A program made the translations under genes and the position numbers. A stretch of DNA of 64,000 nt from Vermamoeba vermiformis (Eukaryota), in NCBI GenBank assembly GCA_045837725.1, contig JBEWZL010000101.1:372001-436000 (forward strand), written 5' to 3'. This document shows, one piece after another, positions 1 through 64,000 of the stretch. Below the pieces are notes generated by a model. That model saw only the letters and a program-made list of their open reading frames with translations. It made no database searches and was not told the origin of the DNA. How positions within the stretch are numbered: the stretch's first letter is position 1; the number at the start of each line of letters is the position of its first letter.

Positions 1-1968
1 TTCTTAAAGAATCTATATTTAACCAAATCTTCGAGCAATGTCTCGTTCATGATCAGCGGTGAGCGCACGCATATTTCGCGCACTGTGTTTAAGCTAGAAA
101 GCAATAATATAAGCTTACATGTACTTTTACATACTTTAATTGTCGGCTACTTACCCAATAGCAATAACTTCTGGCGGTCTTCGATCGGTGATGAACTGAT
201 CTACGACTGCTTTGAGTGCAGGTTCAATAACCTCTGGCGGAACAAAGTTATGGCACGATTGAGCCAATAGAGCCAAAATTTGTGTAATGTCTACAATATA
301 ATATGTTAGTTCTATTATATTGATAATATAATGCTAAGACTTACGTTGTTGGTGAGGAGCGATGTAGCGCTGGATCCAAGAATAAAATTGTTCTAAAATA
401 AGCTTATGGCAGCTAATTAGCTTAGCCAAGAAGCTCATCATCATAATCTTAATCTCGAACTTTTCATTGCTCTTCTTAAGCACGCCAAAGACCTTCTCCA
501 TGTAACCATGAGGATCGTGGATCAAGTTCATAGCGGCAGCATTGTAGCTCTTAGTATCGTTCAAAGACTCTTCTAGTTCTTTTTTCTTTTCTTTGTTAAG
601 TTCGGCTAAGGCAGCTTTCAACTTCTTGCTCTTTTTCTTGGTCTTCTTCGAGGCAGTATGACCGAACTTCTTGTAGATCTCGCGACGATTTAATTTCTGC
701 AGGTAAGTTAGTATAAGGTACCATCAGCCTCTATATATTTAGTACCCACCTCCTCATCTTCATCCTCATACTTCTCTTCTTTAGGAACCAAGAAGAATCT
801 CATAGTAAGCACCTGCATCTGCGAGTCCTTCGAGAAAATACCAGTGCAGATAACGTTGACTGTCTTAGCATCGCGCCTGTATGACAATAAAATATTAGAT
901 ACTGCGTAAGCATAACAATAACAGTTGAAGGAAAGAAATAAAAACGAGCTGATCAGTTGATAATTTGGAAACATGTTAATATTCATCCTCTTCCTATCAT
1001 AATAGCATCATTTAAGCTCGAAATTATTTCATTACGAATTTTAAACCGATAAAAAGTTCGTCAACGAGATCACGTACCAGATGCCCTTACGATAGAGCTC
1101 AATAATTACTTCGAGCGACTTTCTTGCGGCAATGGCAGTCGGATCTTGCAGCATTGTGTACATAAAGTTTTGAAGGCTCTTGTTCGTCTTCTCATCTTTC
1201 TTCTTCAAGTTCATGCGCTTGATGTCATTGACGATATGATTGTGCAGCAATTCGCGCAGTTTCTTATCGGGAATGCGGAATAATTTGAAGAATAGAGGAA
1301 GAAGACTAATAAAAAATATTAGTAAATTAGTTTCAACCGAGATCTGGATCAAGTAATAATTATTCTCGTTATCTAATGATTCTAATGATCGTTATAACGA
1401 GTAAATACATATGAATAATTATGTTCGTGATTATAACAATAAATTTGAAGTTGTTAGGAGAGGCAGATGCGATCCGATCTAAATCACAAAAACGATCTAA
1501 ATCTAATTACCTGGCAGGAGAAAGCAAATTCTTATTTCTCAACGTAATCAATGCCTGCACGATAGTTTTTCTCAATTCAGGCTCGAGGGAAGTGCTGGTT
1601 TGTTCCAACAGTTCGGCGAGCTTGGCTGGGAACTCTTTTAATTCAGCAGGGTATTGAGCGGCCACCTATAATTGAAGATCAATATGAATGCGTCGTCAGA
1701 GAATTTTTTCAATATTTTAGAAGCGAGATCCAAAAACAAATCTTGGATCGGATTTGATTTTAGTAACAAAAATAGAGAAAGGCTGCGCAATGCTGTTACT
1801 TACATTACTCAAGAACTTGATTAAATGAGCAAAAGGTTTGAAATCCTTTGACGGTTTCAACTTGTAGATCTGAATCTGGGACAAGAAGTGTCTGTATTGC
1901 ATCAGGAACTCCTCTTTGTACGCGAGGGCGTCCGATTTACACATAGTCTGCAGCTGTGCTAAATCCAT
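1..1968 (-). CDS. SDA1: SDA1 homolog (60S ribosome biogenesis/export), multi-exon; 3' end lies beyond the window start
   Basis: Exons read [86 protein letters not shown] and [38 protein letters not shown], all characteristic of SDA1. Confidence 0.93.
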
Positions 1969-2192
1969 TTTGGCGACAATGTATGAGCTGTGTTATTGTC
2001 GTTTTGCAAGATCGCTGAATGGCAAAAAACATAATCGAAAGTGCTGTCGTATGATCTGCCGAAAGAACATGACCACTTCAATCGCGATAATGATTGGTAC
2101 CTAGCTAAACCGAGCTCAAGGCGGATAAATTACATAAATTTTTGTTTTAATAAAAAGTACAAAGGGTTACTAATCCAGATTCAAGGCTCTGC

Positions 2193-3785
2193 TTATTCGT
2201 CAGCAACGCGAATTTGTTCGTTAACAGGGTTGAACACCTTAGGAGCATCTAATTGAAAGTATTATTAGCACCAAGCTCTAATTTTGGACCCGTGGTGCTC
2301 GGCACACTTCTAAACGTGCTACTTACTCAAAGCGTTAGAATTGCTGATGTCGAGCACTTGGGCATTCTTCTCATTGCCGGCCTTGATTTGCTCGTTGATA
2401 GGAGTGAAGGCTTTAGGAGCATCTACGCGAGAAAAAATGTTAACAACCGGGTCCGATCCGCCAATTCTCGAATGCTATCTGCCATGGTCAGAGACTTACT
2501 CAAAGCGTTGGAGTGGCTAATATCGAGCACTTGAGCGTTCTTTTCATTACCAGCCTTAATTTGATCGTTGACTGTGTTGAAAGCCTTGGGTGCATCTGTC
2601 AAAGCAAAATTAGCTTCTAATCTTGACTAATTTAAGGTTGTGGTTTCGGGCAAACAGTTAATGAATGGCTCAATTACTTACTGAGAGCAGTTTGGTGGCT
2701 AACGTCGAGGACTTGAGCGTTAGTGTGCTCAACATTGTGGATTTGAGGGTTGAGAGGAGCAGCACGAGGCGATTCTATTTTGAAACGTTCGATTAGCATT
2801 TCCTATTTTGCTAGTCCATAAAAAATTCGAATTCCAAAATTAATTTCGTATTTTTAGCCTTCTGTGAAGTAAATCTTAACCACAGATTATTTTGTGTATG
2901 GATTCGATCTAAAGATGACGCGTGACAGATTTCCGTCTTTGGTTTTCGGCATTGAAACTTACTAACGGCATTGTTGTGGGCCATATCGAGCACTTGGGAG
3001 TTCTTTTCGTGACCAGCCTTAATTTGGGGATTGATAGTTTGATCCTTCAAGTTTCTGGCATCTGAAATTGAAACGGTGAGCACGCAGATCAAGCAACAGG
3101 TACACTTCTATTGATAGATTAACTTACTGATAGCATTAGAGTGGTGCATATCGAGAACTTGGAGGTTCTTGTGTTCAACATTGGCGACTTGAGGGTTAAC
3201 AGTTTGATCCTTCAAGCCATGAGCAACTAATGAAGAAAAAATAGCAAGTAAGTAAAATAAATATGAAACACACGTAGAAATAGTCACAATTTGTTTTTTG
3301 TTGTTTTTTGCGAGATTTACCTTTGGCGTTGGTCAAGGACATAGATCCGTCGACAGTAGTTTGAATTGGCTTATCACGAGGAGTGTGCTTGTTGCACCAA
3401 ATCTTGTTATTGACGGCAGTGTAAGTCTTCAAGTTCAAAGCCAAACCGCATCCAGGTTCCTCGCCTACAAAAGAATAATTTAGCCGTTGGAAAAAAGATT
3501 TTTTCGCATTATTCAGAAATTTTATGCTAACAATTATTAGTAAATTAAGGTCATTATTTGTTTTTCACTTTTGTTGTGCTAGTGTCCGAAATAAAATAGT
3601 TGATTTTTTGCCTGCTTGATCTACTTACATCTGAAGCAGAGTTTGTGATATTGACCGTTGGAAGTAGTGACAGCCTCGTTGGCGTAGACTATGCACGAAG
3701 AGTGTTAGAAAATCTCGCAGGTACAGTTGAGTTTTCGCTTGTCGTTAAACATACCAGTCTTTTGGCAGATGTTGCACTTGGACAT
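2193..3785 (-). CDS. LIM-domain protein with about 5.5 C-terminal 31-33 aa repeats
   Basis: Spliced translation: MSKCNICQKT/VYANEAVTTSNGQYHKLCFR/CEEPGCGLALNLKTYTAVNNKIWCNKH (LIM C2HC-C2CH), then repeats such as NAPKAFNTVNDQIKAGNEKNAQVLDISHSNAL. Stop TAA at 2193-2195. Confidence 0.85.
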
Positions 3786-4898
3786 TTTGAGTTAATGAAG
3801 AGGTGTGGTGTTTGCTTAGTGTGTGTAGGTTAAAAAGCGACGTTTGAAAGAACAAAAGATTTGATTCTGCTCGCGGTATCGCCAAAGATTTTTTGTATCT
3901 ACCAGGGCTGACAGATCTGCATAACCGTTGCTTGGTTTCGATAACTATCTTTTCAAATATTAAAGTTCATAAGTGCAATGGTATTAATCCATTTTTGGTG
4001 AATCCTTCTTAGTTTGGCCAAATCTAGCAGGAGCTGCACTTCGAAAATGGCTCCTGGCAAGCTAATATAACCTGTATGGCTACACAACACACCTAAATGA
4101 TTTTTAATATTTTTAGGAATATTTTTGAGACCGCTGAGACCGCCCAGAACCTAGATCTAGGTACTGAATTTTGCCCGGTAGTACTGGTGTTCTATGAACC
4201 TACTTTACACCATATCTCGTGTACATTTATTTTCAAAGGCAAGTACTATTATCTACTTCGACGAGACACCTCAAACTAATCACTATCGTTGTTAAAGGGT
4301 TCGTGAAGATGCTGCTTTGACGAGAGTTCAAATTAGTAACGCAAATACTGCCAGCCGAATTGAACTAGCAAAACCTGTTCTACGAATCTCTGAGTAGTAT
4401 TTTCAATTAATACACTGCCTTGGATGAGCTGCGGATGGAGATCTGAGGTTGGCTTTCAGATCTTTCGTGTTACTCATACCTAAGCGATGTACGGATTATA
4501 CTTTATGTCAATGGTTTCACGTGGATCTGTTCAAATGGTTGCTCAAGCTAGATCCAGCTCTCGTGGCTGGGGTGGTGGCAGATCAGACCCTGACTCGTCC
4601 GTGACACATGCCAACCAGAATAACCGAATGCATTTTCTGACATCGCACGAAGGTGTGAAACAGCCGCTGAGAACATTTGGGATGGTTCCAAGGACACAAT
4701 TTCGAATGCTACAAAACCTTCTACGAAGTTCCTCACACTTCCTTTTATGGAAGTCTTCGCGAATGATTTTTTTTTGATAAAACCGAATCGAGTGACGTCA
4801 TATTCAATCAATAACAGAACATAGAACAACACAAGTTCTATTCAAGTCCAAAACAACTTCAACAAAAAACTAAATCCGAATCTCAAAAGTTCAATAAC

Positions 4899-5918
4899 AT
4901 GTCATTGAAAGGTAAACTCGCTTTGATCACCGGCGGATCAAGAGGTATTGGCGCAGGCATTGCCATCGAGCTCGCTAAAGAAGGAGCTGATATTGCCTTC
5001 ACATACGCTAGCAATTCAGATGCAGCTCAAAAAGTACGTACATTTGAAACATTAATCCTTCGCTGCCTTACTAATCGATCTTCGCTTTAGTCCGTCGAGA
5101 AGTTGAAGACCTTTGGTGTTCGCGTGCTCGCTGTTCAAAGCAATGTAGCGGATTTGAAGAGCCAACAAGAACTCGTCAAGCAAATCGTCTCTGAATTTGG
5201 AAAGATCGATATTTTGGTCAATAATGCTGCATTATCAGTAGTGACGCCTCTTGGCCAGATTACCGAAGAAGAGTTCGATCGCGTGTTCGCTGTAAACGTA
5301 AAAGTACGCAGATCCCAAAAAAATTCTAAGAAATCACTTAGCTGATTTCTAACGCCGATGTATTACATAGGCACCCCTCTTTCTTATTCAAGCAGTTGTT
5401 CCGCACATGCTTGCAGGCGGATCCATCATTAACATCAGCACTGGTGGAACCAAAGCCGCGCTTCCCTTGCCCGTCTATACTTCGAGTAAATTAGCACTCG
5501 AAGGTCTTCATGTGACTCTTGCTAGAGAGTTAGCCGCTAAAGGCATTCGCATTAATACAGTCTCGCCTGGCTACACCGACACTGAAATGCTCGCTTCGAG
5601 TGGACCTGAAATGACCAAAATTGCTATTGAAGCATCTGTATTTAAACGTCTTGGTAAGTAGTTGATAGGAAATATTATTAACAAGGCACCGGGCGCGGAT
5701 CACTTTTACTTTTTTTGGCCGATCCTAGATTCGCCGCTACGTTAAATTCAGAAACAGAGCTTATATTCTGATATAGGTACATGTACTTACGTGATTAATA
5801 TTTAGGTACGGTCGAGGACGTTGCACGTGTTGTAGCCTGGATAGCGGATTCAAGCAAATCTGGTTGGATCGTTGGTCAGAACATCTCTGCGACCGGTGGA
5901 GTTGTATTGCTTGCTTAG
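4899..5918 (+). CDS. Classical short-chain dehydrogenase/reductase (FabG-like), 4 exons
   Basis: TGGSRGIG, DILVNNAA, catalytic YTSSK, GIRINTVSPG and terminal GTVEDVARVV..WIVGQNISATGG. Confidence 0.93.
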
Positions 5919-6036
5919 ACCTAGCAACCGTCGTATAAAACTACCGTCACAACGGTTCAGTTTACATCAGCAACTGGAATACTTTTTGGTTATAAAAATG
6001 CCGTCATTACTATAATAACCTCTTCAGTTTAATTTA

Positions 6037-8047
6037 TTAAAAACACTTTCTGATGGATATATTAGGACCACTCTCGTCATATTCTACTTTTGTTTTCCAA
6101 TCTAACGGAGTATTAAGTATTGAGATACTACCTTGATAGATGCGATCCACAACTTTTTTGCCAGTAATGGTCGCTATTGGATTTTGTTCCATAAGTTTTG
6201 CATACGAACTCATGGGAACCACAGTCGCTTCTAATTTTACTATATTTGGTAATTTTTCGAGTATGCGCCAAGACGAGATATTCAAAGCGCAGTTTCTTAC
6301 GTCAACGTGTTCTATATTCAACGAGTCCTTAATCTCTAGTGTACGGATGTGGTGATTGAAAAGTACCAAATGTGACAGCTGATGACATCCGGTGATTTGG
6401 ATCGATTTAATGTCTTCGCTGTAGAACATTTGCAGGTCCTTCAAATTGGTCAAATTATTGAAATGCATCTCGTTGCCTTTAATCTCGCATTGTTTAAGCA
6501 CGAGCCTTGTCAGTTGTGATAAAATTGAGCTGGGTACCGCTTCTAATCTTCGGACTTTGACCAGCTCCAGACTTCTCAAGTTCGTTAATTGAGCTAATCT
6601 ATCAATTAAATCATATACGACTTGTGTTTGTGGTGCTTCGCATTCGAGTGTCAGTTGTTCAATGTTCGTCATTTGATCAATCTTTGCAAAAATATTGTGG
6701 TTGGTGATTTTCACTGAATCCAAGTTTCCGTGAATTCCGTTCTTGATTTGTGCGTTGCTCGTAAACTCTGTCAGCTTGTGATGTCCAGTTATATTAATTT
6801 CTTCGATACCCCTGCGACCCAAAAATTTTAAAACTTCCAAATTTGGGCAATCGATGGTGATCGAGTTCAATCTGAAGTCTGAAGTGATTAACAAAGTTTG
6901 CAGACTCGTTGACGATATTCTGTCATGTGTTGTTCGATAGTCGATTATTAAGTGCAAAAATTGCAATTTCGAACATTTTTCCAATAGCGTGTTAGGCGGT
7001 GTGTTCATCAAATGTTCTTGAATATACAAATGGGTCAATTGTGGCATATGCGGCATTTCTTGAACGATGCTGTCAATCTTGAAGTTAGGTGGTATATTTA
7101 AGCGTTGTAATTGCGTTGCTAATTTCAGCACGTGGGTCAAGTTGTCGCTGAGAACATTGAAATTTGGCGTATATCCGGAGTTAAATCTTGTGTGCTCAAA
7201 GTAATGCAATCCTAATGACTCTAATCGCGTACTGTTCTTAATCAAGCTATAAAACGAGTCCCATGGCTCGGATATCTTGCCAACCGTATTCAGTAGTATT
7301 GCTAAACTCTGTCGATCCAAACATTAAAATCGTTAAGGCAGTCAGATATCGTTCAATATTACCTTTAAATTCTTAGAATGATTTTTATCGAGGATTCTAA
7401 ATATTTCTGGCCAAAAATTGACGTAATCGAAGTTCACGCAACTTTTCGGCAAGGGATCCAAAAGTAGATGCGCTAATTCCTCTGTAAAATCGATATTAAA
7501 TATTGAAATTATATTGACAAAATGGAGTTTAGTATATTTACCTCTTATGGAATCATTTCTAGCGAGATAATCCGTTCCAGGTGGTAAAGAAAGGGATGTA
7601 AGGCGTTTAACGCCTGTAGGATAAATGTCGTTGAAAAATATCTTCTCATCGCCATCATCATATTTATATAATCGCTTTGGCAGTCTTAGTTTCCTCGCAT
7701 GTGGAAATTTCTTTAGCGCCAAGGATGCGAGCTGAAAATCGTCTTGCAGAACCAGTTCGTTTAGCATAATACAATTATCAGTCTAGTATAATTGTATTAG
7801 TAAGTTTTTTAGCGAATAATTTTGATTTCAACTGACACATCCGATTTTAAATTTCTTGAACCGTTAAGTAAAATTCGTATTCGTTGCTAATAATATTGAT
7901 AAAAATACGTACAACTTCTTTCCATAGTTTTGAAACTTGAGCGCTTCTGCCTAAAGATACCAACGGCATCTGCCCACAAATGACACTCAGCGTGTCCTTA
8001 ATTCGAAGCGCTAAAGGCGTCTCGAGCGATGAATTGTTTTCTTCCAT
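6037..8047 (-). CDS. F-box-like N-terminus plus leucine-rich-repeat protein (several introns)
   Basis: First exon DTLSVICGQMPLVSLGRSAQVSKLWKE is F-box-like. Long last exon has LxxLxL repeats (LTNLRSLEL, LTNLKDLQM, CPNLEVLKF). Confidence 0.7.
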
Positions 8048-8425
8048 CTGTTGTTGCACAAATTGAACTTAAAAAAATCTTTTTGGGTTTGAGGATTTTG
8101 CGGGACACCACTAAATTCAGATAATTTACGCGAATTTATTGAGGAGCACCGCAGTATCGCCAGTGTAGGAGTAATTTTGGGAAATGAAGAAGGAGAACAA
8201 GTACCATAGGATAGTTCACATTTGGCAAACGGTAAAGCGCTCTTAGATATCGTTTCTTGCGCATCCGACAACAAAAAATACGCCATAATAATGCAAAAAA
8301 TTCCGTTAATTTTGTTCGAAGCTTGTTCGTGAAGGCTAATGATGAAGGTTAAATTTTGATTTTTATAATTTTTAAAAATAATCCAGATCCCTATTTTACA
8401 AATTATTATATTATATATTGTTATA

Positions 8426-10293
8426 TTATACAGTTGTCGTAGACGCCGCTCTACTTCGTTCTGTTGGCTGAGAGCTGCCATGAGAACCGTGTGATGATTT
8501 GCCTGAAGGAGTTTCAAATGCGAGGATGTTCATCAACGATACTGCATTAATCGCGGTCCATAAGAAGCACCACACGAGCAAATAGGCTGCAAATAATAAC
8601 GAGAATTAGAAAAATATTGTCCAGATCCAGATCTACATCTGTTTCAAAAACACATTTTGGATCGGGTGACGATAGGGATGGATCGATTATCTAATATGAT
8701 TATTATTATACTTACGTATCGGATAATAAGCAGTACCAGATGCGAATAAAATCGCGAAGACAATGAACGACAGCAATAAACACGCACCAATGAGCATTTT
8801 AACGGATGCCTATTCGTAAGTGACATTAATAAGAGTATTGTACTATAATATGATAATAATATAATTATATCATTGATTTTTTATACGTACTCGTCGTAGC
8901 TTGACGTTTCGACCGAGATTTTTGCTCTCGTTCAACCGCAACAATAATTTTGTGCCCGTAATGATATAGAAAGTTGATATTCCTGTAACAACGATCATAT
9001 ACACAATAGCTATATATAGAATTATTAGTAATGATTTCGTTTGGTGTTCAGCGGATCCGTACCGGTGATGAATTGCAACCGTGGAACTTGTGTAAAACTT
9101 CTGAGAAATATTCTGATTAATTGAAGGCACAATAGGCATCCAGAGAGTACGAAGAATGGTATTCTTAATTTGGTGATGAATGCGTGAACGACGATTGCAG
9201 ATCTGGTCATCATTTCGTGCCAGTACAAAACGAACAACAGAATGGCCGATAGAGCGAAGGGAATGGACAGTTCAGTGAACGCGATGGATACTTGTTCCGG
9301 GTAGACGAAGTTGCCACAAAGGGGATCGACATCGAGTACAATCCGAACTGTTAAAAATTAGCAAAAGTAACACTTTGACACGTGTCAAATTAAAATCAAT
9401 TTTACGTACTCGCATTGGATATCATCTCCAAGAATAGGACATAGAATACAACGGAGGTCTTGACGCCACCATAATAGTCACTGAATAGCTTCGCTTTCCA
9501 AATTGCCAAGGCCAAGTTGGTTGCTGGAAAGATCCCCAGAAAAACTGACAGATCCGCGTAAGTTCGTGAAAGAAATGAATGGAGTAACTTACCTAGGAAA
9601 ATATAATACCCGGGCGAATTGAATACGAGTTCCCATTGATTAGGTTCGTCTTGTAATAAAACACCAACAAATTAGTAAATTTAACAACCGCTGAAATTTC
9701 ATACCGCTCGGCACCAGTGTCACGTTCGTAATGCCATTTAGAGACAAAAATGTGTTTGCTTCGATCAATCCAAGCTCAAATATTGGTATAGTAATATTAG
9801 GGATGAGTTCTTTATGGTTAAATCGGTATTTTAAATAACCGGCGCGTCCTGTAAACAATTTAAGTTAATAATTTCCCAGGGTCCATTAATTCATATATCT
9901 ACGTACGGTATTGTTGTGATAAATATAATACAGCCACCGCTCCATTCTTTTGTACGTCAATAATAATTTCGTCGATCGGCAGCGAGTTGGAGTTGACGTA
10001 CATCCGCCGTTTAACTTGATCCTCGCTCGAGTCCGCTGTTACTTCTAGTGTTATTGGGTCTTGTATTTGTTCATTATGACTGCCTATTAATCGATTAATT
10101 ATTAAATTAATTGATCCAGTGTAACGGAAAATTCATAATAATGGATGAAATATTTTCAATACTTACCGACGTAAATAATTTCGGTACTATCCAATTCTAT
10201 TTGAGTACCATTATTTACTTGGACTATTATAATTGAAAACGATTGCCCCACAAATAAAGTAAAAAACAGTATGAGGATGTGTTTCGCAACCAT
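8426..10293 (-). CDS. Signal peptide + extracellular domain + multi-pass (probably 7TM, GPCR-like) membrane protein
   Basis: Starts MVAKHILILFFTLFVGQSFS. Later exons give successive hydrophobic helices (VRIVLDVDPLCG..IAFTELSIPFALSAILLFVLYWHEMM; RIPFFVLSGCLLC; IILYIAIVYMIVVTGISTFYIITG; IAAYLLVWCFLWTAINAVSLMNILAF) and a Ser-rich tail. Confidence 0.7.
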
Positions 10294-11562
10294 TTCTAAA
10301 ATATGACGATATTTTGAACCGCGTTAAATATAGTATTAATAACAAGGCGTTGTGTTCATATTATCAATCGAGACTTGGATAAAGATACAAAAACGCGTGT
10401 GACACTTCGCCCAAATAGGAAATCCTACAGGTGTCAATCCAAGCCTTCCCACAGGAATGAAATTCTAGATGGATGTTATGAAACAATTCCATATTCATGA
10501 CGAATAGGCTGTCTGTCGTTTGGGTCGGTCACATCAAAAAAAAACAAATGTTTATCGGCAATCAAATGGTTTGAAACAATGTGCGAGGTGTCGTTCTATT
10601 CCTTGAGCTACCGTAACCAATAATCATATTTAAGGACTTACTGATTCAGCTCCTTAGGGGTTATTAATACTGCTTGATCCGACGTAGGTTCTGAACATGA
10701 TGTCGAAACTCGGAATTGAAAATTATTGCACTCGAGACACGTGCCTGTACCCCAAAAGTAAGCGTTTATTTAATAATATGGTTATTGTTTGCGTACGTAC
10801 CAACAGAACAGCGAATACTTGAGATCTGTTACCCTATTTGGGTTGCCGCTTAAATACGTGAAAATAATTATCTTCTAAAGTAATGCATATAAAATTCAAT
10901 ATAATAGGTGACTCGGCAAACATTTACGCAAGAAAAATAGAATTATTAGGTAATGTTTTCTCATGCGAATAGGGTTAACGTTTCGCCACTGTGGTAATTC
11001 CTAGAAATATTAATATTATTATAAATATATTATCTAATTATTACCTGCTACGTCGTCTCGTTGAATGGATCAATAATTTGGATCAAAAAAATCGATCAAT
11101 TTCTTTCCCTTGACCACCGAAGAACACAATCCATAGTATCATCATTTAACAGTGGCACAAGAGCGCTCTATAGAATGGCCGCGTGTCGGGCTGTACGCCA
11201 AACTCGTGAGTGCATTTAGATGCGCTTTCTTCCATTGGATTAAACAGGTTCGTTCAATCGCCAAAAATTCAAATAACATTGCCATGAATTTTCTGTTCGT
11301 AATTGGACTCGTGTAATGAAATGCAACTTAATTCGAAATCTAACTTTTCGTCTCAAGTAAAGCGGGAAATATCTGCGAATCCCTTGTAGCAAGCTTCAGG
11401 TGCGTTTCGCAGCAATGCTTTTCGCGAAAGGAAAATGTTCTTGGCCTATTCTATTGCGCTAGAGGCAGCTGGTTAAATGGGACCAGTCGGTGGCATTTTG
11501 CTTGACTCTCGCAGCGAGACAACACGACTAGAATATATATTACGATTGGTCGTATATTAACG

Positions 11563-13266
11563 ATGGATTTAATACCACAAGATGTCTGGCCAGTGATTGC
11601 CAAGTTCATGGACAACAAAACTAAACAGCAGATTCGACTTGCCAGCATGAAATGGTTCAATCTTATCAAATATAACAACTTCGTATTCTATTTTACGAGA
11701 TCTGAAGACTTACAAGCAATTATGGACCGATTATCAACCTACGACTGGCCGATCAAGATTTGTTTTGCCAAATCCAAGTTCAACGACCCCCTAGATTTGA
11801 TCAACAAACTACCAAAGCTCACTAATTTATTAGAGATCAAGCTAATTAAGTCTTATATGTCGCCTGACAACGTCACTTTGGGTCAATGGATGCAGCTTTC
11901 AACTTTGACGAAAATTGAAGTTTGGAAACTCTGGGAGGACCACGTGCCCCTAGAATTATTGCAAAGATTCACTAAATTGAAAAAGTGGACTCGTAGTGGA
12001 CCTGAATGGGAACTGGCACCTGTCTTGCAGCGGATGTCAAATTTGAATTCGCTTCGGTTCTTTGATACTACGCGAACTTGGCCTTTTTCACTCGTTCCGA
12101 ACCCTGAAAAACTCACTACGCTAAGTATGGCTATTGAAGAACGACAAGAACATGGTGACCAGATCTGGAGCCGTCTGACGAATCTGAAACAGTTGCATTA
12201 CTATGAAGACGAAGGACCCGTTCAAAATACATTACAACTCAAGTACTTGACATCATTACAAAAGTGTACTTTGTGCACTAAGGCACTTAGATCACCAAAT
12301 CCGGATTTGAAAGATCAGACAACCAACAAATGGCCGAACAATACCGAAGCGATGAAAAATATGACCAATTTAAAGTCGCTATGCCTCATCACATCTACGG
12401 AGCTTGACTTCTCGCAGCTTAGTTTTTTGGAGAATTTGAGCGGTCTTCAAAGTTTGACGATCAATCACGATTATGGTGAGATGATTCAACTCGAAAGAAA
12501 TATTTGCAAGTATATACCCATGAATTTAAAGCATTTGAGCTTGGCTATTGGCGTCAACTTGGAAGATCTGACACATCTAACGAACTTGGTTCAGCTATCA
12601 TTGGACCAGTTTTCCACGAATTGTGAACATTTGGCTAAATTTAAGATGGTTACTTCATTGGAAATATTGCATTGGAGTGACCAACAAGATTTCAGATCTA
12701 TTGCAACATTGACTCAACTCGAAGAACTGTATCTTGCAAACGGATCCGACATCGTTAAACATCCAGAAGACTACGCGCCTGATCTATCGAACTTAGTTCA
12801 TTTAAAGAAGTTAAAACTAGAGTCGATAGATTGTTCGCACAAATTAATGAACCAAATAACGTGTTTGACCAAGCTCGAAGAATTGGGGATATCGCCTACA
12901 CAAGCAGGAGATATCGCCGCAAATTACAAATGGCTGGCAGAACAAACAAAACTGACGAGTTTGAGAGTCAACGCTCCTATTGACAACGAGTCATTTTGGA
13001 TCAACCTCGTTCAATTGACGAATATGAAGAGATTATCCTTTGTCAATATCGATAATGACGATAGAATGCTTCAATTAATTGTATTCAATAACCTAACGGA
13101 GCTAGAGATCAACGCTATTCCCGAGAGTTTTACTGGATGTCACTTCACCGCACTAACTTCACTTCAAGCCATCACTTTGGAAAGCGGAACGGCACACTTA
13201 GTCTATAAAAAAGAAGACCTAATTGGAATTATGCCTTTCTTACAATGTTGCTATTTTGGAGAATAA
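11563..13266 (+). CDS. Intronless F-box/LRR protein, 567 aa
   Basis: Single ORF. N-terminal MDLIPQDVWPVIAKFMDNKTKQQIRLASMKW is F-box-like, followed by many LTNLxxLxL repeats. Confidence 0.88.
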   Translation: MDLIPQDVWPVIAKFMDNKTKQQIRLASMKWFNLIKYNNFVFYFTRSEDLQAIMDRLSTYDWPIKICFAKSKFNDPLDLINKLPKLTNLLEIKLIKSYMSPDNVTLGQWMQLSTLTKIEVWKLWEDHVPLELLQRFTKLKKWTRSGPEWELAPVLQRMSNLNSLRFFDTTRTWPFSLVPNPEKLTTLSMAIEERQEHGDQIWSRLTNLKQLHYYEDEGPVQNTLQLKYLTSLQKCTLCTKALRSPNPDLKDQTTNKWPNNTEAMKNMTNLKSLCLITSTELDFSQLSFLENLSGLQSLTINHDYGEMIQLERNICKYIPMNLKHLSLAIGVNLEDLTHLTNLVQLSLDQFSTNCEHLAKFKMVTSLEILHWSDQQDFRSIATLTQLEELYLANGSDIVKHPEDYAPDLSNLVHLKKLKLESIDCSHKLMNQITCLTKLEELGISPTQAGDIAANYKWLAEQTKLTSLRVNAPIDNESFWINLVQLTNMKRLSFVNIDNDDRMLQLIVFNNLTELEINAIPESFTGCHFTALTSLQAITLESGTAHLVYKKEDLIGIMPFLQCCYFGE

Positions 13267-13386
13267 AGACGAATTTTTCGCTGCGTACTTTTTTCATTCA
13301 GCTTTGATCGATACGGAACTGACCATAAATGGAATTAACTCCAAGGAGGTTAGCCTACTGCACGAAATGTGCCCTATTTCGTTAGG

Positions 13387-13600
13387 TGGCTCTAATGGTA
13401 GTTTCATCCAAAACAAAACGCCAGATGCAACCCGCACAAGCTGTTCAACACTATCAAATATAATATTATGTAAATTTAAATATATTTTTGCACGATCAGC
13501 GAATACTCAAGTCATCGCAGAACGATTATCAAATATTTTTCGTCGATCGAGGTTCGTTTAAATGCAGCTTGATATACAACAATTACTAACCTCAGAAAAT
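13387..13600 (+). pseudogene. Degraded 5' fragment of an F-box/LRR paralog
   Basis: Nucleotide similarity to about 16478-16730 (ccaaaacaaaacg.cagatgc; tatcaaatataat; tttttgcacgatca..gaata.tcaag.cat.gcagaacgattatcaaa) with indels and no intact frame. Confidence 0.8.
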
Positions 13601-13750
13601 TATTTATTTTCAGCTAACATTATTTATCGTGATATAAATGGCTCTTACGTGCGCCTCACCGGAGAAACAAATTGCCTCCCTGCTCGATCTTCCAAAATTT
13701 TATTTTAACTTTCTTTCCAGACCTTCAAACACAACTACGTACGTCCAACC

Positions 13751-16240
13751 ATGGAAGAGCAATTACATACATTCAGTCCAAACGAAGTGGTGACTTTTTT
13801 AAGCCAGCAGCTCAAACGGAACTTGGATGAAGCTACTGCCTCAATTTTGATCAATGCGCATTTTAACGGTTTTGCGCTCTTATCCTACACCAATTTCAAC
13901 GATGTTAAAGAAGATTTTGAAGCGTTAGGAGTACTATCAAACAACATATTTGCGCGGGATTTGCTGGCTCGAATAATTGTTGCAATCGCTCGCAAATTTA
14001 GAGAGCCCGTTAAACAGCTCTTAAAAAAAGAATACGCAAATGTAGGTGCCTGGCTTACTGCTGCGCACGTATTGGAGCCAGAAGACATAAGGACAGAAAT
14101 TGCCGTTCTTGACGTAGAAATATTTTGCGACTTGTTTCAGCAGCTCGAAGACTTACGGGAAATGCAATTTCCAACTATTAACGCTAGAGCCATTTGGTCC
14201 GCGATAGGTAAAATCATTACATAATTTATCAAAATCGCGAACTAACAAATTGAAAGAAATGAGAAGGAGCAACGACAGCACGAAAGATTCGAACAAAAGT
14301 AAGTACTTGCTTATCCCAATACATACGTTAATTTATTGCTGTAGAGCGAGCTGGTGAGGAGCTGCCCAATGCACCGGTCACTAAACGAGCCTGCATAGGA
14401 GAACGTAAGCACATACAAATATGTATAATAGCTAATCGTCGCAGGTGCGGTAGATGGTTTTGTGAGGACCCAACCACTCACTCCTTGGGACGACAGTTGC
14501 AAAGCAAAACTGCTCTCCCAGGTGCAACAGATCTGCCGTATCAATTACGACAGTAGCTTGAAGCAAAAGTCTCAATTTGGAGCTGCATTGCAAAAAGCCT
14601 TTCCAGTTCTGTCGAATGGTCAAATATTTGACTTCATGCTGGACAATCCATTAGGCTCAGAGGAGCTTGATAGAATCTGCAATGCTCTTCTACAAACCAA
14701 TCATTTTTCTCAAACTGGCCCAGTTTTGCTTTATCAAGTGTCAGGAGCTGGCAAGACCAAGCATGCATATGACTTAGCAAGCCAAGGCTATACTATCATT
14801 TTACGTCTTATGGCAAGCAACTTGGAACCTGTTAGTGATGTACTATCAAGGGCTATTGAGCATTATTCTAAGTTTCTGGATGTTCATGAACGCTTCAACT
14901 TCACCTGGTGCTCATTGAGTGTGATCTATTCCTGGGTTCTGGCACACATTGAGTTTCTGGAATACTATCAGCAAGAACTTCTTCCAGAACTTGAATCATT
15001 GCTGCAGTCAGATCAAAGTGAGTTACATGTATCTTTTCTGCAATATTAATCTTTTTGTAGTTAAACTTACAGACAGGCAAAAGTATCAACTATTTCACTT
15101 GGCACAGGCAAAGGGATCAAATGCAAAGGATTACATTCATTTTCAGTTTTATTCTCATGTTGCAGCTCTGTCGAATGAAGCTCCACGAAACTATGTTGAT
15201 TCATTACGTAAATCCATAACTACTTTGTACAGACAACTCAACATTAAGGTATGTGCAAAGTACATCTATTCTTATTAAATTTCAAATAGGGAATTGTTTT
15301 TGATGAGCTCTTGACACTCACTCATGTTGGTGTGGGCTGTTTCATGCACAATGATGACCTAGATGCTCTTGGTCAAGGCTTTGAAACACTTGAAAAACTT
15401 GTCTACTTCCAGCAACTTGAAATGAAACAACACCACTCTTCCAAAGGTAACACCAACATTTTCTGATGTTTGGCTAATTTTTAAAACTTAAACAGATATT
15501 CAATTGCTACATTTGCCAAACCAGACACTTGAAGAAAGCAGACCCCATCAGCCAACATCAGTTGTTGATGGTTTCATGCACTTACTAGCCAGCTCAGGTG
15601 CCTCTGGTGTATCATATTTGCTATTGGATACAAGCAAAAAAGCATGCAAATATTTTCTATTGAAGGAAACTGGCCGTCCACATCCAAAGCTGCAAACAAT
15701 AGTGCCAAATGTTTATATCAATACAAACACAACGGGTATGAATGACAATAGTTAGGTAGCATACAACTAATATCTGAAACAGTGAAATTTCTGGAAACTT
15801 ATTTTGGAAAGTCTAGCCAAAATGCTGTTCTTTGCAGTTTGTTGGGCAAGTTTGAAGGAAGAGGACTATTTTTTTTTCAAAGCTTTGTTTTACAATCCCT
15901 GATACCTGCATTACGGAAGAACCAACCAGCCACAAGAGCTGAGGTTGATAACATCATAGTACAGCTGCTACAATCTCAAGATGTTCTAAACAAGTGTCGA
16001 AGCCAAGCTCTGGCGTTTGTCGAAGAATTTTTCAGGTCAGACAAAATTAGTACAGCCATCCAGGCCAAAATCCAATCTTGTTTGCATGACAATGCTGGGA
16101 CGATTGAAGTACCACCACAGTTTGAAGAAGTTGGTCAAGTGTTGGCATATCTAAAGGAGAGTGGTGATACTATCTTGTGGCAGTTTTCAGAGCCGTTCAT
16201 TGTGGAGCAGCTTGTGAAAAGATTACAAACCGGCATTTGA
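13751..16240 (+). CDS. Tandem SAM-like domains + P-loop NTPase (Crinkler/CR-effector-like), multi-exon
   Basis: N-terminal FSPNEVVTFL..FNGFALL and ANVGAWL..LREMQF are SAM-like. Walker A VLLYQVSGAGKT; Walker B LNIK/GIVFDE across the intron at 15249-15289; later LGKFEGRGLFF and FSEPFIV. Confidence 0.65.
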
Positions 16241-16454
16241 ACCGCCAGTATCGGCCGGGACGCAGCAGCAGCCAGGAAGGACGCTATCGTTGTACAAAAT
16301 TTCCTTAAAATCGATTCAAAATATTAGTATAAAATTATAGTTTAATATGTGTGTTGTTCGTATTGATAAACATGCAATTTTATCGGAACTAGTCCGTTTT
16401 TAAAACCATTCTATCGGTACCCACAACTGACCATTAATAGATTAACCTAATTTA

Positions 16455-18466
16455 ATGGATATACTACCGCTCGATGTCTGGCCCTTAATTGTTAGTTTCA
16501 TGAATGCCAAAACAAAACGGCAGATGCGACTCGCAAACACAAAATGGTTCAATACTATCAAATATAATAAGTTTAAAATATTTTTTGCACGATCAAAGAA
16601 TATTCAAGCCATTGCAGAACGATTATCAAAATATTCTTGGCCGATCGAGATTCACTTTTTAAAACCCAAATTTGACAGACCATTGGACTTGATTAATAAT
16701 TTACCAATACTTACCAACCTCAAAAAAATATCGGCAAGTGATGTGGATGAAATCGAAGATATTAGCGCGGGCGCAATTGCAGCAGGCAATCGACGGAGGG
16801 ACCGAAACAGCGAAACGAGCGAGATTTGCAGAAATTGTATGTTCAGTTCGAACATTGAATTAAGAACGAACACCACAACTCATATTGGTTATTAAATTTT
16901 TATTTTTATTTTGTATACTAGGTGCGTGTCTAGGCGTTCGTAGGGCCCAACCATCGATACGGGGGCTGTATGAACGAAATCTAGCACCTAGCCAATAAAC
17001 CTGAATTATCGCCCGCGAGTGTAGCGAGTTAAGTCCCGGCAGATCAATGGCGCCAACTTTCAACACTCACCAATATTGAACACTGGAAGCTTAGAGAAGA
17101 ATATTTACCACAAGATTTATGGCTAAAATTCACTAAATTGACTAAATGGGGAGTTACGTTACCCGACGAAGAACTTGTGCCGATCTTGAAGCGGATGACG
17201 AACTTAAATTCATTAAGCTTGTATTCCGAGGACTCAAAAACATGGCCTTTTGCACTCACATATAGCCCAGATAAATTAACAAGACTAAACATCAGCGTTT
17301 CAGAGAAGCAACAACATGGCAGTGAGATCTGGGCCTGTTTAACGAATCTGAAAGCCTTAGTTTATTCCGAGAATATTAACGAAGGATACAATGATATAAA
17401 GCTATCGTTTTTAACGGTGTTGACGATTCGTCAGTTAGATTGCAAAAAACTTCCGTCTTTAGCAAGAAACACGAATTTACAGCATCTGTCACTCTACTGC
17501 CAAAAGTGGTCCACAAGCAAAACTCACGATTTATCAAATTTAAAAAATCTGCGAATATTATCGATAGTTTACCCTCGTCAACAAAAGCCTGTTCAATTCA
17601 ACTTTTTGGTGCAACTGCTACAACTCGAAAGTTTCGCAATCACGGCCTCGGATATGACAACAGATGTGTCAAATGCATCGGATGTATTATTTCAGTACTT
17701 GCCATATTCTTTGAAGAGACTAAAATCGGATCTTGATTTGGATGTGGTCAAAATTACGCATCTGACAAATTTGGAAGAACTCGTTCTATACAAAAATTGC
17801 ATTAGTAATCAACACTTGACAGCGTTATCAAATATGACTCGTTTAGTTGTCGATCAAAATAATGTAATGCAAGATTGGAAAGTTATTGGAAAATTGACGC
17901 GATTAATCGAGCTCGATTTGGCATGCACTTCCGACGAAGACGAAAATGTTGACGATAATGTACCTGATATATCAAGTTTAACCAACCTTATTACGTTACG
18001 TTGGACATTGAACGAGTTTCCCATCCACAAACTTGCAGCGGTGGCTTATTTGACAAAGCTAGAAGAATTGTTTATCTCTGCGCACAACGAATCAGATCCA
18101 TCATTTGTTAATCAATCCGACTTTTTATCGATATTAACAAATTTGACACGACTATCATTACAACTAAAGACTAGCGATAACACATTATGGCAAAACATTG
18201 CAAAATTGACGAATATCGAATCGCTCAGTATACACTACGTAGATCACGATGATAGATTATTGACATTAACAGCGTTCAAGAATTTAACTGAATTGACCAT
18301 AACTTCTGCTGCGAAAGAATTTACCGGCCAGCATTTTACTGCCTTAACGAATTTACAAGACATTTATTTTCGAGGTGATAGTACTCAATTGGTGCATAAG
18401 AACGAAGACTTGAGGAAGAAAATGCCTTATTTGTTAAGGTATTCGTACTTCGTTCCTTTAGTGTAA
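16455..18466 (+). pseudogene. F-box/LRR paralog of the 11563 gene interrupted by a 272-bp insertion (pseudogene, or rescued by splicing)
   Basis: Colinear with the 11563 protein up to ..EIEDIS(A) at 16766 and again from ADQWRQLSTL at 17039. The intervening 272 bp has no counterpart in the paralog and shifts the frame. Confidence 0.8.
16767..17038. mobile_element. Short (about 270 bp) insertion of unknown origin
   Basis: Absent from the paralog. GC-rich ends (CGGG...CCCG), possible 1-2 bp duplication, and an internal GTATGT...poly-T-TAG intron-like segment. No long TIRs seen. Confidence 0.55.
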
Positions 18467-18502
18467 AATAAACTGCCTATTGTATTGTACTCTTTGTATT
18501 TA

Positions 18503-19859
18503 TTATACGAACAAAATTAATACTGAAAGTACAAGACAATAGGTGAACGATATTAAAGCACTCGCTGAGCTTGTTTTAGCATCGGGACTGGAGATCAATG
18601 TTGGCGATCCGACAGGTACAGGCAAGCCACATACGTTGTTGAAGCAAATATGTGTTGAGCAATCTGATCCTGAAGAGCAGGCCTTGCCATCGATGCACCG
18701 GGCTGCACACATGGATCCGCCACAATCGACATCCGTCTCGTCAAAGTTTTTCACGTTATCTTGGCAGCTGTCTTGAGGAGCCATAATAATGCCGTAGTAA
18801 TAGTGTGTGTCGGTACTGTTGAACCACAATGAACCATTTGTAAGGCCGTTAGTCTCATCAAAAGTGAATTCATGAATGAAGACGCCAGAGCCGTCAATTT
18901 GCGCCAGAATTTTGCCTTCTTCAACAACGACGAGCTGAACTATCTCTCCAACATCGCTATTTGCATAGACCCGTTCGTGCGTAGTTTTGTTGAATACGTA
19001 GAGACCAGTAGGGTAGTTTCCAATAGTGAGGTAGTTGGCCGAGAACTCAAACGCATTGGTCGAGTAGCTCTCGTTCAAAAATATCGTGGCGTTGCTTAAT
19101 GTAGTTGGCAGTCCTTCGCCAATTTGAACAATAGCAGCCTCCAGTCCGTCGTAGTTTGACGCGTAGAGATTTCCTTCGTAACTTCGAAGCGTAAAAACTG
19201 CGCCTAAGAAGACTAATTCGGACGTGTTGGAGCTGAGCGTAGTGTAGTAAACTCGTCCCGAAGTTGAGAACCATACGTCCTCGCCATCTAGAATAGCATT
19301 ATATACAGTTGAAACTGTTCGGTTGTCGGCGTCGAATGGGGCAGTGGTTTGGATCAGACCGTTTCCGTGGATCACGGCGAAACTTGTCAAGTAGTATCCA
19401 GCCGAAGTTTCAGTGACATTAATATAGTTGCAACAAGACATAATGGCGCGATATCCGTCGTTAGAAACCGTTAAACGGCTAGAATAGTCGTCGTTATAAA
19501 TAAGACACGGATGTGTTCCGTTGCTAGTAAAAAAAATTAAAATTTAAAATTTACGTCGATTGAATAGGTCATATAATACTTACACTTCTTCGGTAGGCAG
19601 CGCAAATTCTTGCACAATTTCTCCCGTTGGAGTAAGCTCTGTCAAGTAGCCCTTTGTACACGCTTGTTCGGTCAACTCTACAATAGCAATAAGTCAATAC
19701 GTGCATAGTATAATATTATACTAAGCATTGAGTTTACTTACGTATCTCTGCTTTGACAGCCAAAATATTTCCTTTCGTGAATGGCGCGCATGACACTGCC
19801 AACGATACCACAGCCACAATAAAGGCCACATTGAAAATCAAACGACTTGAAGTTGTCAT
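18503..19859 (-). CDS. Secreted/GPI-anchored-type surface protein with beta-rich domain and Cys-rich DETDVDCGG module
   Basis: Signal peptide MTTSSRLIFNVAFIVAVVSLAVSC; many N-x-S/T sites; CQDNVKNFDETDVDCGGSMCAARCIDGKACSSGSDCSTHICFNNVC; S/P/T linker; hydrophobic C-terminus SSASALISFTYCLVLSVLILFV. Confidence 0.8.
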
Positions 19860-20473
19860 TGTTGTCGTTGTTGTCGTGTTGATTGAGTCTGGATTAAACT
19901 AGTCTTTTTGGCTCGTTCCCGGTTGGCATTGGTACCAATTGCTACTTGGGGATTGGTGTATTTGGGGCGACTCACGTGCAAACCCCAACACCGCACAGTT
20001 ACGCCATTGTGAACAAAATCTGCGAAGATGCGTAATATGCCAGCATTGGGGTAACTGTGCTATCTCGCTTACAAATATTGGTGTGATTATAGTTTCACTC
20101 GAAGCTTTGAAATTACTAAAATTCGGAAAATAATTGCCTACGCTTACGTTAAAATTCCAAAATCACATACTATTGGCAAAATTACAAATTCTTTTGATCT
20201 CTTCATTATATCTTACAAAAATTGTTCAAACAATAAGATCAAATCTTACGATCTACGGCCAAAAATCCAAATTGTGCTGCAGCATTGATTGTGAACGTTG
20301 CGCGGAAATGATAATATGCTATTGAGCAACAAAATTGAAGGTAAATGTGGGTAGCAACAAAAACGGTCATTTTTAGTTTGACTTTGCTTGACCCAGCGAT
20401 AATTTTCTGCGGCCGCCTTCTGGACTTACTACTTTAATACGTACACTGTAACACAAGACCAGAAGCTTTGAAA

Positions 20474-22271
20474 ATGGCTACAGAACAAACGACTGTTGAT
20501 CAAGTCAAAGAGGAAACAAAGACCGAAACTAAGGGTCAGATGACCCAACGACATAAACGAGAAGTGAAGGTAAATGACGAATTTATTGGTTAATAATTTT
20601 TTCTGTATTATTATGCCGATAATAGCTGCTGCGGCTTATCCTTATGATTACGTCATTTTTTAAAATTAATAATTAATTGCACCGTAAATTAAGTTGTGCC
20701 GAGTAATAGTTATATTGTTATTATCAAATGTGGGCATGATTAAGTTAATTAAAACATTTTGGTCAAGTACGTGGCAAGATCACACGATCCAAATCTAACG
20801 CTTTGTTGCAAATTCAGGAACTTCAAAATAAAATTGGAGGTCTAAATCGCACAGTATCTAAAAACGACAAAGAAGGGAGGAAAAAACTTCAGCTGGAGAT
20901 CAAGAAACTCGAAGACGATCTCAAAGCACGACACGAAAATGAAATTAAAGCGTTTGAAGCACGCCAAAAAGAACAGGAATCACAGGTAACATATTAACGC
21001 AATATAGCAATTTTTTATTTCAAGTTAAAAAATTTTTGATGAGATCGAGCAACATCGCTTTGGCAAATTGTCCGCTCATTCTCTCCGCGTCTCCTGATAT
21101 TAAATAATATTTGCAATATATATTAACCATTCAAAAAATAATTTGCGAGTGTCAGCATATTCATACTAAGCCGTTTGCAAATTGATCCAAATCTGGATCT
21201 AACTTTTGTTCGGGCAGGTTCAAACAGGAATGCAGAATTTAACATTAAATAAGAACACAGAAGAAAATAAGACCGAGGAGCAAGCTAATGGAGGCGAGAA
21301 TACAACGGATAATGCAAACGTGGAAACTGATCAGAACGAGGCTGAAGAGGCCGACGAAGATGCATTTACGATTAATATTCCTGGAAATAATAAGAACAAT
21401 AATAACAGCAAAGTCTCGCGGGCAAAAAAACGAAAGGTAAGAAATTAATTTTGATGGATCGCGTCGTGCACGATGTTACCGAGCCTAGCATTTTATCCCT
21501 ATACTTGTATATTAATCTATTTTAATGTAGGCTGCTAAAGCTGCGCAAGACAAAGAGCGACAACAAAAAATTGAAGACGCGAAGAAAAATACAGTTAGTC
21601 AGCGTGACATTGAAATTCAACGATTGAAAGAGATCTTAGCGCCTATGAAACTCATTATAAGAGAGGTAAGTTAACGATATTATACAGCATTATCATTTAG
21701 GGTTATAAGAAGGTTACTTATGATTATTTTGCGGTCAGATCTCAGCCGATGGAAACTGCTTATATAACGCCGTTGCGGATCAGCTCCGACGACTCAAACG
21801 CGGAGACTTTGTACGTAATATTATAGTACCCGGCACTCTTATACTAATATATGATTTATATGGTAGTTCAATAACGAGTACTTGAGAAATCAAGTCGCTG
21901 ATTACATGATGGCCAACAAATTCGACTTTTTGCCATTTATGGATATAAGCGAAGGAGAATTCGACAATTATTGCAATAAGATTAGAACGACGTCAGCGTG
22001 GGGTGGTCAATTGGAAATTCAAGCGTTGACGAACATTCTCAAAACTCCGATCGAGATCTACAGCGCAACCTCGCCTGTAGTGCGAATGGGCGAAGACTTT
22101 AATGAAGAAAAGCCTCTATTGCTATCGTAAGTATAGGGAAATAGTAAACCAGCCTCGTGGTGGCCAGATCCTAACAAGTTTTTATTTTCGTTCAGGTATC
22201 ATAAACACATGTACACAATGGGAGAGCACTACAACTCCATAGTAGAAAATACGACCGTAGAATTTAATTAA
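20474..22271 (+). CDS. OTUD6B: OTU-family deubiquitinase (OTUD6B/OTU2-like)
   Basis: N-terminal RHKREVKELQNKI..LEDDLKARHENE; Cys box ISADGNCLYNAVADQL; WGGQLEIQAL; His box YHKHMYTMGEHYNS. Confidence 0.9.
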
Positions 22272-22418
22272 TAAATTTGGTATTTTGAACGGAACAAGGC
22301 ACACGTCATTTTGCAAAATCAGTTTTTTATTTTTATTTTTGACTTGCATTACCTGTGGACCACAGTTCATTGACGAACGCCGAAAGAAGTTTTTGTTCTC
22401 ATATATATATAAATAATT

Positions 22419-24030
22419 ATGAAACGACGAACTGATCAACGGGAGACGGAAGACTCAGATCAAGAACTAAAAAAATCTAGATTGACCAATTTCCACGTAA
22501 GATCGCTCTTATAATATTTGCCATTCATATCATAATTTATAACAATTTTTGAAGGATTTTCTGATTGACGATATCATGAAAATTATTTTCTCGCTTCTGG
22601 ATGAGACTTCTCGAAGACACGTTCGTCTTGTCTGCACCAAATGGTTCAATCATATCAACTACTCGGTATTCAACATTGGAGCTATTCTGCCATCAGAGAT
22701 TGAAGAAGTGGTTCGAGTGTTTGGTCGATACAACCAACAGATCGAGCTTCACTTCAAACAAAAGAGCCCCGTGCTACGTAAACCAAGACAAAAAGAAGAG
22801 TATCAACGAGTTGAAGAGCTGTCAAAGCTGACGAACTTGTCTGCGCTAACCATGGACGGCTTTTACTATCATCAGTATCTGGCTTTTACGAATTTAACAT
22901 CGCTAAAGAGTTCCACAATTGGCGATCCGACGATGAAAACCCTCACAAAGTTAAAGAAAGTAGTGGCGGACGATATTTATTGCGATAGCACTGTGAATTT
23001 GGCTCAATTAGAAGAATTGTCGCTTACTGGCCAGTGCAACTTTGGCGGCAGAATTATTGCTCGAGCATTGAATGTCAAACACTTGACATTACTCAAAACA
23101 GACTACCCTAATTATTTAGGAGCAGGCGATACTTATTGCAAAGAAGATTTTAGACTATTGACGAAGCTTGAATCATTGACGGTGGATGACATGCCGATCG
23201 CGTGGGATCAGCTGTCAACAACTTTGACACGTGTCATCGTAATGTCCAGGCAGGAATGGAGTGGCACCCAGCACGCTGTCTTTCAATCGACAAACTTGAC
23301 CAATCTTCGGCACTTATCTATTCAAAACAACCTTGATAACTTGGAGATTTTTCCTTATTTGGAAAGTCTGTCCTTGAAAAACTTCAATACCTTATGTCAA
23401 CAAATATCCTCTTTATCGCACTTGACATCATTGAAACTCAGTCAATTTCCTGTTTTAGATGCATCGATGGATTTAATCAGCGAATTGATTCAACTTTGCG
23501 AGCTTGAATTGAAACCCTCTCCCACTTACCTAAAGGCATTCGATATGCAATATTTCCAAGAATTAACGAATTTGACTTCATTAGAAATGCCATTGACAGT
23601 CAGGCCGAGAAATATTGACACTTTGACACGATTGACAAGGCTTCAGACATTAACTCTCAAACTTGAAGACAACAAAACAGATTTTCTGTACACGCTGACA
23701 AATCTTACAAGACTAGATATACAATATGACGAGTCAAGTATTCCCTTAAACTTAAAGTCATTGACGAAGCTTCATGAACTTTCCACGGAAACGGAGAATA
23801 CTTTCACTGGCTTTGACACCTTGGCAGCGCTAACAAAGCTCATATTTCAGCAAAAAATCAAAGACAGTGACAGCCATTGGCATAATATATCAAAGTTGAC
23901 AAATCTTATTGAATACATCGAAGTCGGTGGGTTCGTTTCCCAAACGGATCCAGATCGGCTGACACAACTGATAGTTTTCAAGCACTTGACAAGATTAACA
24001 ACCGCTCTGTATTGTACGGCAAGACCTTAA
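22419..24030 (+). CDS. F-box/LRR protein with short basic first exon; C-terminus appears truncated
   Basis: Exon 1 MKRRTDQRETEDSDQELKKSRLTNFH, intron, then DFLIDDIMKIIFSLLDETSRRHVRLVCTKW (F-box) and LTNL repeats. Ends about 50 aa earlier than the paralog at 25276. Confidence 0.85.
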
Positions 24031-25086
24031 GATAAAGTTTAGTTAATAGTTAGTTATTAAGAAAATTTTGGACACTTACGACACGATGAGTTGTCGGTGT
24101 CAGAGCCGAGACTGCATTTGTTAGTTTTCGACCAATGACGCAGAACATATCCAAGCCCGCCGTTGCCTCGCGTTCTACTTCCACGAATTCATTCAGGGAT
24201 TTATCCCAGACTTGCAAACCTAGCCGAAAGTCAGTACTAAAGAAAATGCCAAAAATTTGGATCTAGTTTACCTGACACATCGCTGCACAATATCAAGCTA
24301 AATAGATTAGAGTCTTCATGAACGCGACAATGTGCATAATGGCCAGTTTTAATGGGCGCTTCTTCGTCATGCAAAACAGATCTAACTTGCGTCGAGCCCC
24401 AATTTTTTAAATATTCATTTTCGCTACTATCAGTTGCAACATCATCATATTGAATAGGCAAATAGTGTATAATTGATATCACTGATTTTGTTTGTCCGTG
24501 TTTTCTAATCATTTGATCTATCTCGGTAAATAATTTCTCGTCGGAATTGTCGGATCCGCTGATTTTTGCTGCGTCGAATATCAACGCTAGCACTCTAATA
24601 GATAAATTGCGTAATATATCCTGAGCATTGCGATATAAAACTTTAAACTCGTCAGAAAATGGCAGTGACTCTACATCCGCCGGAAGTAACTTTAAAACGT
24701 AGTAAATTATTATTTAATGCATTATAGCTTATAAAATAATTATATTACGTACTCGTAGAAATTCTCTGACGTTTCTATCCGTAAAATATCCGCAACGAAA
24801 ATTGGTCACATTGTATTGGCGTTTCTAAAGTATAAAGGGGTCATTAAATAGCATTATAATTATATTTAACGTATATTTAACGTACAGTAACGGTATCAAG
24901 CATAAAGAATGACCGTCCGGCTTGTAAAAAATTCTGCAGTGTTGTGGATTCGTCGGGTGTCAATGCCAACGTGGCGTAACCTTATTGCATTTTAATATGC
25001 GCTATCTAACATTTTTGATGCATTTTTTAGCGTAAAATACCTTTTTCAACAAAATCTTTGGCGATCGGGCTGGTTGTGCGGTCCAT
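23978..25086 (-). CDS. 2-oxoglutarate/Fe(II)-dependent oxygenase (IPNS/DIOX-like), C-terminus possibly damaged
   Basis: Spliced: DFVEK/GYATLAL..FLQAGRSFFML; IIHYLP; HxD motif HCRVHEDSNLFSLILCSDVS/GLQVWD; distal His PTTHRV/VLPYNTER. Confidence 0.82.
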
Positions 25087-25275
25087 CTGCAGAGTTTGCG
25101 AGCCGAAGCAATAGTCCGTATATTATAACATGCCAACAATATATCCTATAATCCTTCTTGTGCACTATAAAGCGAAGGAAATCGCGCAAATGGTAAACAA
25201 CACGAAAATACAAACTTTTTGTTGAACATTAGTTGCATCAATTATGTCTACGAGTCATACATAACATTTAGTCAA

Positions 25276-27058
25276 ATGAAACGAAGGCAGAGCCACATTT
25301 TAGAAGCTTCACCCGAAGCTGATCGACCAAACAAAAAGTTAAAAACCAGTGATCAATCAAATTTCCAGGTAATAATTAGTTTTATCAATTCTCATATTTG
25401 ATTTACCATATTTAATATTTTTGAAGGATTTTCTGATCGATGACATCGTGAAAATTATTTTCTCATTTCTGGATGAGACTTCTCGAAGACACGTTCGTCT
25501 TGTCTGCACCAAATGGTTCAATCATATCAACTACTCGGTGTTCAATATTGGAGCTATTCTGCCATCAGAGATTGAAGAAGTGGTTCGAGTGTTTGGTCGA
25601 TACAACAAGCAGATCGCGCTTCACTTTAAACAAGAAAGCCCAGCTTTTTTTGGCATGAATAGCAGCGAACCATTATTACCAACAAGAGACCAGTCAACAA
25701 TAGAGCCATTATCAAAATTAACCAATTTAGTGGCATTATCAATACCTCACTTTAATGACGCGTTTTTCGTGTTGACTAATCTCACCGCGCTCAAAAGTCT
25801 GAACAGAATTCAATGCAGCACACTACAAACATTCACAAAATTAAAGAATTTGACAATAGGCTTTATTGACGGTGATTTATCGACCAATTTACCGCAACTA
25901 GAGGAACTGTCAATTACGCAGAGCGGAACTAATGGTGCACGACTTGCGGAAGTAGCTCCGAAACTGAAACACGTGACGCTATTAAACTGTGCTTATGAAA
26001 CGAAACTTCCAAGAGATAACTGTACCTTGCCTTCGCTAGAGTCATTATACGTGGACAAATCATGGGGCTCATTCGGTGACTTACCTGCTTTGACACGTGT
26101 CACAATTGAATTTGACAGTTTAAGCTTTGCGCGCCATCGAGTGGGACATTTAACGAACCTTAGACATTTAAATATTGGAGACAATATCAAAGTGGCAAAT
26201 TTTCCTTATTTGGAAACTTTATCATTGTTCTGTAGAAAACCGAAGCACGTTCAACAGCTGACCCAACTTCAACACTTAACATCATTGTGTCTATTCTATG
26301 GCACTCTTTCACTAAGTGAGTTGCACGTCCTTAGCAAATTGACTAGTGTTCGTAATCTGGAACTTCAACCGACATGGTATAATAGCAATGGAGCAATGGA
26401 TCTGGCCTTCATTAGTGCTCTAACGAACTTAACTTCATTCAAAATAACACTCCCAAGATATGTGAGTGGCACTGATAGCTTGAAATATCTAACAGCGTTG
26501 AAAGAGCTGGAGTTTGAAAGTCTTGGCAGAATTGTCGACGGATTCGTTGACAGCTTAACAAACTTGACAAAGCTAGATTTACGATTATGGCAAACACCTA
26601 ACTATACACATAATTTGGGTAATTTAACGAACCTAATTGAACTTTCGTTAAAGACCTACAACCTGGATCGAACACTCAGCAATAATTACAGCGGATTCGA
26701 AAATTTGACGCAGCTAACGAGACTCACTTTTGGTAGTATTGTTGACGATACGCATTTGAATAGTATTTCAACGCTGACTAAGCTCAAAGAATATGCTGAA
26801 GATGCTGGATTTGACACAAGGACGGATCGTGATCGACTTTCACGATTGACAGCTTTCAAACATTTAACTAAACTCGTCACTGGATCAATTCTGGATATTA
26901 ATTATGATTATATCACCTCATTAACGAAGCTGCAAATACTGAAATTATTCGGAGTTGATAACAAACTTTATTCCAAATTGACACTATCTTTGCCGTTTAT
27001 AGCGCAACAAGATAATACTCCGCTCAGTTACTTGGTTGAAACGTCTAATAAATATTAA
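25276..27058 (+). CDS. F-box/LRR protein with short basic first exon
   Basis: Exon 1 MKRRQSHILEASPEADRPNKKLKTSDQSNFQ, intron, then DFLIDDIVKIIFSFLDETSRRHVRLVCTKW and a long LRR region. Confidence 0.88.
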
Positions 27059-27281
27059 TAGTGCTTCTATTTTCAACGGAATAAAATCTGACTTAAAATA
27101 TAACGCTTGTTCGCTCGGATTTTACTCTGTCGTATTGATTGATTAAGATTAAATTTATGAGCATAACAATAAACTATGATGAATTTATGTTTATGTTAGT
27201 CTAGTTACTGGAGCAACTTCTAGATCTAGAAAATAATTTACTTGCGGGCAAAACACGAAGGGATCCTTGACTTCATCGTGT

Positions 27282-30200
27282 TTATTGGATACTAGGACTT
27301 ATGCTAGTAGGTTCTTTCCGACACATTTTAATTTGATCAACAATTTGGCTCGCCGATGGTCGTTTTTTTGGATCTTGTTTGCAACAGTCCATAAGAAGCT
27401 GCCGCAACTTTGTATCTTTAAACTTTTCATTAATTTTCTTAACACGTTTATCTTCGCTACTGCTCGGTAATAATGGCTCTCCGGTAAGCATTTCAAAGAG
27501 CACAACGCCGAACCTGACCAAAAAAAATTCTGAGAATTTTTTCGTTGATGAAATATTTAACTTACGAATATATATCACATTTCTCGTCGTATGGGTCTTG
27601 GCTTAATACTTCAGGGGCCATATAATTGAACGTTCCGATAACATTAACAGTTTTCTTTTCGAGTTCTTTAGCTGTTCCAAAGTCCGCAATTTTTGCTCGT
27701 CGGCCATTATAGAGCTAAATAATGAATTAATAAAAATAAAAATAAATAATTTTGCATAGAAAATATGTTACCAGAATATTTCCGGTTTTGATGTCTCGGT
27801 GAATAACTTTCGGCATCCTTGAGTGCAGGTACATCAAGCCCTTAGCGACATCAAGAGCGATCTGCATTGAATCTGGTATTGACAACGTTGATTTTTTCTT
27901 CAAAAAATCTTCGAGAGAACCGTCCTTTAAGTACTCCATGACTAAAACCACGTCCGCTGTGTTTGGATCAATTGAAACTCCGTACGACACAACGATATGC
28001 TTGTGACGAAGCCGCCTAAAAATCAAGTTAAAATGCTGTTTGACATTTTGACACTTTATGGGAGAAGTTTGAGCGGCGTGAAAAATATTATGACACTTTG
28101 ACACGTGTCACTTTTTTTGCTGGAGTTTCACTTACGTAAGAGCCTCTGCTTCCTCCGCGAATATTGTAATGTTAGACATTTCACTTCCGTCTTTCATTTT
28201 TTTCAGCGCTACGTTTTGTCCGAGCCATTTGCCTTTGTACACTTGGCTGAAACTTCCCGCACCAAGTGCCATCTTGCGATCAATTGTGATCTGCTCGAAA
28301 GGAATTCCTTTAAACTTGTTAATTGGTGTATGATTAATATAAGTTATTTATAGTGTTCTTACCTGATTGGCTATTAACGACATTTCTCACGACGTTATGT
28401 AGCAAAGAATTAAGTTGTTGTTTTAACGCTGCATTTTCTTGCTCGTATTGAGCGATTTTAGTCTCCAAACTGTTCCATTTCAAAAGACTTAGCGACTGTG
28501 CTGTAATGAATTTGTTGTTTGCGGAGCTCGCGAATTGCATTCTTGACACGTGACACACGACATCGATGCGCCAGTATTGTTCGACAATGATGAGATTTAG
28601 GCACGGCATTTGCGCCGCACTTGTGTTTGCAATAATATTCATCTTTTTGATCTTTTTCATGAATTCAAAGTGCAGTAGTTGATCGGCTTTGAGACTGGTC
28701 ATGCCAAGTGTCAAAATGTCAAATGTGACGAAGATATTTTTCTCTTTCAAGATCTTCGATTGGAATAACTTCAACTGAGTTTCTAATTCTAGCTTTGTTA
28801 AGACTTTTGGATCGCATTCAACAGGCACTCCTTGCGTGATAAATTGACCTGAATCTCGCAACGCCAGATCTATATCTTCAATGGATAAGACATATGCTTC
28901 TTTCGCTTTTGATATAATGAATGCATCACTCAAAAGTTTTTCGATATCTGCAGGAGCGAGATCTCGGTCACGAATTCCTGACTTGCGCTCTCCGGCTAAT
29001 TCTTTTCTGCAACCTAAACGAAATTGTTACTTTTGACACTGTTGACACTTTGACACTATAAACAGATTTGAACTATTTCAGTGAGCCAAAAAATGAGGCC
29101 TAAAGTACGCACCAGCAAGTCGCTCGGCAAGTTTTTTAACGCTTTCTGCAGTCAGATTATGTTCGTAACTTTGTAGCAGCAAAAGCAGCATGTAATTGAT
29201 CATAGACGGCGATGAAATCTTCGGCCAGGCAATACGAGCGAATTTTTGTTCTTTAGAATTGTCAAGTACGATATTTGAAGTTGCTGTAGAAACATAAAAT
29301 CAACTAGTTAGAAAATAATTATCAACTACTACTGAAATTAAATTCGTACCTAGAACTATAATAGAGCCGGGAGTAATATTGAATTCATTAATGAGCCTGA
29401 AAAATTCCCGAATGCTTTTCTGTTGTCTCGGATCATCGTGCTGAATGAACATTTTTTCCACGTCTTCGATTAAAATTGTTATTTCTACGCCTTCTTTTTC
29501 GTGAGCAATTTTCGCGAAATTAAATAAAACTTTTGGATTCAGTCCCTATAGAAACATAAAGGACGGTCAAAAACTTTGACACCTGTCATTCAGAGTGTCA
29601 ACACCATTTACCTTGTTATCAGGATGAAAATCAGCAGGTGATAGAGCTATGTAAGGCCGGTCCATATTTTGCACTGTTAATGGCGTCAGTTTAATAAACT
29701 TAAAAAAAAAATCGACTTCCGTCGAAGCGTACTTAAAAGTTTAATAGCCATACTTCCCTAATAAAAATATTAGAATATATAGTTAAATTTTGTAGTGTAT
29801 ATACGTACTGGTCTGTATAATAAGACACTAGTTGGATATCGACCCTCGTTAAATCCACCTTCGAACCAGGCAGACAACATCATCGCATTTACATCGGCGA
29901 TTAATCCTTCAGCTCGCGCATTTTCCTGCGTAAACATATTTGCAATGACTAATTCTTCTTTGGAAGTAACGCATCGGAGTAACTTTTCTTGTAATGCAAA
30001 TTGAGTCACCGTGTCTTTCATGAAAACTGACTGACAGTATCCTGCGTACACTTCTGGCGCTATTTTTTTCGAGGAATAATTAAATAGCTGTTCTTTGATT
30101 GTATTTTGTTTTTCTATCCTTGCTGCATCTGATTGCGAGAGTTTGTCGAGATCGAATTTAATCAGTGCATTTGTTTCGATTGAAAGAGCCTTCATTATTT

Positions 30201-31011
30201 TTGCTCCATCTGAATTTAACTGATTTGCTACAAATAAACGATTAATCTCGATGCTAATCACCATAAAAATAGCTAAAAATTGCGTAACGAAATTTCGAAA
30301 TTTTCAAATCGTTTGTAATCGCCTAACCTACCTGTAAGATTCAATTTCGATAATGAGGGATTCATTTGTAATGCTTGGGCGATATATTTAATGCCATCAA
30401 GGTCTATTTCATTCGCTTCAAAAAATTAGTTAGTCTAATTTCATAAGGAGTGCGTACTTACAACTTAAATCCAAGCTAGTCAATGTAATATTGTGTTCTA
30501 ATGCTTTAAAAATTGCTCGAATGCCTTCTGATCCAATTAGATTGCCTTTCGGTTTTATGTTAGAATTGGATCGGCTGTTACATGTTCTATCTTACCACTT
30601 AAATTCAGCTCCGTTAATGTATTATTTTTTTCTAAGCACTCTGCTATTATTATAGCGCCCTCAGCTCCGAATCTCTTTGCTTTATCGGTGATTATTCCGC
30701 TCAGATCTAATTTGGTCACGGATGTTGAATTACTTTCGAGAAGTTCTGAAAGCTTTCTTAGAACGGCTAAATCTATATCAATTGGTCCAAGTTCACATAT
30801 TGCCAGCTCTGTAAGGCTCTTATTACTGACAAGATACTGTTCGAAATGTTGGATGTCGGTTGTGGTTCTTATTTTACCTGCAATATATTTTTTAAAATAA
30901 ATAACATGGTTGTATAAGATGTTTCTTACGAGATAGATTCAACTTTGATGCTGCCGGATCTTGCAAAAATGGCCGAAGGCTGCGGGAGCCTCCTATTAAG
31001 TTCTGGGACAT
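27282..31011 (-). CDS. RI-type LRR + degenerate AAA+ domain + coiled coil + TKL-type protein kinase
   Basis: LRRs: FGAEGAIIIAECLEKNNTLTELNLS, IGSEGIRAIFKALEHNITLTSLDLS. AAA-like: VLLYRP/GSMAIKLL, ITILIEDVE, IIVL/ATSN, LAPADIEKLLSDA. Kinase: LGAGSFSQVYKG, VALKK, HRDIKTGN, IADFG, GTFNYMAPE. Confidence 0.82.
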
Positions 31012-31464
31012 GGAAATGTAGTCAAACTGAAATAACTATTATTATTACATTTAATTACTAAATAACGAGATAAATGGTTTTGAAGCGAACGGATTTACAG
31101 TAATTCAATTTTTAAAATTAGCGTTGCTGTTTGCAGTATTGCTGAAATGAGCAATTAAATACCTGGATACTGTTTCGTATTATAGGAACTATTGCAAAAT
31201 TAAATGGCCAGCTTTGACATTACCTTCTAACTTAGAGCTCGATCTAGCCTTCCGCAAAGTGCTTAGTGCGGGCAGTGCTCGAACTATGTAATAATGATAT
31301 CAAAGATAAAAATTTATCCATGGCTGTGTGAGAGCTCTTGTCTAGTCTATGACAGGCGATAAAATCTCCGAAAGTGGTATTTTTAGCCACAGATCAGCAC
31401 ACGTGTCGGCAAAAATCGCCTAGTTAATAATAAGATTAAATTTTATTAGTAATACAAAATTGTT

Positions 31465-32509
31465 TTATTTGTTCTGCTGTACTAATTGAGCAAGGTACTC
31501 GCTGACAGAGATCGGCTTAATGTGAGCGTAGAACGGGTCAGTTAAGTTATCGAGCGGGCTTAACGCCGCACCGTTAGTCTTCAAAATGAATTTTTGAGCT
31601 CCGAGCGAGAATTTTAACATAGCGTTGTCGGTGGCTTGGATTTGTTGATCGAGTGACTCAAGCGTGGGCACGTTCTTCTTCCATTCGGAGCCTAAGTAAA
31701 ACATATTAATAACTGAGCATAATATGCCTAGTGGAAATCCCTCAAAGAAATATTGTGCGTACAAAATTGGATCCGCTTGGATCACGCATGTTTCAAGACT
31801 TACCGGTCAATTTCTCGAGTTGAGCAACGACATCATTCCATTTAAAAGTCTCGGCACCGAGTCTGACTGTCTTGTTCTTAGTATTAGGGTTCAACAGGAT
31901 CTCAGGCACGAGTCGGGCAATGTCGTCAGTGTGAATGGCTGTCATGACTGCGTCGCCGTACAAATTGATTGATTGCTCTTTAACGTTGACGCCAGCGAAT
32001 GGGCTGAACAAGTTGTCCATAAACGGGTTATTAACGACGAAAGTGTAGTCCAAGCCGAGCTTGTGGATCTGCTCTTGGGCGGCCTTCTTCAAATCCCAAG
32101 TCACGGTCTGACCCTTTGGCATAGCCTCGGTGTCGTTACCAAATTCAGAGGGAATAATGCGTTTGACCTTCGAGTAAGCCGAGGCCTCGATAAGATTGGG
32201 CTGCAATCCAAGAGCTTCTTTGCCGACGACTGAAATGACGACATCTACTCCTTGAGTAGCCTACAAAATCGTCAATAATTATGAAAATATTTTTAAATTT
32301 GTACATACCTTCTTGAGAGACTCTACATCGCTAAGATCGCCTTCCACGATTTTGGCTCCCTTGGATTTGAACTCGTCTGTTTTTGGGCTTGGTTTTCTAG
32401 CTAGTACAAGAACTTCAAATTCCTTCTTTGCCAAAAATGCGTCAGTAATTTTAGCTCCGAGGAAGCCAGTAGCTCCGGCAATTAAAACTGTTTTGAGTTG
32501 GGTTGACAT
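31465..32509 (-). CDS. NmrA-like / isoflavone-reductase-like NAD(P)-binding protein
   Basis: TVLIAGATGFLGAKI, VEGDLSDVESL, QPNLIEAS..VKRIIPSEFG, TDDIARLV. Confidence 0.9.
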
Positions 32510-32864
32510 CTGATCGGATCTTGTCTTAGATTCGTTTCTGTTTCTGTTGTGTTGTAATGTGTATGACCACGTTAAATAATATAATGAACTGCCGTGAAAA
32601 TTTTTATGGTTAGTGCTTTGTAATCGTTGAGAACATTCTGTGCGGGACCGAATATTCTCACCAGGGCTAGGAGACAACGGGATCCTAAAAAGGAAACTTC
32701 TCGGGCGAAAGTTACGAGCACCAGATATTTCCAGTACATTCGCAGCGATGAGAACCATCTGGAGGAAACCGATAACAAAAATAGTTCTATTTATTTACCT
32801 TGTCAGATTCGAATCTCCAAAAACTCGATCCAACCCTCTGTTGAGCTTAAAGTCTAGAATCTAG

Positions 32865-34563
<1,699 letters not shown>

Positions 34564-34725
34564 ATTTAATTGTTATTTAATTGAGATGTTGTGTTGGTCT
34601 AAAATTCGGAGTGAAATTCATGAAAGACGAAAAAAAATCAATAAACGGACCTAGAGCAAACAAAAAGATATTTTGTAATTGTAGAATAGAACTTGTACAT
34701 ATTGTGAATAGTCATTACGTGCACG
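34564..34725. promoter_or_regulatory. Probable compact bidirectional promoter between TPI and INTS9
   Basis: Only about 160 bp separates the two divergent start codons. Confidence 0.55.
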
Positions 34726-37700
34726 ATGAAATTTGTAAGTACAAAGAACGGAGCTCAGATCGTTTGTTTCTAAAGCAAAATCTTTTCGATAATATCGACT
34801 TTTCTGTGTAGAAACACTCTGCTATTTTTATTAATTTTTTTCTACCAGTATTGCCTGGGGCAGAATCCATACGCGAGCTGTTACTTGATCCAGCTCAAAA
34901 ATATTTCAATATTATTGGACTGTGGATTAGAATTAGTATCATTACTTAACTTCGAGCCATATTTAACCGAGCCGAGCCATGTCAGCAAAAGTAATGGAGA
35001 GTCAACGGATCTTAAAAACGAAAAATCAGATGAAGGCTCCTCGTCAATTTTAACGAAGCACGGGCAGAATATATACATCAACGATACAAATCTAAAATTT
35101 CAAACGCCTCAATTTAATTTATTCGACATGGCTATGGTAGATCTTGTTCTCATCTCGAATGTTCATAGTCTCTTGGCTTTACCATTTTTAACCGAGCATT
35201 GCCCTGGATTTAAAGCTAAAATATATGCCACGGAACCAACTAAATACCTCGGCAGGTAAGCGTACAAAGTTCGAAAGCAAATCCGACTTACTCTTCGTTT
35301 TAGGCAACTTCTACTCGAGTTAGTTAGCTATATGAATACACTACAAACATTACCCGTTAAGCAAGCTCAATTTGATGTCCCGATTTGGCAGCGTATGGGA
35401 TTTCAAGAGTACGTACCATACATCGAATCCACTGGCGAAATTTATAATGGCTCTAGATCAATATGAACTTATTATAAGCTTTTTGTTATAGTTCGCTATC
35501 GGATCAATTGAAAAGTCAACTGCCTTATTTACTTCAATGGCAGAAATTGTACAGCGCCGCAGATGTAGAATCGTGCATCGCTAAAATTCAATCCGTCAAT
35601 TACTCGCAACAAATTGTAAGTGTATACCATATCCTATATTTATACATGGAGATTCTGTCACCTCTAAACCGGGCTTTCGGACCTGATAAATTTATTTATC
35701 GGATGTGCACCCCCTAACCCAAAATTATCGCTACAGTTTATATGACGCTAACAATCATTGTTGTAGAAGGTATTTGACTCGCTAGTGGTGTCTCCGATAA
35801 GTTCGGGTTATCTATTAGGTAGCGCTAATTGGATCATCAAAACTATGAACAAAAAAGTATGTCATACTTAACCTCATACATAACTAATGAGATTGAATAT
35901 TAAATAGATTACATATTTATCGGGGTCATCGATAAGTGGCAACAAGTAAGTATAAATTCATCTAAATTAATCTATGTCAAGATAAAAGAAATTCCGAGTT
36001 TAGAAACCCATTTAATAAGATTCTGTTGCTAGACATAGCACCTCCTTTGATATGGACAAGATTAACAACAGTAACTTGCTCATTGTCACGAATGGATCCA
36101 CGCAAAAAGGACTTAGTTTCGATTTTGCCTTGAACGATTTTTGCAATCAAGTCGGTATGTACCGCACACTACTCGTTCATAAATACCCTCTGCAAATATC
36201 GCATTTGCAAATTGAATAGAACTAATTATAGAATTTTCCTTATTTAGGTTTGACGGTCTCGAGTGGTGGCAATGTTTTAATTCCGTGCTTGGCCACGGCG
36301 CTGGTGTTCGATTTATTCGAAGTTTTGAACAGTTATTTGACCTCTATGAACATGACTAATGTGCCTATATACTTCATATCACCTGCGGCAGAATCTTTAT
36401 TAGCGTATTCGGATATCATCTCTGAATGGCTTAATAAGGCAAAGCAAGAGAAAGTTTATTTGCCTGAGCCTCCATTTTATCATAACGAACTCGTTAAAAA
36501 TGGCAGAATACGTCATTTCCCTAGTATAGTCGATTCCAAGTGAGTAGAATTGCACCTTAAATGCAACAAAATTAACTCCGAACAAATGTCTCCTCTTTTC
36601 AAGCACGTTTTTATCTTTATCAAATAAGAAATTGATATTAATTGTGCTATTTAATAGGTTTACAAGCTTTCAAGAGCCTTGCATAGTCCTTACTGGTCAT
36701 CCTTCGCTCAGATGTGGTGACGTTACACACTTGATCCAAACGTGGAAGAAAAATGACCGGAATGCTATTGTATTCATCGGTATGTTATTTATGAATACAA
36801 TTCGTATTATCATATCATAATGACCTCTCAATTCGAAGTTTATTCACTCAATTTACCCGATCTATTTTTAAACAGATCCGCACTATGATTGGCTCAAAGC
36901 TTTGGCGCCCTTCGAACCTATAAATATGAAGATATATAATTGCCCGCTAGATAGTCGTTTAACGTCCACAGTAAGCATTTATCAGCCTTTAAAGAACTCG
37001 TGCCAAGTGTCAAACAATTTCCTTTTTAGGAAATTCACACAGTGATTACAAAATCGAGCGCCGAACGAGTTCTTGTTGCAGATACTATTGCAACTGATGC
37101 TATACCCAAGCTGGAAGGCACCAAAGTGACAACTTTTCAACATCTGGACGTGGTATCTGTAGATCTGCATAGAAAGACGCAGGAGTGCTATATCAGTCAG
37201 GAGGTAAGCCAATACTATAATTATCTAGCTTGCGTAACGAGAAACAAATTTTAAGCGAATTCGGGATCGAGTTGCGTTAAGTAACGCCAAGATTTTCCGT
37301 AACGCTATTATTATCTACGGCCTTTATTGCTTTAAATAATGCGAGCACATACAAAATCTCTTGTTATTTAACTTGACGTGTACCGCTAAACTCAGATTTT
37401 TCTTAACGTTATTTATTTCCGTTAAAGCTCAAATTGCTAATTATTCCTACTTTGCGGTACAGCTTGCTAGTAAAATTAAAGCGATTAATGTTGGCCAACA
37501 AACAATCGCACCCGTATACGGAGTTCTGTCACAGAAGGATGGAAAGATGACTTTGGAAGCTCCCAAAAATAGCAGCGCATCCGGATCAGAAGTCCAGAGA
37601 AAACGAATGCTGTGGGGATCGCCAAAAGTGGAAGAATTCGTTCGGAAGATCGCTGAAGTAAGTATAATTTTGCGCACGAGATGAATTTATATAAATATGG

Positions 37701-37945
37701 ATATTTTAAGGTCTCAAAGCGAATTTTTCTTAATTTGCAAAATCTAACAAGAAATCTCCTTCAAATAGGCAGGCTTTGGGCGAGACATATCGCGCGTCAG
37801 GAGTAATAATGGTACTGAAGTTATAGAGGTCCCTGAGCTAAATGCTCGAATTTCCTTTTCCGCCTTTGAAACGAATGTTGATGTTGACGACCAGAAGATT
37901 CGCAAGCAATTAAGTAAGATTATTGTAGAACTATGCTACCATTGA
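34726..37945 (+). CDS. INTS9: Integrator complex subunit 9 (inactive MBL/beta-CASP)
   Basis: MKF/YCLG..ILLDCGL, DLVLISNVHSLLALPFLTE, IYATEPT, SSGYLLGSANW, GGNVLIPC, GHPSLRCGD. Confidence 0.92.
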
Positions 37946-38730
37946 TTAAATCAATCTTGTCTAATCTATCAAATTAATAATTTTGCAAGATGACGAGATT
38001 TTTGTTCATCGAACGAAAGTCAGATCGTTGCTGCATTTTTTTTATTCGGCTTAAAGCTTCTTAGTTATACGTACAGATAATTATCTATCAGCCTAACAAC
38101 GCTGAGAGTAATAGTGAATTCCTCGTTCACGAAAATTAGCCGCGCTAAATTTGGAGGACTTCACAGTCGTGCGAAATCACGATTTAAAGTCATAAACTCA
38201 GTTTTGTGCGAGTATACCAGCGTTTTGAATCATCAATGGGCCGAAACATGTTCATCGATTTGATTAGGCTCCCTAATTCCTGCGCGCGAGAGGAATTCTT
38301 TTGCCTCGGCCCGAGATCTGGTCACCAGAATCACAACGCAGGATCTGAGATGAATAGAGTTGATTTCATTCAATGGCAATGTTTTGATATTATTCTGCCA
38401 GTGCAAAGATTCCTATTAAGGCTCGCAATCTCAATTCAGATTTAATTGAGAACTGCACGCGTTTTACAAGGCCGTTTTTCTAAATGCAATATACTGAATA
38501 CTACGCGTGCCTATTAGAATCATAATTCAATATTCTAGCTCGTTTCATATCTCAATACACATTTGTAGTGAGATCGGACTCGGAAATAACTCCGCAGACG
38601 CGAAATTAGCTATTTACAAGTATTTACTACTTCTATTATACATTAAAATACAAGGTGGAAGCGAATTCAATCGGAAAATCTCCGCCAAGTATCGGGATGC
38701 GATCTCTCGGTTTCGGCACTACTCGCATGC

Positions 38731-39470
38731 TTAGGAGAACATGTCATTAAGACTAAACGACTCCCAGCTATGGAAGTCCGTGGCATCCTCACTAGGAGTC
38801 ATGCCTACTATAGAATCATGAATAGAACCCTTAACAGTGCTGCCGTTTGCCTTCGTCCAACAATTGTAGTGCGGATTCGCTACAGCCGGGGACTGCGGAC
38901 AAGTGCTATTGTTTGTGCTTTCGTCCAACTCGTCGAGTGATTCTTCGCTACTGGCGTCAGATTTACCCTCCGATGACTGCTCTTGCTGGATTTGGTAAAC
39001 ATTTGGTATTTTCGACGGAGATGCGCTTTCACTGTCGGCTTTTCCTGCACTAACAAGTACGTTTGCCTTCAAATTCTCTTTATCGCAGTTCTTCTTAACC
39101 CAACTATGAAGATTGCGCTCCAGAGTCTTCCATCCGCGTTTTCTTTCTGCGCCCTTTAAGAACTGGCTCATCTTGGTTTGACTAGCAGACAATCAATCAG
39201 CGGAACTAAAATAATTCGTGCAATGCATGCTAATTACCTTATATTTACAGCTTCTGCTATTTGACGTTGCAAGACACCGCCACCGTTGATCAAATTTTTG
39301 AGGATTTGAACAAGCTCCGGATCAGGTATTCGACGGACTGGGTCACATGATTGAGCTTCTTTGTCATATACCACTTCTTTTTGTTGCATCTTGGGATAAT
39401 CCAATCGCGGTTCTGCTAATCGCTGGGCTTTTTGGTGCAAGTACTTCTTGACTTGAAGCTTCGCATCCAT
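38731..39470 (-). CDS. Small putative transcription factor with a lambda-repressor-like HTH (HNF1/POU/CUT-like) domain and acidic/Ser-rich tail
   Basis: LKNLINGGGVLQRQIAEAVNI/SASQTKMSQFLKGAERKRGWKTLERNLHSWV, followed by a low-complexity C-terminus. One intron. Confidence 0.6.
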
Positions 39471-40125
39471 TTTCGTTGATTCTTATTCAAATAAATATGA
39501 GTAAATAATATCCTCTCGTGTTGTTCACTCGACGAGATTGCATAAAATGTTTGCAACAAAAACACAGCCGTAACACGCTGGCGGTGCCAAAAATAGACAT
39601 ATCCTAAATATGGCATTTTGAACTCCATTCCATATTCATCGTTTGCAAATGACTCCTACATCTATTAGCAACGGATGCGCGGTCTATGGCTGTATTTGAA
39701 CTCATTGTTAAACGTACCGACATTACGCGTCAAACTGAGCAGATCCATCCTAAATTTCTCGATATCATTCGTTTACTTTTCCAACGATGTCGCTTCGATT
39801 TTGCGCTTGTTGCTCGAGGAATGTATACTTAGAATCGCATCCGTTCTTTGAATACTTCGTATAATTAACTCACACGAGATTTCGGGTTACAGATCCCGAG
39901 ACGGGTGTTGTCAATTTGGTGCATAGATACTCGGTCATTTGATCCATATTTTACTTCATACGACCACAGATCGCACGAGGATAACAATGGCAAAAGGTTG
40001 TTTAGCCAAGAAACCTTCATTTTTTCATCTGATAATCCCATCCCTTCGAATTCTTCGACAGTAATATCGCTCAAGTGCAATTTATTTTGCCAAACGATCC
40101 TATCAAACAAGTATTATACCATTGC

Positions 40126-42297
40126 TTACTCCTTTTTGATAATATTAGGACTGGATGACGTTAACACATGATGATCTGAGAACTTAAATCCAAGGCCGAT
40201 CAAGTAAAGTCGAATGGGTTCTATCATTGCCTCCGTAAACTCCTCCGTCGTAAGTACACCACCATTATCGATCTAAAATCAATCAAAAGATTCACTGTTA
40301 GTATTTCGGAATTTGACCGACAACGAAAATACCATGCGATGATAAAATTTATTCATGGTAAATTCATATGTGCCATTCGGAAACCGTTCGAATATGTTAT
40401 ATATAAATTCACTTACTGCTATAATTGAGTTATTATTGCTCTTCGGCAGCTTAGAATACGTGTACAACGTTTCGTCGGCAGCCCATCCGGATGATTTGCC
40501 ATAAAATAACAAAACTCCACACTTTAAGTCTTCTAACTTCGCAGAAATATCTTCGCGCCTAGCAAAATTACTCAAAATTAAATTACATCCGTTATTAAAA
40601 TAGAAAGCGAATCTTTTCATCTTGCATAAAATTGTCCGGTGCGGCAAAAACAATAAACTATGCTTGCTGCACACCGGAGAAATGTGCAGTGCGTCTATAG
40701 TCGATAGATCATATTGATAATTCATAGTTGAAGCTACAATTGCATTTTTGAAGCTTAAGATTTTCAGCGGCGGAATAAAGAAATTCCCCGCGATCTGTTG
40801 TTTGTCACTTACGTCATAAATGCGTCCATAAATTTGCTGACATTCGCTGCGTTCATCCGCTCCAATGCACCTTCCGTGGCGTCTGTAAGCTCCTTGTTCT
40901 TCGCAAGGGTTTTCTAAAAAAGGGTGGTTTCCTGATTAGGCAAATACGACAGCAACGCGGATCTGGTTTCTGCACTTACAGAGCCATAATATCTGCTTAG
41001 TAATTGACCTTTTGCCCAATCTGACATTCCAAAAACTTTGAGCGCCGCGCTAATAGCCTAAAATAGCAAACCGTTAGTACGGTCACGTCAGCTAGATCGC
41101 AGTATTATGCTTGATTTTTGCAAGATACTGCGCGTAGTAATATTTTTTACAGCTAATGATATAAATAATAAGTGTTGCTTAAGTATTCACGGTTCACTGA
41201 AAACCATCGGATGTGTCAAAGGTTTCGTACCTTGAAATACGACCATTCGATCCAGCCCATCTTCCTCACTGCCGGACTGAGCAGTATAAGACCTTTGACT
41301 ACGGCAGGGTACTTCGCCTAAGAAATCCGACGAATTAATCAAAGAAAATCTCGAAGCAGTTTATGGGGTTGTGAGCCATCCCCAAATTCCGTGCATTGAT
41401 TTACATTGAGGCATATTATTAATCCGCCTTACCGCGTAATGAATAAGCACCGTAGCACCAACTCCGACGCCGAAACCAATAAACTTCTGGATCCTGCAGG
41501 TTTAATGTCAGTCTCGGTTTACAGCAATCTCAAATCGTATCTTGGGCTATTTTTGCCTTGGTATACTTACTCGAAGTGATTTACAACCTCTTGCAACTGA
41601 TCCGCGAGCTCTTCTAGCTTTGGATATGCATCGTTTGCGCCCATTCTAAATTTGAGCAGTTAGATCTTGCGGAACAAAAAATGAATAACATTGCAATTTT
41701 ACGCACTCGGTGGCACCGGTTTCTTGTCCAGGAGCGTCAATATTATACACGCAAAAGCCTCCCATCATATCCTCAGCAAAGTGGTGCTTGATGAATGAAT
41801 TGAAACATGCTCGATCTGGAAATTGTATAATGTCAGAAGAATTCTCAAGTTATACCGAATCTTGGTCACAAGATACAAAATTAATTTATATTGATTCAAT
41901 AGTAAATTATCTCGGATATTTAAACAAACACAAGACGTAACCGGAGAACAGTCCGGCTGATCCACACTCTCGCCGAGAGCACAAGCAACAAGAAACAAAT
42001 CACGCAACCACAGTTTTATACTTACTATTTAAACCAATGTCATGATAAGTTATCATCGCCGGGCGATTAGGCTTGCCGACTATCGAGACTTTAATGTTGC
42101 CGTGCTTCGTGACAACCATTTCTTGCTGTGAATTGGTACGTGAGTAAAAATATCGTTATAATATTTATTATATTATTCTTAGTCGTTATTGTTTGGTTTC
42201 ATACGCGAGATTAATTTTTGAAATATTTTTCAAATAATATTTAAAATTTGCGTGGATCGTGTACCTTGCGCGGACTCTGCGGTGGCTGGACTTCCAT
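40126..42297 (-). CDS. NDRG: NDRG/Ndr-family alpha/beta-hydrolase-fold protein
   Basis: RPAMITYHDIGLN, FCVYNIDAPGQE, YPKLEELADQLQEVVNHF, FIGFGVGA, VKGLILLSP, GWIEW, IRLYLIGLG. Confidence 0.92.
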
Positions 42298-42862
42298 TTT
42301 ACAATATTAACAAATAAATAAATAAATATAAACAATATTAACAATAACGAGTTGTTGTTGCTCGTTGAAATATACAAATTATTTAACACCCGTCTTTTCG
42401 TCTGTATTTCTTCGATAAATCAACTCTCGTTCGAATTTCCACCACTAATCGATTCAATTACGCTAGGCGACAATACGCAAAGCCTCCTGTAGGGCCACAC
42501 ACGCTGTGCTTTCGCTCATCGACTAATCTCGATCTCGTGCCAACCATCTGCTCCAAAGGAGCTAAGATGAAGGTCTCTGGCATACCTCAACTTTAGTACT
42601 GTTGTTGCGCGAACAGAAACGTTGTTAACAACTTTAGGACCGAAATACAAGCCGAGGTGACGCTCAAAAAAAAAGCGCGGGCAACGAGCGAAATAATTTT
42701 GTTTTGAATTAACGGCGTACACGAGCACAATAAAAGGAAGAATATAATATTCTAGGTAAGTGTATTACATATTTATGAGTACAAACATAAACGAGAAAAA
42801 AATTGCGGTGATGGGATTCAAGGATCAATAAAATATTAATAGACTGCATTCTTTTAGGCAAA

Positions 42863-44282
42863 ATGTCGAAGCCAAGTATCAAAGAATTTATACAGAAGAA
42901 GATTAAAGAATATAACAATAGCCCAGCCTCAATTGAGCAGCTAATCTTGGACAATATGTGCAAAGGAGGCGAAATAGAAGGCTTGACCGACGCGTTTACA
43001 GACTTGGAAATATTGTCGATGAATAATATTGGTCTAAACTCTTTGGCTGGCTTACCTAAGCTTCCAAAACTTCGCAGGGTAAATCGAGATTACCGATCAA
43101 TTTTTTTCTTTTCAACGCCGCCCTAACTACAGCTTGCTCACATATTTTAAGCATGTTTTATCGTGCCATTCTAATTTTGAAACTTTTACTAACAAAAATT
43201 ATATGATTGTGGTCTGAAGGCTTGCTGCTGGGCGTAAACTAAATGAAAGCAAATTTCCTTCGTTCAAAAAATCTCGTTTTAGCCAGGGCGCGTACGCAGA
43301 ACCTAACTAACGCTTATTCTCGATACAGCTTGAAGCTACCGACAACAGAATCTCATCAGGCTTAGAGAGCTTAGGAAAGGCGAACCTCAAAAACTTAACC
43401 ACGCTAAAATTGAGCGGCAACAAAATCAAGAATTTCAGCGACCTCCAACCACTGGTAAATTTTGACCGTCAAAAATTTTGCTCTGAAATTTGACACTCAA
43501 ATTTTCGTGCTTCGTACACGAGTATCATTTTGCGCTACTAGGTCTTATTTGGTATCGCGTGCGTTGTCACTCGTGGTAGTTGTGCGTTTGCTTGCTTGAT
43601 CCAGATCTAACCCGATCTTTTTTTAGTCCTTCCTCAAGAGCTTAGAAGTCCTAGACTTGTTTGGATGCGAAGTCACAAAAGAAAAAGATTATGCCAAGAA
43701 GGTCTTCGAGCTGATCCCGACTTTGAAGGTGCTCGACGGCTACAACCAGTAAGTCGCGGATGTGCTGATCTGGCGCGTGCTCTGTTCACTCACTAATACT
43801 TCTATAGGAAAGGTGAAGAGGTCGACGAGGACGAAGAAGACGACGAAGAAGATGAAGAGGATGAGGAAGAAGAGGAAGGTGATGATGAAGAAGAAGAGGG
43901 TGACGAAGGTGACGAAGGAGAAGGTAAGTTCAAGATCCGCTTTTTCATTTACATTATTGAATCAATCTTTAACGATTGTATGAGTCGCTTTACGGTCCCT
44001 GGGTCTAATATTCTATGCATAGGTGATGATGACGAAGGCGAAGGTGAAGAAGAGAGTGACGACCAAGAGAACGAAAACGAAAATGAAAATGACGCTGAGA
44101 ACGGCGACTCCGAAGAAGGAGACGACGATGAAGAGCCTGAAGATGAAGGCGAGGATGACGAAGAGGAAGGTGATGAGCCTGAAGATGAGCCGGAACAGAC
44201 AAGTACATCCAACAAAAAACGGAAAGCTAGCGAAGCTGAGTTATCCGAGGATAGCGGGAGAGCTCTCAAAAAGAAAAAATAA
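42863..44282 (+). CDS. ANP32: Acidic leucine-rich nuclear phosphoprotein 32 (ANP32/LANP) homolog
   Basis: EQLILDNMCKGGEIEGLTDAFTDLEILSMNNIGLNSLAGLPKLPKLRR, LRRcap DYAKKVFELIPTLKVLDG, long D/E tail and terminal NLS (KKRKA..LKKKK). Confidence 0.93.
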
Positions 44283-44447
44283 TATATGTATAGTCGCCGT
44301 ATAAATACTTTTGTAATTAGCTCGAATCACGGTCGCGTTTGGATGCGGGTTTAAAATCCTCAATTTATTTAAGTTTTAAAACGACACTAAGCTATGAATA
44401 CGTATTCCAAACTGCAAATACAATAAAGTGCGCGCTTCGAACTGATC

Positions 44448-47400
44448 TTATAAGCCTGGCGTAGAGTAGTCTTCGTCACTTGACGAATCCGAGTTCGCGT
44501 AGAAGTCAAGCTCGACATTAGGCGGCTGCAACCATTGGCCTTGCTTTTCAAGAATTGTTCGGAATTCATGGTACAAGTCATCGCAGTCTTATGCATTCGA
44601 TTAGTTCTACGTTTGGCTAATAATTATGTCAAGATCCAGAATAACTTACTCCTTCGGACTAGTTGCTCTTGTTCCCAAGTATGGCGAGGGTCTCCCTTCC
44701 ATTTAACATGCAGGAAAGGCTCCGATTCATACTGGGGTCTAATTAGAACTATTAAATTTTCAATTTGTACGTACTTCAGCGTTTCGCTCAACAAATCTTT
44801 CAATCTCCCATTCCTCTCCGTCGCTACTTTCTTCTTTTGCGCTAGGTTCATTTTCGATGTCCATTGGCTCAGGAACTTCATCTAGCAAACTGTCCATAGC
44901 TTCAAATTTACGTTTCAAAATTGAATTGCCTGTTTCTTCCGGCATTTCCACGACTACTTCCGTAATTGGCACTGGTACCCTAAAATCGAAAATATCGGCT
45001 GCATCCGGTTTTTTCTCGACCTGACAAAAAAAAATTGTTAAAATTATTAAGTATAAAGACGTGTTAATAAGAACTTACGCTTAAAAATGACGTAATTCCG
45101 GGTCCATGAGATTCGTAAACCTCATCGCGAAGAAAGCCACGAATAACCATTTCGATCAACAAATCGTTGTGATAACTTCGGGGCAACTTTCTTCCGTACT
45201 TCTCTTTGATTTTTCGCTTCATTTTATGAAGCTCCTTCTTCAGCTTTTCTTTATTCGCTAATTTGTCTTCCCAATCGAATTTGTTGTTGCGCAATGCATC
45301 TGATACGTTCGCTAATGACGCTTTCACGTTCGCTTGATTGAGACTCCATACTGTATATAAGATTAATATAAGATATTAGAAGGCTTTAAAATAGTATGTG
45401 TACTTACTCCAAGAACAGATGTATTTTGCGTAGTCAGAATAATCGACGTATTCAAGTCTAATTTCTGAACTGCCTGGCCGAAGACAAACGTCGCACATAT
45501 TTTGGCAAGGTTCAATTTTGGGTTGTCCGATTAAAATCTATATCGTTATATTAGTCCTAAGTTATAGGTAATGGTTGTTCGAGAGTTACTTACGCTGATT
45601 TGCACATGACGGCAAAGATAATTGTTTCGGCAATAACGCAAAATGTTTCGGACTTCTTTCTCAGAATTTCCTTTGCCCGCTTTTACTTTTTGTATCACCT
45701 TCTTGTGGTTGTAATGGTAATACATAAGGCACTCACTCGGCAGTCCGTCGCGACCCGCTCTAAAAGTAAATGTCAAAAGTGTCAAAAAAGACAGTTTAGA
45801 GCACTTAGGGTGCACGGCATCAAAAAAAGGAATAAAAAATCCGTGAGTGTCAAAGTGTCAAAAAGTGTCACACTTTTGTTACGTACCTTCCTATTTGCTG
45901 ATAATAAGAAGCGGCAGAATCGGCCATTGTCCAGTGCACCACGTAGCGGACATTTGGCTTGTCGATGCCCATTCCAAATGCTGTCGTCGCAATCATGCAT
46001 TTCACTTCACCGCTGTTCCATTTTTCCAATGTCGCTGCGTTCTCTGATGCAGTTCGTGATGACTTTTTTGATGAACTCGCGCCATAATATTTGTCGATAT
46101 TTTGAACTCCCATCTGAGAAAAAACGTTAGAATATTTAATAAATAACTTACTGAGGGCTTACCTCGACTAATTTTTTATGCAAGTTGTCGCACTTATTTC
46201 TTGAAGTGCAATAAATTATGCCGTAATCGTTCTTATATTTGTTAATTAACTTGATTATGTCGCCATAGACCATTTCGTCTTTTGACTGGTTCGCGCTTTG
46301 CGCCTTGTGTGGCGCAATCGCTTGTCGCACCATAATACTAAAAAAGGTTATGTCAGTAATCCCCGCTCGATGACTGCGTCAAGTGTCAAAGTGTCAAAAT
46401 GTCATTAAATAGTGAATGTTAACTTACAGTAAATTGGGTCGTGAGAGGTCACCAATTATGACCTTTGGAGCCAAGTTCAGGTCTTTCGTCAAAGTTTGCA
46501 AGTGTGCGGGAGTCATGCAGGCTGACAACCTTAAGTGTTATTGACACGTGTCATTTGATAATTATTAATTACACGTACCTGATGCGAGGGTGTAAGGCAA
46601 TGACGGAAACGACTTTGTTATTTCGGCCAGAGTGTTGTAATGTTCAGGCCTAAAGTCGCTCCACTCATTAAGCACATAAGCCTCATCGAATATAATTCTA
46701 TAAATATAATATCACGTTAGTATTAATGTTTTAAATATTAAGAAGGAACGACATTACCTGTTCACTTTAGTAATTTGCATCAATTTGCGTAGCTTCTTTT
46801 TGTCGATCCAACTACTCAATTTCTCAGCTGTAATGTAAATGAACTTGATTTCTTTCGCTGCGCCAGAAGGATTTTTCAGCCGTGCGAAAAGGTCGTCATC
46901 TTGAATGTCGAACTTGCCTGGTGATTTTTGGCCTTCACCAGTCACTGCCACTGCCTCGTAATTTGTATTTTTAAAGTACTATTATTCAAAACATTATTTA
47001 ATTACTAATATTTTTACTATTTTAGCGATAATTTTACCTTGTTGATGCGGCTCAGTTGGTCGCTAATCAGGGCGATTAGCGGTTCGACAACAATGGCCAA
47101 ACCTTCAGTGACTAATACAGGTGCCTAGTATAATATCTTAACAATTGGAAGTTAATAAAATATCGTAGAACGTTACCCAATAGCAATAACTTTTGCCGTT
47201 GCCAGTCGGCAGGATCAGGACAATGGACTCGCCCTTTCGCGCTAAAGAGACCGCAGTTTCATGGTATGGTCTCAATTGATTCAATCCAAAGACTTGTTTA
47301 TATATGCGTGTCGCTATGGTAGCGCTGCCCTAAAAAGTTGAAATGTTAGCAGATCTGGTACGAGTGAAGTAAAACTTTTAATTAACCTACAAAATTATCG

Positions 47401-47664
47401 TGCTCGCTATAGTCGTGTTTGCATGCACCACACGTGGTTTCTTCTGCCTATAACGCGTTTTGTAAGTGAAAGTTTTTTTGTTTCAATAAATTTCAATTTC
47501 GAAAATATCTTTACTTTATTATTATTATAATTGCCAATATTGTTTAAGTATATAATTATTTGATTGATAAAATTATTACTTACGTTATGAATGTTAGGTG
47601 CGAAGGATAGACACTCGCAACGCTTGCACGCGTTAGGCGGCTTAAACGCCATCCCATTATCCAT
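44448..47664 (-). CDS. RecQ-family helicase with N-terminal Cys/His module and C-terminal chromodomain
   Basis: VFGLNQLRPYH, LPTGNGKSYCY, VVEPLIALISDQ, IYITAEK, IIFDEAY..WSDFRP, SRPNL, GIIYCTSR, ATTAFGMGIDKPNVRYVVH, YYQQIG/RAGRDG, RQC CRH..CQNMCDVC. Ends EEWEIERFV..LHVKWKGDPRHTWEQEQLVRR/NCDDLYHEF. Confidence 0.88.
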
Positions 47665-47843
47665 TCCGATTATATGGCCTTCCAAATCTTGCGTTGTTTA
47701 TAATGAGAAAACAATTGCATCGCGATTCGCTAAGCACCTGTCAAATCTTTGTGATTAGAATTGAAACATTTGACAGGTCAACGTGGTTGGATCCCGCTTA
47801 CTTTGTTTACGCTAAATTAGCCGATAAATATATTAATTATTAC

Positions 47844-49219
47844 TTATTTATATTCGTCATCAAGAATACAAAAAGGTGGCTTATAATACAAACGCTTGAA
47901 ATTTAGATCTAACCAGTCGTCGAATGTCATACCTTGAATGCCATATTGTTGGCTTAGTTTCAATCTTCCTGTCATTGATATATCCTTTTGAACGTATTTG
48001 TACCAGTTTTTGCAAACCAAGCTGAGTTGGAAAAATTCCGCGGATGTGGATCCAACTTGAGCGAACTTCAAAATTATTTGACCGAGCTCTTTGATCGAAA
48101 ATACTGAATGATGTTCTTGAATAGAATCTTTGAACTCCATCGAGTATATCGATGCACCATTATACTTCATAGGATATAATTGCAAGTGACAAAAAGTTTC
48201 TGCGTCAGATCTGGCCTTTGGTTCATGAAGGGTGAATGTCCCTGTGATATAATAGCTACGTTTTGACTCTATATTTGATATTTTGATTAACATAAAGTAT
48301 CCTGTGTCAAACAGGTGGAGCCAGTACGTCTTCGTAAAACTGTGTGAAAAATATTGTGTCAGATCTTGATTTTTTTTGCTAATTATGGCAATAAATTTAC
48401 CGTGGTTTATAGTAGTAATAATATTGAAAGTCGTCATCATCGTATTCTTTCTTGTCAGTATAAGCAAATGATGTATTGCAAAATTTTTGACCGTTGATGA
48501 TCATAATATCTCTTTTTTTGTTCAATATCGTCCTTCTAATGTCACTAAATCCACTAAATTTTGACGCGGCGCACGTGACACTTAATCGCCATTCAATGAC
48601 TGCGTCACGTGTCAAAGTGTCAAAATTGTGTCGGACGAATTCAAGGCTCCAGATTATTTTTCCTGGCTTTTGTATTCTTCGTCTATTTAAATTAGTCCAT
48701 ATTCCTTGCTGCAATATTTGCAGATCGACGATCATATCACTCGTCAAAAAATCAAGTTTCATCATGAAAGTTCCGTTCATATTAACCAACTCTTCGACGA
48801 GTTTGAAGTTGTTAATGCATGATTTTGGCGGTTCTATTCGTTTCTTATTAATATTGGTCCTTATAATATCGTCATCTTGTGTTCTAAGTTCATAATAATA
48901 TTCCAATTCCAAACTTTCGTACGGATCCACAGGCATCGTTGTACTACAATAGGTCATTTATAAATTATTAGTGTTATATATAAACATACCCTTTATATTC
49001 GACAAAGTTACTTTCGCCTTGTTTGCGTAGTTTCATTGTTATCGTTGGCAACATGTCAGATCGGATCTTCAAAGTGAACGGATCTTGCACCGAAAACGGA
49101 TCAAATTCCGATAAATTAAACATTTCTATCGTGCAAGCTTTAATATCACCGGATAGCACGTGATAATCTCCTTGTTGATCTACTAGAAAGACATTTCCAA
49201 ATCTGAAAGCTGTTGCCAA
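47844..49219 (-). CDS. Uncharacterised multi-exon protein with an F-box-like motif near the C-terminus (5' end unresolved)
   Basis: ORFs 48974-49219, 48397-48957 and 47844-48467 join in frame through canonical GT-AG introns. KELGQIILKFAQVGSTSAEFFQLSLVCKNWYKYV resembles an F-box. Confidence 0.55.
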
Positions 49220-49873
49220 TAAGTATAAGAATAAGAATTAATTAATTATAATAATTTTTACTTGCGTTTTATAACGGTATTTGAGCTTGAATGAATGAAC
49301 TGCACTGAACGCCAGAGATAATAACCAGTCGATAATAGCCGCACTAATACAACGCTTCCTTCATTAAATTTAATGTTAAATATTTGGCCGATATTTACTT
49401 TGGCGATCGTTGACCAGGACATGGCTGAAAAGAGAGCTGTCGATCTAAAAAAAATATAATTTAATTATTATTTTAATTCGTATCGTGTTATTAGTATCAA
49501 ATTACCATCAATGGTAGCAATTAATTCAATATATTCAATAGAAAATTACCTTGCGTGTTGTGGTTTCTAGTCCCAAGTAATTTTTTTGGCGGGACCGGCA
49601 AGTCAGTGGCGGCCCGGTCAGCTAATTGCAAAACCGATAGAATGTGATACACTAGCTGTGCGATACTTGGAAAACCATCTGGAGTGGCTGATCTAGCGTC
49701 GTTCCTAATTTCTACTGAATTCAACAGAAATATCGCTGAAATTTGAATTGTTTGGACCGCCAAAAAAAATCGTGGCTCCGAAGCAGTCCAATACTAATCT
49801 ACGAGCTAAGTACCACATAGTTATATTTTTATGGCTTAGTTTGGGTAAACAGAAGATCGGATCGGTTAGAAAG

Positions 49874-51249
49874 ATGGATGTTTATACTCCGCACGAGTTA
49901 CATTGCAGCGGAAGGAAGAGAAAAGTAAAACTGTTAACGAACCCAGCTGAAAATGAGGAATTACATATGAATAAGAAGTATCTATCGGAGAAGATCGCCG
50001 AGGAATTGAATGTGCTTCGCATCAGCCAACCAGCATGGGAGCTGCCAGGAAATAAACATAGAAATGATAGTAATAATAGGTAATTAATAGGAAAATATTA
50101 TTTAATATTTATAATTAGAAAATTCAATCAAAACACTGCGATCGGGAAATTGGATTTGTGTCAAATTGCAATTCACGAAATATTTCAAGCTTATATAATT
50201 TTGGATAATATATTAACAATTATTATAAGATTTTCTCGGGATTCTAGGGTGCAAGCTACCGAATCTGCAGCAGTTCTTCCTTGCTCGAACAGCAATTTTG
50301 ACGGAGAGATGACAATTGACGATGAAAATTCAGACGCATTATCTTCAAGGTATGCATATTATTTTTTTAAATATATAAGGCGTTAGTTTGAATTCTAACC
50401 GTTTCTTTAAAGTTCTGAAAACGTCGAGGACATTGAAGATCTGCACAAGTAAGGCGTTCTTAATTAAAATTTCTCGTAAATTTCCATTCTAATAGTATTC
50501 TTAGGTCGCTCATAGTTAACGAAACAATTAAAAAGCTGATAGAAAAACCAAGAGCGGATCCGTTTTTAGAAAAGTTAATGACGAAGAAAGCAGTCGAAGA
50601 GTACGTCCTAATTAATACTAAATAAGGAAATAATCATTAATAATTTATTACTTTTTAGCTATGACGCGTCAAAAGCGATTATTTTGTACAGAAATCCTAA
50701 AGTGATTGTCGAAGAAGGAATTGGTCTCCGAAAACCGACCGATGAAAATGTAAATATTGATGAAGAGGTAAGTGTCTATATATATTAACATAAGGAACAT
50801 TTTAAAATTGATTTTGGAATGTTTCTTAGCGGAATTTTATCCGTTAAAATATCTTGCGCGCGCCATACTTTTTCTTTATTTTTCATTAAACCGCTGCAAA
50901 TATTCCGCTCAAATTACAATGCATTTTATTAAGACCGAGTAGGTATACTAATATATGCATATTATAGGACTTGGAAATGATGACGGAGGACGTGCCAGTG
51001 GTTCAAACTATCGACTACGATGATGGTGGATCTGACACTGTCGGCGATGTTAGTGCAGCACCTGTTGTGGCACAAGGATACGGATATAATAATTATGGAT
51101 ACCCTTATCCGCCACACCAGCACTTCAATAATAATAACAACGCGATGTTTTATAATGTGAATAATAACAACAATAATTTTGTGAATAATGACGATAATAA
51201 TAATATTGATAGCGATACAGCAATGGATGAAGATATTAACGTCTTGTAA
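49874..51249 (+). CDS. Low-complexity protein, possibly CCDC117-like
   Basis: GRKRK..NKKYLSEKIAEELNVLRI and SKAIILYRNP motifs; several GT-AG introns; Asn-rich C-terminus ending AMDEDINVL. Confidence 0.55.
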
Positions 51250-51787
51250 TTAATTTTAAATAATAGTAATATTTTCTTCATCGAAACTTGGATCTTATTT
51301 CAACCGAGATCTCTTTCTGCTAATTGGCTTAGGCTTAAACGAGCTTATATTAAAATATTTCCTTGCACTAGGGTAAAAAACATGCGTTATTGATCCTTGA
51401 AAACTTGTTAATTATTGAGCCAGTTCTAGCAGTACGTGCCACTAGCGCTTAATGTAAAATGCGTACTGGCGGTTCTTACGCTCTAAGAAGCAATGGAGTG
51501 CATATTGTAAGTACTCCGTTTAATTATATTTGTAGTAATAATATTGCTTATGGTTGGATGAGTCTTCGGTATCCGGACAACATTTTCCTCTGCAATGTGA
51601 CTCGTGGAGTGGATGTGCAAATTGAATAACGAAATGAGCGATGAAAGTTCGTTATTATTAGTGTTGATATGTGATTCATTGAGTACAAGACGCTGTGAAT
51701 TGGCATGTGAAGAAGCTTCGGAGCATAGAATTTAAACTATCGCAAAAATCGTTATAATTCGCCATTCTACATTAATTTCGACAACAA

Positions 51788-53348
51788 ATGAAGACCTTAT
51801 TTGTTATATTAGTGCTTAGTGTGGCGGTAGCCCTCGCTGCCAACTGGAGAGACTTCAAATCCACCGGACCGAAGAACTTTCCGCCTCAATTTACTGCTAC
51901 GTTCAACGAGACTGGTATTCTTTAGTATCTTAATATATTTATTATCTTAATTTGACCAAAACTATTTTTTTGCCCAGATCTTGCCTCCCCATCCGGACCT
52001 CGTGGTGTAAAGACGTTGTACTACGATTCTGTCAACAAACGGGCTCGCGAGACTCTTCCTGGAAAAATATATTCCCTTAAGGAAGTATCAGTTGAATACA
52101 AAGCTCCTGGAGCTGAGCCTGGAAGCGTACGCGAACCGGATCTTCCAGTAGAAAATCTCTAATCTTTTAAATTAGCTTGCCTCTAACGGCTACACGATGT
52201 TGGTTAAGCGAGACGCAGCCTCTGCACCTAACGGTTGTTACTATCAATCTGTCGGCGAGTCATCTACTCCCTTCCATCAGATCTTCTGGTGGTCCGTTCA
52301 GCCGGATAATTGGAAAGAGGAGTATCTGTTCAATTTCGAATATCCTCAGATGACTTATACTGGCATTGAATACGTTTCCGAGCTTGGCATCTTCGCTGAC
52401 GTAAGTTTTAAAACAAAATCTTTTTTTTTCTTTCAAGAAAAGGCTCCTAATCTACCATTCGCTAAAAATAGCGCTGGGACTCTGTCAAGCGCTGCAATTT
52501 GCAACAAAGTGGTTTCGGAGAAATGCCGTGCACCACTGTCTTCCAAACTCGTGATGGTCTCCGTTACACCGTTAAAGAAATCATGGCTCACGGTGCCAAG
52601 ATCCATAGCTATGATTTCGATCGGTACGTACCCGCAAACTAAGCAATACTATATTAATTAACACGGTTGTTAGTTACCTTGTGCGTGTGTTCCTCAGCTT
52701 CAAACCATCGGTGTCTGACAGTGACTTTGCATGGCCCCAGAACTGGCAGCTCTTGTGTGGCTATGCTGATAGTGGTAAGAATCGATAGCACCCCGCACCT
52801 AAGGCAATATTTTACCTAGTAATAACTAATCGCGGACTATGATAATGTGTCATGATGCCATGAAGTCGTCGTGTCACGTGTCAATTTTTTCGTTTTGTGC
52901 TAATCTTTGACATTAGTGTTGCAAAATGGATCATTATTGTTATTAATGATACTTTGCCATAGGTTTTAAATTCCCTACGTACACAAACATCTATGCCGAA
53001 ACTTCGAACAGCAACTTCACGTTCAGTTTGACTGCTCCGCCAGTGCAAGGATTGGACGGTGGCAAAGTGGAGGTTACTTTTGTTCCAACTGTTGCTTGGG
53101 CTTACAAATGCACGAACTGTGTCAAGATGAGCGCGACTACTTTGACCTTCGATATGACCAATTGGAACGTGCCTCAAACCGTGTTCCTCGATTACGTTTC
53201 AACTGGCTGCGAAATGCTCACCATTAAAGCTCGTGGTGGTGGATATGACTGGCAAAGCACGTACAATAACGTTCTTTACCTTTGGTCTTGCCATTTGGAT
53301 CCCATTAGTGGCCTTTGCAAGGAGCGCGATGTTTGCAACAACAGTTAA
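51788..53348 (+). CDS. Secreted protein with ependymin-related (EPDR/LolA-fold)-like N-terminal domain and C-terminal beta-sandwich
   Basis: Signal peptide MKTLFVILVLSVAVALA; PKNFPPQFTATF..KTLYYDSVNKRARE; C-terminal LTFDMTNWNVPQTVF (cadherin/Calx-beta-like motif). Confidence 0.65.
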
Positions 53349-53511
53349 TTGCGGATATTTTCTAATGTTTCCGGTGCTGCAATAAATCATAGAATAGTTC
53401 CTATAAACTAATAGTGCGCAGATTTTATTGACAAGTGACATTTGAAAAACGTTCTGCCAATGAAAAAGTACCACAACGGTTACTTTATCGTCGCACGTTG
53501 CAACCAACGCT

Positions 53512-54645
53512 CTAAGCAGGGATCACCTGAAGCAATCCCATGGATTGCATGCCTCTTACGGCGTCTTCGTAACGGGTGGCACTGTAGCCGGTCACGGTCT
53601 TGACGTCCGGTGAAGGCGTAGCAAAGGTGCCGTTGCGCATCAAGTCATGCCATTCGACGACGCCTTCAGCCTTCACAATGTGATTAGTAAGGATCGCTAA
53701 TATAGTACAATAGAGAGCTTACCATGTACTGGGGCGAGCTTCTCTTAAGAATGTTGATGAACTCTTGACGATCAACTTTCTTGTCGATGATTTGACGACC
53801 AAGAACTTTGGACAAAACCTGCAAAAGTCATTAGAATTGCTCATGAAATGATGTCCAAGCCGCACGTACTTTGCCCTTTTCGGCAGCTGCTACTGGCTCA
53901 GGACCAGTTAAGTAGTAAGACTTGTTCTTGAACTTGTCGTGGTTGAGAAGCGCAGCCGCGGCACATCTTCCAACATCATCGGACCACAACGGACAGAAAG
54001 TTCCATTTGGCTCGATATAGGGAGCAAAGCTCTGGTTGATGATCTCTTCTTTCATCGATAAAATCAAGTCCTAAAAAGGAAAAAGTAAGCAAATGTCTAA
54101 CAAACTTGACACGTGTCAAACTTACGAGCATAGGACCGAGTCTAAGGAAGCAGTATGGGATACCGCTTTGCTCAATCTTCTTCTCACCAATTCTGAACTC
54201 TTTTCCGAGAATGGTGGTATCGGTATCAGCGCCGTAAGAAGATCCAAAGACGAGGAACTTGACTGATCCGATCTGCTTGACCTCGTCAACGAAGTCACTG
54301 ACCCATTTCATACGATCACCTTGCTTCATCGTCTTGTCGGGTCTTGGAGCAGTAACCCAGACGCGCTCAACATTCTGGGAATTTTACGTGAGTTTCATGA
54401 TTTTGAAACGGATCTTCGAAACTTACCTTCAATGCGGCACGCATGGATGTCTTATCCTTAAAGTCCATTCGAATAAGCTCGATGTTGGATTCTTTGCCAA
54501 ACAGACGCTTCAATTTCGCTTCATCATGAGAGGCAGCTCGGAGAACGTAATCTTTCGGAGGAGATCGGAGCAAATGACGCACGACGGCAGAACCAGTGTT
54601 GCCAGTAGCACCAGTGATAAGAATGACAGGCTTGTTATTGTTCAT
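53512..54645 (-). CDS. NmrA-like NAD(P)-binding protein
   Basis: ILITGATGNTGSAVV, EKKIEQSGIPYCFLR, DDVGRCAAAALL..YYLTGPE, SPDVKTVTG. Confidence 0.9.
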
Positions 54646-54962
54646 TGTGGTATCGAATTAGTTGTTTTGATGATTGATGAGATTACTAGATTTTTAGATC
54701 CATTTTATATTTTTTGTCTGAAATCAGGCTGAGATTACCGAGTTAATACTACGCAAAAATTTAGCGGCAAATTATAGTGATATAGCAACGCACCTAATCA
54801 AGTAATATTTCAGGATCGAACATCGATAGCTGTTAAATAAGTAATTAGAAATTCCGGTTGATCTACGCGTTACAATCGATCAGTTGAAATAAATATGATT
54901 TTCATTGGTTATATTTAAATAATACATTTTCATTAGTCTGTACAAAAATGAGTTTTCTTGCC

Positions 54963-57900
54963 TTAAGATGAAGATGCGCCTGTTGTTGACGGACTTGATC
55001 CCGACGAGCTCGATCCACTATCAGAGGATGACCTGTCTTCTTCTTCTGGAAGCTCATGAATAGTACTATTATTAATATTCATAGAGGCCATGGCAAGGTT
55101 ATCTTTTGACGGCATTCCTTTGTATTTGGTTCCTTCTTGCGATCCAGGCTGCGAAGCATTTTTCAAATTCGTACTTGTATCGATTGCTGAATAAGGACCT
55201 TCGGCGCTTGAACTACTAGGTGGTGCGTCTCCGTAAGTAGATTGCGGAGGTTGTTCTTCCATGTTCACGGCGGATGTGCCGCGCAGATCTTCTCCCATTT
55301 CTTCGTTCAAAATCTCGACGAGTTCTTCGAAGGTCGGTCTATCCTTAGGGTCCTGCAAATATGGTTTAATGCACTTGCCTAATAAGGAAATCGAGTTTTC
55401 GTGAAGACTTACGGGAGCCCAACATTTGAGCATTAAACTCTTCAAAAATTCGTCCTCGCAAGTTGAGATGTCTGGATGCATGTTGATCTCACGAATTTTC
55501 AATGCCAATTCTAGCAAGTCCCAGCCTTCATAGGGCTCGCGGGCGTATATCATTTCCCTATTGACACGAGTCAGTACATGTATCTCGAGCGGAGATTTTA
55601 TGTCATAAAGTACGTACCACGCAGTAACACCAAAACTCCACACGTCAGATTTGTTACTGTATTCTCTCGTCATTAAGGACTCAGGTGACTATATAATACG
55701 TTAGTATATGTATTTGATATTATTGTTGAAGAGACGTACCATCCATTTGACAGGACCGATCGTGTTGAGAGTTTTACCAGTATTATCGATACCGACGATA
55801 CGCGCCATACCAAAATCCTATAAAATTATCGCAAGTAAGTAACTGAGTATCAAATAGATAAATTTGTACTTACAGAAATCTTTGGGACACCTTGATCCGT
55901 CAACTAAAAATTAAATTTGTTAGAATTATTATAACATGTTTTTTAAGTATATAATTAATGTAGCTTGAGCGTAACGTACCAAGATATTTCTGGTGGCCAA
56001 ATCTCTATGAATGACGTTCTGTGAATGCAAGTGAGACATGCCGCTAGCAATACCGCGTAACAAGTTGCGAATAGTTTTGCCGTCCAAAGAGTAACTCTTC
56101 AAATAGGTCTCCAAACTGCCCTTGCTGCAGTACTCCATGACCAAATGGAACTTTTCTTCGTGCGTGTAAACACCGAAAAGTTGGACGATGTTTGGATGCG
56201 GTCGCAGCTCACTTTAAAACACATTAGATATGGAACTATAAGTATTTTTTGTAATATATACGCTTAAAAATTCATTTTCAGTGGATGTGGTCTTAAAAGG
56301 AAAGAAATAAGTTAACAATAATTCTCAGAAAAAGCTCTTGTATTAACACTACTTAAATACTTACGCCATGACTTGAGCTTCTTTAATCATTTCAGCGCTA
56401 GTCTTGCTAGACTCATTCTGCGTTACTTTGACGGCCACCTCCGTAACTCGATTCAATTTGCCTCTCCAGACCACACCAAACGAGCCCTGACCGAGCTTAG
56501 TGAGCAATAAGACGTCGTTGGGCGATAACTCCCAGCGATTGGATTTGTTGCTGCCATTGGCAACAACGTTTTCAACACCTGGAATCGGAACGGAGACTAA
56601 AATTCCAAATTAGGAAATGGCTGCAATATTCGAGAAGAGGGTCATATATGGATCTTACCATAATTGGTATCTTCGAGCGGAAGTTCATCGTCTTTCTTTT
56701 GATTTTTCTTTTTCTTCTTTTTCGGTTTGACGACCACGAAGAAAACGATCAAAAATATTCCGACGCCAACGACCACAGCAATAGGAACAACTATGGCAGC
56801 AATTATTCCGCCGGTTAGACCCTGAGGTGTCGCAGTCTCATTCTTTCGCGAGAAAAGAATTCCATCCAATGGCTGAACGCTCCAAAGTGCTTCAATGGCG
56901 ACGGAAAAATTCGCGGAATAACTCTCGGGGGTGCCCAAGCACACTTTTTTCAGGCACGTGACGTTAATGAGCTCATCAAATGATGGGTCGTAGTTGGGAA
57001 AACCGAAGAATGCACCAGTGTCAAATTGCGTATCTGTGTTAGGCACAGCCGTCTTCAACAACACGTCGTAAAAGGACTTACTTCCGGAGTCAGTCCAGAA
57101 CTGCAAAATGATCACGTGATTAGTTTCATGAATGAATATGATAGTGCCCGGCAGTCTCGTCAAATTGATATGCCTGAGCTTATAATTAAATAAATAGGAT
57201 GAGTACGTACGGTAGTGCTGCCACAGGTCTCAACGCATCTAGCGTGCGCACAGGTCACGGAGTCTAACGAAGGAGCAAGATGTGTGAGTTGATTTAAATG
57301 GCCAATTGGTACGTAGGCTGTGGGACATTGTGGGGCCCTATTAAATACGAAATTTAGTTTCGAATATCGGGCTATTAAAAGTTTTGGATCTCATTAAATT
57401 GGCTGAAATTAATTGAGAGTATGAAATATAAATGAAAATTACCAAAATCCTCCATCGAGCCTAGCGTTACTGTTCGCGTCGATCCAGATCTGGGCATAAG
57501 ACAAGGGGGACGCCAACAAGGGTTTGTGACTAGGATATCTCGGCAATGCAGAGTCTGCTTCAATCTCCTTTACGACTGTATTGAAACATCGGTGAGTGCT
57601 GTAAGAAAGTATACAAAAGTATATCGTAGCTTACATTCTAAGTTCAAATTGAAGCTTGCGGTGATGTTACACGCGTCACCGGTACGTTTGTAACCATCAA
57701 ATTCGTCGTACCTCCAGCACGTTATATTTGTATCGACTGGACTACCATACGACGCCCATAAAGAGGTGAAGCTCGCTAACAAAAAGATTAGGATCCAGAT
57801 CTTGACAAATTGATTTGATTAATTTTTACCTGGTTGAACTGGTGCAGTTTGAAGAGTGTTGTCAAAGCCAAGGGAGCTATTCATATACGTTTGTAACGCG

Positions 57901-59454
57901 GTAATCATGTTTTCTCTAATAGATCCGTCTTCGATTAAGAACACGTACGGATCCAGTTCTAGAGCAATCGGCATCGGATTTTTTTCTATGGATGTTTTCC
58001 AAAGAGCATAATTTGTCGATTTATCGCCTCCCACGGCTAAATAACAATTTTGTTAAGTATTTTTTTCTAGCGAAAAAGATCCAGTACGCGCATATCAAAA
58101 ACGAATCAAAATTCTCTTCAACTAAGAAAATACTATTGCTTACCATATAAACTGACACTAATACCAATGCTAGTCAATTTCTGGTAATCCGTACTGGCAG
58201 TTTCATCGCTAATCGAATACGCAAATCGCGCCGCAATTCTCATAGCATTTAAAATGTCCGTAGAAGTGTTGAGCAATTGTCCGCGATTGAAGAAAGGTAT
58301 ATACGCAGAAGCTGTTATTCTTCCTCCAAAAGTTGCGTTTCTGACGTAATGAGTTCCGTATTTGGTAATAAAATTCAAGTAGTCGTTGTAATTGTAGCTC
58401 GTGGGTAAGGCTTTAACGTCGTCCATAAATGACTGAGAGAGGTTTGCGCGAAGCATTGAGGCTTTGAATATTGCAATTTCGGCTAAAAATGTAACGAGGT
58501 CAGTTCGTGCGTACATTGGTCTTTACAAAAAGGTGAATTTTAGGTTATATGTGCGTAGTGTAACAAATAATAGAATATTTTTAAAGGTCATATTAATTTT
58601 ATATTGTCATTGTGCTACTTACCGCTGCTGGTGTAAACCGTCGATCCCAAATTCATAATATTTCGGCTAACCATATTAGTATATCCGTTATTGCCAAATC
58701 CAACCTATCAACGTTATGTAAGTACTCGATATACTCAATATTCAGGAATGAATTTTGCGTTCACGTACTTCTGGAGCTAAATCCACGATAGTGACATCTT
58801 CCAGCAACCTCATACTAAACTCTCTGCGATAAATTATGTTAGAAAGCATTCTAAATGAAGAATTAATTGTTTCTTTCGGTGCTTTTCGGAAGTAGTGTCC
58901 GGTCTTGGTGACACTTCGACTCACAACGACACGGATGTACCATGATTTAAAATTTGCTGGATTAAAATACACCGAGTATTTACCTAGGTGTCCTTGCCGT
59001 ATAAAAGTTAAACGTATTGTTCTCGAATGAGAGAGTTTCGGTCGGAGTCCCGTCGGTTGTAGATTCGATTTCGTAAATTAACGCTTTATTCCACGTTAAG
59101 GATACTATAAAATATAAAAGTAAATATTATCACTTACTTATATAATATAATATCATTACAAATACTAATTCTTAATTAATTGTTCATGATTCAAACTTAA
59201 ACAGATCCCGCGTTCAAAAATCGCGTGAGTGCGTTGAATTATTTTTAATACTTACAATCGTCATCGCTTGTTGGTCTTAGATCACCTATATTTATTGTCA
59301 TAATTTGTAAAATTAAGAAGGCTTGTTTCAATTATTTACCGGTCACCAGATCAAATCCACGACCAATGTACGTGTAGACATTTTGCAGTTGGACCTGAGC
59401 AAGGCACACTTGCACTAATATACAAACTACCACTAGCGTGTATAAATATCGCAT
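54963..59454 (-). CDS. Single-pass receptor tyrosine kinase with extracellular MACPF domain
   Basis: Signal peptide MRYLYTLVVVCILVQVCLA. MACPF: YIGRGFDLVTG, LSQSFMDDVKALPTSYNYNDYLNFITKYGTHYVRNATFGG, VGGD..WKTSIEKNPMPI. TM GIIAAIVVPIAVVVGVGIFLIVFFVVV followed by poly-K. Kinase: LGQGSFGVV, VAVK, HRDLATRN, DFG, GPVKWM/SPE, SDVWSFG. Confidence 0.88.
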
Positions 59455-60121
59455 TGTGGAGGTCAACAACTGGTCTTGTTCAATAAGACTGACGGACTCA
59501 CATTACAAATTTGTAAACTTCAAAACCGTGCACCATAATCTTTCAATTTCATATTATTACTTGAGGTGTTCTTGCTCGTACATGATAGTGCTGCACACTA
59601 AGCGCGGAAGACACAGCGGAAAAAGATCCGACCCATGCATTGTCCTAACCCGACTGAGCGGATGAAGTAACGTATATTTGCTACAAATTTACTGCGAGTA
59701 CTATATCATATTTTTAACTCTTTTGGTAAGTCTATCAAAACAGATTCGCGTGCAGATGGACCAACAATATGCACCAGCTTCCTCAATGTCACTAATAATA
59801 TAATTATTTATGAGTATTAATTTTATGAATAATCATAATTAATTCACCAATTCTGACGTCTTTGACCTGCGTAAATTCTTTATCCGCATCTTGCTCAGCT
59901 CCGGATACTTATGCAATACTTCGCAAGTAATTAATAATGATATCGATGAACTCACGAACCAATGTGGGGGTCTCGGTGAAAACCTTCGAGAAGCCCGGAG
60001 TTGTCTCCTTGCTCCGAGATCAATTCCGTTTAGGGAGGCACTTCACTTCCCCATTTATTTGCGTTTAGAGCACCGTCGTCCATAAAACTAATTGCAAACA
60101 AGCTAAATCAAACACAATAGA

Positions 60122-62346
<2,225 letters not shown>

Positions 62347-62551
62347 TTAAAAGCAACAATAAATCAAATGTAACATACCGATAGTATTGTTATTTGTCTG
62401 ATTTGAATATTTGTCCCTGTTGTGGGACGTGGCCGATTTTTGTTTGGCGAAAAACTCGAGAATTTAAGAGACTTACCTGCGCTGATTTCTTAAATTAGTT
62501 TTTCATAACAATCGTTGATAATACAACCGATTATTTGATTAGCCATTATAA

Positions 62552-64000
62552 ATGGAGCAACTTAAAGATCAGATCAGAGAGCAAGGAGAGGCTTTGCGAA
62601 AACTCAAAGCTAATAATCCAGAATGGCATACAGATAAGAAAATCTTAGAGCATATTTGGAATTTATTGAATTTGAAGAGCAAAGACCCAGCTTTGAACGA
62701 AGAAGTCTTTGGAACTGACAAGGTAAAATAAATTTAAAATCTCAGTTCAGAAAATATTTAATTAAATTTAAAGACCGGCAATATGATAAATATATTAAAT
62801 TAAATCGTGGCAGCATAAATTTAATATTTTTTTGCATTATTTTAGCCAGCGAAGCAAATCAAGATCCGTTGGTACGTCGTAGACGACAAGAAAAACAAAA
62901 TTCGCTATCAAAATGTATTCAAAAACCGTACTTTTGTCACGGGCAAAGAAGTAATCGCTTCAATCAACAACTATATGCACTCCCTCGTCCAACGAAAGAA
63001 AGACCAACTTCCAAAGCACGTGACGGGAGATTTCGTTAAAATCGAACACGTGTCCAGACCCGTCGCTAAGGCGGCAAAGGTCTTGCGCTCAATTACAGAA
63101 GAAGACATGTTCAGATTGCCTGCAGTCTTCCCTGGTCCTACGTTACAGCCTGAAACAGTCATAGAGTTTAAGGTCACTTTCCCTGGCCCTGCTTATCACT
63201 TGACCACGCCTGAAGCATATAACCTTCATAGACCCGAGATCGTTGACGCAGGTACGTAATGACGGCAATACTTGATATTTCTGAAGCTCGATCTGATCCG
63301 TGTAAATGTAGGTGTTAACTTGTTCGAGAAAGTGTTGTACAAGAACGTCGATGCAGTCATTGCACGATCATTTGCAGCTGGTGTATCTCAGAGTGTACTG
63401 ATTTCAATTGACGCTCAAACTAGTGCCACGTCAGTCGAGATCTGCAAGAAACATTTGCAAAGCTTGTACGCAACGGCTGGTGTCCATCCTTTGTATATTG
63501 GCAATGCTCCAGTAGCTCGCGGAGACGAAGAGGAGAAGAAACAGATTGAAGAGGATGAGAAGGCCCTGCAGTCCGCGCAACCTGAGGGTGCTGAAGCCAA
63601 CCCGAAGGCCGAAGAAAGTAACAATAGCAACGAGAAGCCTAAAGAGAAGGACTTGAAGACTGAATTGAACGCCATCACAGCTCTCATTAAGCACAATCCC
63701 GAGTATGTCGTCGCTGTCGGTGAGATTGGCTTGGACTTTAAGGACAACTTGGCACTTGGTAAGTTGAATTCAGATACTTTTACGCTCGTAAGCAGGGATT
63801 GACGAGCTATATAATAGAGTTGAGAGAGACGCAAAAAGTGTGGTTCGAAGAGCAACTCAAGTTAGCCGCTGAGTTGAAGTTGCCCGTGTTAATTCACGAG
63901 CGTGAAGCTTTCAGAGAAACGATTGACATCCTCCGAAAGTACAGATCTCAGTTACCAACCGTCGTGATTAACTGCTTCACTGGCTCGCAAGAGGAAATGG
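62552..64000 (+). CDS. TatD-family nuclease with N-terminal WHEP-like domain (3' end beyond window)
   Basis: N-terminus LKDQIREQGEALRKLKA. TatD motifs IVDAG/VNL, YATAGVHP, VAVGEIGLDF, FEEQLKLAAELKLPVLIHER, VVINCFTG. Confidence 0.85.

Follow-up and report, generated by a model that had tools for sequence, protein, structure and literature searches.

In signaling proteins of the NLR and ROCO/LRRK families, which are central to immunity and disease, a P-loop NTPase lies between a sensor made of repeats and an effector. To our knowledge, the central NTPase of these proteins is always a STAND or a Ras-like switch. In ROCO/LRRK proteins, as reviewed for LRRK2, N-terminal LRRs, a central module derived from a P-loop NTPase and a C-terminal TKL-group kinase follow one another in one cytosolic polypeptide (PMC10508695). 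Here, we describe a gene, found in a 64,000-nucleotide stretch of eukaryotic DNA (hereafter, the window), whose product appears to carry in that central position a classical AAA domain that is under selection and yet without the residues for ATP binding, hydrolysis and threading.

The initial annotation called this layout ROCO-like. The order of parts (LRR, P-loop-NTPase-derived module, TKL-group kinase) is indeed common to ROCO/LRRK and the window protein; membership in the family did not hold up. Neither Roc nor COR is among the eight Pfam families matched at E ≤ 1 on P0001, a relative that stood in for the whole protein in the Pfam tests (the exon pieces of the window are short), and neither is found in the window exons. 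NACHT and NB-ARC likewise have no Pfam match at E ≤ 1 on P0001. Because none of these four domains is detected, "ROCO-like" can be used only as an analogy of domain order. Unlike that of ROCO proteins, the central module of the window protein appears to come from the classical AAA clade, whose only tie to Ras-like GTPases is the P-loop fold, and none of the module's nucleotide-binding motifs is intact; the LRRs, too, differ in being of the RI type (LRR_6). RI-type LRRs joined to a module of the AAA+ superfamily also recall NLR and STAND proteins, and make oligomerization-driven signaling a natural analogy. NLRs, however, have their LRRs at the C-terminus, whereas those of the window protein are N-terminal. 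Its module has its best alignments with FtsH and spastin, both classical AAA proteins; its effector, a kinase, is part of the same polypeptide; and nucleotide-switch motifs are absent. The features of the locus are collected in Table 1.

Table 1. Features of the gene and its product, in window coordinates.
Feature	Position	Strand	Basis or remark
5′ UTR	31027..31248	-	intron 31027-31162 and upstream non-coding exon to at least 31248
Exon 1	31011-30930	-	
Exon 2	30877-30596	-	
Exon 3	30545-30462	-	
Exon 4	30415-30332	-	
Exon 5	30227-29809	-	
Exon 6 (25-nt micro-exon)	29757-29733	-	GSMAIKLL + 1 nt; encodes degenerate P-loop segment
Exon 7	29673-29612	-	
Exon 8	29545-29350	-	
Exon 9	29283-29113	-	
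Exon 10	29013-28363	-	
Exon 11	28307-28136	-	
Exon 12	28015-27772	-	
Exon 13	27714-27566	-	
Exon 14, stop included	27513-27282	-	
RI-type LRRs, aa 1-205, about 5-6 repeats	30145..31011	-	Pfam LRR_6
Helical linker, aa 206-300	29860..30144	-	helical in both low-confidence models
Degenerate AAA alpha/beta core (putative), aa 301-430	29228..29859	-	hhalign, Pfam, spastin matches
AAA lid-like helical region, aa 431-525, with 15-20 aa basic insert	28844..29227	-	hhalign
Region after lid, aa 526-640	28499..28843	-	63% identity to P0001
Predicted long helix/coiled coil, aa 641-685	28364..28498	-	adjoins kinase N-terminally
TKL-type kinase, exons 11-14, aa 686-950	27285..28307	-	Pfam and motifs
Walker A position	29814-29809 + 29757-29740	-	RP + GSMAIK
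Pore-loop position	in exon 7 (29673-29612)	-	
Walker B position	29485-29456	-	EITILIEDVE
Sensor 1	29281-29273	-	TSN
Arg-finger position	29254-29234	-	KEQKFAR

Three lineages were compared, represented by the window, P0001 (68% identical to the window protein) and L001. Word-index searches and an exhaustive phmmer search of the middle region returned the P0001 lineage and fragments only. The family is very small, with three lineages found in 1.84 billion representative proteins and 241 million metagenome records. So small a number in sets of this size suggests that the family marks an under-sampled group of eukaryotes. The LRR-AAA-kinase combination is known only in a few related organisms, and literature searches did not find such an architecture in the available text of the papers. 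The precomputed annotation of P0001 carries one further entry, PF27087.1, of which the literature searched held no mention. Between the window and L001, dN/dS is 0.14 for the core of the AAA-like module, 0.105 for its lid and 0.17 overall, values that are rough because dS is near saturation (pS 0.65–0.72). The module appears to be under purifying selection, and its core is as conserved as the kinase (68% versus 67% identity to P0001).

From the N-terminus, the protein comprises RI-type LRRs, a helical linker, the AAA-like core and lid, a region without assignment, a predicted coiled coil and, at the C-terminus, a TKL-type kinase. Within the LRRs, exons 3 and 4, of 84 nt each and in phase 1-1, encode one 28-aa repeat apiece; coding of one LRR per exon is reminiscent of animal NLR genes. 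Pfam LRR_6 matches P0001 in two stretches (E 3.4e-11), and in the window it matches exon 3 (E 0.004, a 27-aa piece) and exon 2 (E 0.1), both below the cutoff. The LRR part is 66% identical to P0001. The linker is the most conserved segment (78%), and Pfam gives it no family at E ≤ 0.1. The region after the lid has no Pfam match on the window exons or on P0001, and an ESM Atlas search with residues 530–690 gave no usable match. The kinase has all of its motifs (the VALKK lysine, HRDIKTGN, DFG, APE), and is apparently a working enzyme. Pfam PK_Tyr_Ser-Thr or Pkinase matches all four window kinase exons, and on P0001 these families reach E 2.6e-46 and E 1.6e-53, respectively. Its best PDB matches are CTR1 (the nearest), TAK1, IRAK4 and Src; the assignment to the TKL group is one by best matches, not by a kinome tree. 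On the window exons, a faint match to NCAB2, a NACHT-associated family (E 0.2), falls in the kinase tail and was discounted.

The initial annotation regarded the AAA module as dead, and the comparison of lineages bears this out at the Walker A, Walker B, arginine-finger and pore-loop positions. The Walker A motif GxxxxGK[ST] is absent from all three lineages, which have RPGSMAIK, RPGHLAIK and RPGSTAVK in its place, and the beta1-beta2 (P-loop) segment is four residues shorter than that of FtsH. At Walker B the hydrophobic strand is kept, and the acidic pair is ED (IEDV) rather than DE in every lineage, the swap already recognized in the window. The pore-loop aromatic is likewise missing throughout: NNKG (DNKG in the window) stands opposite FtsH MFVG, shared by all 79 FtsH domains, and the L001 segment is one residue shorter. 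Sensor 1 reads TSN in two lineages and TSK in the third, with S aligned by hhalign opposite the sensor Asn of FtsH. Both arginine fingers of the SRH are Lys in all three lineages (KEKK or KEQK opposite FtsH RPGR), and the FDR or FAR that comes after this position is kept. As judged from these residues, the module in the three known lineages appears to lack the determinants of ATP hydrolysis and substrate threading. A described parallel is provided by the Torsin activators LAP1 and LULL1, which are conserved proteins with an AAA+-type fold that has no canonical nucleotide-binding motifs and works by protein-protein contacts (PMC4358337). The window protein resembles them in having a conserved AAA+-type module devoid of nucleotide-binding motifs. 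LAP1, however, contributes an arginine finger to the active ATPase with which it pairs. The window protein has Lys at both finger positions and no known partner ATPase, and its module is joined to a kinase.

On balance, we favor the reading that the pseudo-ATPase serves as a structural part, most likely one that couples the LRRs to the kinase. In such a scheme, the AAA-derived module would be kept as a structural pseudo-ATPase; the LRRs would bind a partner or ligand; the module and the coiled coil would mediate self-association or hold an autoinhibited conformation; and kinase domains, brought close to one another once the LRRs are engaged, would trans-autophosphorylate. This would resemble the use of the central NTPase in NLRs and ROCO proteins, minus the nucleotide cycle. 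A more specific version, akin to the ring scaffold suggested in the initial annotation, in which degenerate classical AAA domains form a nucleotide-free ring or filament that assembles LRR sensor kinases into a signaling platform, seems to us doubtful. Self-association could come about more simply through the coiled coil predicted directly before the kinase than through an AAA ring. This segment (71% identity to P0001) has weak bZIP-type matches (E 0.03–0.15), and its long helix is the sole part of the AlphaFold2 models to be predicted with confidence (pLDDT 66–81). The prominence of that helix also fits a different arrangement, in which dimerization is left to the coiled coil, and the AAA-derived module works purely within one molecule, as a latch or spacer keeping the LRRs over the kinase. 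The replacement of both arginine fingers, which in AAA proteins sit at subunit interfaces, points the same way; on the other hand, Lys retains a positive charge at these positions in all three lineages, and the core and lid are both strongly conserved. We consider the latch or spacer unlikely.

It is also conceivable that the module binds nucleotide in a non-canonical manner and acts as a slow switch, like STAND or Roc domains. The shortened P-loop segment has a conserved Lys (AIK/AVK), the ED acidic pair is conserved at the Walker B position, and a polar residue, S or N, is found at sensor 1 in all three lineages. Set against these are the absence of GK[ST], a loop and helix four residues shorter, and, in all three lineages, the loss of both SRH arginines and the inverted DE order. 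Moreover, a homolog with an intact Walker A, sought as a follow-up to the initial annotation, did not turn up among the 1.84 billion representatives or in the metagenome scan. A slow switch is quite improbable on this evidence, and we retain the structural, coupling role as the better account.

The middle region is most probably a diverged AAA domain of the classical clade, with both core and lid, as several lines of comparison indicate. The core runs from the end of exon 5 through the micro-exon and exons 7 and 8 into the start of exon 9. Pfam AAA (PF00004) aligns to residues 319–428 of P0001 over profile positions 14–127 of 131, with 16.5 bits and E 0.012, short of the gathering cutoff of 21.2 bits; none of the 11 window exon pieces matches it at E ≤ 1. 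A PDB profile search gave five matches at E ≤ 10, each to a spastin AAA domain (E 0.3), and the spastin alignment extends into the lid-like region. At least 18 of 30 matches in an ESM Atlas feature search fall in PF00004 clusters. The initial annotation had proposed an AAA resemblance, and by hhalign it exceeds chance: the three-lineage alignment scores 31.6 (probability 16.5%) against a profile of 79 FtsH AAA domains, over 111 columns from strand beta1 to sensor 1, compared with 15.0 ± 2.4 for column shuffles (maximum 21.9; 0 of 143 reach the real score), 16.0 ± 2.4 for block shuffles (none of 37 reaching it) and 13.8 when the query is reversed. On its own, the window protein scores 22.9 versus a control of 14.4 ± 2.1 (0 of 100 reach it). 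The lid alone scores 20.2 versus 11.9 ± 2.2 for shuffles, with none of 200 reaching it, and its alignment falls on the final helices of the FtsH lid. Among 73 E. coli ORFs, more than 20 of them for AAA+ proteins other than FtsH, FtsH comes first, and no other ORF aligns over more than 100 columns. The likeness to FtsH and the spastin/katanin group (PF00004 with AAA_lid_3) is collinear between beta1 and sensor 1 and resumes in the final helices of the lid (LAPADIEKLL...LSIEDIDLAL, 28960-28859). Compared with classical AAA proteins, the module has no GK[ST], DE, SRH arginines or pore-loop aromatic, is below the Pfam gathering cutoff, and has LRRs on one side and a kinase on the other.

Other searches returned nothing in support: phmmer of the middle region against the PDB gave no chains at E ≤ 10, BLASTP between P0001 and FtsH produced no in-register alignment, and an HMMER family profile, run on the E. 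coli chromosome, picked up a single chance match of 9.7 bits, not FtsH. Both AlphaFold2 models are of low confidence (pLDDT 38.8 and 39.4), and Foldseek found no match at E ≤ 0.001; since neither gives a confident three-dimensional comparison, we infer the fold from sequence. The secondary structure of the models, beta-alpha-beta-alpha-beta-alpha-beta followed by four helices, fits a classical AAA domain at low confidence. These unusable models, and the weakness of each database match taken alone, would be expected if the AAA likeness were a chance pattern in a lineage-specific helical and strand region of a different fold. Such a coincidence is nonetheless very improbable, given that four independent approaches (Pfam, ESM Atlas, PDB profile, hhalign) agree on family and register, that core and lid separately beat all shuffles and lie in the correct order, and that FtsH leads the 73 ORFs and alone aligns over more than 100 columns.

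The locus is an expressed-type gene, from a eukaryote whose introns are short. Our manual model has one 14-exon gene on the minus strand, with a CDS of 2853 nt between the ATG (31011) and the end of the TAA (27282), 13 introns of 46–120 nt, all GT-AG, and a 950-aa product. No signal peptide or membrane span is evident in the protein, which is probably cytoplasmic. The model is collinear with P0001 by tblastn, and its CDS limits, arrived at independently, are those of the initial annotation. The peptides quoted there all lie on the minus strand where it placed them: VLLYRP ends exon 5 at 29809, RPYIALSPADF sits in exon 7, IIVL/ATSN (sensor 1) straddles intron 8, and the lid string is as given above. 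In RNA run X1, spliced contigs are present at both gene ends and confirm the joints at 4 of the 13 coding introns (1, 8, 11 and 13); one contig joins 31026 to 31163, skipping 136 nt (CT..AC on the plus strand), and extends to 31248. Runs X2–X4 yielded just 9, 3 and 13 partly fitting reads, most of them on a repeat in intron 11. No window-lineage read from X1–X4 crosses the micro-exon or bridges LRR to kinase. An Rfam search of 27000-31400 gave two matches, both at chance level.

All five full-length relatives have a single 948-aa ORF, on contigs of 3137–4447 nt, which we read as spliced transcripts because the shortest contig cannot hold the roughly 880 nt of introns. In the same lineage, P0002, P0003 and P0005 are exon-sized ORFs on contigs of 418–428 kb, and run into introns at the exon boundaries of the window model. 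The full-length ORFs argue against LRR and kinase on separate transcripts, and uphold the earlier placement of LRR, AAA-derived module and kinase in one gene. They also bear on the micro-exon, which the initial annotation had noticed where GPPGTGKT should be and had read as GSMAIKLLM. It is fixed by the relatives and not by the open frame, since 27 other frame-keeping GT-AG alternatives surround it: L001 genomic DNA has a 25-nt exon at the equivalent place (3588-3612), and the encoded residues are found in all five intronless ORFs. That the model is wrong, with a pseudogene or two merged LRR and kinase neighbors in place of one gene, is scarcely credible, for although no window-lineage read bridges the whole gene, the micro-exon has its splice alternatives and X2–X4 are nearly without coverage, the frame is open through 14 exons with consensus splice sites, the same single ORF recurs in five of five relatives, exon structure is conserved in L001, overall dN/dS is low, and spliced contigs occur at both ends.

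If the module assembles or latches the kinase, the scaffold role of a central module would be separable from nucleotide switching. The family, if the reading holds, would be a new class among the few AAA pseudoenzymes known. And if a ring or filament did form, it would represent an independent invention of NLR/ROCO logic, made from a motor-less AAA domain of the unfoldase type in little-sampled eukaryotes.

On the minus strand of 27282–31011, in a window of eukaryotic DNA with a G+C content of about 38%, a series of open frames is parted by short stretches with GT..AG ends. Joining these frames by hand, we obtained a gene of 14 exons and 13 GT-AG introns of 46–120 nt, with a 2853-nt coding sequence specifying 950 residues. 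The limits proposed in the initial annotation fall exactly on the start and stop codons of this model, and every peptide string it listed was found in place. To judge from its sequence, this one gene encodes leucine-rich repeats (LRRs), a pseudo-AAA core (residues 301–430) with a lid (431–525), a coiled coil, and a kinase with intact catalytic motifs.

When the largest exon was used in a word-index search, one full-length relative was returned: P0001, a 948-residue JGI/IMG entry labelled "hypothetical protein". The whole gene model is collinear with P0001 in tblastn, and the two proteins are 67.6% identical (637/943 aligned positions). The 90% cluster of P0001 holds five full-length 948-residue sequences, on contigs of 4447, 4313, 4329, 4223 and 3137 nt. 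We infer that these contigs are assembled transcripts, since a contig of 3137 nt with an ORF of 2847 nt could not also contain about 880 nt of introns. Exon-sized ORFs of the same lineage (P0002, P0003, P0005) sit on contigs of 418–428 kb and turn into unrelated residues exactly at the ends of exons 5, 8 and 12 of the window gene. A metagenome scan gave 15 loci, 13 of them matching the kinase only and two (L001, L002) covering the non-kinase part. L001, a genomic locus representing a third lineage, is 63% identical to the window protein and has the same exon layout.

These relatives bear on the 25-nt micro-exon claimed in the initial annotation. The window's open frame alone is no proof of it; the frame is also kept by 13 single-intron and 14 two-intron GT-AG solutions. 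Comparison bears the claim out: the corresponding residues, between ...LLYRP and QNMDRPY..., are present in all five full-length cluster sequences, and L001 has a 25-nt exon at the matching place, reading GSTAVKIL. Only the splice solution 29809 / 29757–29733 / 29673 reproduces the relatives' pattern. Contigs from sequencing run X1, guessed to be RNA and 95–99% alike to the window, have joints matching introns 1, 8, 11 and 13, and thus give direct, partial support for the gene model. No read in runs X1–X4 covered the micro-exon or bridged the gene, and the three RNA-seq runs among these gave almost no reads matching it.

The outer domains are readily assigned. With P0001 standing in for the whole protein, Pfam assigns the N-terminal part to RI-type LRR_6 (E 3.4e-11) and the C-terminal part to Pkinase (E 1.6e-53); in the window gene, each of the last four exons has a kinase match. 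The kinase retains its catalytic Lys as well as HRD, DFG and APE, and among solved structures its nearest matches are chains of CTR1, TAK1, IRAK4 and Src-type kinases. Each of exons 3 and 4 is 84 nt long, in phase 1-1, and encodes exactly one 28-residue RI-type repeat, so LRRs could be gained or lost through duplicated exons.

The middle region is very probably of AAA origin. The database results are individually weak, yet point to the same family in the same register throughout. Pfam AAA matches P0001 residues 319–428 over profile positions 14–127 of 131 (E 0.012; 16.5 bits, under the cutoff of 21.2). When all PDB sequences were searched with the profile of our family alignment, the only chains at E≤10 were five of the Drosophila spastin AAA domain (E 0.31–0.47), with alignments that start at Walker B and extend into the lid. 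Of 30 matches in an ESM Atlas feature search, at least 18 lay in PF00004-annotated clusters (scores 0.92–0.95); the ten best family-bearing matches all share the PF00004 family or clan, although such agreement is also reached by a third of shuffled proteins. With hhalign, the family alignment matched E. coli FtsH alone at E 0.042 (FtsH 182–325).

A controlled hhalign test compared an alignment of the three lineages (the window model and the L001 part, both spliced, together with P0001) with a profile of 79 FtsH AAA domains, drawn from E. coli and 80 loci after one locus was dropped by an ORF filter and one row by a gap filter. The score was 31.6 (E 0.0015) over 111 columns, from beta1 to sensor 1. 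Column shuffles gave 15.0±2.4 (maximum 21.9; 0/143 reached 31.6), 8-column block shuffles 16.0±2.4 (0/37), and the reversed query 13.8. By itself, the lid segment matched the last FtsH lid helices with a score of 20.2 (shuffles 11.9±2.2, maximum 19.7, 0/200), and the window protein alone scored 22.9 (controls 14.4±2.1, 0/100). P0001 alone scored 25.0 over 123 columns and L001 alone 20.6, both without control sets of their own. Among 73 E. coli ORFs, the chromosome's other AAA+ proteins included, FtsH ranked first (27.0, 111 columns), and the second-ranked ORF aligned over only 26 columns. Against an AAA origin, phmmer found no PDB chain for the middle region, a HMMER family profile missed FtsH in the E. 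coli chromosome, and BLASTP against FtsH gave nothing in register. Both AlphaFold2 models were unusable (pLDDT 38.8 and 39.4), which makes Foldseek uninformative; the predicted order in this low-confidence modelling, strand-helix four times and then four helices, nonetheless fits an AAA domain.

Most catalytic features are gone in all three lineages, in keeping with the initial annotation's view of a dead module. Read in the hhalign register with FtsH and in the family alignment, the Walker A GK[ST] is absent, with RPGSMAIK, RPGHLAIK or RPGSTAVK instead, and the beta1-to-beta2 segment is four residues shorter than that of FtsH. NNKG (DNKG in the window) stands opposite the invariant pore-loop MFVG, and IEDV opposite the Walker B DE. 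Both arginines of RPGR, which we take to be the classical SRH fingers of FtsH, are replaced by Lys (KEKK or KEQK). A homologous copy with intact motifs, Walker A included, as envisaged earlier, was found neither among 1.84 billion representatives (three matches, all fragments of these lineages) nor in the metagenome scan. The module is nevertheless under selection and not decaying: window and P0001 are 68% identical in the core, 65% in the lid and 67% in the kinase, and when the window is compared with L001 the core has a dN/dS of 0.14 and the lid one of 0.105 (Nei-Gojobori, with dS near saturation).

Coordinates of features in and around the gene
Feature	Position	Strand	Remark
Start codon (ATG)	31011	−	hand-built model
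Stop codon	27282–27284	−	hand-built model
Exon 3	30545–30462	−	
Exon 4	30415–30332	−	
Micro-exon	29757–29733	−	25 nt; GSMAIKLL + one base; gene model
5′UTR intron	31027–31162	−	136 nt; run X1 contig joint
GTGTCAAARTGTCAA, in gene	28040–28054, 28090–28104		intron 11
GTGTCAAARTGTCAA, in gene	29042–29056		intron 9
GTGTCAAARTGTCAA, in gene	28708–28722	+	inside exon 10
GTGTCAAARTGTCAA, elsewhere in window	9367, 23615, 45847, 46383, 46391, 48609, 61424		
GTGTCAAARTGTCAA, in L001	about 3770–3795		intron 7
Long single-exon LRR gene	6037–7323	−	cluster
Long single-exon LRR gene	17033–18466	+	cluster
Long single-exon LRR gene	22543–24030	+	cluster
Long single-exon LRR gene	25376–27058	+	cluster
MACPF/kinase gene	about 54963–58522	−	multi-exon
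NmrA-like NAD(P)-binding protein gene	31793–32794	−	two exons
TatD-type DNase fragment	63263–63802	+	

The window has other features of interest. The motif GTGTCAAARTGTCAA, often beside GTGACAC, occurs 11 times against 0.47 expected; it is mainly intronic and is borne by the gene's longest introns. It is a dispersed element, since reads of X2–X4, RNA runs from another organism, match 28037–28110 with both flanks unrelated. The sequences around the copies show no alignment with one another, and candidates for the motif's nature include a regulatory site and a tiny mobile insert. In the LRR cluster, two genes have F-box matches; one narrowly exceeds the Pfam cutoff and the other narrowly misses it. 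The last gene of the cluster is convergent with the LRR-kinase gene and ends 224 nt from its stop. The MACPF/kinase gene codes first for MACPF/perforin (Pfam E 1.1e-14 and 3e-07), then for a hydrophobic membrane span and the Lys run behind it, and lastly for a kinase of the Tyr/Ser-Thr type (E 1.5e-23); this order suggests a receptor of MACPF-TM-kinase type, which is an uncommon combination. The NmrA-like and TatD-type entries are ordinary neighbours.

The layout of the protein resembles that of ROCO and NLR proteins, but the defining features of both are missing: Pfam found no Roc, COR, NACHT or NB-ARC in P0001 at E≤1. The ROCO-like reading in the initial annotation therefore stands for the order of LRR, AAA-derived module and kinase and not for Roc and COR; what it observed is confirmed, and its interpretation holds only in part. 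The module appears to derive from the classical AAA family, most of whose catalytic features it lacks, and it stays below the Pfam cutoff. No LRR-AAA-kinase architecture appears in the titles and abstract openings of the literature searched. PF27087.1, assigned to P0001 in the protein database's precomputed annotation and without mention in that literature, may already cover part of this protein. LAP1 (PMC4358337) sets a precedent for an AAA+-like fold that is conserved yet free of nucleotide. The module would act as a structural pseudo-ATPase that couples LRR engagement to kinase activation, through self-association, possibly in a ring, or as a latch, jointly with the coiled coil, the sole element modelled with confidence (pLDDT 66–81). 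The gene product represents a variant within an already known kind of multidomain sensor kinase.

Follow-up and report, generated by a model that had tools for sequence, protein, structure and literature searches.

RecQ helicases guard genome stability, and partner proteins largely account for their recruitment to particular chromatin. A gene on the minus strand of the window, the 64,000-nucleotide stretch of Vermamoeba vermiformis DNA analysed here, raises the question of whether a RecQ motor can carry a chromatin-targeting module of its own: a first-pass annotation, made from the sequence alone, had described it as a RecQ helicase with variant catalytic motifs and a C-terminal chromodomain. 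An HP1-type chromodomain within the RecQ chain itself would link histone marks directly, and testably, to a recombination or replication helicase. The observation of a RecQ helicase gene ending in a chromodomain was confirmed.

Gene structure and origin

Splicing from numeric coordinates gave a coding sequence of 15 exons, 2250 nt and 749 aa (44448..47664), with its start ATG at 47664-47662 and a single, terminal stop (TAA, 44448-44450); these are the coordinates first given for the gene. All 14 introns were of the GT...AG type and 43-136 nt long. The spliced frame was colinear with the homologues P0005, P0001, and P0003 (388/718, 401/572, and 243/439 identical residues, respectively) with no indels at exon ends and, given this colinearity, the predicted frame is more than a product of chance. 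P0005 is a continuous protein of 743 aa, and both P0005 and P0003 are continuous open reading frames with the chromodomain included. Coordinates of the gene and its features are collected in Table 1.

Table 1. Positions in the window of the RecQ-chromodomain gene and of the features of its predicted protein.
Feature	Position	Strand	Remarks
Whole coding sequence, exons 1-5	47664-47584, 47447-47391, 47329-47177, 47124-47038, 46978-46758	minus	
Whole coding sequence, exons 6-10	46697-46579, 46521-46428, 46337-46163, 46113-45887, 45759-45594	minus	
Whole coding sequence, exons 11-15	45537-45408, 45350-45079, 45020-44775, 44731-44650, 44587-44448	minus	
N-terminal Cys/His module, aa 13-44, exons 1-2	47391..47664	minus	C-x2-C-x-C-x2-F-x-P ... 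C-x2-C-x-H-x4-H
Motif 0 (Q motif) variant RPYHE	47258..47272	minus	His in place of Gln
Walker A PTGNGKS	47189..47209	minus	Lys kept, Asn at usual Gly
Motif II DEAY, aa 204-207	46676..46687	minus	Asp and Glu kept
Motif III S-A-C, aa 239-241	46517..46582	minus	split by intron 6
Second RecA lobe (Helicase_C)	45744..46337	minus	motif VI GRAGRDG at 45744-45891, across intron 9
RecQ zinc-binding region	45484..45614	minus	Cys C454, C471, C475, C478
Winged-helix (RQC-like) region, aa 483-594	45079..45471	minus	fold seen in the model of homologue P0005
Acidic, Ser-rich linker, aa 595-662 (~70 aa)	44817..45020	minus	acidic patch at end, adjoining chromodomain
Chromodomain, aa 663-716, exons 13, 14, 15	44550..44816	minus	introns 13 (44732-44774) and 14 (44588-44649) inside
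Short C-terminal tail	44448..44549	minus	conserved Trp, ...P-N...DFY patch, acidic Ser-rich end

The two exon joins inside the chromodomain, expected near 44725-44773 and 44590-44650, were recovered as proposed, after ...NAE (phase 0) and after ...VRR (phase 1). Whether these exons are spliced to the helicase received an indirect answer: genomic read-through fragments (P0122/P0277) that are 96% identical to P0005 carry introns that match introns 13 and 14 of the window gene in both position and phase, whereas the window's organism yielded no junction reads. Three RNA-seq runs with the same species label (~13 million records each) placed 2, 6, and 5 reads on 44200-48000, mostly from the 3' end of the neighbouring gene (with 2 differences) and from a repeated intron motif. 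The exon joins and expression of the window gene itself are predictions, and support for splicing comes from the homologues.

Chromodomains are common in retrotransposon integrases, and the gene could belong to a transposable element or giant virus, or be a recent acquisition from one, with its chromodomain derived from a chromovirus-type integrase. Vermamoeba does carry giant-virus insertions according to a preprint (bioRxiv 10.64898/2026.05.21.726589), and the annotation of P0005 comes from short metagenome contigs. Such an origin is nevertheless extremely improbable: the gene has 14 spliceosomal introns, at least three of which (8, 13, and 14) lie at positions shared with homologues, its compact flanks sit beside ordinary genes, no transposase, integrase, or reverse transcriptase ORF and no terminal repeats were found around it, and viral contigs (IMG/VR) held no relatives. 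A separate lead towards AcademH/KolobokH helicase transposons, taken from the available portion of PMC10799480, was rejected on the absence of transposon features around the gene.

Helicase core and its variant motifs

Pfam searches of single window exons returned Helicase_C at E 4.9e-13 (exon 9) and DEAD at E 7.5e-4 (a 63-aa piece from the Walker A exon, below cut-off), and both domains scored above cut-off in P0005 and P0001. RECQ1 (RECQL) was the best of the solved relatives of P0005 (194.9 bits, E 1.6e-56), followed by E. coli RecQ (2.2e-51), RECQ5 (1.3e-45), and BLM (4.4e-44), and the AF2 model of P0005 overlaid RECQ1 residues 70-602 over 507 residues with a Z of 29.3. By sequence, the predicted protein is a RecQ-family helicase (SF2).

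The first-pass reading of motif II as DEAY rather than DEAH, and of motif III as SAC rather than TAT, proved correct at the residues listed in Table 1. The fourth position of motif II is Tyr in the window protein and P0001 and Phe in P0005 and P0276, compared with His in 256/257 aligned non-family RecQs, and motif III reads T-A-C in P0005 and S-A-L in P0001. Two other conserved deviations had been overlooked, namely the exchange of Gln for His in motif 0 and the Asn in Walker A. The motif 0 His is found in the window protein, P0005, P0001, and P0276, and Gln in all 250 aligned non-family RecQs (13 of the 263 were gapped here), while the Walker A column holds, in the 263 other RecQs, 203 Gly, 26 Ser, 13 Ala, 8 His, and 2 Tyr among those listed, plus 8 gaps. 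The aromatic-rich loop W-S-D-F-R-P is kept but is one residue shorter than the usual RecQ loop, and the Arg fingers of motif VI are kept throughout the family and in 263/263 other RecQs.

A weakened ATPase could follow from the changes in motifs 0 and II, and the core may even be catalytically impaired, as a pseudo-helicase or slow switch, in which case the protein would chiefly bind DNA structures on chromatin or act there as a scaffold. The two replacements at near-invariant positions, the Walker A Asn for Gly, the shortened loop, a motif III that departs from T-A-T, and the very long stem branch of the family (2.99 changes per site) all fit with this. I consider it rather unlikely, as the Walker A Lys, the motif II Asp and Glu, both motif VI Arg, the loop Trp, Phe, and Arg, and the four zinc-binding Cys are kept, and conservation within the protein is highest in the two RecA lobes, where the window protein and P0005 are identical at 146/223 and 82/143 residues. 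Moreover, these variant residues are shared between family members, a sign that an altered function has been maintained and not that the core is decaying. As the catalytic Lys, the Asp-Glu pair, and the Arg fingers are in place and the motif 0 and II changes are family-wide, nucleotide recognition or its coupling is probably altered rather than lost. The family, changed at two essentially invariant RecQ positions, is a natural experiment on the roles of the motif 0 Gln and the motif II His.

Zinc region, winged helix, and position among RecQ helicases

RecQ_Zn_bind (Pfam cut-off 25 bits) scored 27.0 bits in P0005, 28.6 in P0003, and 27.3 in P0001, and a sub-threshold 14.7 on the single window exon; the four Cys columns were nearly invariant in the RecQ alignment A2. 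For the winged-helix region, Pfam RQC gave a sub-threshold E of 0.019 in P0003 and no match in P0005, and residues 264-603 of the P0005 AF2 model superposed on the D2-Zn-WH structure of RECQ1 (6jtz) over 299/303 residues (rmsd 2.7, Z 28.5). Identity between the window protein and P0005 was 33/94 in this region. The alignment with RECQ1 runs as far as the winged helix and no further, and RECQ1 shares with the window protein two RecA lobes, a four-Cys zinc sub-domain, and the lack of an HRDC domain, along with a winged helix that is predicted for the window protein from the P0005 model. The earlier premise that RecQs normally end in HRDC was overstated: HRDC (E<=1e-5) occurred in 8/39 of the nearest non-family RecQ representatives. 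What sets the window protein apart from RECQ1 is the family's motif 0 His, DEAY/DEAF, and Walker A Asn, together with an additional N-terminal Cys/His module and C-terminal chromodomain.

The similarity to RECQ1 is not matched by phylogenetic grouping. The family was at most 38% identical to any other RecQ, and in a tree of 63 rows and 397 columns it formed a separate clade (support 100) on its long stem, outside the group that holds a RECQ1-named fish protein and hence not grouped with RECQ1, in a topology subject to long-branch effects and built without RECQ4, RECQ5, and WRN anchors. Among 5.8 billion proteins and 1.84 billion representatives, only about six sequence lineages of the family were recovered, in agreement with the annotated lineage specificity, and only one named member, from Vermamoeba. 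Residues 480-743 of P0005 as a query retrieved P0005 and P0003 only, a near-length search with window exon 13 found no further family members, and a search of metagenome contigs found one generic RecQ with 30% identity (L001) and no further member of the family.

The C-terminal segment is a chromodomain

Detection of the C-terminal domain depended on the method. Pfam Chromo (PF00385) had no match on single window exons (E<=1) or on P0005 and P0003 (E<=10), but a profile built from the C-terminal ends of P0005 and P0003 and searched against solved structures returned chromodomains as 21 of 33 matches (E<=10) and as all of the top 10, and its best match, 6mha (E 0.0016), paired profile positions 1-50 with chain residues 1-51. 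An AF2 model of the isolated homologue domain, made from a 2-sequence alignment and not independent of sequence similarity, was of the strand-strand-strand-helix type with blocks at pLDDT 79-90; in the full-length P0005 model the C-terminus was helical at pLDDT <50 and did not reproduce the chromodomain fold. The matches listed by Foldseek for the isolated model were all chromo or chromoshadow domains, with Oxpecker, Rhino, MPP8, and CBX at TM 0.72-0.77 and 23-33% identity. A Foldseek-independent VIA scan of 48,161 chains gave 33 at Z>=5. An HP1 chromoshadow domain and the chromodomain of Oxpecker ranked highest (both Z 8.5), SUV39H1 and Rhino came next, and GEN1 (Z 7.7), cpSRP43 (Z 6.7), and the CHD1 and CHD4 chromodomains were also among the fold matches. 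The nearest ESM Atlas clusters were Chromo (0.86 and 0.85), which is a lead only. The full-protein Pfam, fold, and PDB tests were run on homologues 44-49% identical to the window protein in this domain (24/54 and 26/53 residues). The chromodomain assignment of the first-pass annotation thus found no backing in Pfam and stood on the profile search of solved structures and the fold comparison.

The missing Pfam match, a best E against solved structures of only 0.0016, and the lack of junction reads from the window's organism might be taken to mean that the segment resembles a chromodomain by chance or that the exons of the model were wrongly joined, and that the gene is an ordinary RecQ paralogue. 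This is very unlikely in view of the predominance of chromodomains among the profile matches, the end-to-end alignment, the agreement of two structural aligners, the retention of the domain with the same intron positions in homologues, and its inclusion in the continuous frames of P0005 and P0003. By homology and modelled fold, the segment is an HP1-like chromodomain, and its in-frame fusion to RecQ through the last three exons, as first described, was found in 3/3 members with known C-termini (the window protein, P0005, and P0003).

Its closest counterparts are the HP1-class chromodomains that read H3K9me3 (HP1/CBX1/3/5, Rhino, Oxpecker, MPP8, SUV39H1, and CDY), with which it shares three strands and a helix, the signature E-E-W...K-W...T-W-E...N-C..L...F, 23-34% identity, TM 0.72-0.77, and Z 7.4-8.5. 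It differs in falling below Pfam detection, in a strand 2-3 loop that is 2-3 residues shorter than in HP1 and Rhino, and, compared with HP1 itself, in being attached to a helicase rather than to a hinge and chromoshadow domain. Positions 1 and 2 of the aromatic cage are Trp in the window protein (W665 and W687), P0005, and P0003, and judging from the title of entry 6mha a Trp at position 1 is compatible with Kme3 binding. The third cage residue is Asp (D690), as had been noted, and is missing from P0005 and P0003, where the loop is one residue shorter still.

These features leave room for a chromodomain that does not read methyl-lysine. The fusion would then be real, but the domain would contact DNA or play a structural part in the manner of GEN1/Yen1, mediate protein-protein contacts or dimerisation like a chromoshadow domain, or read an unmethylated basic peptide like cpSRP43. 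The third cage aromatic is lacking in all three members, the strand 2-3 loop is short, and the HP1 chromoshadow domain, GEN1, and cpSRP43 were fold matches as good as true chromodomains. The GEN1/Yen1 resolvase (6grb, Z 7.7; 5t9j, Z 6.1) is likewise a recombination or repair enzyme with a single chromodomain and an incomplete aromatic cage; in the available text of PMC5039027, the GEN1 domain packs on the nuclease core with its cage closed by a helix, is without two rim aromatics, contacts and secures DNA, and bound none of the histone peptides tested. In the window protein, by contrast, two cage Trp and the T-W-E motif are kept, a long acidic linker of low model confidence lies between domain and core, and both linker and tail, being acidic, would repel DNA. 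Its sequence is also closest to that of H3K9me3 readers, with the 23-34% identity noted above against 9-24% for chromoshadow domains. A non-reading role is possible but doubtful, and the domain is predicted to read methyl-lysine.

A fusion hidden from domain searches

None of the 263 other RecQs examined had a chromodomain, and PF00385 was absent from the precomputed Pfam annotation of the 120 RecQ-search matches listed. The source annotations seen for family proteins read plain RecQ helicase and, as curated profiles miss the chromodomain, architecture searches would not reveal the fusion. The arrangement appears to be confined to a handful of amoeba-like sequences. Full-text literature searches returned no report of a RecQ-chromodomain fusion in the text they covered; the accessible part of a Giardia SF2 survey places the chromo domain on Swi2/Snf2 proteins rather than RecQ, and the portions available of the Vermamoeba literature, including the preprint cited above, contain nothing on such a gene. 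CHD remodelers also combine chromodomains with an SF2 ATPase in one polypeptide, but they have a SNF2-type motor and tandem N-terminal chromodomains as opposed to a RecQ motor and a single C-terminal one, and the two fusions are not homologous.

A possible route from histone marks to a helicase

The predicted layout, from the N-terminus, is a Cys/His knuckle, a RECQ1-like core without HRDC, an acidic linker, a single HP1-class chromodomain, and a short acidic tail. The linker equivalent in the P0005 AF2 model had a pLDDT <50 over most of its length, and a chromodomain tethered this flexibly would be able to dock on a lysine-bearing tail that is basic and probably methylated, for example that of H3 methylated at K9. 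In HP1 an acidic patch lies directly N-terminal to the chromodomain, and the patch in the same place here would assist docking in the same way. Docking would raise the local concentration of an NTP-driven RecQ motor on chromatin that is marked, repeat-rich, or silent, and forks, D-loops, or other structures there would be its targets for unwinding or remodelling. I hold, with slightly more belief than doubt, that the host carries here an intact gene for a RecQ-family helicase of restricted lineage and that the protein works in the way just outlined.

A stronger version would place the protein in a hitherto unrecognised 'reader-helicase' class, in which a RecQ motor is coupled to a histone-methylation reader, heterochromatin marks recruit DNA unwinding directly, and the NTP pocket has been re-tooled. 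This version is speculative and, on balance, improbable. If true, such an enzyme may suppress recombination between repeats or feed repeat-derived nucleic acids into silencing, as the Neurospora RecQ protein QDE-3 reportedly does; the motif 0 exchange and the change from DEAH to DEAY/F would relax or change NTP specificity, and a cage of two Trp plus an acid might favour lower methylation states. The significance of the fusion is bounded by an obscure lineage with few members, and the ligand, activity, and biological role of the protein are predictions from sequence and models.

The N-terminal module

The N-terminal Cys/His pattern of the first-pass annotation is present with one correction, in that its last spacing is x4 rather than x3; intron 1 splits the module. 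No Pfam family was found for the module (the best was FAM221 at E 0.13, on P0005), residues 1-50 of P0005 gave no usable matches in the ESM Atlas, and AF2 pLDDT over the module was 38-59. Its five Cys and two His are kept in P0005, P0276, and P0001.

Gene structure and homologues

The window contains a genuine RecQ-family gene, conserved in homologues, to which an HP1-class chromodomain is fused in frame. RecQ-like translations occurred in short open frames arranged serially along the minus strand between 44300 and 47800, and a gene model built from numeric coordinates joined them into 15 exons (2250 nt, 749 aa, single terminal stop). The model runs from an ATG at 47664 to a TAA stop at 44448-44450, exactly the limits given in the first-pass annotation, and all 14 introns (43-136 nt) start with GT and end with AG. 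The motifs reported earlier were recovered after splicing: DEAY (aa 204-207), motif III as S-A-C (aa 239-241, interrupted by intron 6), the GRAGRDG motif, the four zinc cysteines, and a chromo-like segment at aa 663-716 across the final three exons, with joins exactly as proposed. The N-terminal Cys/His module was also there, with its last spacing corrected from x3 to x4 (C-x2-C-x-C-x2-F-x-P...C-x2-C-x-H-x4-H). Three RNA-seq runs with the same species label yielded 2, 6, and 5 reads and zero joints over 44200-48000.

Of 1369 candidates from a search of longer proteins with the Helicase_C exon, 1272 passed E<=0.001, and only five were close (P0001-P0005, E 1.5e-31 to 1.5e-25; the sixth scored 6.9e-13). 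The spliced model was colinear with the homologue P0005 (743 aa, 388/718 identical), with P0001 (576 aa, 401/572), a transcriptome ORF labelled Vermamoeba vermiformis (Amoebozoa, Tubulinea, Echinamoebida), and with the 445-aa fragment P0003 (243/439); no indels at exon ends were found in these three alignments. P0001 tracks the family to the winged-helix region, diverges at residues 555-576 or thereabouts and stops before the linker and chromodomain; intron retention, an assembly frameshift or a truly shorter isoform could explain this.

P0005, P0275, and P0276 are uninterrupted ORFs (743-744 aa) from contigs 2.4-10 kb long. The fragments P0122, P0277, and P0278 come from contigs as long as 561 kb. 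Over P0005 residues 585-699, P0122 shows 96% identity. In both P0122 and P0277, an in-frame insert of 18 aa (V-S start, Q end) sits exactly at window intron 13, and the sequence diverges into S-K-F-P exactly at window intron 14 (phase 1); the terminus of P0278 falls within the insert. The two sets are interpreted as one gene in its spliced and unspliced states; if this is correct, both introns within the chromodomain are conserved and removed in frame. I infer that P0005 is RNA-derived. In P0002 and P0004, the ORF continues through an intron placed like window intron 8.

Helicase core and phylogeny

Pfam identified Helicase_C in window exon 9 (E 4.9e-13) and a sub-threshold DEAD match in exon 3. 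DEAD, Helicase_C, and RecQ_Zn_bind were all above cut-off in P0005 and P0001, as were Helicase_C and RecQ_Zn_bind among the matches of P0003. RQC was no more than sub-threshold. Among solved structures, P0005 matched RECQ1 best (1.6e-56), followed by E. coli RecQ (2.2e-51), RECQ5 (1.3e-45), BLM (4.4e-44), and WRN (about 1e-28). Its AF2 model, computed from a 42-sequence alignment (mean pLDDT 73.6, core blocks mostly 75-95), overlaid RECQ1 residues 70-602 over 507 residues (Z 29.3) and the RECQ1 D2-Zn-WH fragment 6jtz over 299/303 residues (rmsd 2.7), and the latter overlay predicts a winged helix in this homologue. HRDC was absent from the family core and present in 8/39 nearest representatives by Pfam. 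Identity to P0005 was highest in the RecA lobes (146/223 and 82/143) and lower in the winged helix (33/94) and chromodomain (24/54).

Aligning the fetched proteins to a RecQ profile enabled a tally of 263 RecQs outside the family (the window protein and its close homologues). The family has changes of its own at two otherwise invariant helicase positions: motif 0 has His where all 250 aligned non-family sequences have Gln, and the fourth residue of motif II is Tyr or Phe where 256 of 257 have His. The third Gly of Walker A, more variable outside the family (203 G, 26 S, 13 A, 8 H, 2 Y, and 8 gaps among the 263), is Asn. The family retains the Lys of Walker A, Asp-Glu of motif II, the two Arg of motif VI, and the Trp of the loop.

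In a quick IQ-TREE search (63 core sequences, 397 columns), the window protein, P0001, and P0005 formed one clade with support 100 on a stem of 2.99 changes/site, for which the tool gave a long-branch warning. This clade fell outside the bacterial RecQ, RECQ1-like, and long Sgs1/BLM-like groups in a tree built without RECQ4, RECQ5, and WRN anchors. P0001 was the sister of the window protein (support 96; 80% identity over 386 columns).

An exhaustive HMMER scan with P0005 against 1.84 billion representatives gave 37,244 RecQ-like proteins at E<=0.001. The only family members were P0001 (715 bits) and the fragment P0122, the next score was 218 bits (37% identity), and among the matches listed none extended beyond about query residue 626. 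A C-terminal search returned P0005 and P0003 and no others, no family members were found in viral contigs, and a metagenome-contig search gave one generic RecQ at 30% identity. Roughly six sequence lineages are represented (window, P0001, P0002, P0003, P0004, and P0005), and the chromodomain is present in all three with known C-termini. Full-text literature searches, including PMC10799480 and PMC3566956, turned up no description of a RecQ-chromodomain fusion.

C-terminal chromodomain

Pfam Chromo, to which the first-pass annotation had pointed, gave zero matches on single window exons (E<=1), on P0005 and P0003 (E<=10), and on the 39 nearest representatives. Sequence and fold tests were run on the homologous segments of P0005 and P0003, combined in a two-sequence profile (A1). 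Against 177,635 distinct PDB sequences, A1 had 33 matches at E<=10, of which 21 were chromodomains, including the entire top 10 (HP1, Rhino, MPP8, Oxpecker, CDY, CBX1/3/5, and SUV39H1 were matched); the best E was 0.0016 and alignments spanned the entire domain. AF2 folded A1 into three strands and then a helix (pLDDT 79-90 in the first five 10-residue blocks), a model that depends on sequence similarity and is not independent evidence. With this model, the Foldseek matches listed were exclusively chromo and chromoshadow domains (best 7vrf Oxpecker, E 9.7e-4, TM 0.75; 23-33% identity in chromodomain rows). When 48,161 chains were scanned with a second aligner independent of Foldseek, 33 reached Z>=5, led by the HP1 chromoshadow domain and Oxpecker chromodomain (8.5 each), then SUV39H1 (7.8), Rhino and GEN1 (7.7 each), Chd1, Chp1, CHD4, cpSRP43, and an Entamoeba HP1 chromodomain (6.5). 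The closest ESM Atlas neighbours were Chromo clusters (0.86 and 0.85; leads only). The full-length P0005 AF2 model did not reproduce the fold, its region being helical at pLDDT <50. A three-sequence profile (P0005, P0003, and the window segment), run with all filters off against 278 fetched proteins, matched family members only. Outside the family no score exceeded 2.8 bits, and the domain is therefore absent from all 263 other RecQs.

All three members (window, P0005, and P0003) have an acidic, Ser-rich segment directly before the chromodomain; I take it to resemble the N-terminal acidic patch of HP1. Cage position 1 is Trp in all three (W665 in the window protein), and according to the title of 6mha, binding of a trimethyl-lysine peptide persists in an HP1 Tyr24Trp variant. 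Position 2 is also Trp (W687 in the window protein). Position 3 is Asp (D690) in the window protein, as had been noted, and is lost in P0005 and P0003, where the strand 2-3 loop is shorter by one further residue. The tethered chromodomain would anchor the motor to a histone tail that bears a lysine and is probably methylated, and the motor is presumably active with altered nucleotide handling. The main rival is a chromodomain with a non-reader role: the cage-poor chromodomain of GEN1 secures DNA and bound no tested histone peptide (PMC5039027). The GEN1 domain, however, packs against the enzyme core, whereas that of the window protein hangs on an acidic linker.

Genomic neighbourhood

The RecQ gene lies in a compact region with ordinary genes on either side, and no terminal repeats or transposase, integrase or RT ORFs were found around it. 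The NmrA-like, kinase, and TatD-like genes are ordinary cellular genes, which supports a host chromosomal context, and the LRR and F-box matches suggest a locally expanded F-box/LRR family. About 165 nt separate the RecQ gene from the end of a convergent downstream gene with an LRR and acidic tail, whose product is presumably an ANP32-type acidic nuclear phosphoprotein. RNA-seq reads occurred in number only on this neighbour, with two base differences (44243 and 44246). The N-termini of homologues indicate that the ORFs directly upstream are not 5' RecQ exons.

Features of the window around the RecQ gene
Feature	Position	Strand	Remarks
Convergent neighbour	about 43600-44282	+	LRR-cap-like exon, long Asp/Glu-rich tail
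Two overlapping long ORFs	47844-48957	-	218 and 186 aa; no Pfam match
Long, apparently intron-poor ORF	6037-7323	-	LRR
Long, apparently intron-poor ORF	17033-18466	+	LRR
Long, apparently intron-poor ORF	22543-24030	+	LRR, F-box
Long, apparently intron-poor ORF	25376-27058	+	LRR, F-box
NmrA-like gene	31793-32794	-	
Protein kinase fragment	54963-55688	-	
TatD-like DNase fragment	63263-63802	+	
GTGTCAAA motif sites	45846-45863, 46382-46407, 48608-48625, 23613-23630, 28038-28105, 28707-28724, 29040-29057		
44-nt direct repeat	46357-46400		RecQ intron 7
44-nt direct repeat	48583-48626		upstream ORF region

With no more than 3 mismatches allowed, a short tandem motif (GTGTCAAA repeated) has 9 occurrences across the window (0.12 expected), with three copies within RecQ introns 7 and 9, and it made up the loose ends of RNA-seq reads. 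A dispersed element of regulatory or MITE-like type is one possibility. The 44-nt direct repeat (89% identity) contains this motif.

Follow-up and report, generated by a model that had tools for sequence, protein, structure and literature searches.

Described systems

In Drosophila, the MACPF protein Torso-like is functionally tied to the receptor tyrosine kinase (RTK) Torso, the two being separate proteins, and the astrotactins are MACPF proteins anchored in membranes. Among amoebae, VSK3 of Dictyostelium and PATMK of Entamoeba are reportedly single-pass receptor-like kinases of phagocytosis or phagosome maturation; the partial accounts available report no MACPF ectodomain for either, and they are likened to the protein discussed here by description, not by sequence. 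Receptor tyrosine-type kinases outside the animals are, to our knowledge, few and uncharacterised. Excerpted literature gives Physarum three with one transmembrane (TM) helix, and Acanthamoeba seven with predicted TM domains.

Two further systems involve pore formers. Perforin-2 (MPEG1), in the excerpted account of PMC7937864, has type I topology: its MACPF domain faces the lumen, an accessory domain lies close to the membrane, and a TM helix leads to a cytosolic tail of <40 residues, described there as regulated by ubiquitination and as carrying no enzyme. The same account presumes that the protein is released from its anchor by cleavage. GNIP1Aa (PDB 6FBM), a soluble insecticidal toxin of 536 residues from Chromobacterium piscinae, opens with a MACPF domain and ends in a beta-tripod domain (a partial Pfam Vps62 match), which in the excerpts of PMC8624791 and PMC10683392 is the target-recognition domain, its repeat motif being D-x-G-S/T-G-x3-D (PMC8624791, likewise excerpted).

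Here we describe a gene in a 64,000-nucleotide stretch of Vermamoeba vermiformis DNA (the window) whose predicted product has the same two domains as GNIP1Aa but, unlike it, also a TM helix and a kinase, and which joins in one polypeptide what Torso-like and Torso keep on separate chains. It resembles perforin-2, as excerpted, in its type I topology and in having an extracellular or luminal MACPF domain followed by an accessory domain and a TM helix, but has a beta-tripod where perforin-2 has its P2 domain. Our tentative reading, to which we give a probability of about 45%, is that the protein may serve a phagotrophic amoeba as a contact sensor, with a kinase activated by clustering.

Gene structure and domain organization

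The coding gene occupies 54963..59454 on the minus strand and comprises 18 exons, which form a single open frame of 989 aa from an ATG at 59454 to a TAA at 54965-54963. All 17 introns are of the GT..AG type and 51-160 nt long. The acceptor of exon 4 was placed at 58823, which is supported by RNA; an alternative at 58850 would give 998 aa.

59454-59340, minus strand, exon 1
59285-59256, minus strand, exon 2
59104-58984, minus strand, exon 3
58823-58769, minus strand, exon 4
58704-58623, minus strand, exon 5
58482-58144, minus strand, exon 6
58036-57830, minus strand, exon 7
57775-57635, minus strand, exon 8
57575-57443, minus strand, exon 9
57337-57211, minus strand, exon 10
57100-56659, minus strand, exon 11
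56596-56365, minus strand, exon 12
56211-55980, minus strand, exon 13
55903-55874, minus strand, exon 14
55817-55740, minus strand, exon 15
55688-55618, minus strand, exon 16
55557-55413, minus strand, exon 17
55352-54963, minus strand, exon 18

The order of domains is signal peptide, MACPF, beta-tripod (Pfam Vps62), TM helix with poly-Lys stop, tyrosine-type kinase and a tail rich in Ser and Tyr:

59395..59454, minus strand, signal peptide, aa 1-20, within an N-terminal hydrophobic segment (aa 1-26); cleavage after CLAQ, judged by eye
57849..59373, minus strand, MACPF domain, aa ~28-310, exons 1-7 (Pfam on exons 6 and 7)
56921..57773, minus strand, beta-tripod domain (Vps62, PF06101), three repeats, aa ~318-510, exons 8-11, with 8 Cys
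56812-56729, minus strand, TM helix (hydropathy peak 3.11 across aa 541-578)
56728-56696, minus strand, poly-Lys stop-transfer sequence KPKKKKKKNQKK, directly after the TM helix
55329..56525, minus strand, tyrosine-type kinase domain, aa ~622-868, exons 12-18 (Pfam on exons 12, 13 and 17)
54966..55328, minus strand, Ser/Pro/Tyr-rich C-terminal tail, aa 869-989 (from sequence features)

The 989-aa protein has just two hydrophobic segments, aa 1-26 and aa 541-578, and a linker of ~35 residues separates the beta-tripod from the TM helix; the product is predicted to be a type I single-pass receptor kinase. A sequence-only reading of this DNA had already recognized the signal peptide, MACPF domain, single TM helix with poly-Lys and kinase in one run of minus-strand exons, and all of them recur where it had placed them.

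Transcription and integrity of the gene

RNA-derived records show that the gene, at least in closely similar copies, is expressed as a single spliced message. GT..AG joints corresponding to 13 of the 17 predicted introns are among those listed in RNA-derived contigs (95-99+% alike) of runs X5 and X10, which carry organism labels other than the window's, and at one of these joints, 56596/56659, the exon with the TM helix runs directly into the first kinase exon. At intron 6 the joint in the RNA record has two extra letters; at intron 2 the record has a loose end, assigned to exon 2 by eye; and introns 1 and 7 have no joint among those listed in RNA-derived records. Raw RNA-seq reads under the window's own organism label number 28 (X21) and 32 (X23), nearly all of them 90-95% alike and many lying on a poly-A/T stretch.

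The relative P0001 (991 aa) is 70% identical to the window protein and aligns collinearly with it over the full length, without a gap at any exon junction. It and the 991-aa proteins P0008 and P0014 are encoded on contigs of 5429, 3057 and 3022 nt, respectively, which leave no space for introns, so these contigs are taken to be intron-free; seven short members of the P0001 cluster (contigs up to 428 kb) coincide exactly with P0001 residues 451-597, equivalent to exon 11 in the window. The gene is present in at least two diverged versions. Because there are both spliced RNA contigs and an intron-free 991-aa relative with genomic fragments ending at the same exon bounds, we conclude, as had been proposed from the sequence, that MACPF domain and kinase belong to one transcript, not to two genes. 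Moreover, 24 of the 31 single-base differences listed between the window and the spliced RNA contigs (31 more exist) are synonymous and seven non-synonymous, so the reading frame is unlikely to be a matter of chance, and the gene is under purifying selection.

Could the model nevertheless be an artefact, in which adjacent MACPF/beta-tripod and kinase genes have been wrongly joined, or could it represent a decaying pseudogene? The gaps at introns 1 and 7, and the fact that no single RNA record covers the entire gene (the longest span two to four exons), would be in keeping with this, but it is largely refuted by the joint between TM and kinase exons, the full-length relatives on contigs of ~3 kb, the collinearity with P0001, and an open frame with an excess of synonymous differences, and we regard it as very improbable.

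The kinase and its relatives

The inner part of the protein is, to judge from its motifs, a catalytically complete tyrosine-type kinase. The Pfam family PK_Tyr_Ser-Thr was matched by exon 13 (E 2.4e-22), exon 12 (E 9.9e-8) and P0001 (E 2e-74); the window protein has all of the motifs GQGSFG, VAVK, HRDLATRN, DFG and PVKWMSPE; and, of 2737 matches in PDB, the best 60 are without exception tyrosine kinases. The following elements are of particular relevance:

56668-56586, minus strand, juxtamembrane Tyr 597 (NYVSV)
56009-55986, minus strand, HRDLATRN (aa 743), agreeing with the tyrosine kinase catalytic loop HRDL(A/R)(A/T)RN, with no Lys at HRD+2
55817-55809, minus strand, DFG (aa 763)
55754-55680, minus strand, PVKWMSPE (aa 784), agreeing with the P+1 loop P-(I/V)-(K/R)-W-x-(A/S)-P-E

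An activation-loop tyrosine for trans-autophosphorylation is typical of RTKs, though not universal, and the loop between DFG and PVKWMSPE contains no Tyr. The cytoplasmic tyrosines are at 597, 690, 702, 711, 715, 798, 816, 821, 900, 914 and 937, of which 900, 914 (GPYSAI) and 937 are in the C-terminal tail, where a Pfam scan found no family. The motifs NYVSVPIP and EGPYSAID are conserved in P0001. Another kinase gene within the same window has the catalytic loop HRDIKTGN.

In a FastTree of 97 kinase domains (picked by similarity to the query and rooted on plant RLKs), the window kinase fell in a 30-row amoebozoan clade that also holds receptor kinases with Kelch or LRR ectodomains (support 92) and lay beside, not inside, the holozoan tyrosine-kinase clade (support for the joint node 99). 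The nearest kinases all have HRDLAARN and GPxxWMAPE. The initial description as a receptor tyrosine kinase stands as far as the TM helix and tyrosine-type motifs are concerned, but does not extend to membership of an animal RTK family: the kinase groups with amoebozoan receptor kinases, and its activation loop is Tyr-less.

Amoebozoan receptor kinases with the tyrosine-kinase signature, members of this 30-row clade, include the Balamuthia 'Tyrosine-protein kinase receptor', LRR receptor-like kinases of Planoprotostelium, Echinamoeba P0207 and Kelch kinases from JGI. They resemble the window protein in their kinase domains (37-45% identical, with HRDLA(A/T)RN and GPxxWM(A/S)PE in common) and in being single-pass with the ectodomain outside, but these ectodomains consist of Kelch or LRR repeats or have no assignment: among the 120 kinase relatives listed, PF01823 was found only in P0001.

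A toxin-like ectodomain

The Pfam MACPF family (PF01823; cut-off 21.5 bits) was matched by exon 6 alone (E 1.5e-14, 55.1 bits), by exon 7 alone (E 3.5e-7, 31 bits) and by P0001 (E 2e-22, 80.8 bits). The signature Y/W-G-T/S-H-F/Y-x6-G-G is present as YGTHYVRNATFGG (aa 176-188, 58360-58322), as are the start IGRGFDLVTG and the end GG..W..PMPI. A structure model of the ectodomain of P0001, rather than of the window protein itself (pLDDT 84, pTM 0.80), has the bent central beta-sheet (strands 53-63, 129-149, 179-196 and 244-249) and the TMH1 and TMH2 helix clusters (64-128 and 197-243) of the MACPF fold. The MACPF assignment of the sequence-only reading is thereby borne out by Pfam, signature and modelled fold; as to the intactness of TMH1 and TMH2, which that reading had raised, both clusters are full length in the P0001 model, but the TMH1 region is of low confidence (pLDDT 47-52 in blocks 61-80 and 101-110).

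In VIA-align comparisons, the P0001 ectodomain model gave Z scores of 19.5 with TgPLP1 (rmsd 3.2 Å, 239 residues aligned), 18.6 with perforin and 17.6 with MPEG1, against 10.8 with astrotactin-2. The Trp of the GGXnW feature, which pore-forming MACPFs retain but astrotactin, Torso-like and BRINP lack (reviewed in PMC5483515), is present in both the window protein (GGDKSTNYALW, aa 250-260) and P0001 (GGISGSNYVQW). Because this Trp is kept, neither helix cluster is shortened in the model and the fold scores 17-19.5 with pore formers, the domain looks pore-competent rather than developmental.

The region following it, previously taken for a Cys-containing stalk, turns out to be a folded beta-tripod/Vps62 domain, modelled in P0001 with pLDDT >90 across most of residues 310-500, and its 8 Cys are conserved in P0001. 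Vps62 (PF06101, IPR009291) was detected in P0001 at 29.3 bits (cut-off 22.1), whereas the window protein, scanned exon by exon only, gave a sub-threshold 14 bits (E 0.017) in exon 10. GNIP1Aa (6fbm) was the best match by every route: in a profile search of PDB, where the match spanned both ectodomain domains (E 1.7e-52); in a single-sequence PDB search (E 8.3e-8, the best match region being residues 382-471); and in Foldseek (E 5.5e-25). VIA-align of the P0001 model (22-511) with 6fbm_A (11-523) gave Z 22.7 over 439 residues at 20% identity, and the three-repeat all-beta fold of the GNIP1Aa C-terminal domain was recovered; the rmsd of 10.7 Å points to a different inter-domain orientation. With the supposed stalk accounted for in this way, the ectodomain amounts to a complete GNIP1Aa-like two-domain pore-former module, and sequence and model together indicate that the whole of it is homologous to the bacterial toxin. 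The strict motif D-x-G-[ST]-G-x3-D occurs twice in P0016 of Mastigamoeba, once in P0001 and nowhere in the window protein, the three repeats of which have degenerate versions at aa 323, 394 and 452 (WASYGSPVDTN, WIDANSNARLD and WTDSGSKSFYD), so the canonical binding site may have been altered or lost.

The two halves of the protein have diverged at different rates. Identity between the window protein and P0001 is 93% in the kinase, 68% in the MACPF domain and 60% in the beta-tripod, as would be seen where a rapidly changing recognition module sits above a well-conserved signalling module; identity is lowest at aa 211-270 and 421-510, and 33-43% in the TMH2 region.

It might be supposed that the protein is in the first place an effector, a tethered pore former like perforin-2 that is brought to phagosomes, where its MACPF domain assembles and breaches the envelope of ingested prey, while the kinase, instead of being the primary sensor, controls its trafficking or reports a successful attack. 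The type I topology with a luminal or extracellular MACPF domain, as excerpted for perforin-2 (PMC7937864), the retained Trp and helix clusters, the Z score of 17.6 with the perforin-2 pre-pore and homology to an actual toxin all fit this, but the ~400 cytoplasmic residues, including so conserved a kinase, differ greatly from the short, supposedly cleaved-off tail of perforin-2 in that account, and speak for a main role in signalling. Nor is there a P2 domain: MPEG1 aligns mainly on the MACPF part (model 10-306 for 6sb3; 263-272 residues for other MPEG1 chains), and the domain that follows matches the 6fbm beta-tripod in VIA-align of the P0001 model. We consider this interpretation unlikely.

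Alternatively, the ectodomain might simply bind a ligand non-lytically, as in astrotactin, BRINP or Torso-like, with conventional ligand-induced dimerization and neither ring nor membrane insertion. Repurposed MACPFs are known (PMC5483515), the Kelch and LRR ectodomains of the sister kinases suggest simple ectodomain swapping, the beta-tripod motifs of the window protein are degenerate and the TMH2 region is its least conserved part. This idea nevertheless sits uneasily with the GGXnW Trp, the two full-length helix clusters and a fold nearer to pore formers than to astrotactin-2, and, as a weak point, with alternating hydrophobic patterns that recur in corresponding positions of the two diverged copies, where a scan for beta-strand amphipathicity was unspecific. 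It seems to us somewhat improbable.

A possible contact sensor

How might a contact sensor of this kind work? The beta-tripod, and perhaps the MACPF domain too, would bind a component of a foreign surface, of prey or microbe, and could do so either at the plasma membrane or inside the phagosome; the MACPF domain might in addition insert into the target membrane. Such binding would favour the edge-to-edge self-association that is typical of MACPF domains, and this would gather the cytoplasmic kinases, which might then trans-phosphorylate tyrosines of the juxtamembrane region and tail, instead of the Tyr-less activation loop, so that SH2 proteins could be recruited by the phosphotyrosines. That MACPF oligomerization activates the kinase is something that we infer. 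VSK3 and PATMK offer a precedent for receptor kinases in the phagocytosis of amoebae. MACPF rings contain a dozen or more subunits, and tethering at the C-terminus might constrain assembly of such a ring. We have counted this against the contact sensor, together with the degenerate beta-tripod motifs, the low-confidence TMH1 region, the modelling of P0001 in place of the window protein, the few reads under the window's own organism label and the unspecific amphipathicity scan.

A bolder version, which we rate as distinctly unlikely, would have a pore-forming machine wired to a kinase: a MACPF pre-pore or pore assembling on the membrane of prey or pathogen would be weapon and signal at once, each subunit bringing a tyrosine kinase to one spot, and ring assembly itself would set off phosphotyrosine signals towards engulfment or maturation of the phagosome. 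If true, this would be a one-chain form of the two-chain logic by which Torso-like is connected to Torso, and an independent, non-animal invention of RTK activation through higher-order clustering.

The contact sensor itself raises the question of whether MACPF self-assembly can serve as a receptor-clustering device, which would link pore formers mechanistically with kinase signalling and for which the gene, as a natural test case, would bear on the relationship of Torso-like to Torso. It also bears on prey recognition by amoebae, the phagocytic receptors of which are poorly known, and a fast-evolving ectodomain above a highly conserved kinase is what would be expected of a recognition receptor. 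In any event, a non-animal receptor kinase has recruited an entire toxin-type MACPF/beta-tripod module as its ectodomain; even if the MACPF domain were inert, this would clearly exemplify how ectodomains are shuffled in a family of receptor kinases outside the animals.

Precedents for the domain combination

The sequence-only reading had held the architecture to be without a characterized precedent, and the comparisons agree: none of the 150 ectodomain relatives listed has a kinase, P0001 is alone among the kinase relatives listed in having the MACPF family, and we found no description of a MACPF-kinase fusion in the literature. The data are consistent with a MACPF and beta-tripod ectodomain on a tyrosine-type kinase being a combination for which no described precedent was found, although domain-shuffled receptor kinases and membrane-tethered MACPF proteins are both kinds already known. 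Amoebozoan proteins with MACPF and beta-tripod domains but no kinase do occur, in Mastigamoeba balamuthi (P0016 and P0031, EukProt). P0016 (547 aa; Pfam MACPF and Vps62) is the nearest eukaryotic relative of the entire ectodomain, with 27% identity over 502 residues (E 9e-48), and, unlike the window protein, has at its C-terminus a short hydrophobic stretch (aa 528-547) resembling a GPI signal.

A single gene for the ectodomain and the kinase

The gene considered here occupies the following stretch of the window.
54963-59454, minus strand: MACPF and beta-tripod (Pfam Vps62) ectodomain, TM helix and tyrosine-type kinase

The model was drawn from the minus-strand reading of 54800-59700 together with stop-to-stop frames, and has 18 exons, with all 17 of 17 introns showing GT..AG ends; its ATG (59454) and TAA (54965-54963, minus strand) coincide exactly with the limits given by the sequence-only reading. 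With the RNA-supported exon-4 acceptor 58823, the product has 989 aa. An alternative exon-4 acceptor, 58850 (998 aa), was dropped, as 58823 is the acceptor in RNA and agrees with P0001, a relative with the same architecture; for exon 6, acceptor 58521 was out of phase, and 58483/58482 is borne out by the RNA joint 58482/58623. Both families recognized by eye in the earlier reading, MACPF and PK_Tyr, were recovered when Pfam was applied exon by exon.

Pfam matches in single-exon scans of the window gene
Exon 6: MACPF, E 1.5e-14 (55.1 bits, cut-off 21.5)
Exon 7: MACPF, E 3.5e-7
Exon 12: PK_Tyr_Ser-Thr, E 9.9e-8
Exon 13: PK_Tyr_Ser-Thr, E 2.4e-22
Exon 17: PK_Tyr_Ser-Thr, E 0.017

In the spliced protein the only hydrophobic segments are aa 1-26 and aa 541-578, the second of which directly precedes KPKKKKKKNQKK. 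The ectodomain contains 10 N-glycosylation sequons and 8 cysteines (the latter in its membrane-proximal half), and the motifs present include YGTHYVRNATFGG, GQGSFG, VAVK, HRDLATRN, DFG and PVKWMSPE. The topology and domain order of the protein are established, with an intact catalytic motif set.

Transcription and splicing

When exon 6 was used as a query for longer proteins, the one match among 366 candidates was P0001, a protein of 991 aa with precomputed Pfam domains MACPF, Vps62 and kinase. The window protein aligns with it from end to end (698 identities in 1001 columns), with no gaps at exon junctions. The 90% cluster of P0001 has 15 members, and its full-length open reading frames are on contigs of 3022, 3057 and 5429 nt, which are too short to leave room for introns. 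Seven short members, of 152-166 aa and from contigs as long as 428 kb, coincide exactly with P0001 residues 451-597, the range encoded by exon 11 in the window gene (aa 451.0-597.3); two others, each of 123 aa, correspond to residues 144-249, within exon 6. From these matches, the genomic copy of the relative is evidently split where the window gene has its exon bounds, and the contigs of about 3 kb represent spliced transcripts.

Four public sequencing runs were aligned to the locus. Two of them (X5 and X10, recorded merely as 'RNA?' and under organism labels other than that of the window) gave contigs 95-99+% alike to the window, and the joints listed for these fall at 13 of the 17 predicted introns.

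Joints in X5/X10 contigs, all with CT..AC ends on the plus strand
55351/55412
55556/55617
55688/55740
55816/55873
55904/55983
56211/56365
56596/56659
57100/57211
57336/57442
57575/57635
58482/58623
58702/58767
58823/58984

Intron 6 is represented by a joint with two extra letters, and intron 2 by a 30-letter loose end at 59104, matched by eye to exon 2 (3 mismatches). Neither intron 1 nor intron 7 is among the joints listed, and none of the records listed spans the entire gene. An artefact of the gene model, to which these last gaps might be thought to lend some room, is hardly credible: the spliced X5/X10 joints, together with the collinear P0001 reading frames on contigs of about 3 kb, place the MACPF, TM and kinase regions on one transcript, as had been proposed.

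The other two runs, X21 and X23 (raw RNA reads bearing the organism label of the window itself), gave only 28 and 32 reads, nearly all 90-95% alike to the window gene and lying partly on a poly-A/T stretch and partly on the kinase. They differ consistently from the window gene, with identical intron positions, and probably stem from a diverged, for example P0001-type, copy; either a P0001-like paralogue is the expressed copy, or the labels span different strains or species. As these reads are only 90-95% alike, they do not speak for expression of the exact window allele in that organism; the gene is seen to be transcribed and spliced in contigs of the runs under other organism labels.

The kinase and its relatives

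Against PDB sequences, P0001 gave 2737 matches, of which the best 60 are all tyrosine kinases (E 1e-48 to 2e-70), among them an EGFR chain, a Src-Abl ancestor, Src and Abl. A search with P0001 residues 560-890 (best 120 of 1302 relatives) found as nearest kinases JGI proteins 660-800 aa long whose ectodomains consist of Kelch repeats (40-45% identity); those listed also include a Balamuthia 'Tyrosine-protein kinase receptor', Planoprotostelium LRR receptor-like kinases and, by EukProt accession, proteins of Echinamoeba, Protostelium and Cavostelium. Within these 120, PF01823 occurs in P0001 only, and the top-scoring relatives all have HRDLA(A/T/S)RN and GPxxWM(A/S)PE. The named nearest relatives of both kinase and ectodomain are all amoebozoan (27-45% identity), so that the host is probably an amoebozoan too; an animal host such as a sponge or rotifer, which the tyrosine-kinase motifs had first suggested, was discarded on these grounds.

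In a quick FastTree phylogeny of 97 kinase domains (rows picked for their similarity to the query, with four plant RLKs as root, and leaving out 15 near-identical fish Src rows and domains of <220 residues), the window protein and P0001 pair with support 100, within a 30-row clade (support 92) that also holds Kelch, LRR and Balamuthia receptor kinases. This clade adjoins a 39-row clade (support 99) holding 19/19 named animal tyrosine kinases, and the two unite at support 99, separate from HRDLKxxN kinases and plant RLKs. The tree supports assignment of the predicted kinase to the tyrosine-kinase type and to an amoebozoan lineage, and does not support placing it in any animal RTK family.

Sequence inspection found no tyrosine in the activation loop; tyrosines conserved with P0001 are in NYVSVPIP, on the cytoplasmic side next to the membrane, and in the tail motif EGPYSAID. 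Physarum is described as having four kinases that possess the full set of tyrosine-kinase residues, of which three have a single TM helix (PMC4758236), and Acanthamoeba as having seven PTKs with predicted TM domains (PMC4053784); the main texts of these two papers do not mention MACPF or perforin.

The window contains a second, unrelated protein-kinase gene with several exons, whose product is 35% identical to the P0001 kinase (tblastn) and is of the Ser/Thr type (HRDIKTGN and GTFNYMAPE), whereas the MACPF receptor has tyrosine-type motifs.
27282-28347, minus strand: Ser/Thr-type protein kinase

The ectodomain as a MACPF/beta-tripod module

In P0001, Pfam places MACPF at residues 129-298 (E 2e-22) and Vps62 (PF06101) at residues 380-503 (E 3.7e-7, 29.3 bits, cut-off 22.1). 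The corresponding InterPro entry, IPR009291, is 'aka beta-tripod domain', and in bacterial insecticidal proteins this domain is reported to recognize a receptor on the cell surface, ahead of pore formation (PMC10683392). GNIP1Aa of Chromobacterium piscinae (PDB 6FBM) is described as combining MACPF with part of a Vps62 domain; the latter has been redefined as a beta-tripod, whose motif is D-X-G-S/T-G-X3-D (PMC8624791).

When P0001 residues 1-550 were run with full HMMER against 1.84 billion representatives, 838 proteins matched at E <= 0.001. Among the best 150, the top relative is P0016, a 547-aa protein with MACPF and Vps62 domains (27% identity over 502 residues, E 9e-48, BLASTP) from Mastigamoeba balamuthi by EukProt accession; phmmer with the P0001 kinase found a kinase in 0/150. 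A word-based search limited to the ectodomain gave P0001 alone among 8000 scored candidates, and in metagenome contigs 71 matches to P0001 ectodomain peptide patterns yielded none that was confirmed; P0001's own contigs were missed too, so the collection is evidently without them. P0016 ends (residues 528-547) in a short hydrophobic tail after small residues, resembling a GPI-anchor signal; if it is one, surface tethering of the MACPF/beta-tripod module may predate fusion to a kinase.

The strict beta-tripod motif occurs once in P0001, twice in P0016 and not at all in the window protein, where three degenerate copies stand instead, and on this sequence criterion its absence would count against a canonical beta-tripod function.

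A profile of 55 aligned ectodomain sequences (A1) matched 6fbm_A over both domains (E 1.7e-52), followed among PDB entries by C6, TgPLP1, C9, perforin, MPEG1 and pleurotolysin B; with the single sequence the best match was again 6fbm (E 8.3e-8), residues 382-471 providing it through the tripod repeat. The P0001 ectodomain was modelled with AlphaFold2 from A1 (mean pLDDT 84, pTM 0.80); the model has a long bent sheet (strands 53-63, 129-149, 179-196 and 244-249), two helix clusters (64-128 and 197-243) and an all-beta domain (308-502, pLDDT mostly >90). As to whether the TMH1/TMH2 regions are intact, both clusters are present in the model, and blocks 61-80 and 101-110 are of low confidence.

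Structural comparisons of the P0001 ectodomain model
6fbm_A, Foldseek: rank 1, E 5.5e-25
6fbm_A, VIA-align: Z 22.7, 439 aligned, model 22-511 to chain 11-523, rmsd 10.7 Å
TgPLP1 (MACPF only), VIA-align: Z 19.5, rmsd 3.2 Å
Perforin, VIA-align: Z 18.6
Mpf2Ba1, VIA-align: Z 18.3
Perforin-2, VIA-align: Z 17.6
Astrotactin-2, VIA-align: Z 10.8

The tryptophan of the GGXnW segment, after tandem glycines, is reported to be kept in pore-forming MACPFs and missing from astrotactins, Torso-like and BRINPs (PMC5483515). Unlike these last, the window protein (GGDKSTNYALW) and P0001 (GGISGSNYVQW) both have it. Scans of beta-strand amphipathic moment gave a weak signal, with peaks in the TMH regions but elsewhere too. 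A rival reading, in which the protein would be a genuine tethered pore former like perforin-2 and its kinase a regulator, is considered unlikely.

Divergence is uneven along the protein.

Identity between the window protein and P0001
Kinase: 93%
MACPF: 68%
Membrane-proximal domain (beta-tripod): 60%
Tail: 60%

Identity is lowest at aa 211-270 (second helix cluster) and aa 421-510 (third tripod repeat). Among the base differences listed where X5/X10 depart from the window, 31 in all, 24 are synonymous and 7 non-synonymous in the modelled frame. The gene is under purifying selection, with a fast-evolving ectodomain. Another possibility, which we consider somewhat unlikely, is that the ectodomain has been repurposed for ligand binding and does not assemble.

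A possible mode of action

The reading that we tentatively favour (at a probability of roughly 0.45 for the whole) is that the beta-tripod, and perhaps the MACPF domain too, would bind a foreign surface; that MACPF domains would then associate edge to edge, as in pre-pores; that the kinases, so clustered, would phosphorylate juxtamembrane and tail tyrosines; and that the phosphotyrosines could serve as docking sites for SH2 proteins. Precedents for receptor-like kinases acting in amoebal phagocytosis are described in Dictyostelium (VSK3) and Entamoeba (PATMK).

Both parent kinds are already known, as domain-shuffled receptor kinases and as membrane-tethered or beta-tripod-bearing MACPFs. Full-text literature searches gave no description of a MACPF-kinase fusion, and the main text of a cross-kingdom survey of transmembrane kinases (PMC10463195) does not mention perforin. 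The suggestion that no protein of MACPF-TM-kinase architecture had been characterized is consistent with these searches and with the best 150 of 838 ectodomain relatives. Within these limits, and those of the best 120 of 1302 kinase relatives, the MACPF/beta-tripod-TM-kinase architecture has no earlier description and is restricted to a single narrow lineage made up of the window gene together with the P0001 cluster.

Neighbouring genes

Elsewhere in the window is a local array of long, apparently intron-free open reading frames with similar N-termini.
6037-7323, minus strand: LRR only
11506-13266, plus strand: no Pfam match
16446-18466, plus strand: long open reading frame
22543-24030, plus strand: long open reading frame
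25376-27058, plus strand: LRR and F-box

Pfam found LRR in two of the three frames scanned, and the array looks like an expanded F-box/LRR family beside intron-rich genes.

Further genes are as follows.
18503-19543, minus strand: open frame of 346 aa, Cys-rich in one stretch and hydrophobic at its C-terminal end, no Pfam match
31793-32794, minus strand: NmrA-like/NAD(P)-binding
53831-54657, minus strand: NmrA-like/NAD(P)-binding
63263-63802 and 34774-35259, plus strand: TatD-type DNase gene fragments (E 1.3e-12) and a metallo-beta-lactamase-fold match

The product of 18503-19543 may be another surface protein. The gene at 53831-54657 ends about 300 bp downstream of the receptor-gene stop, so gene spacing is compact. 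The metallo-beta-lactamase-fold match is weak (E 8e-4, under Pfam's cut-off); this and the TatD-type DNase are ordinary housekeeping genes.
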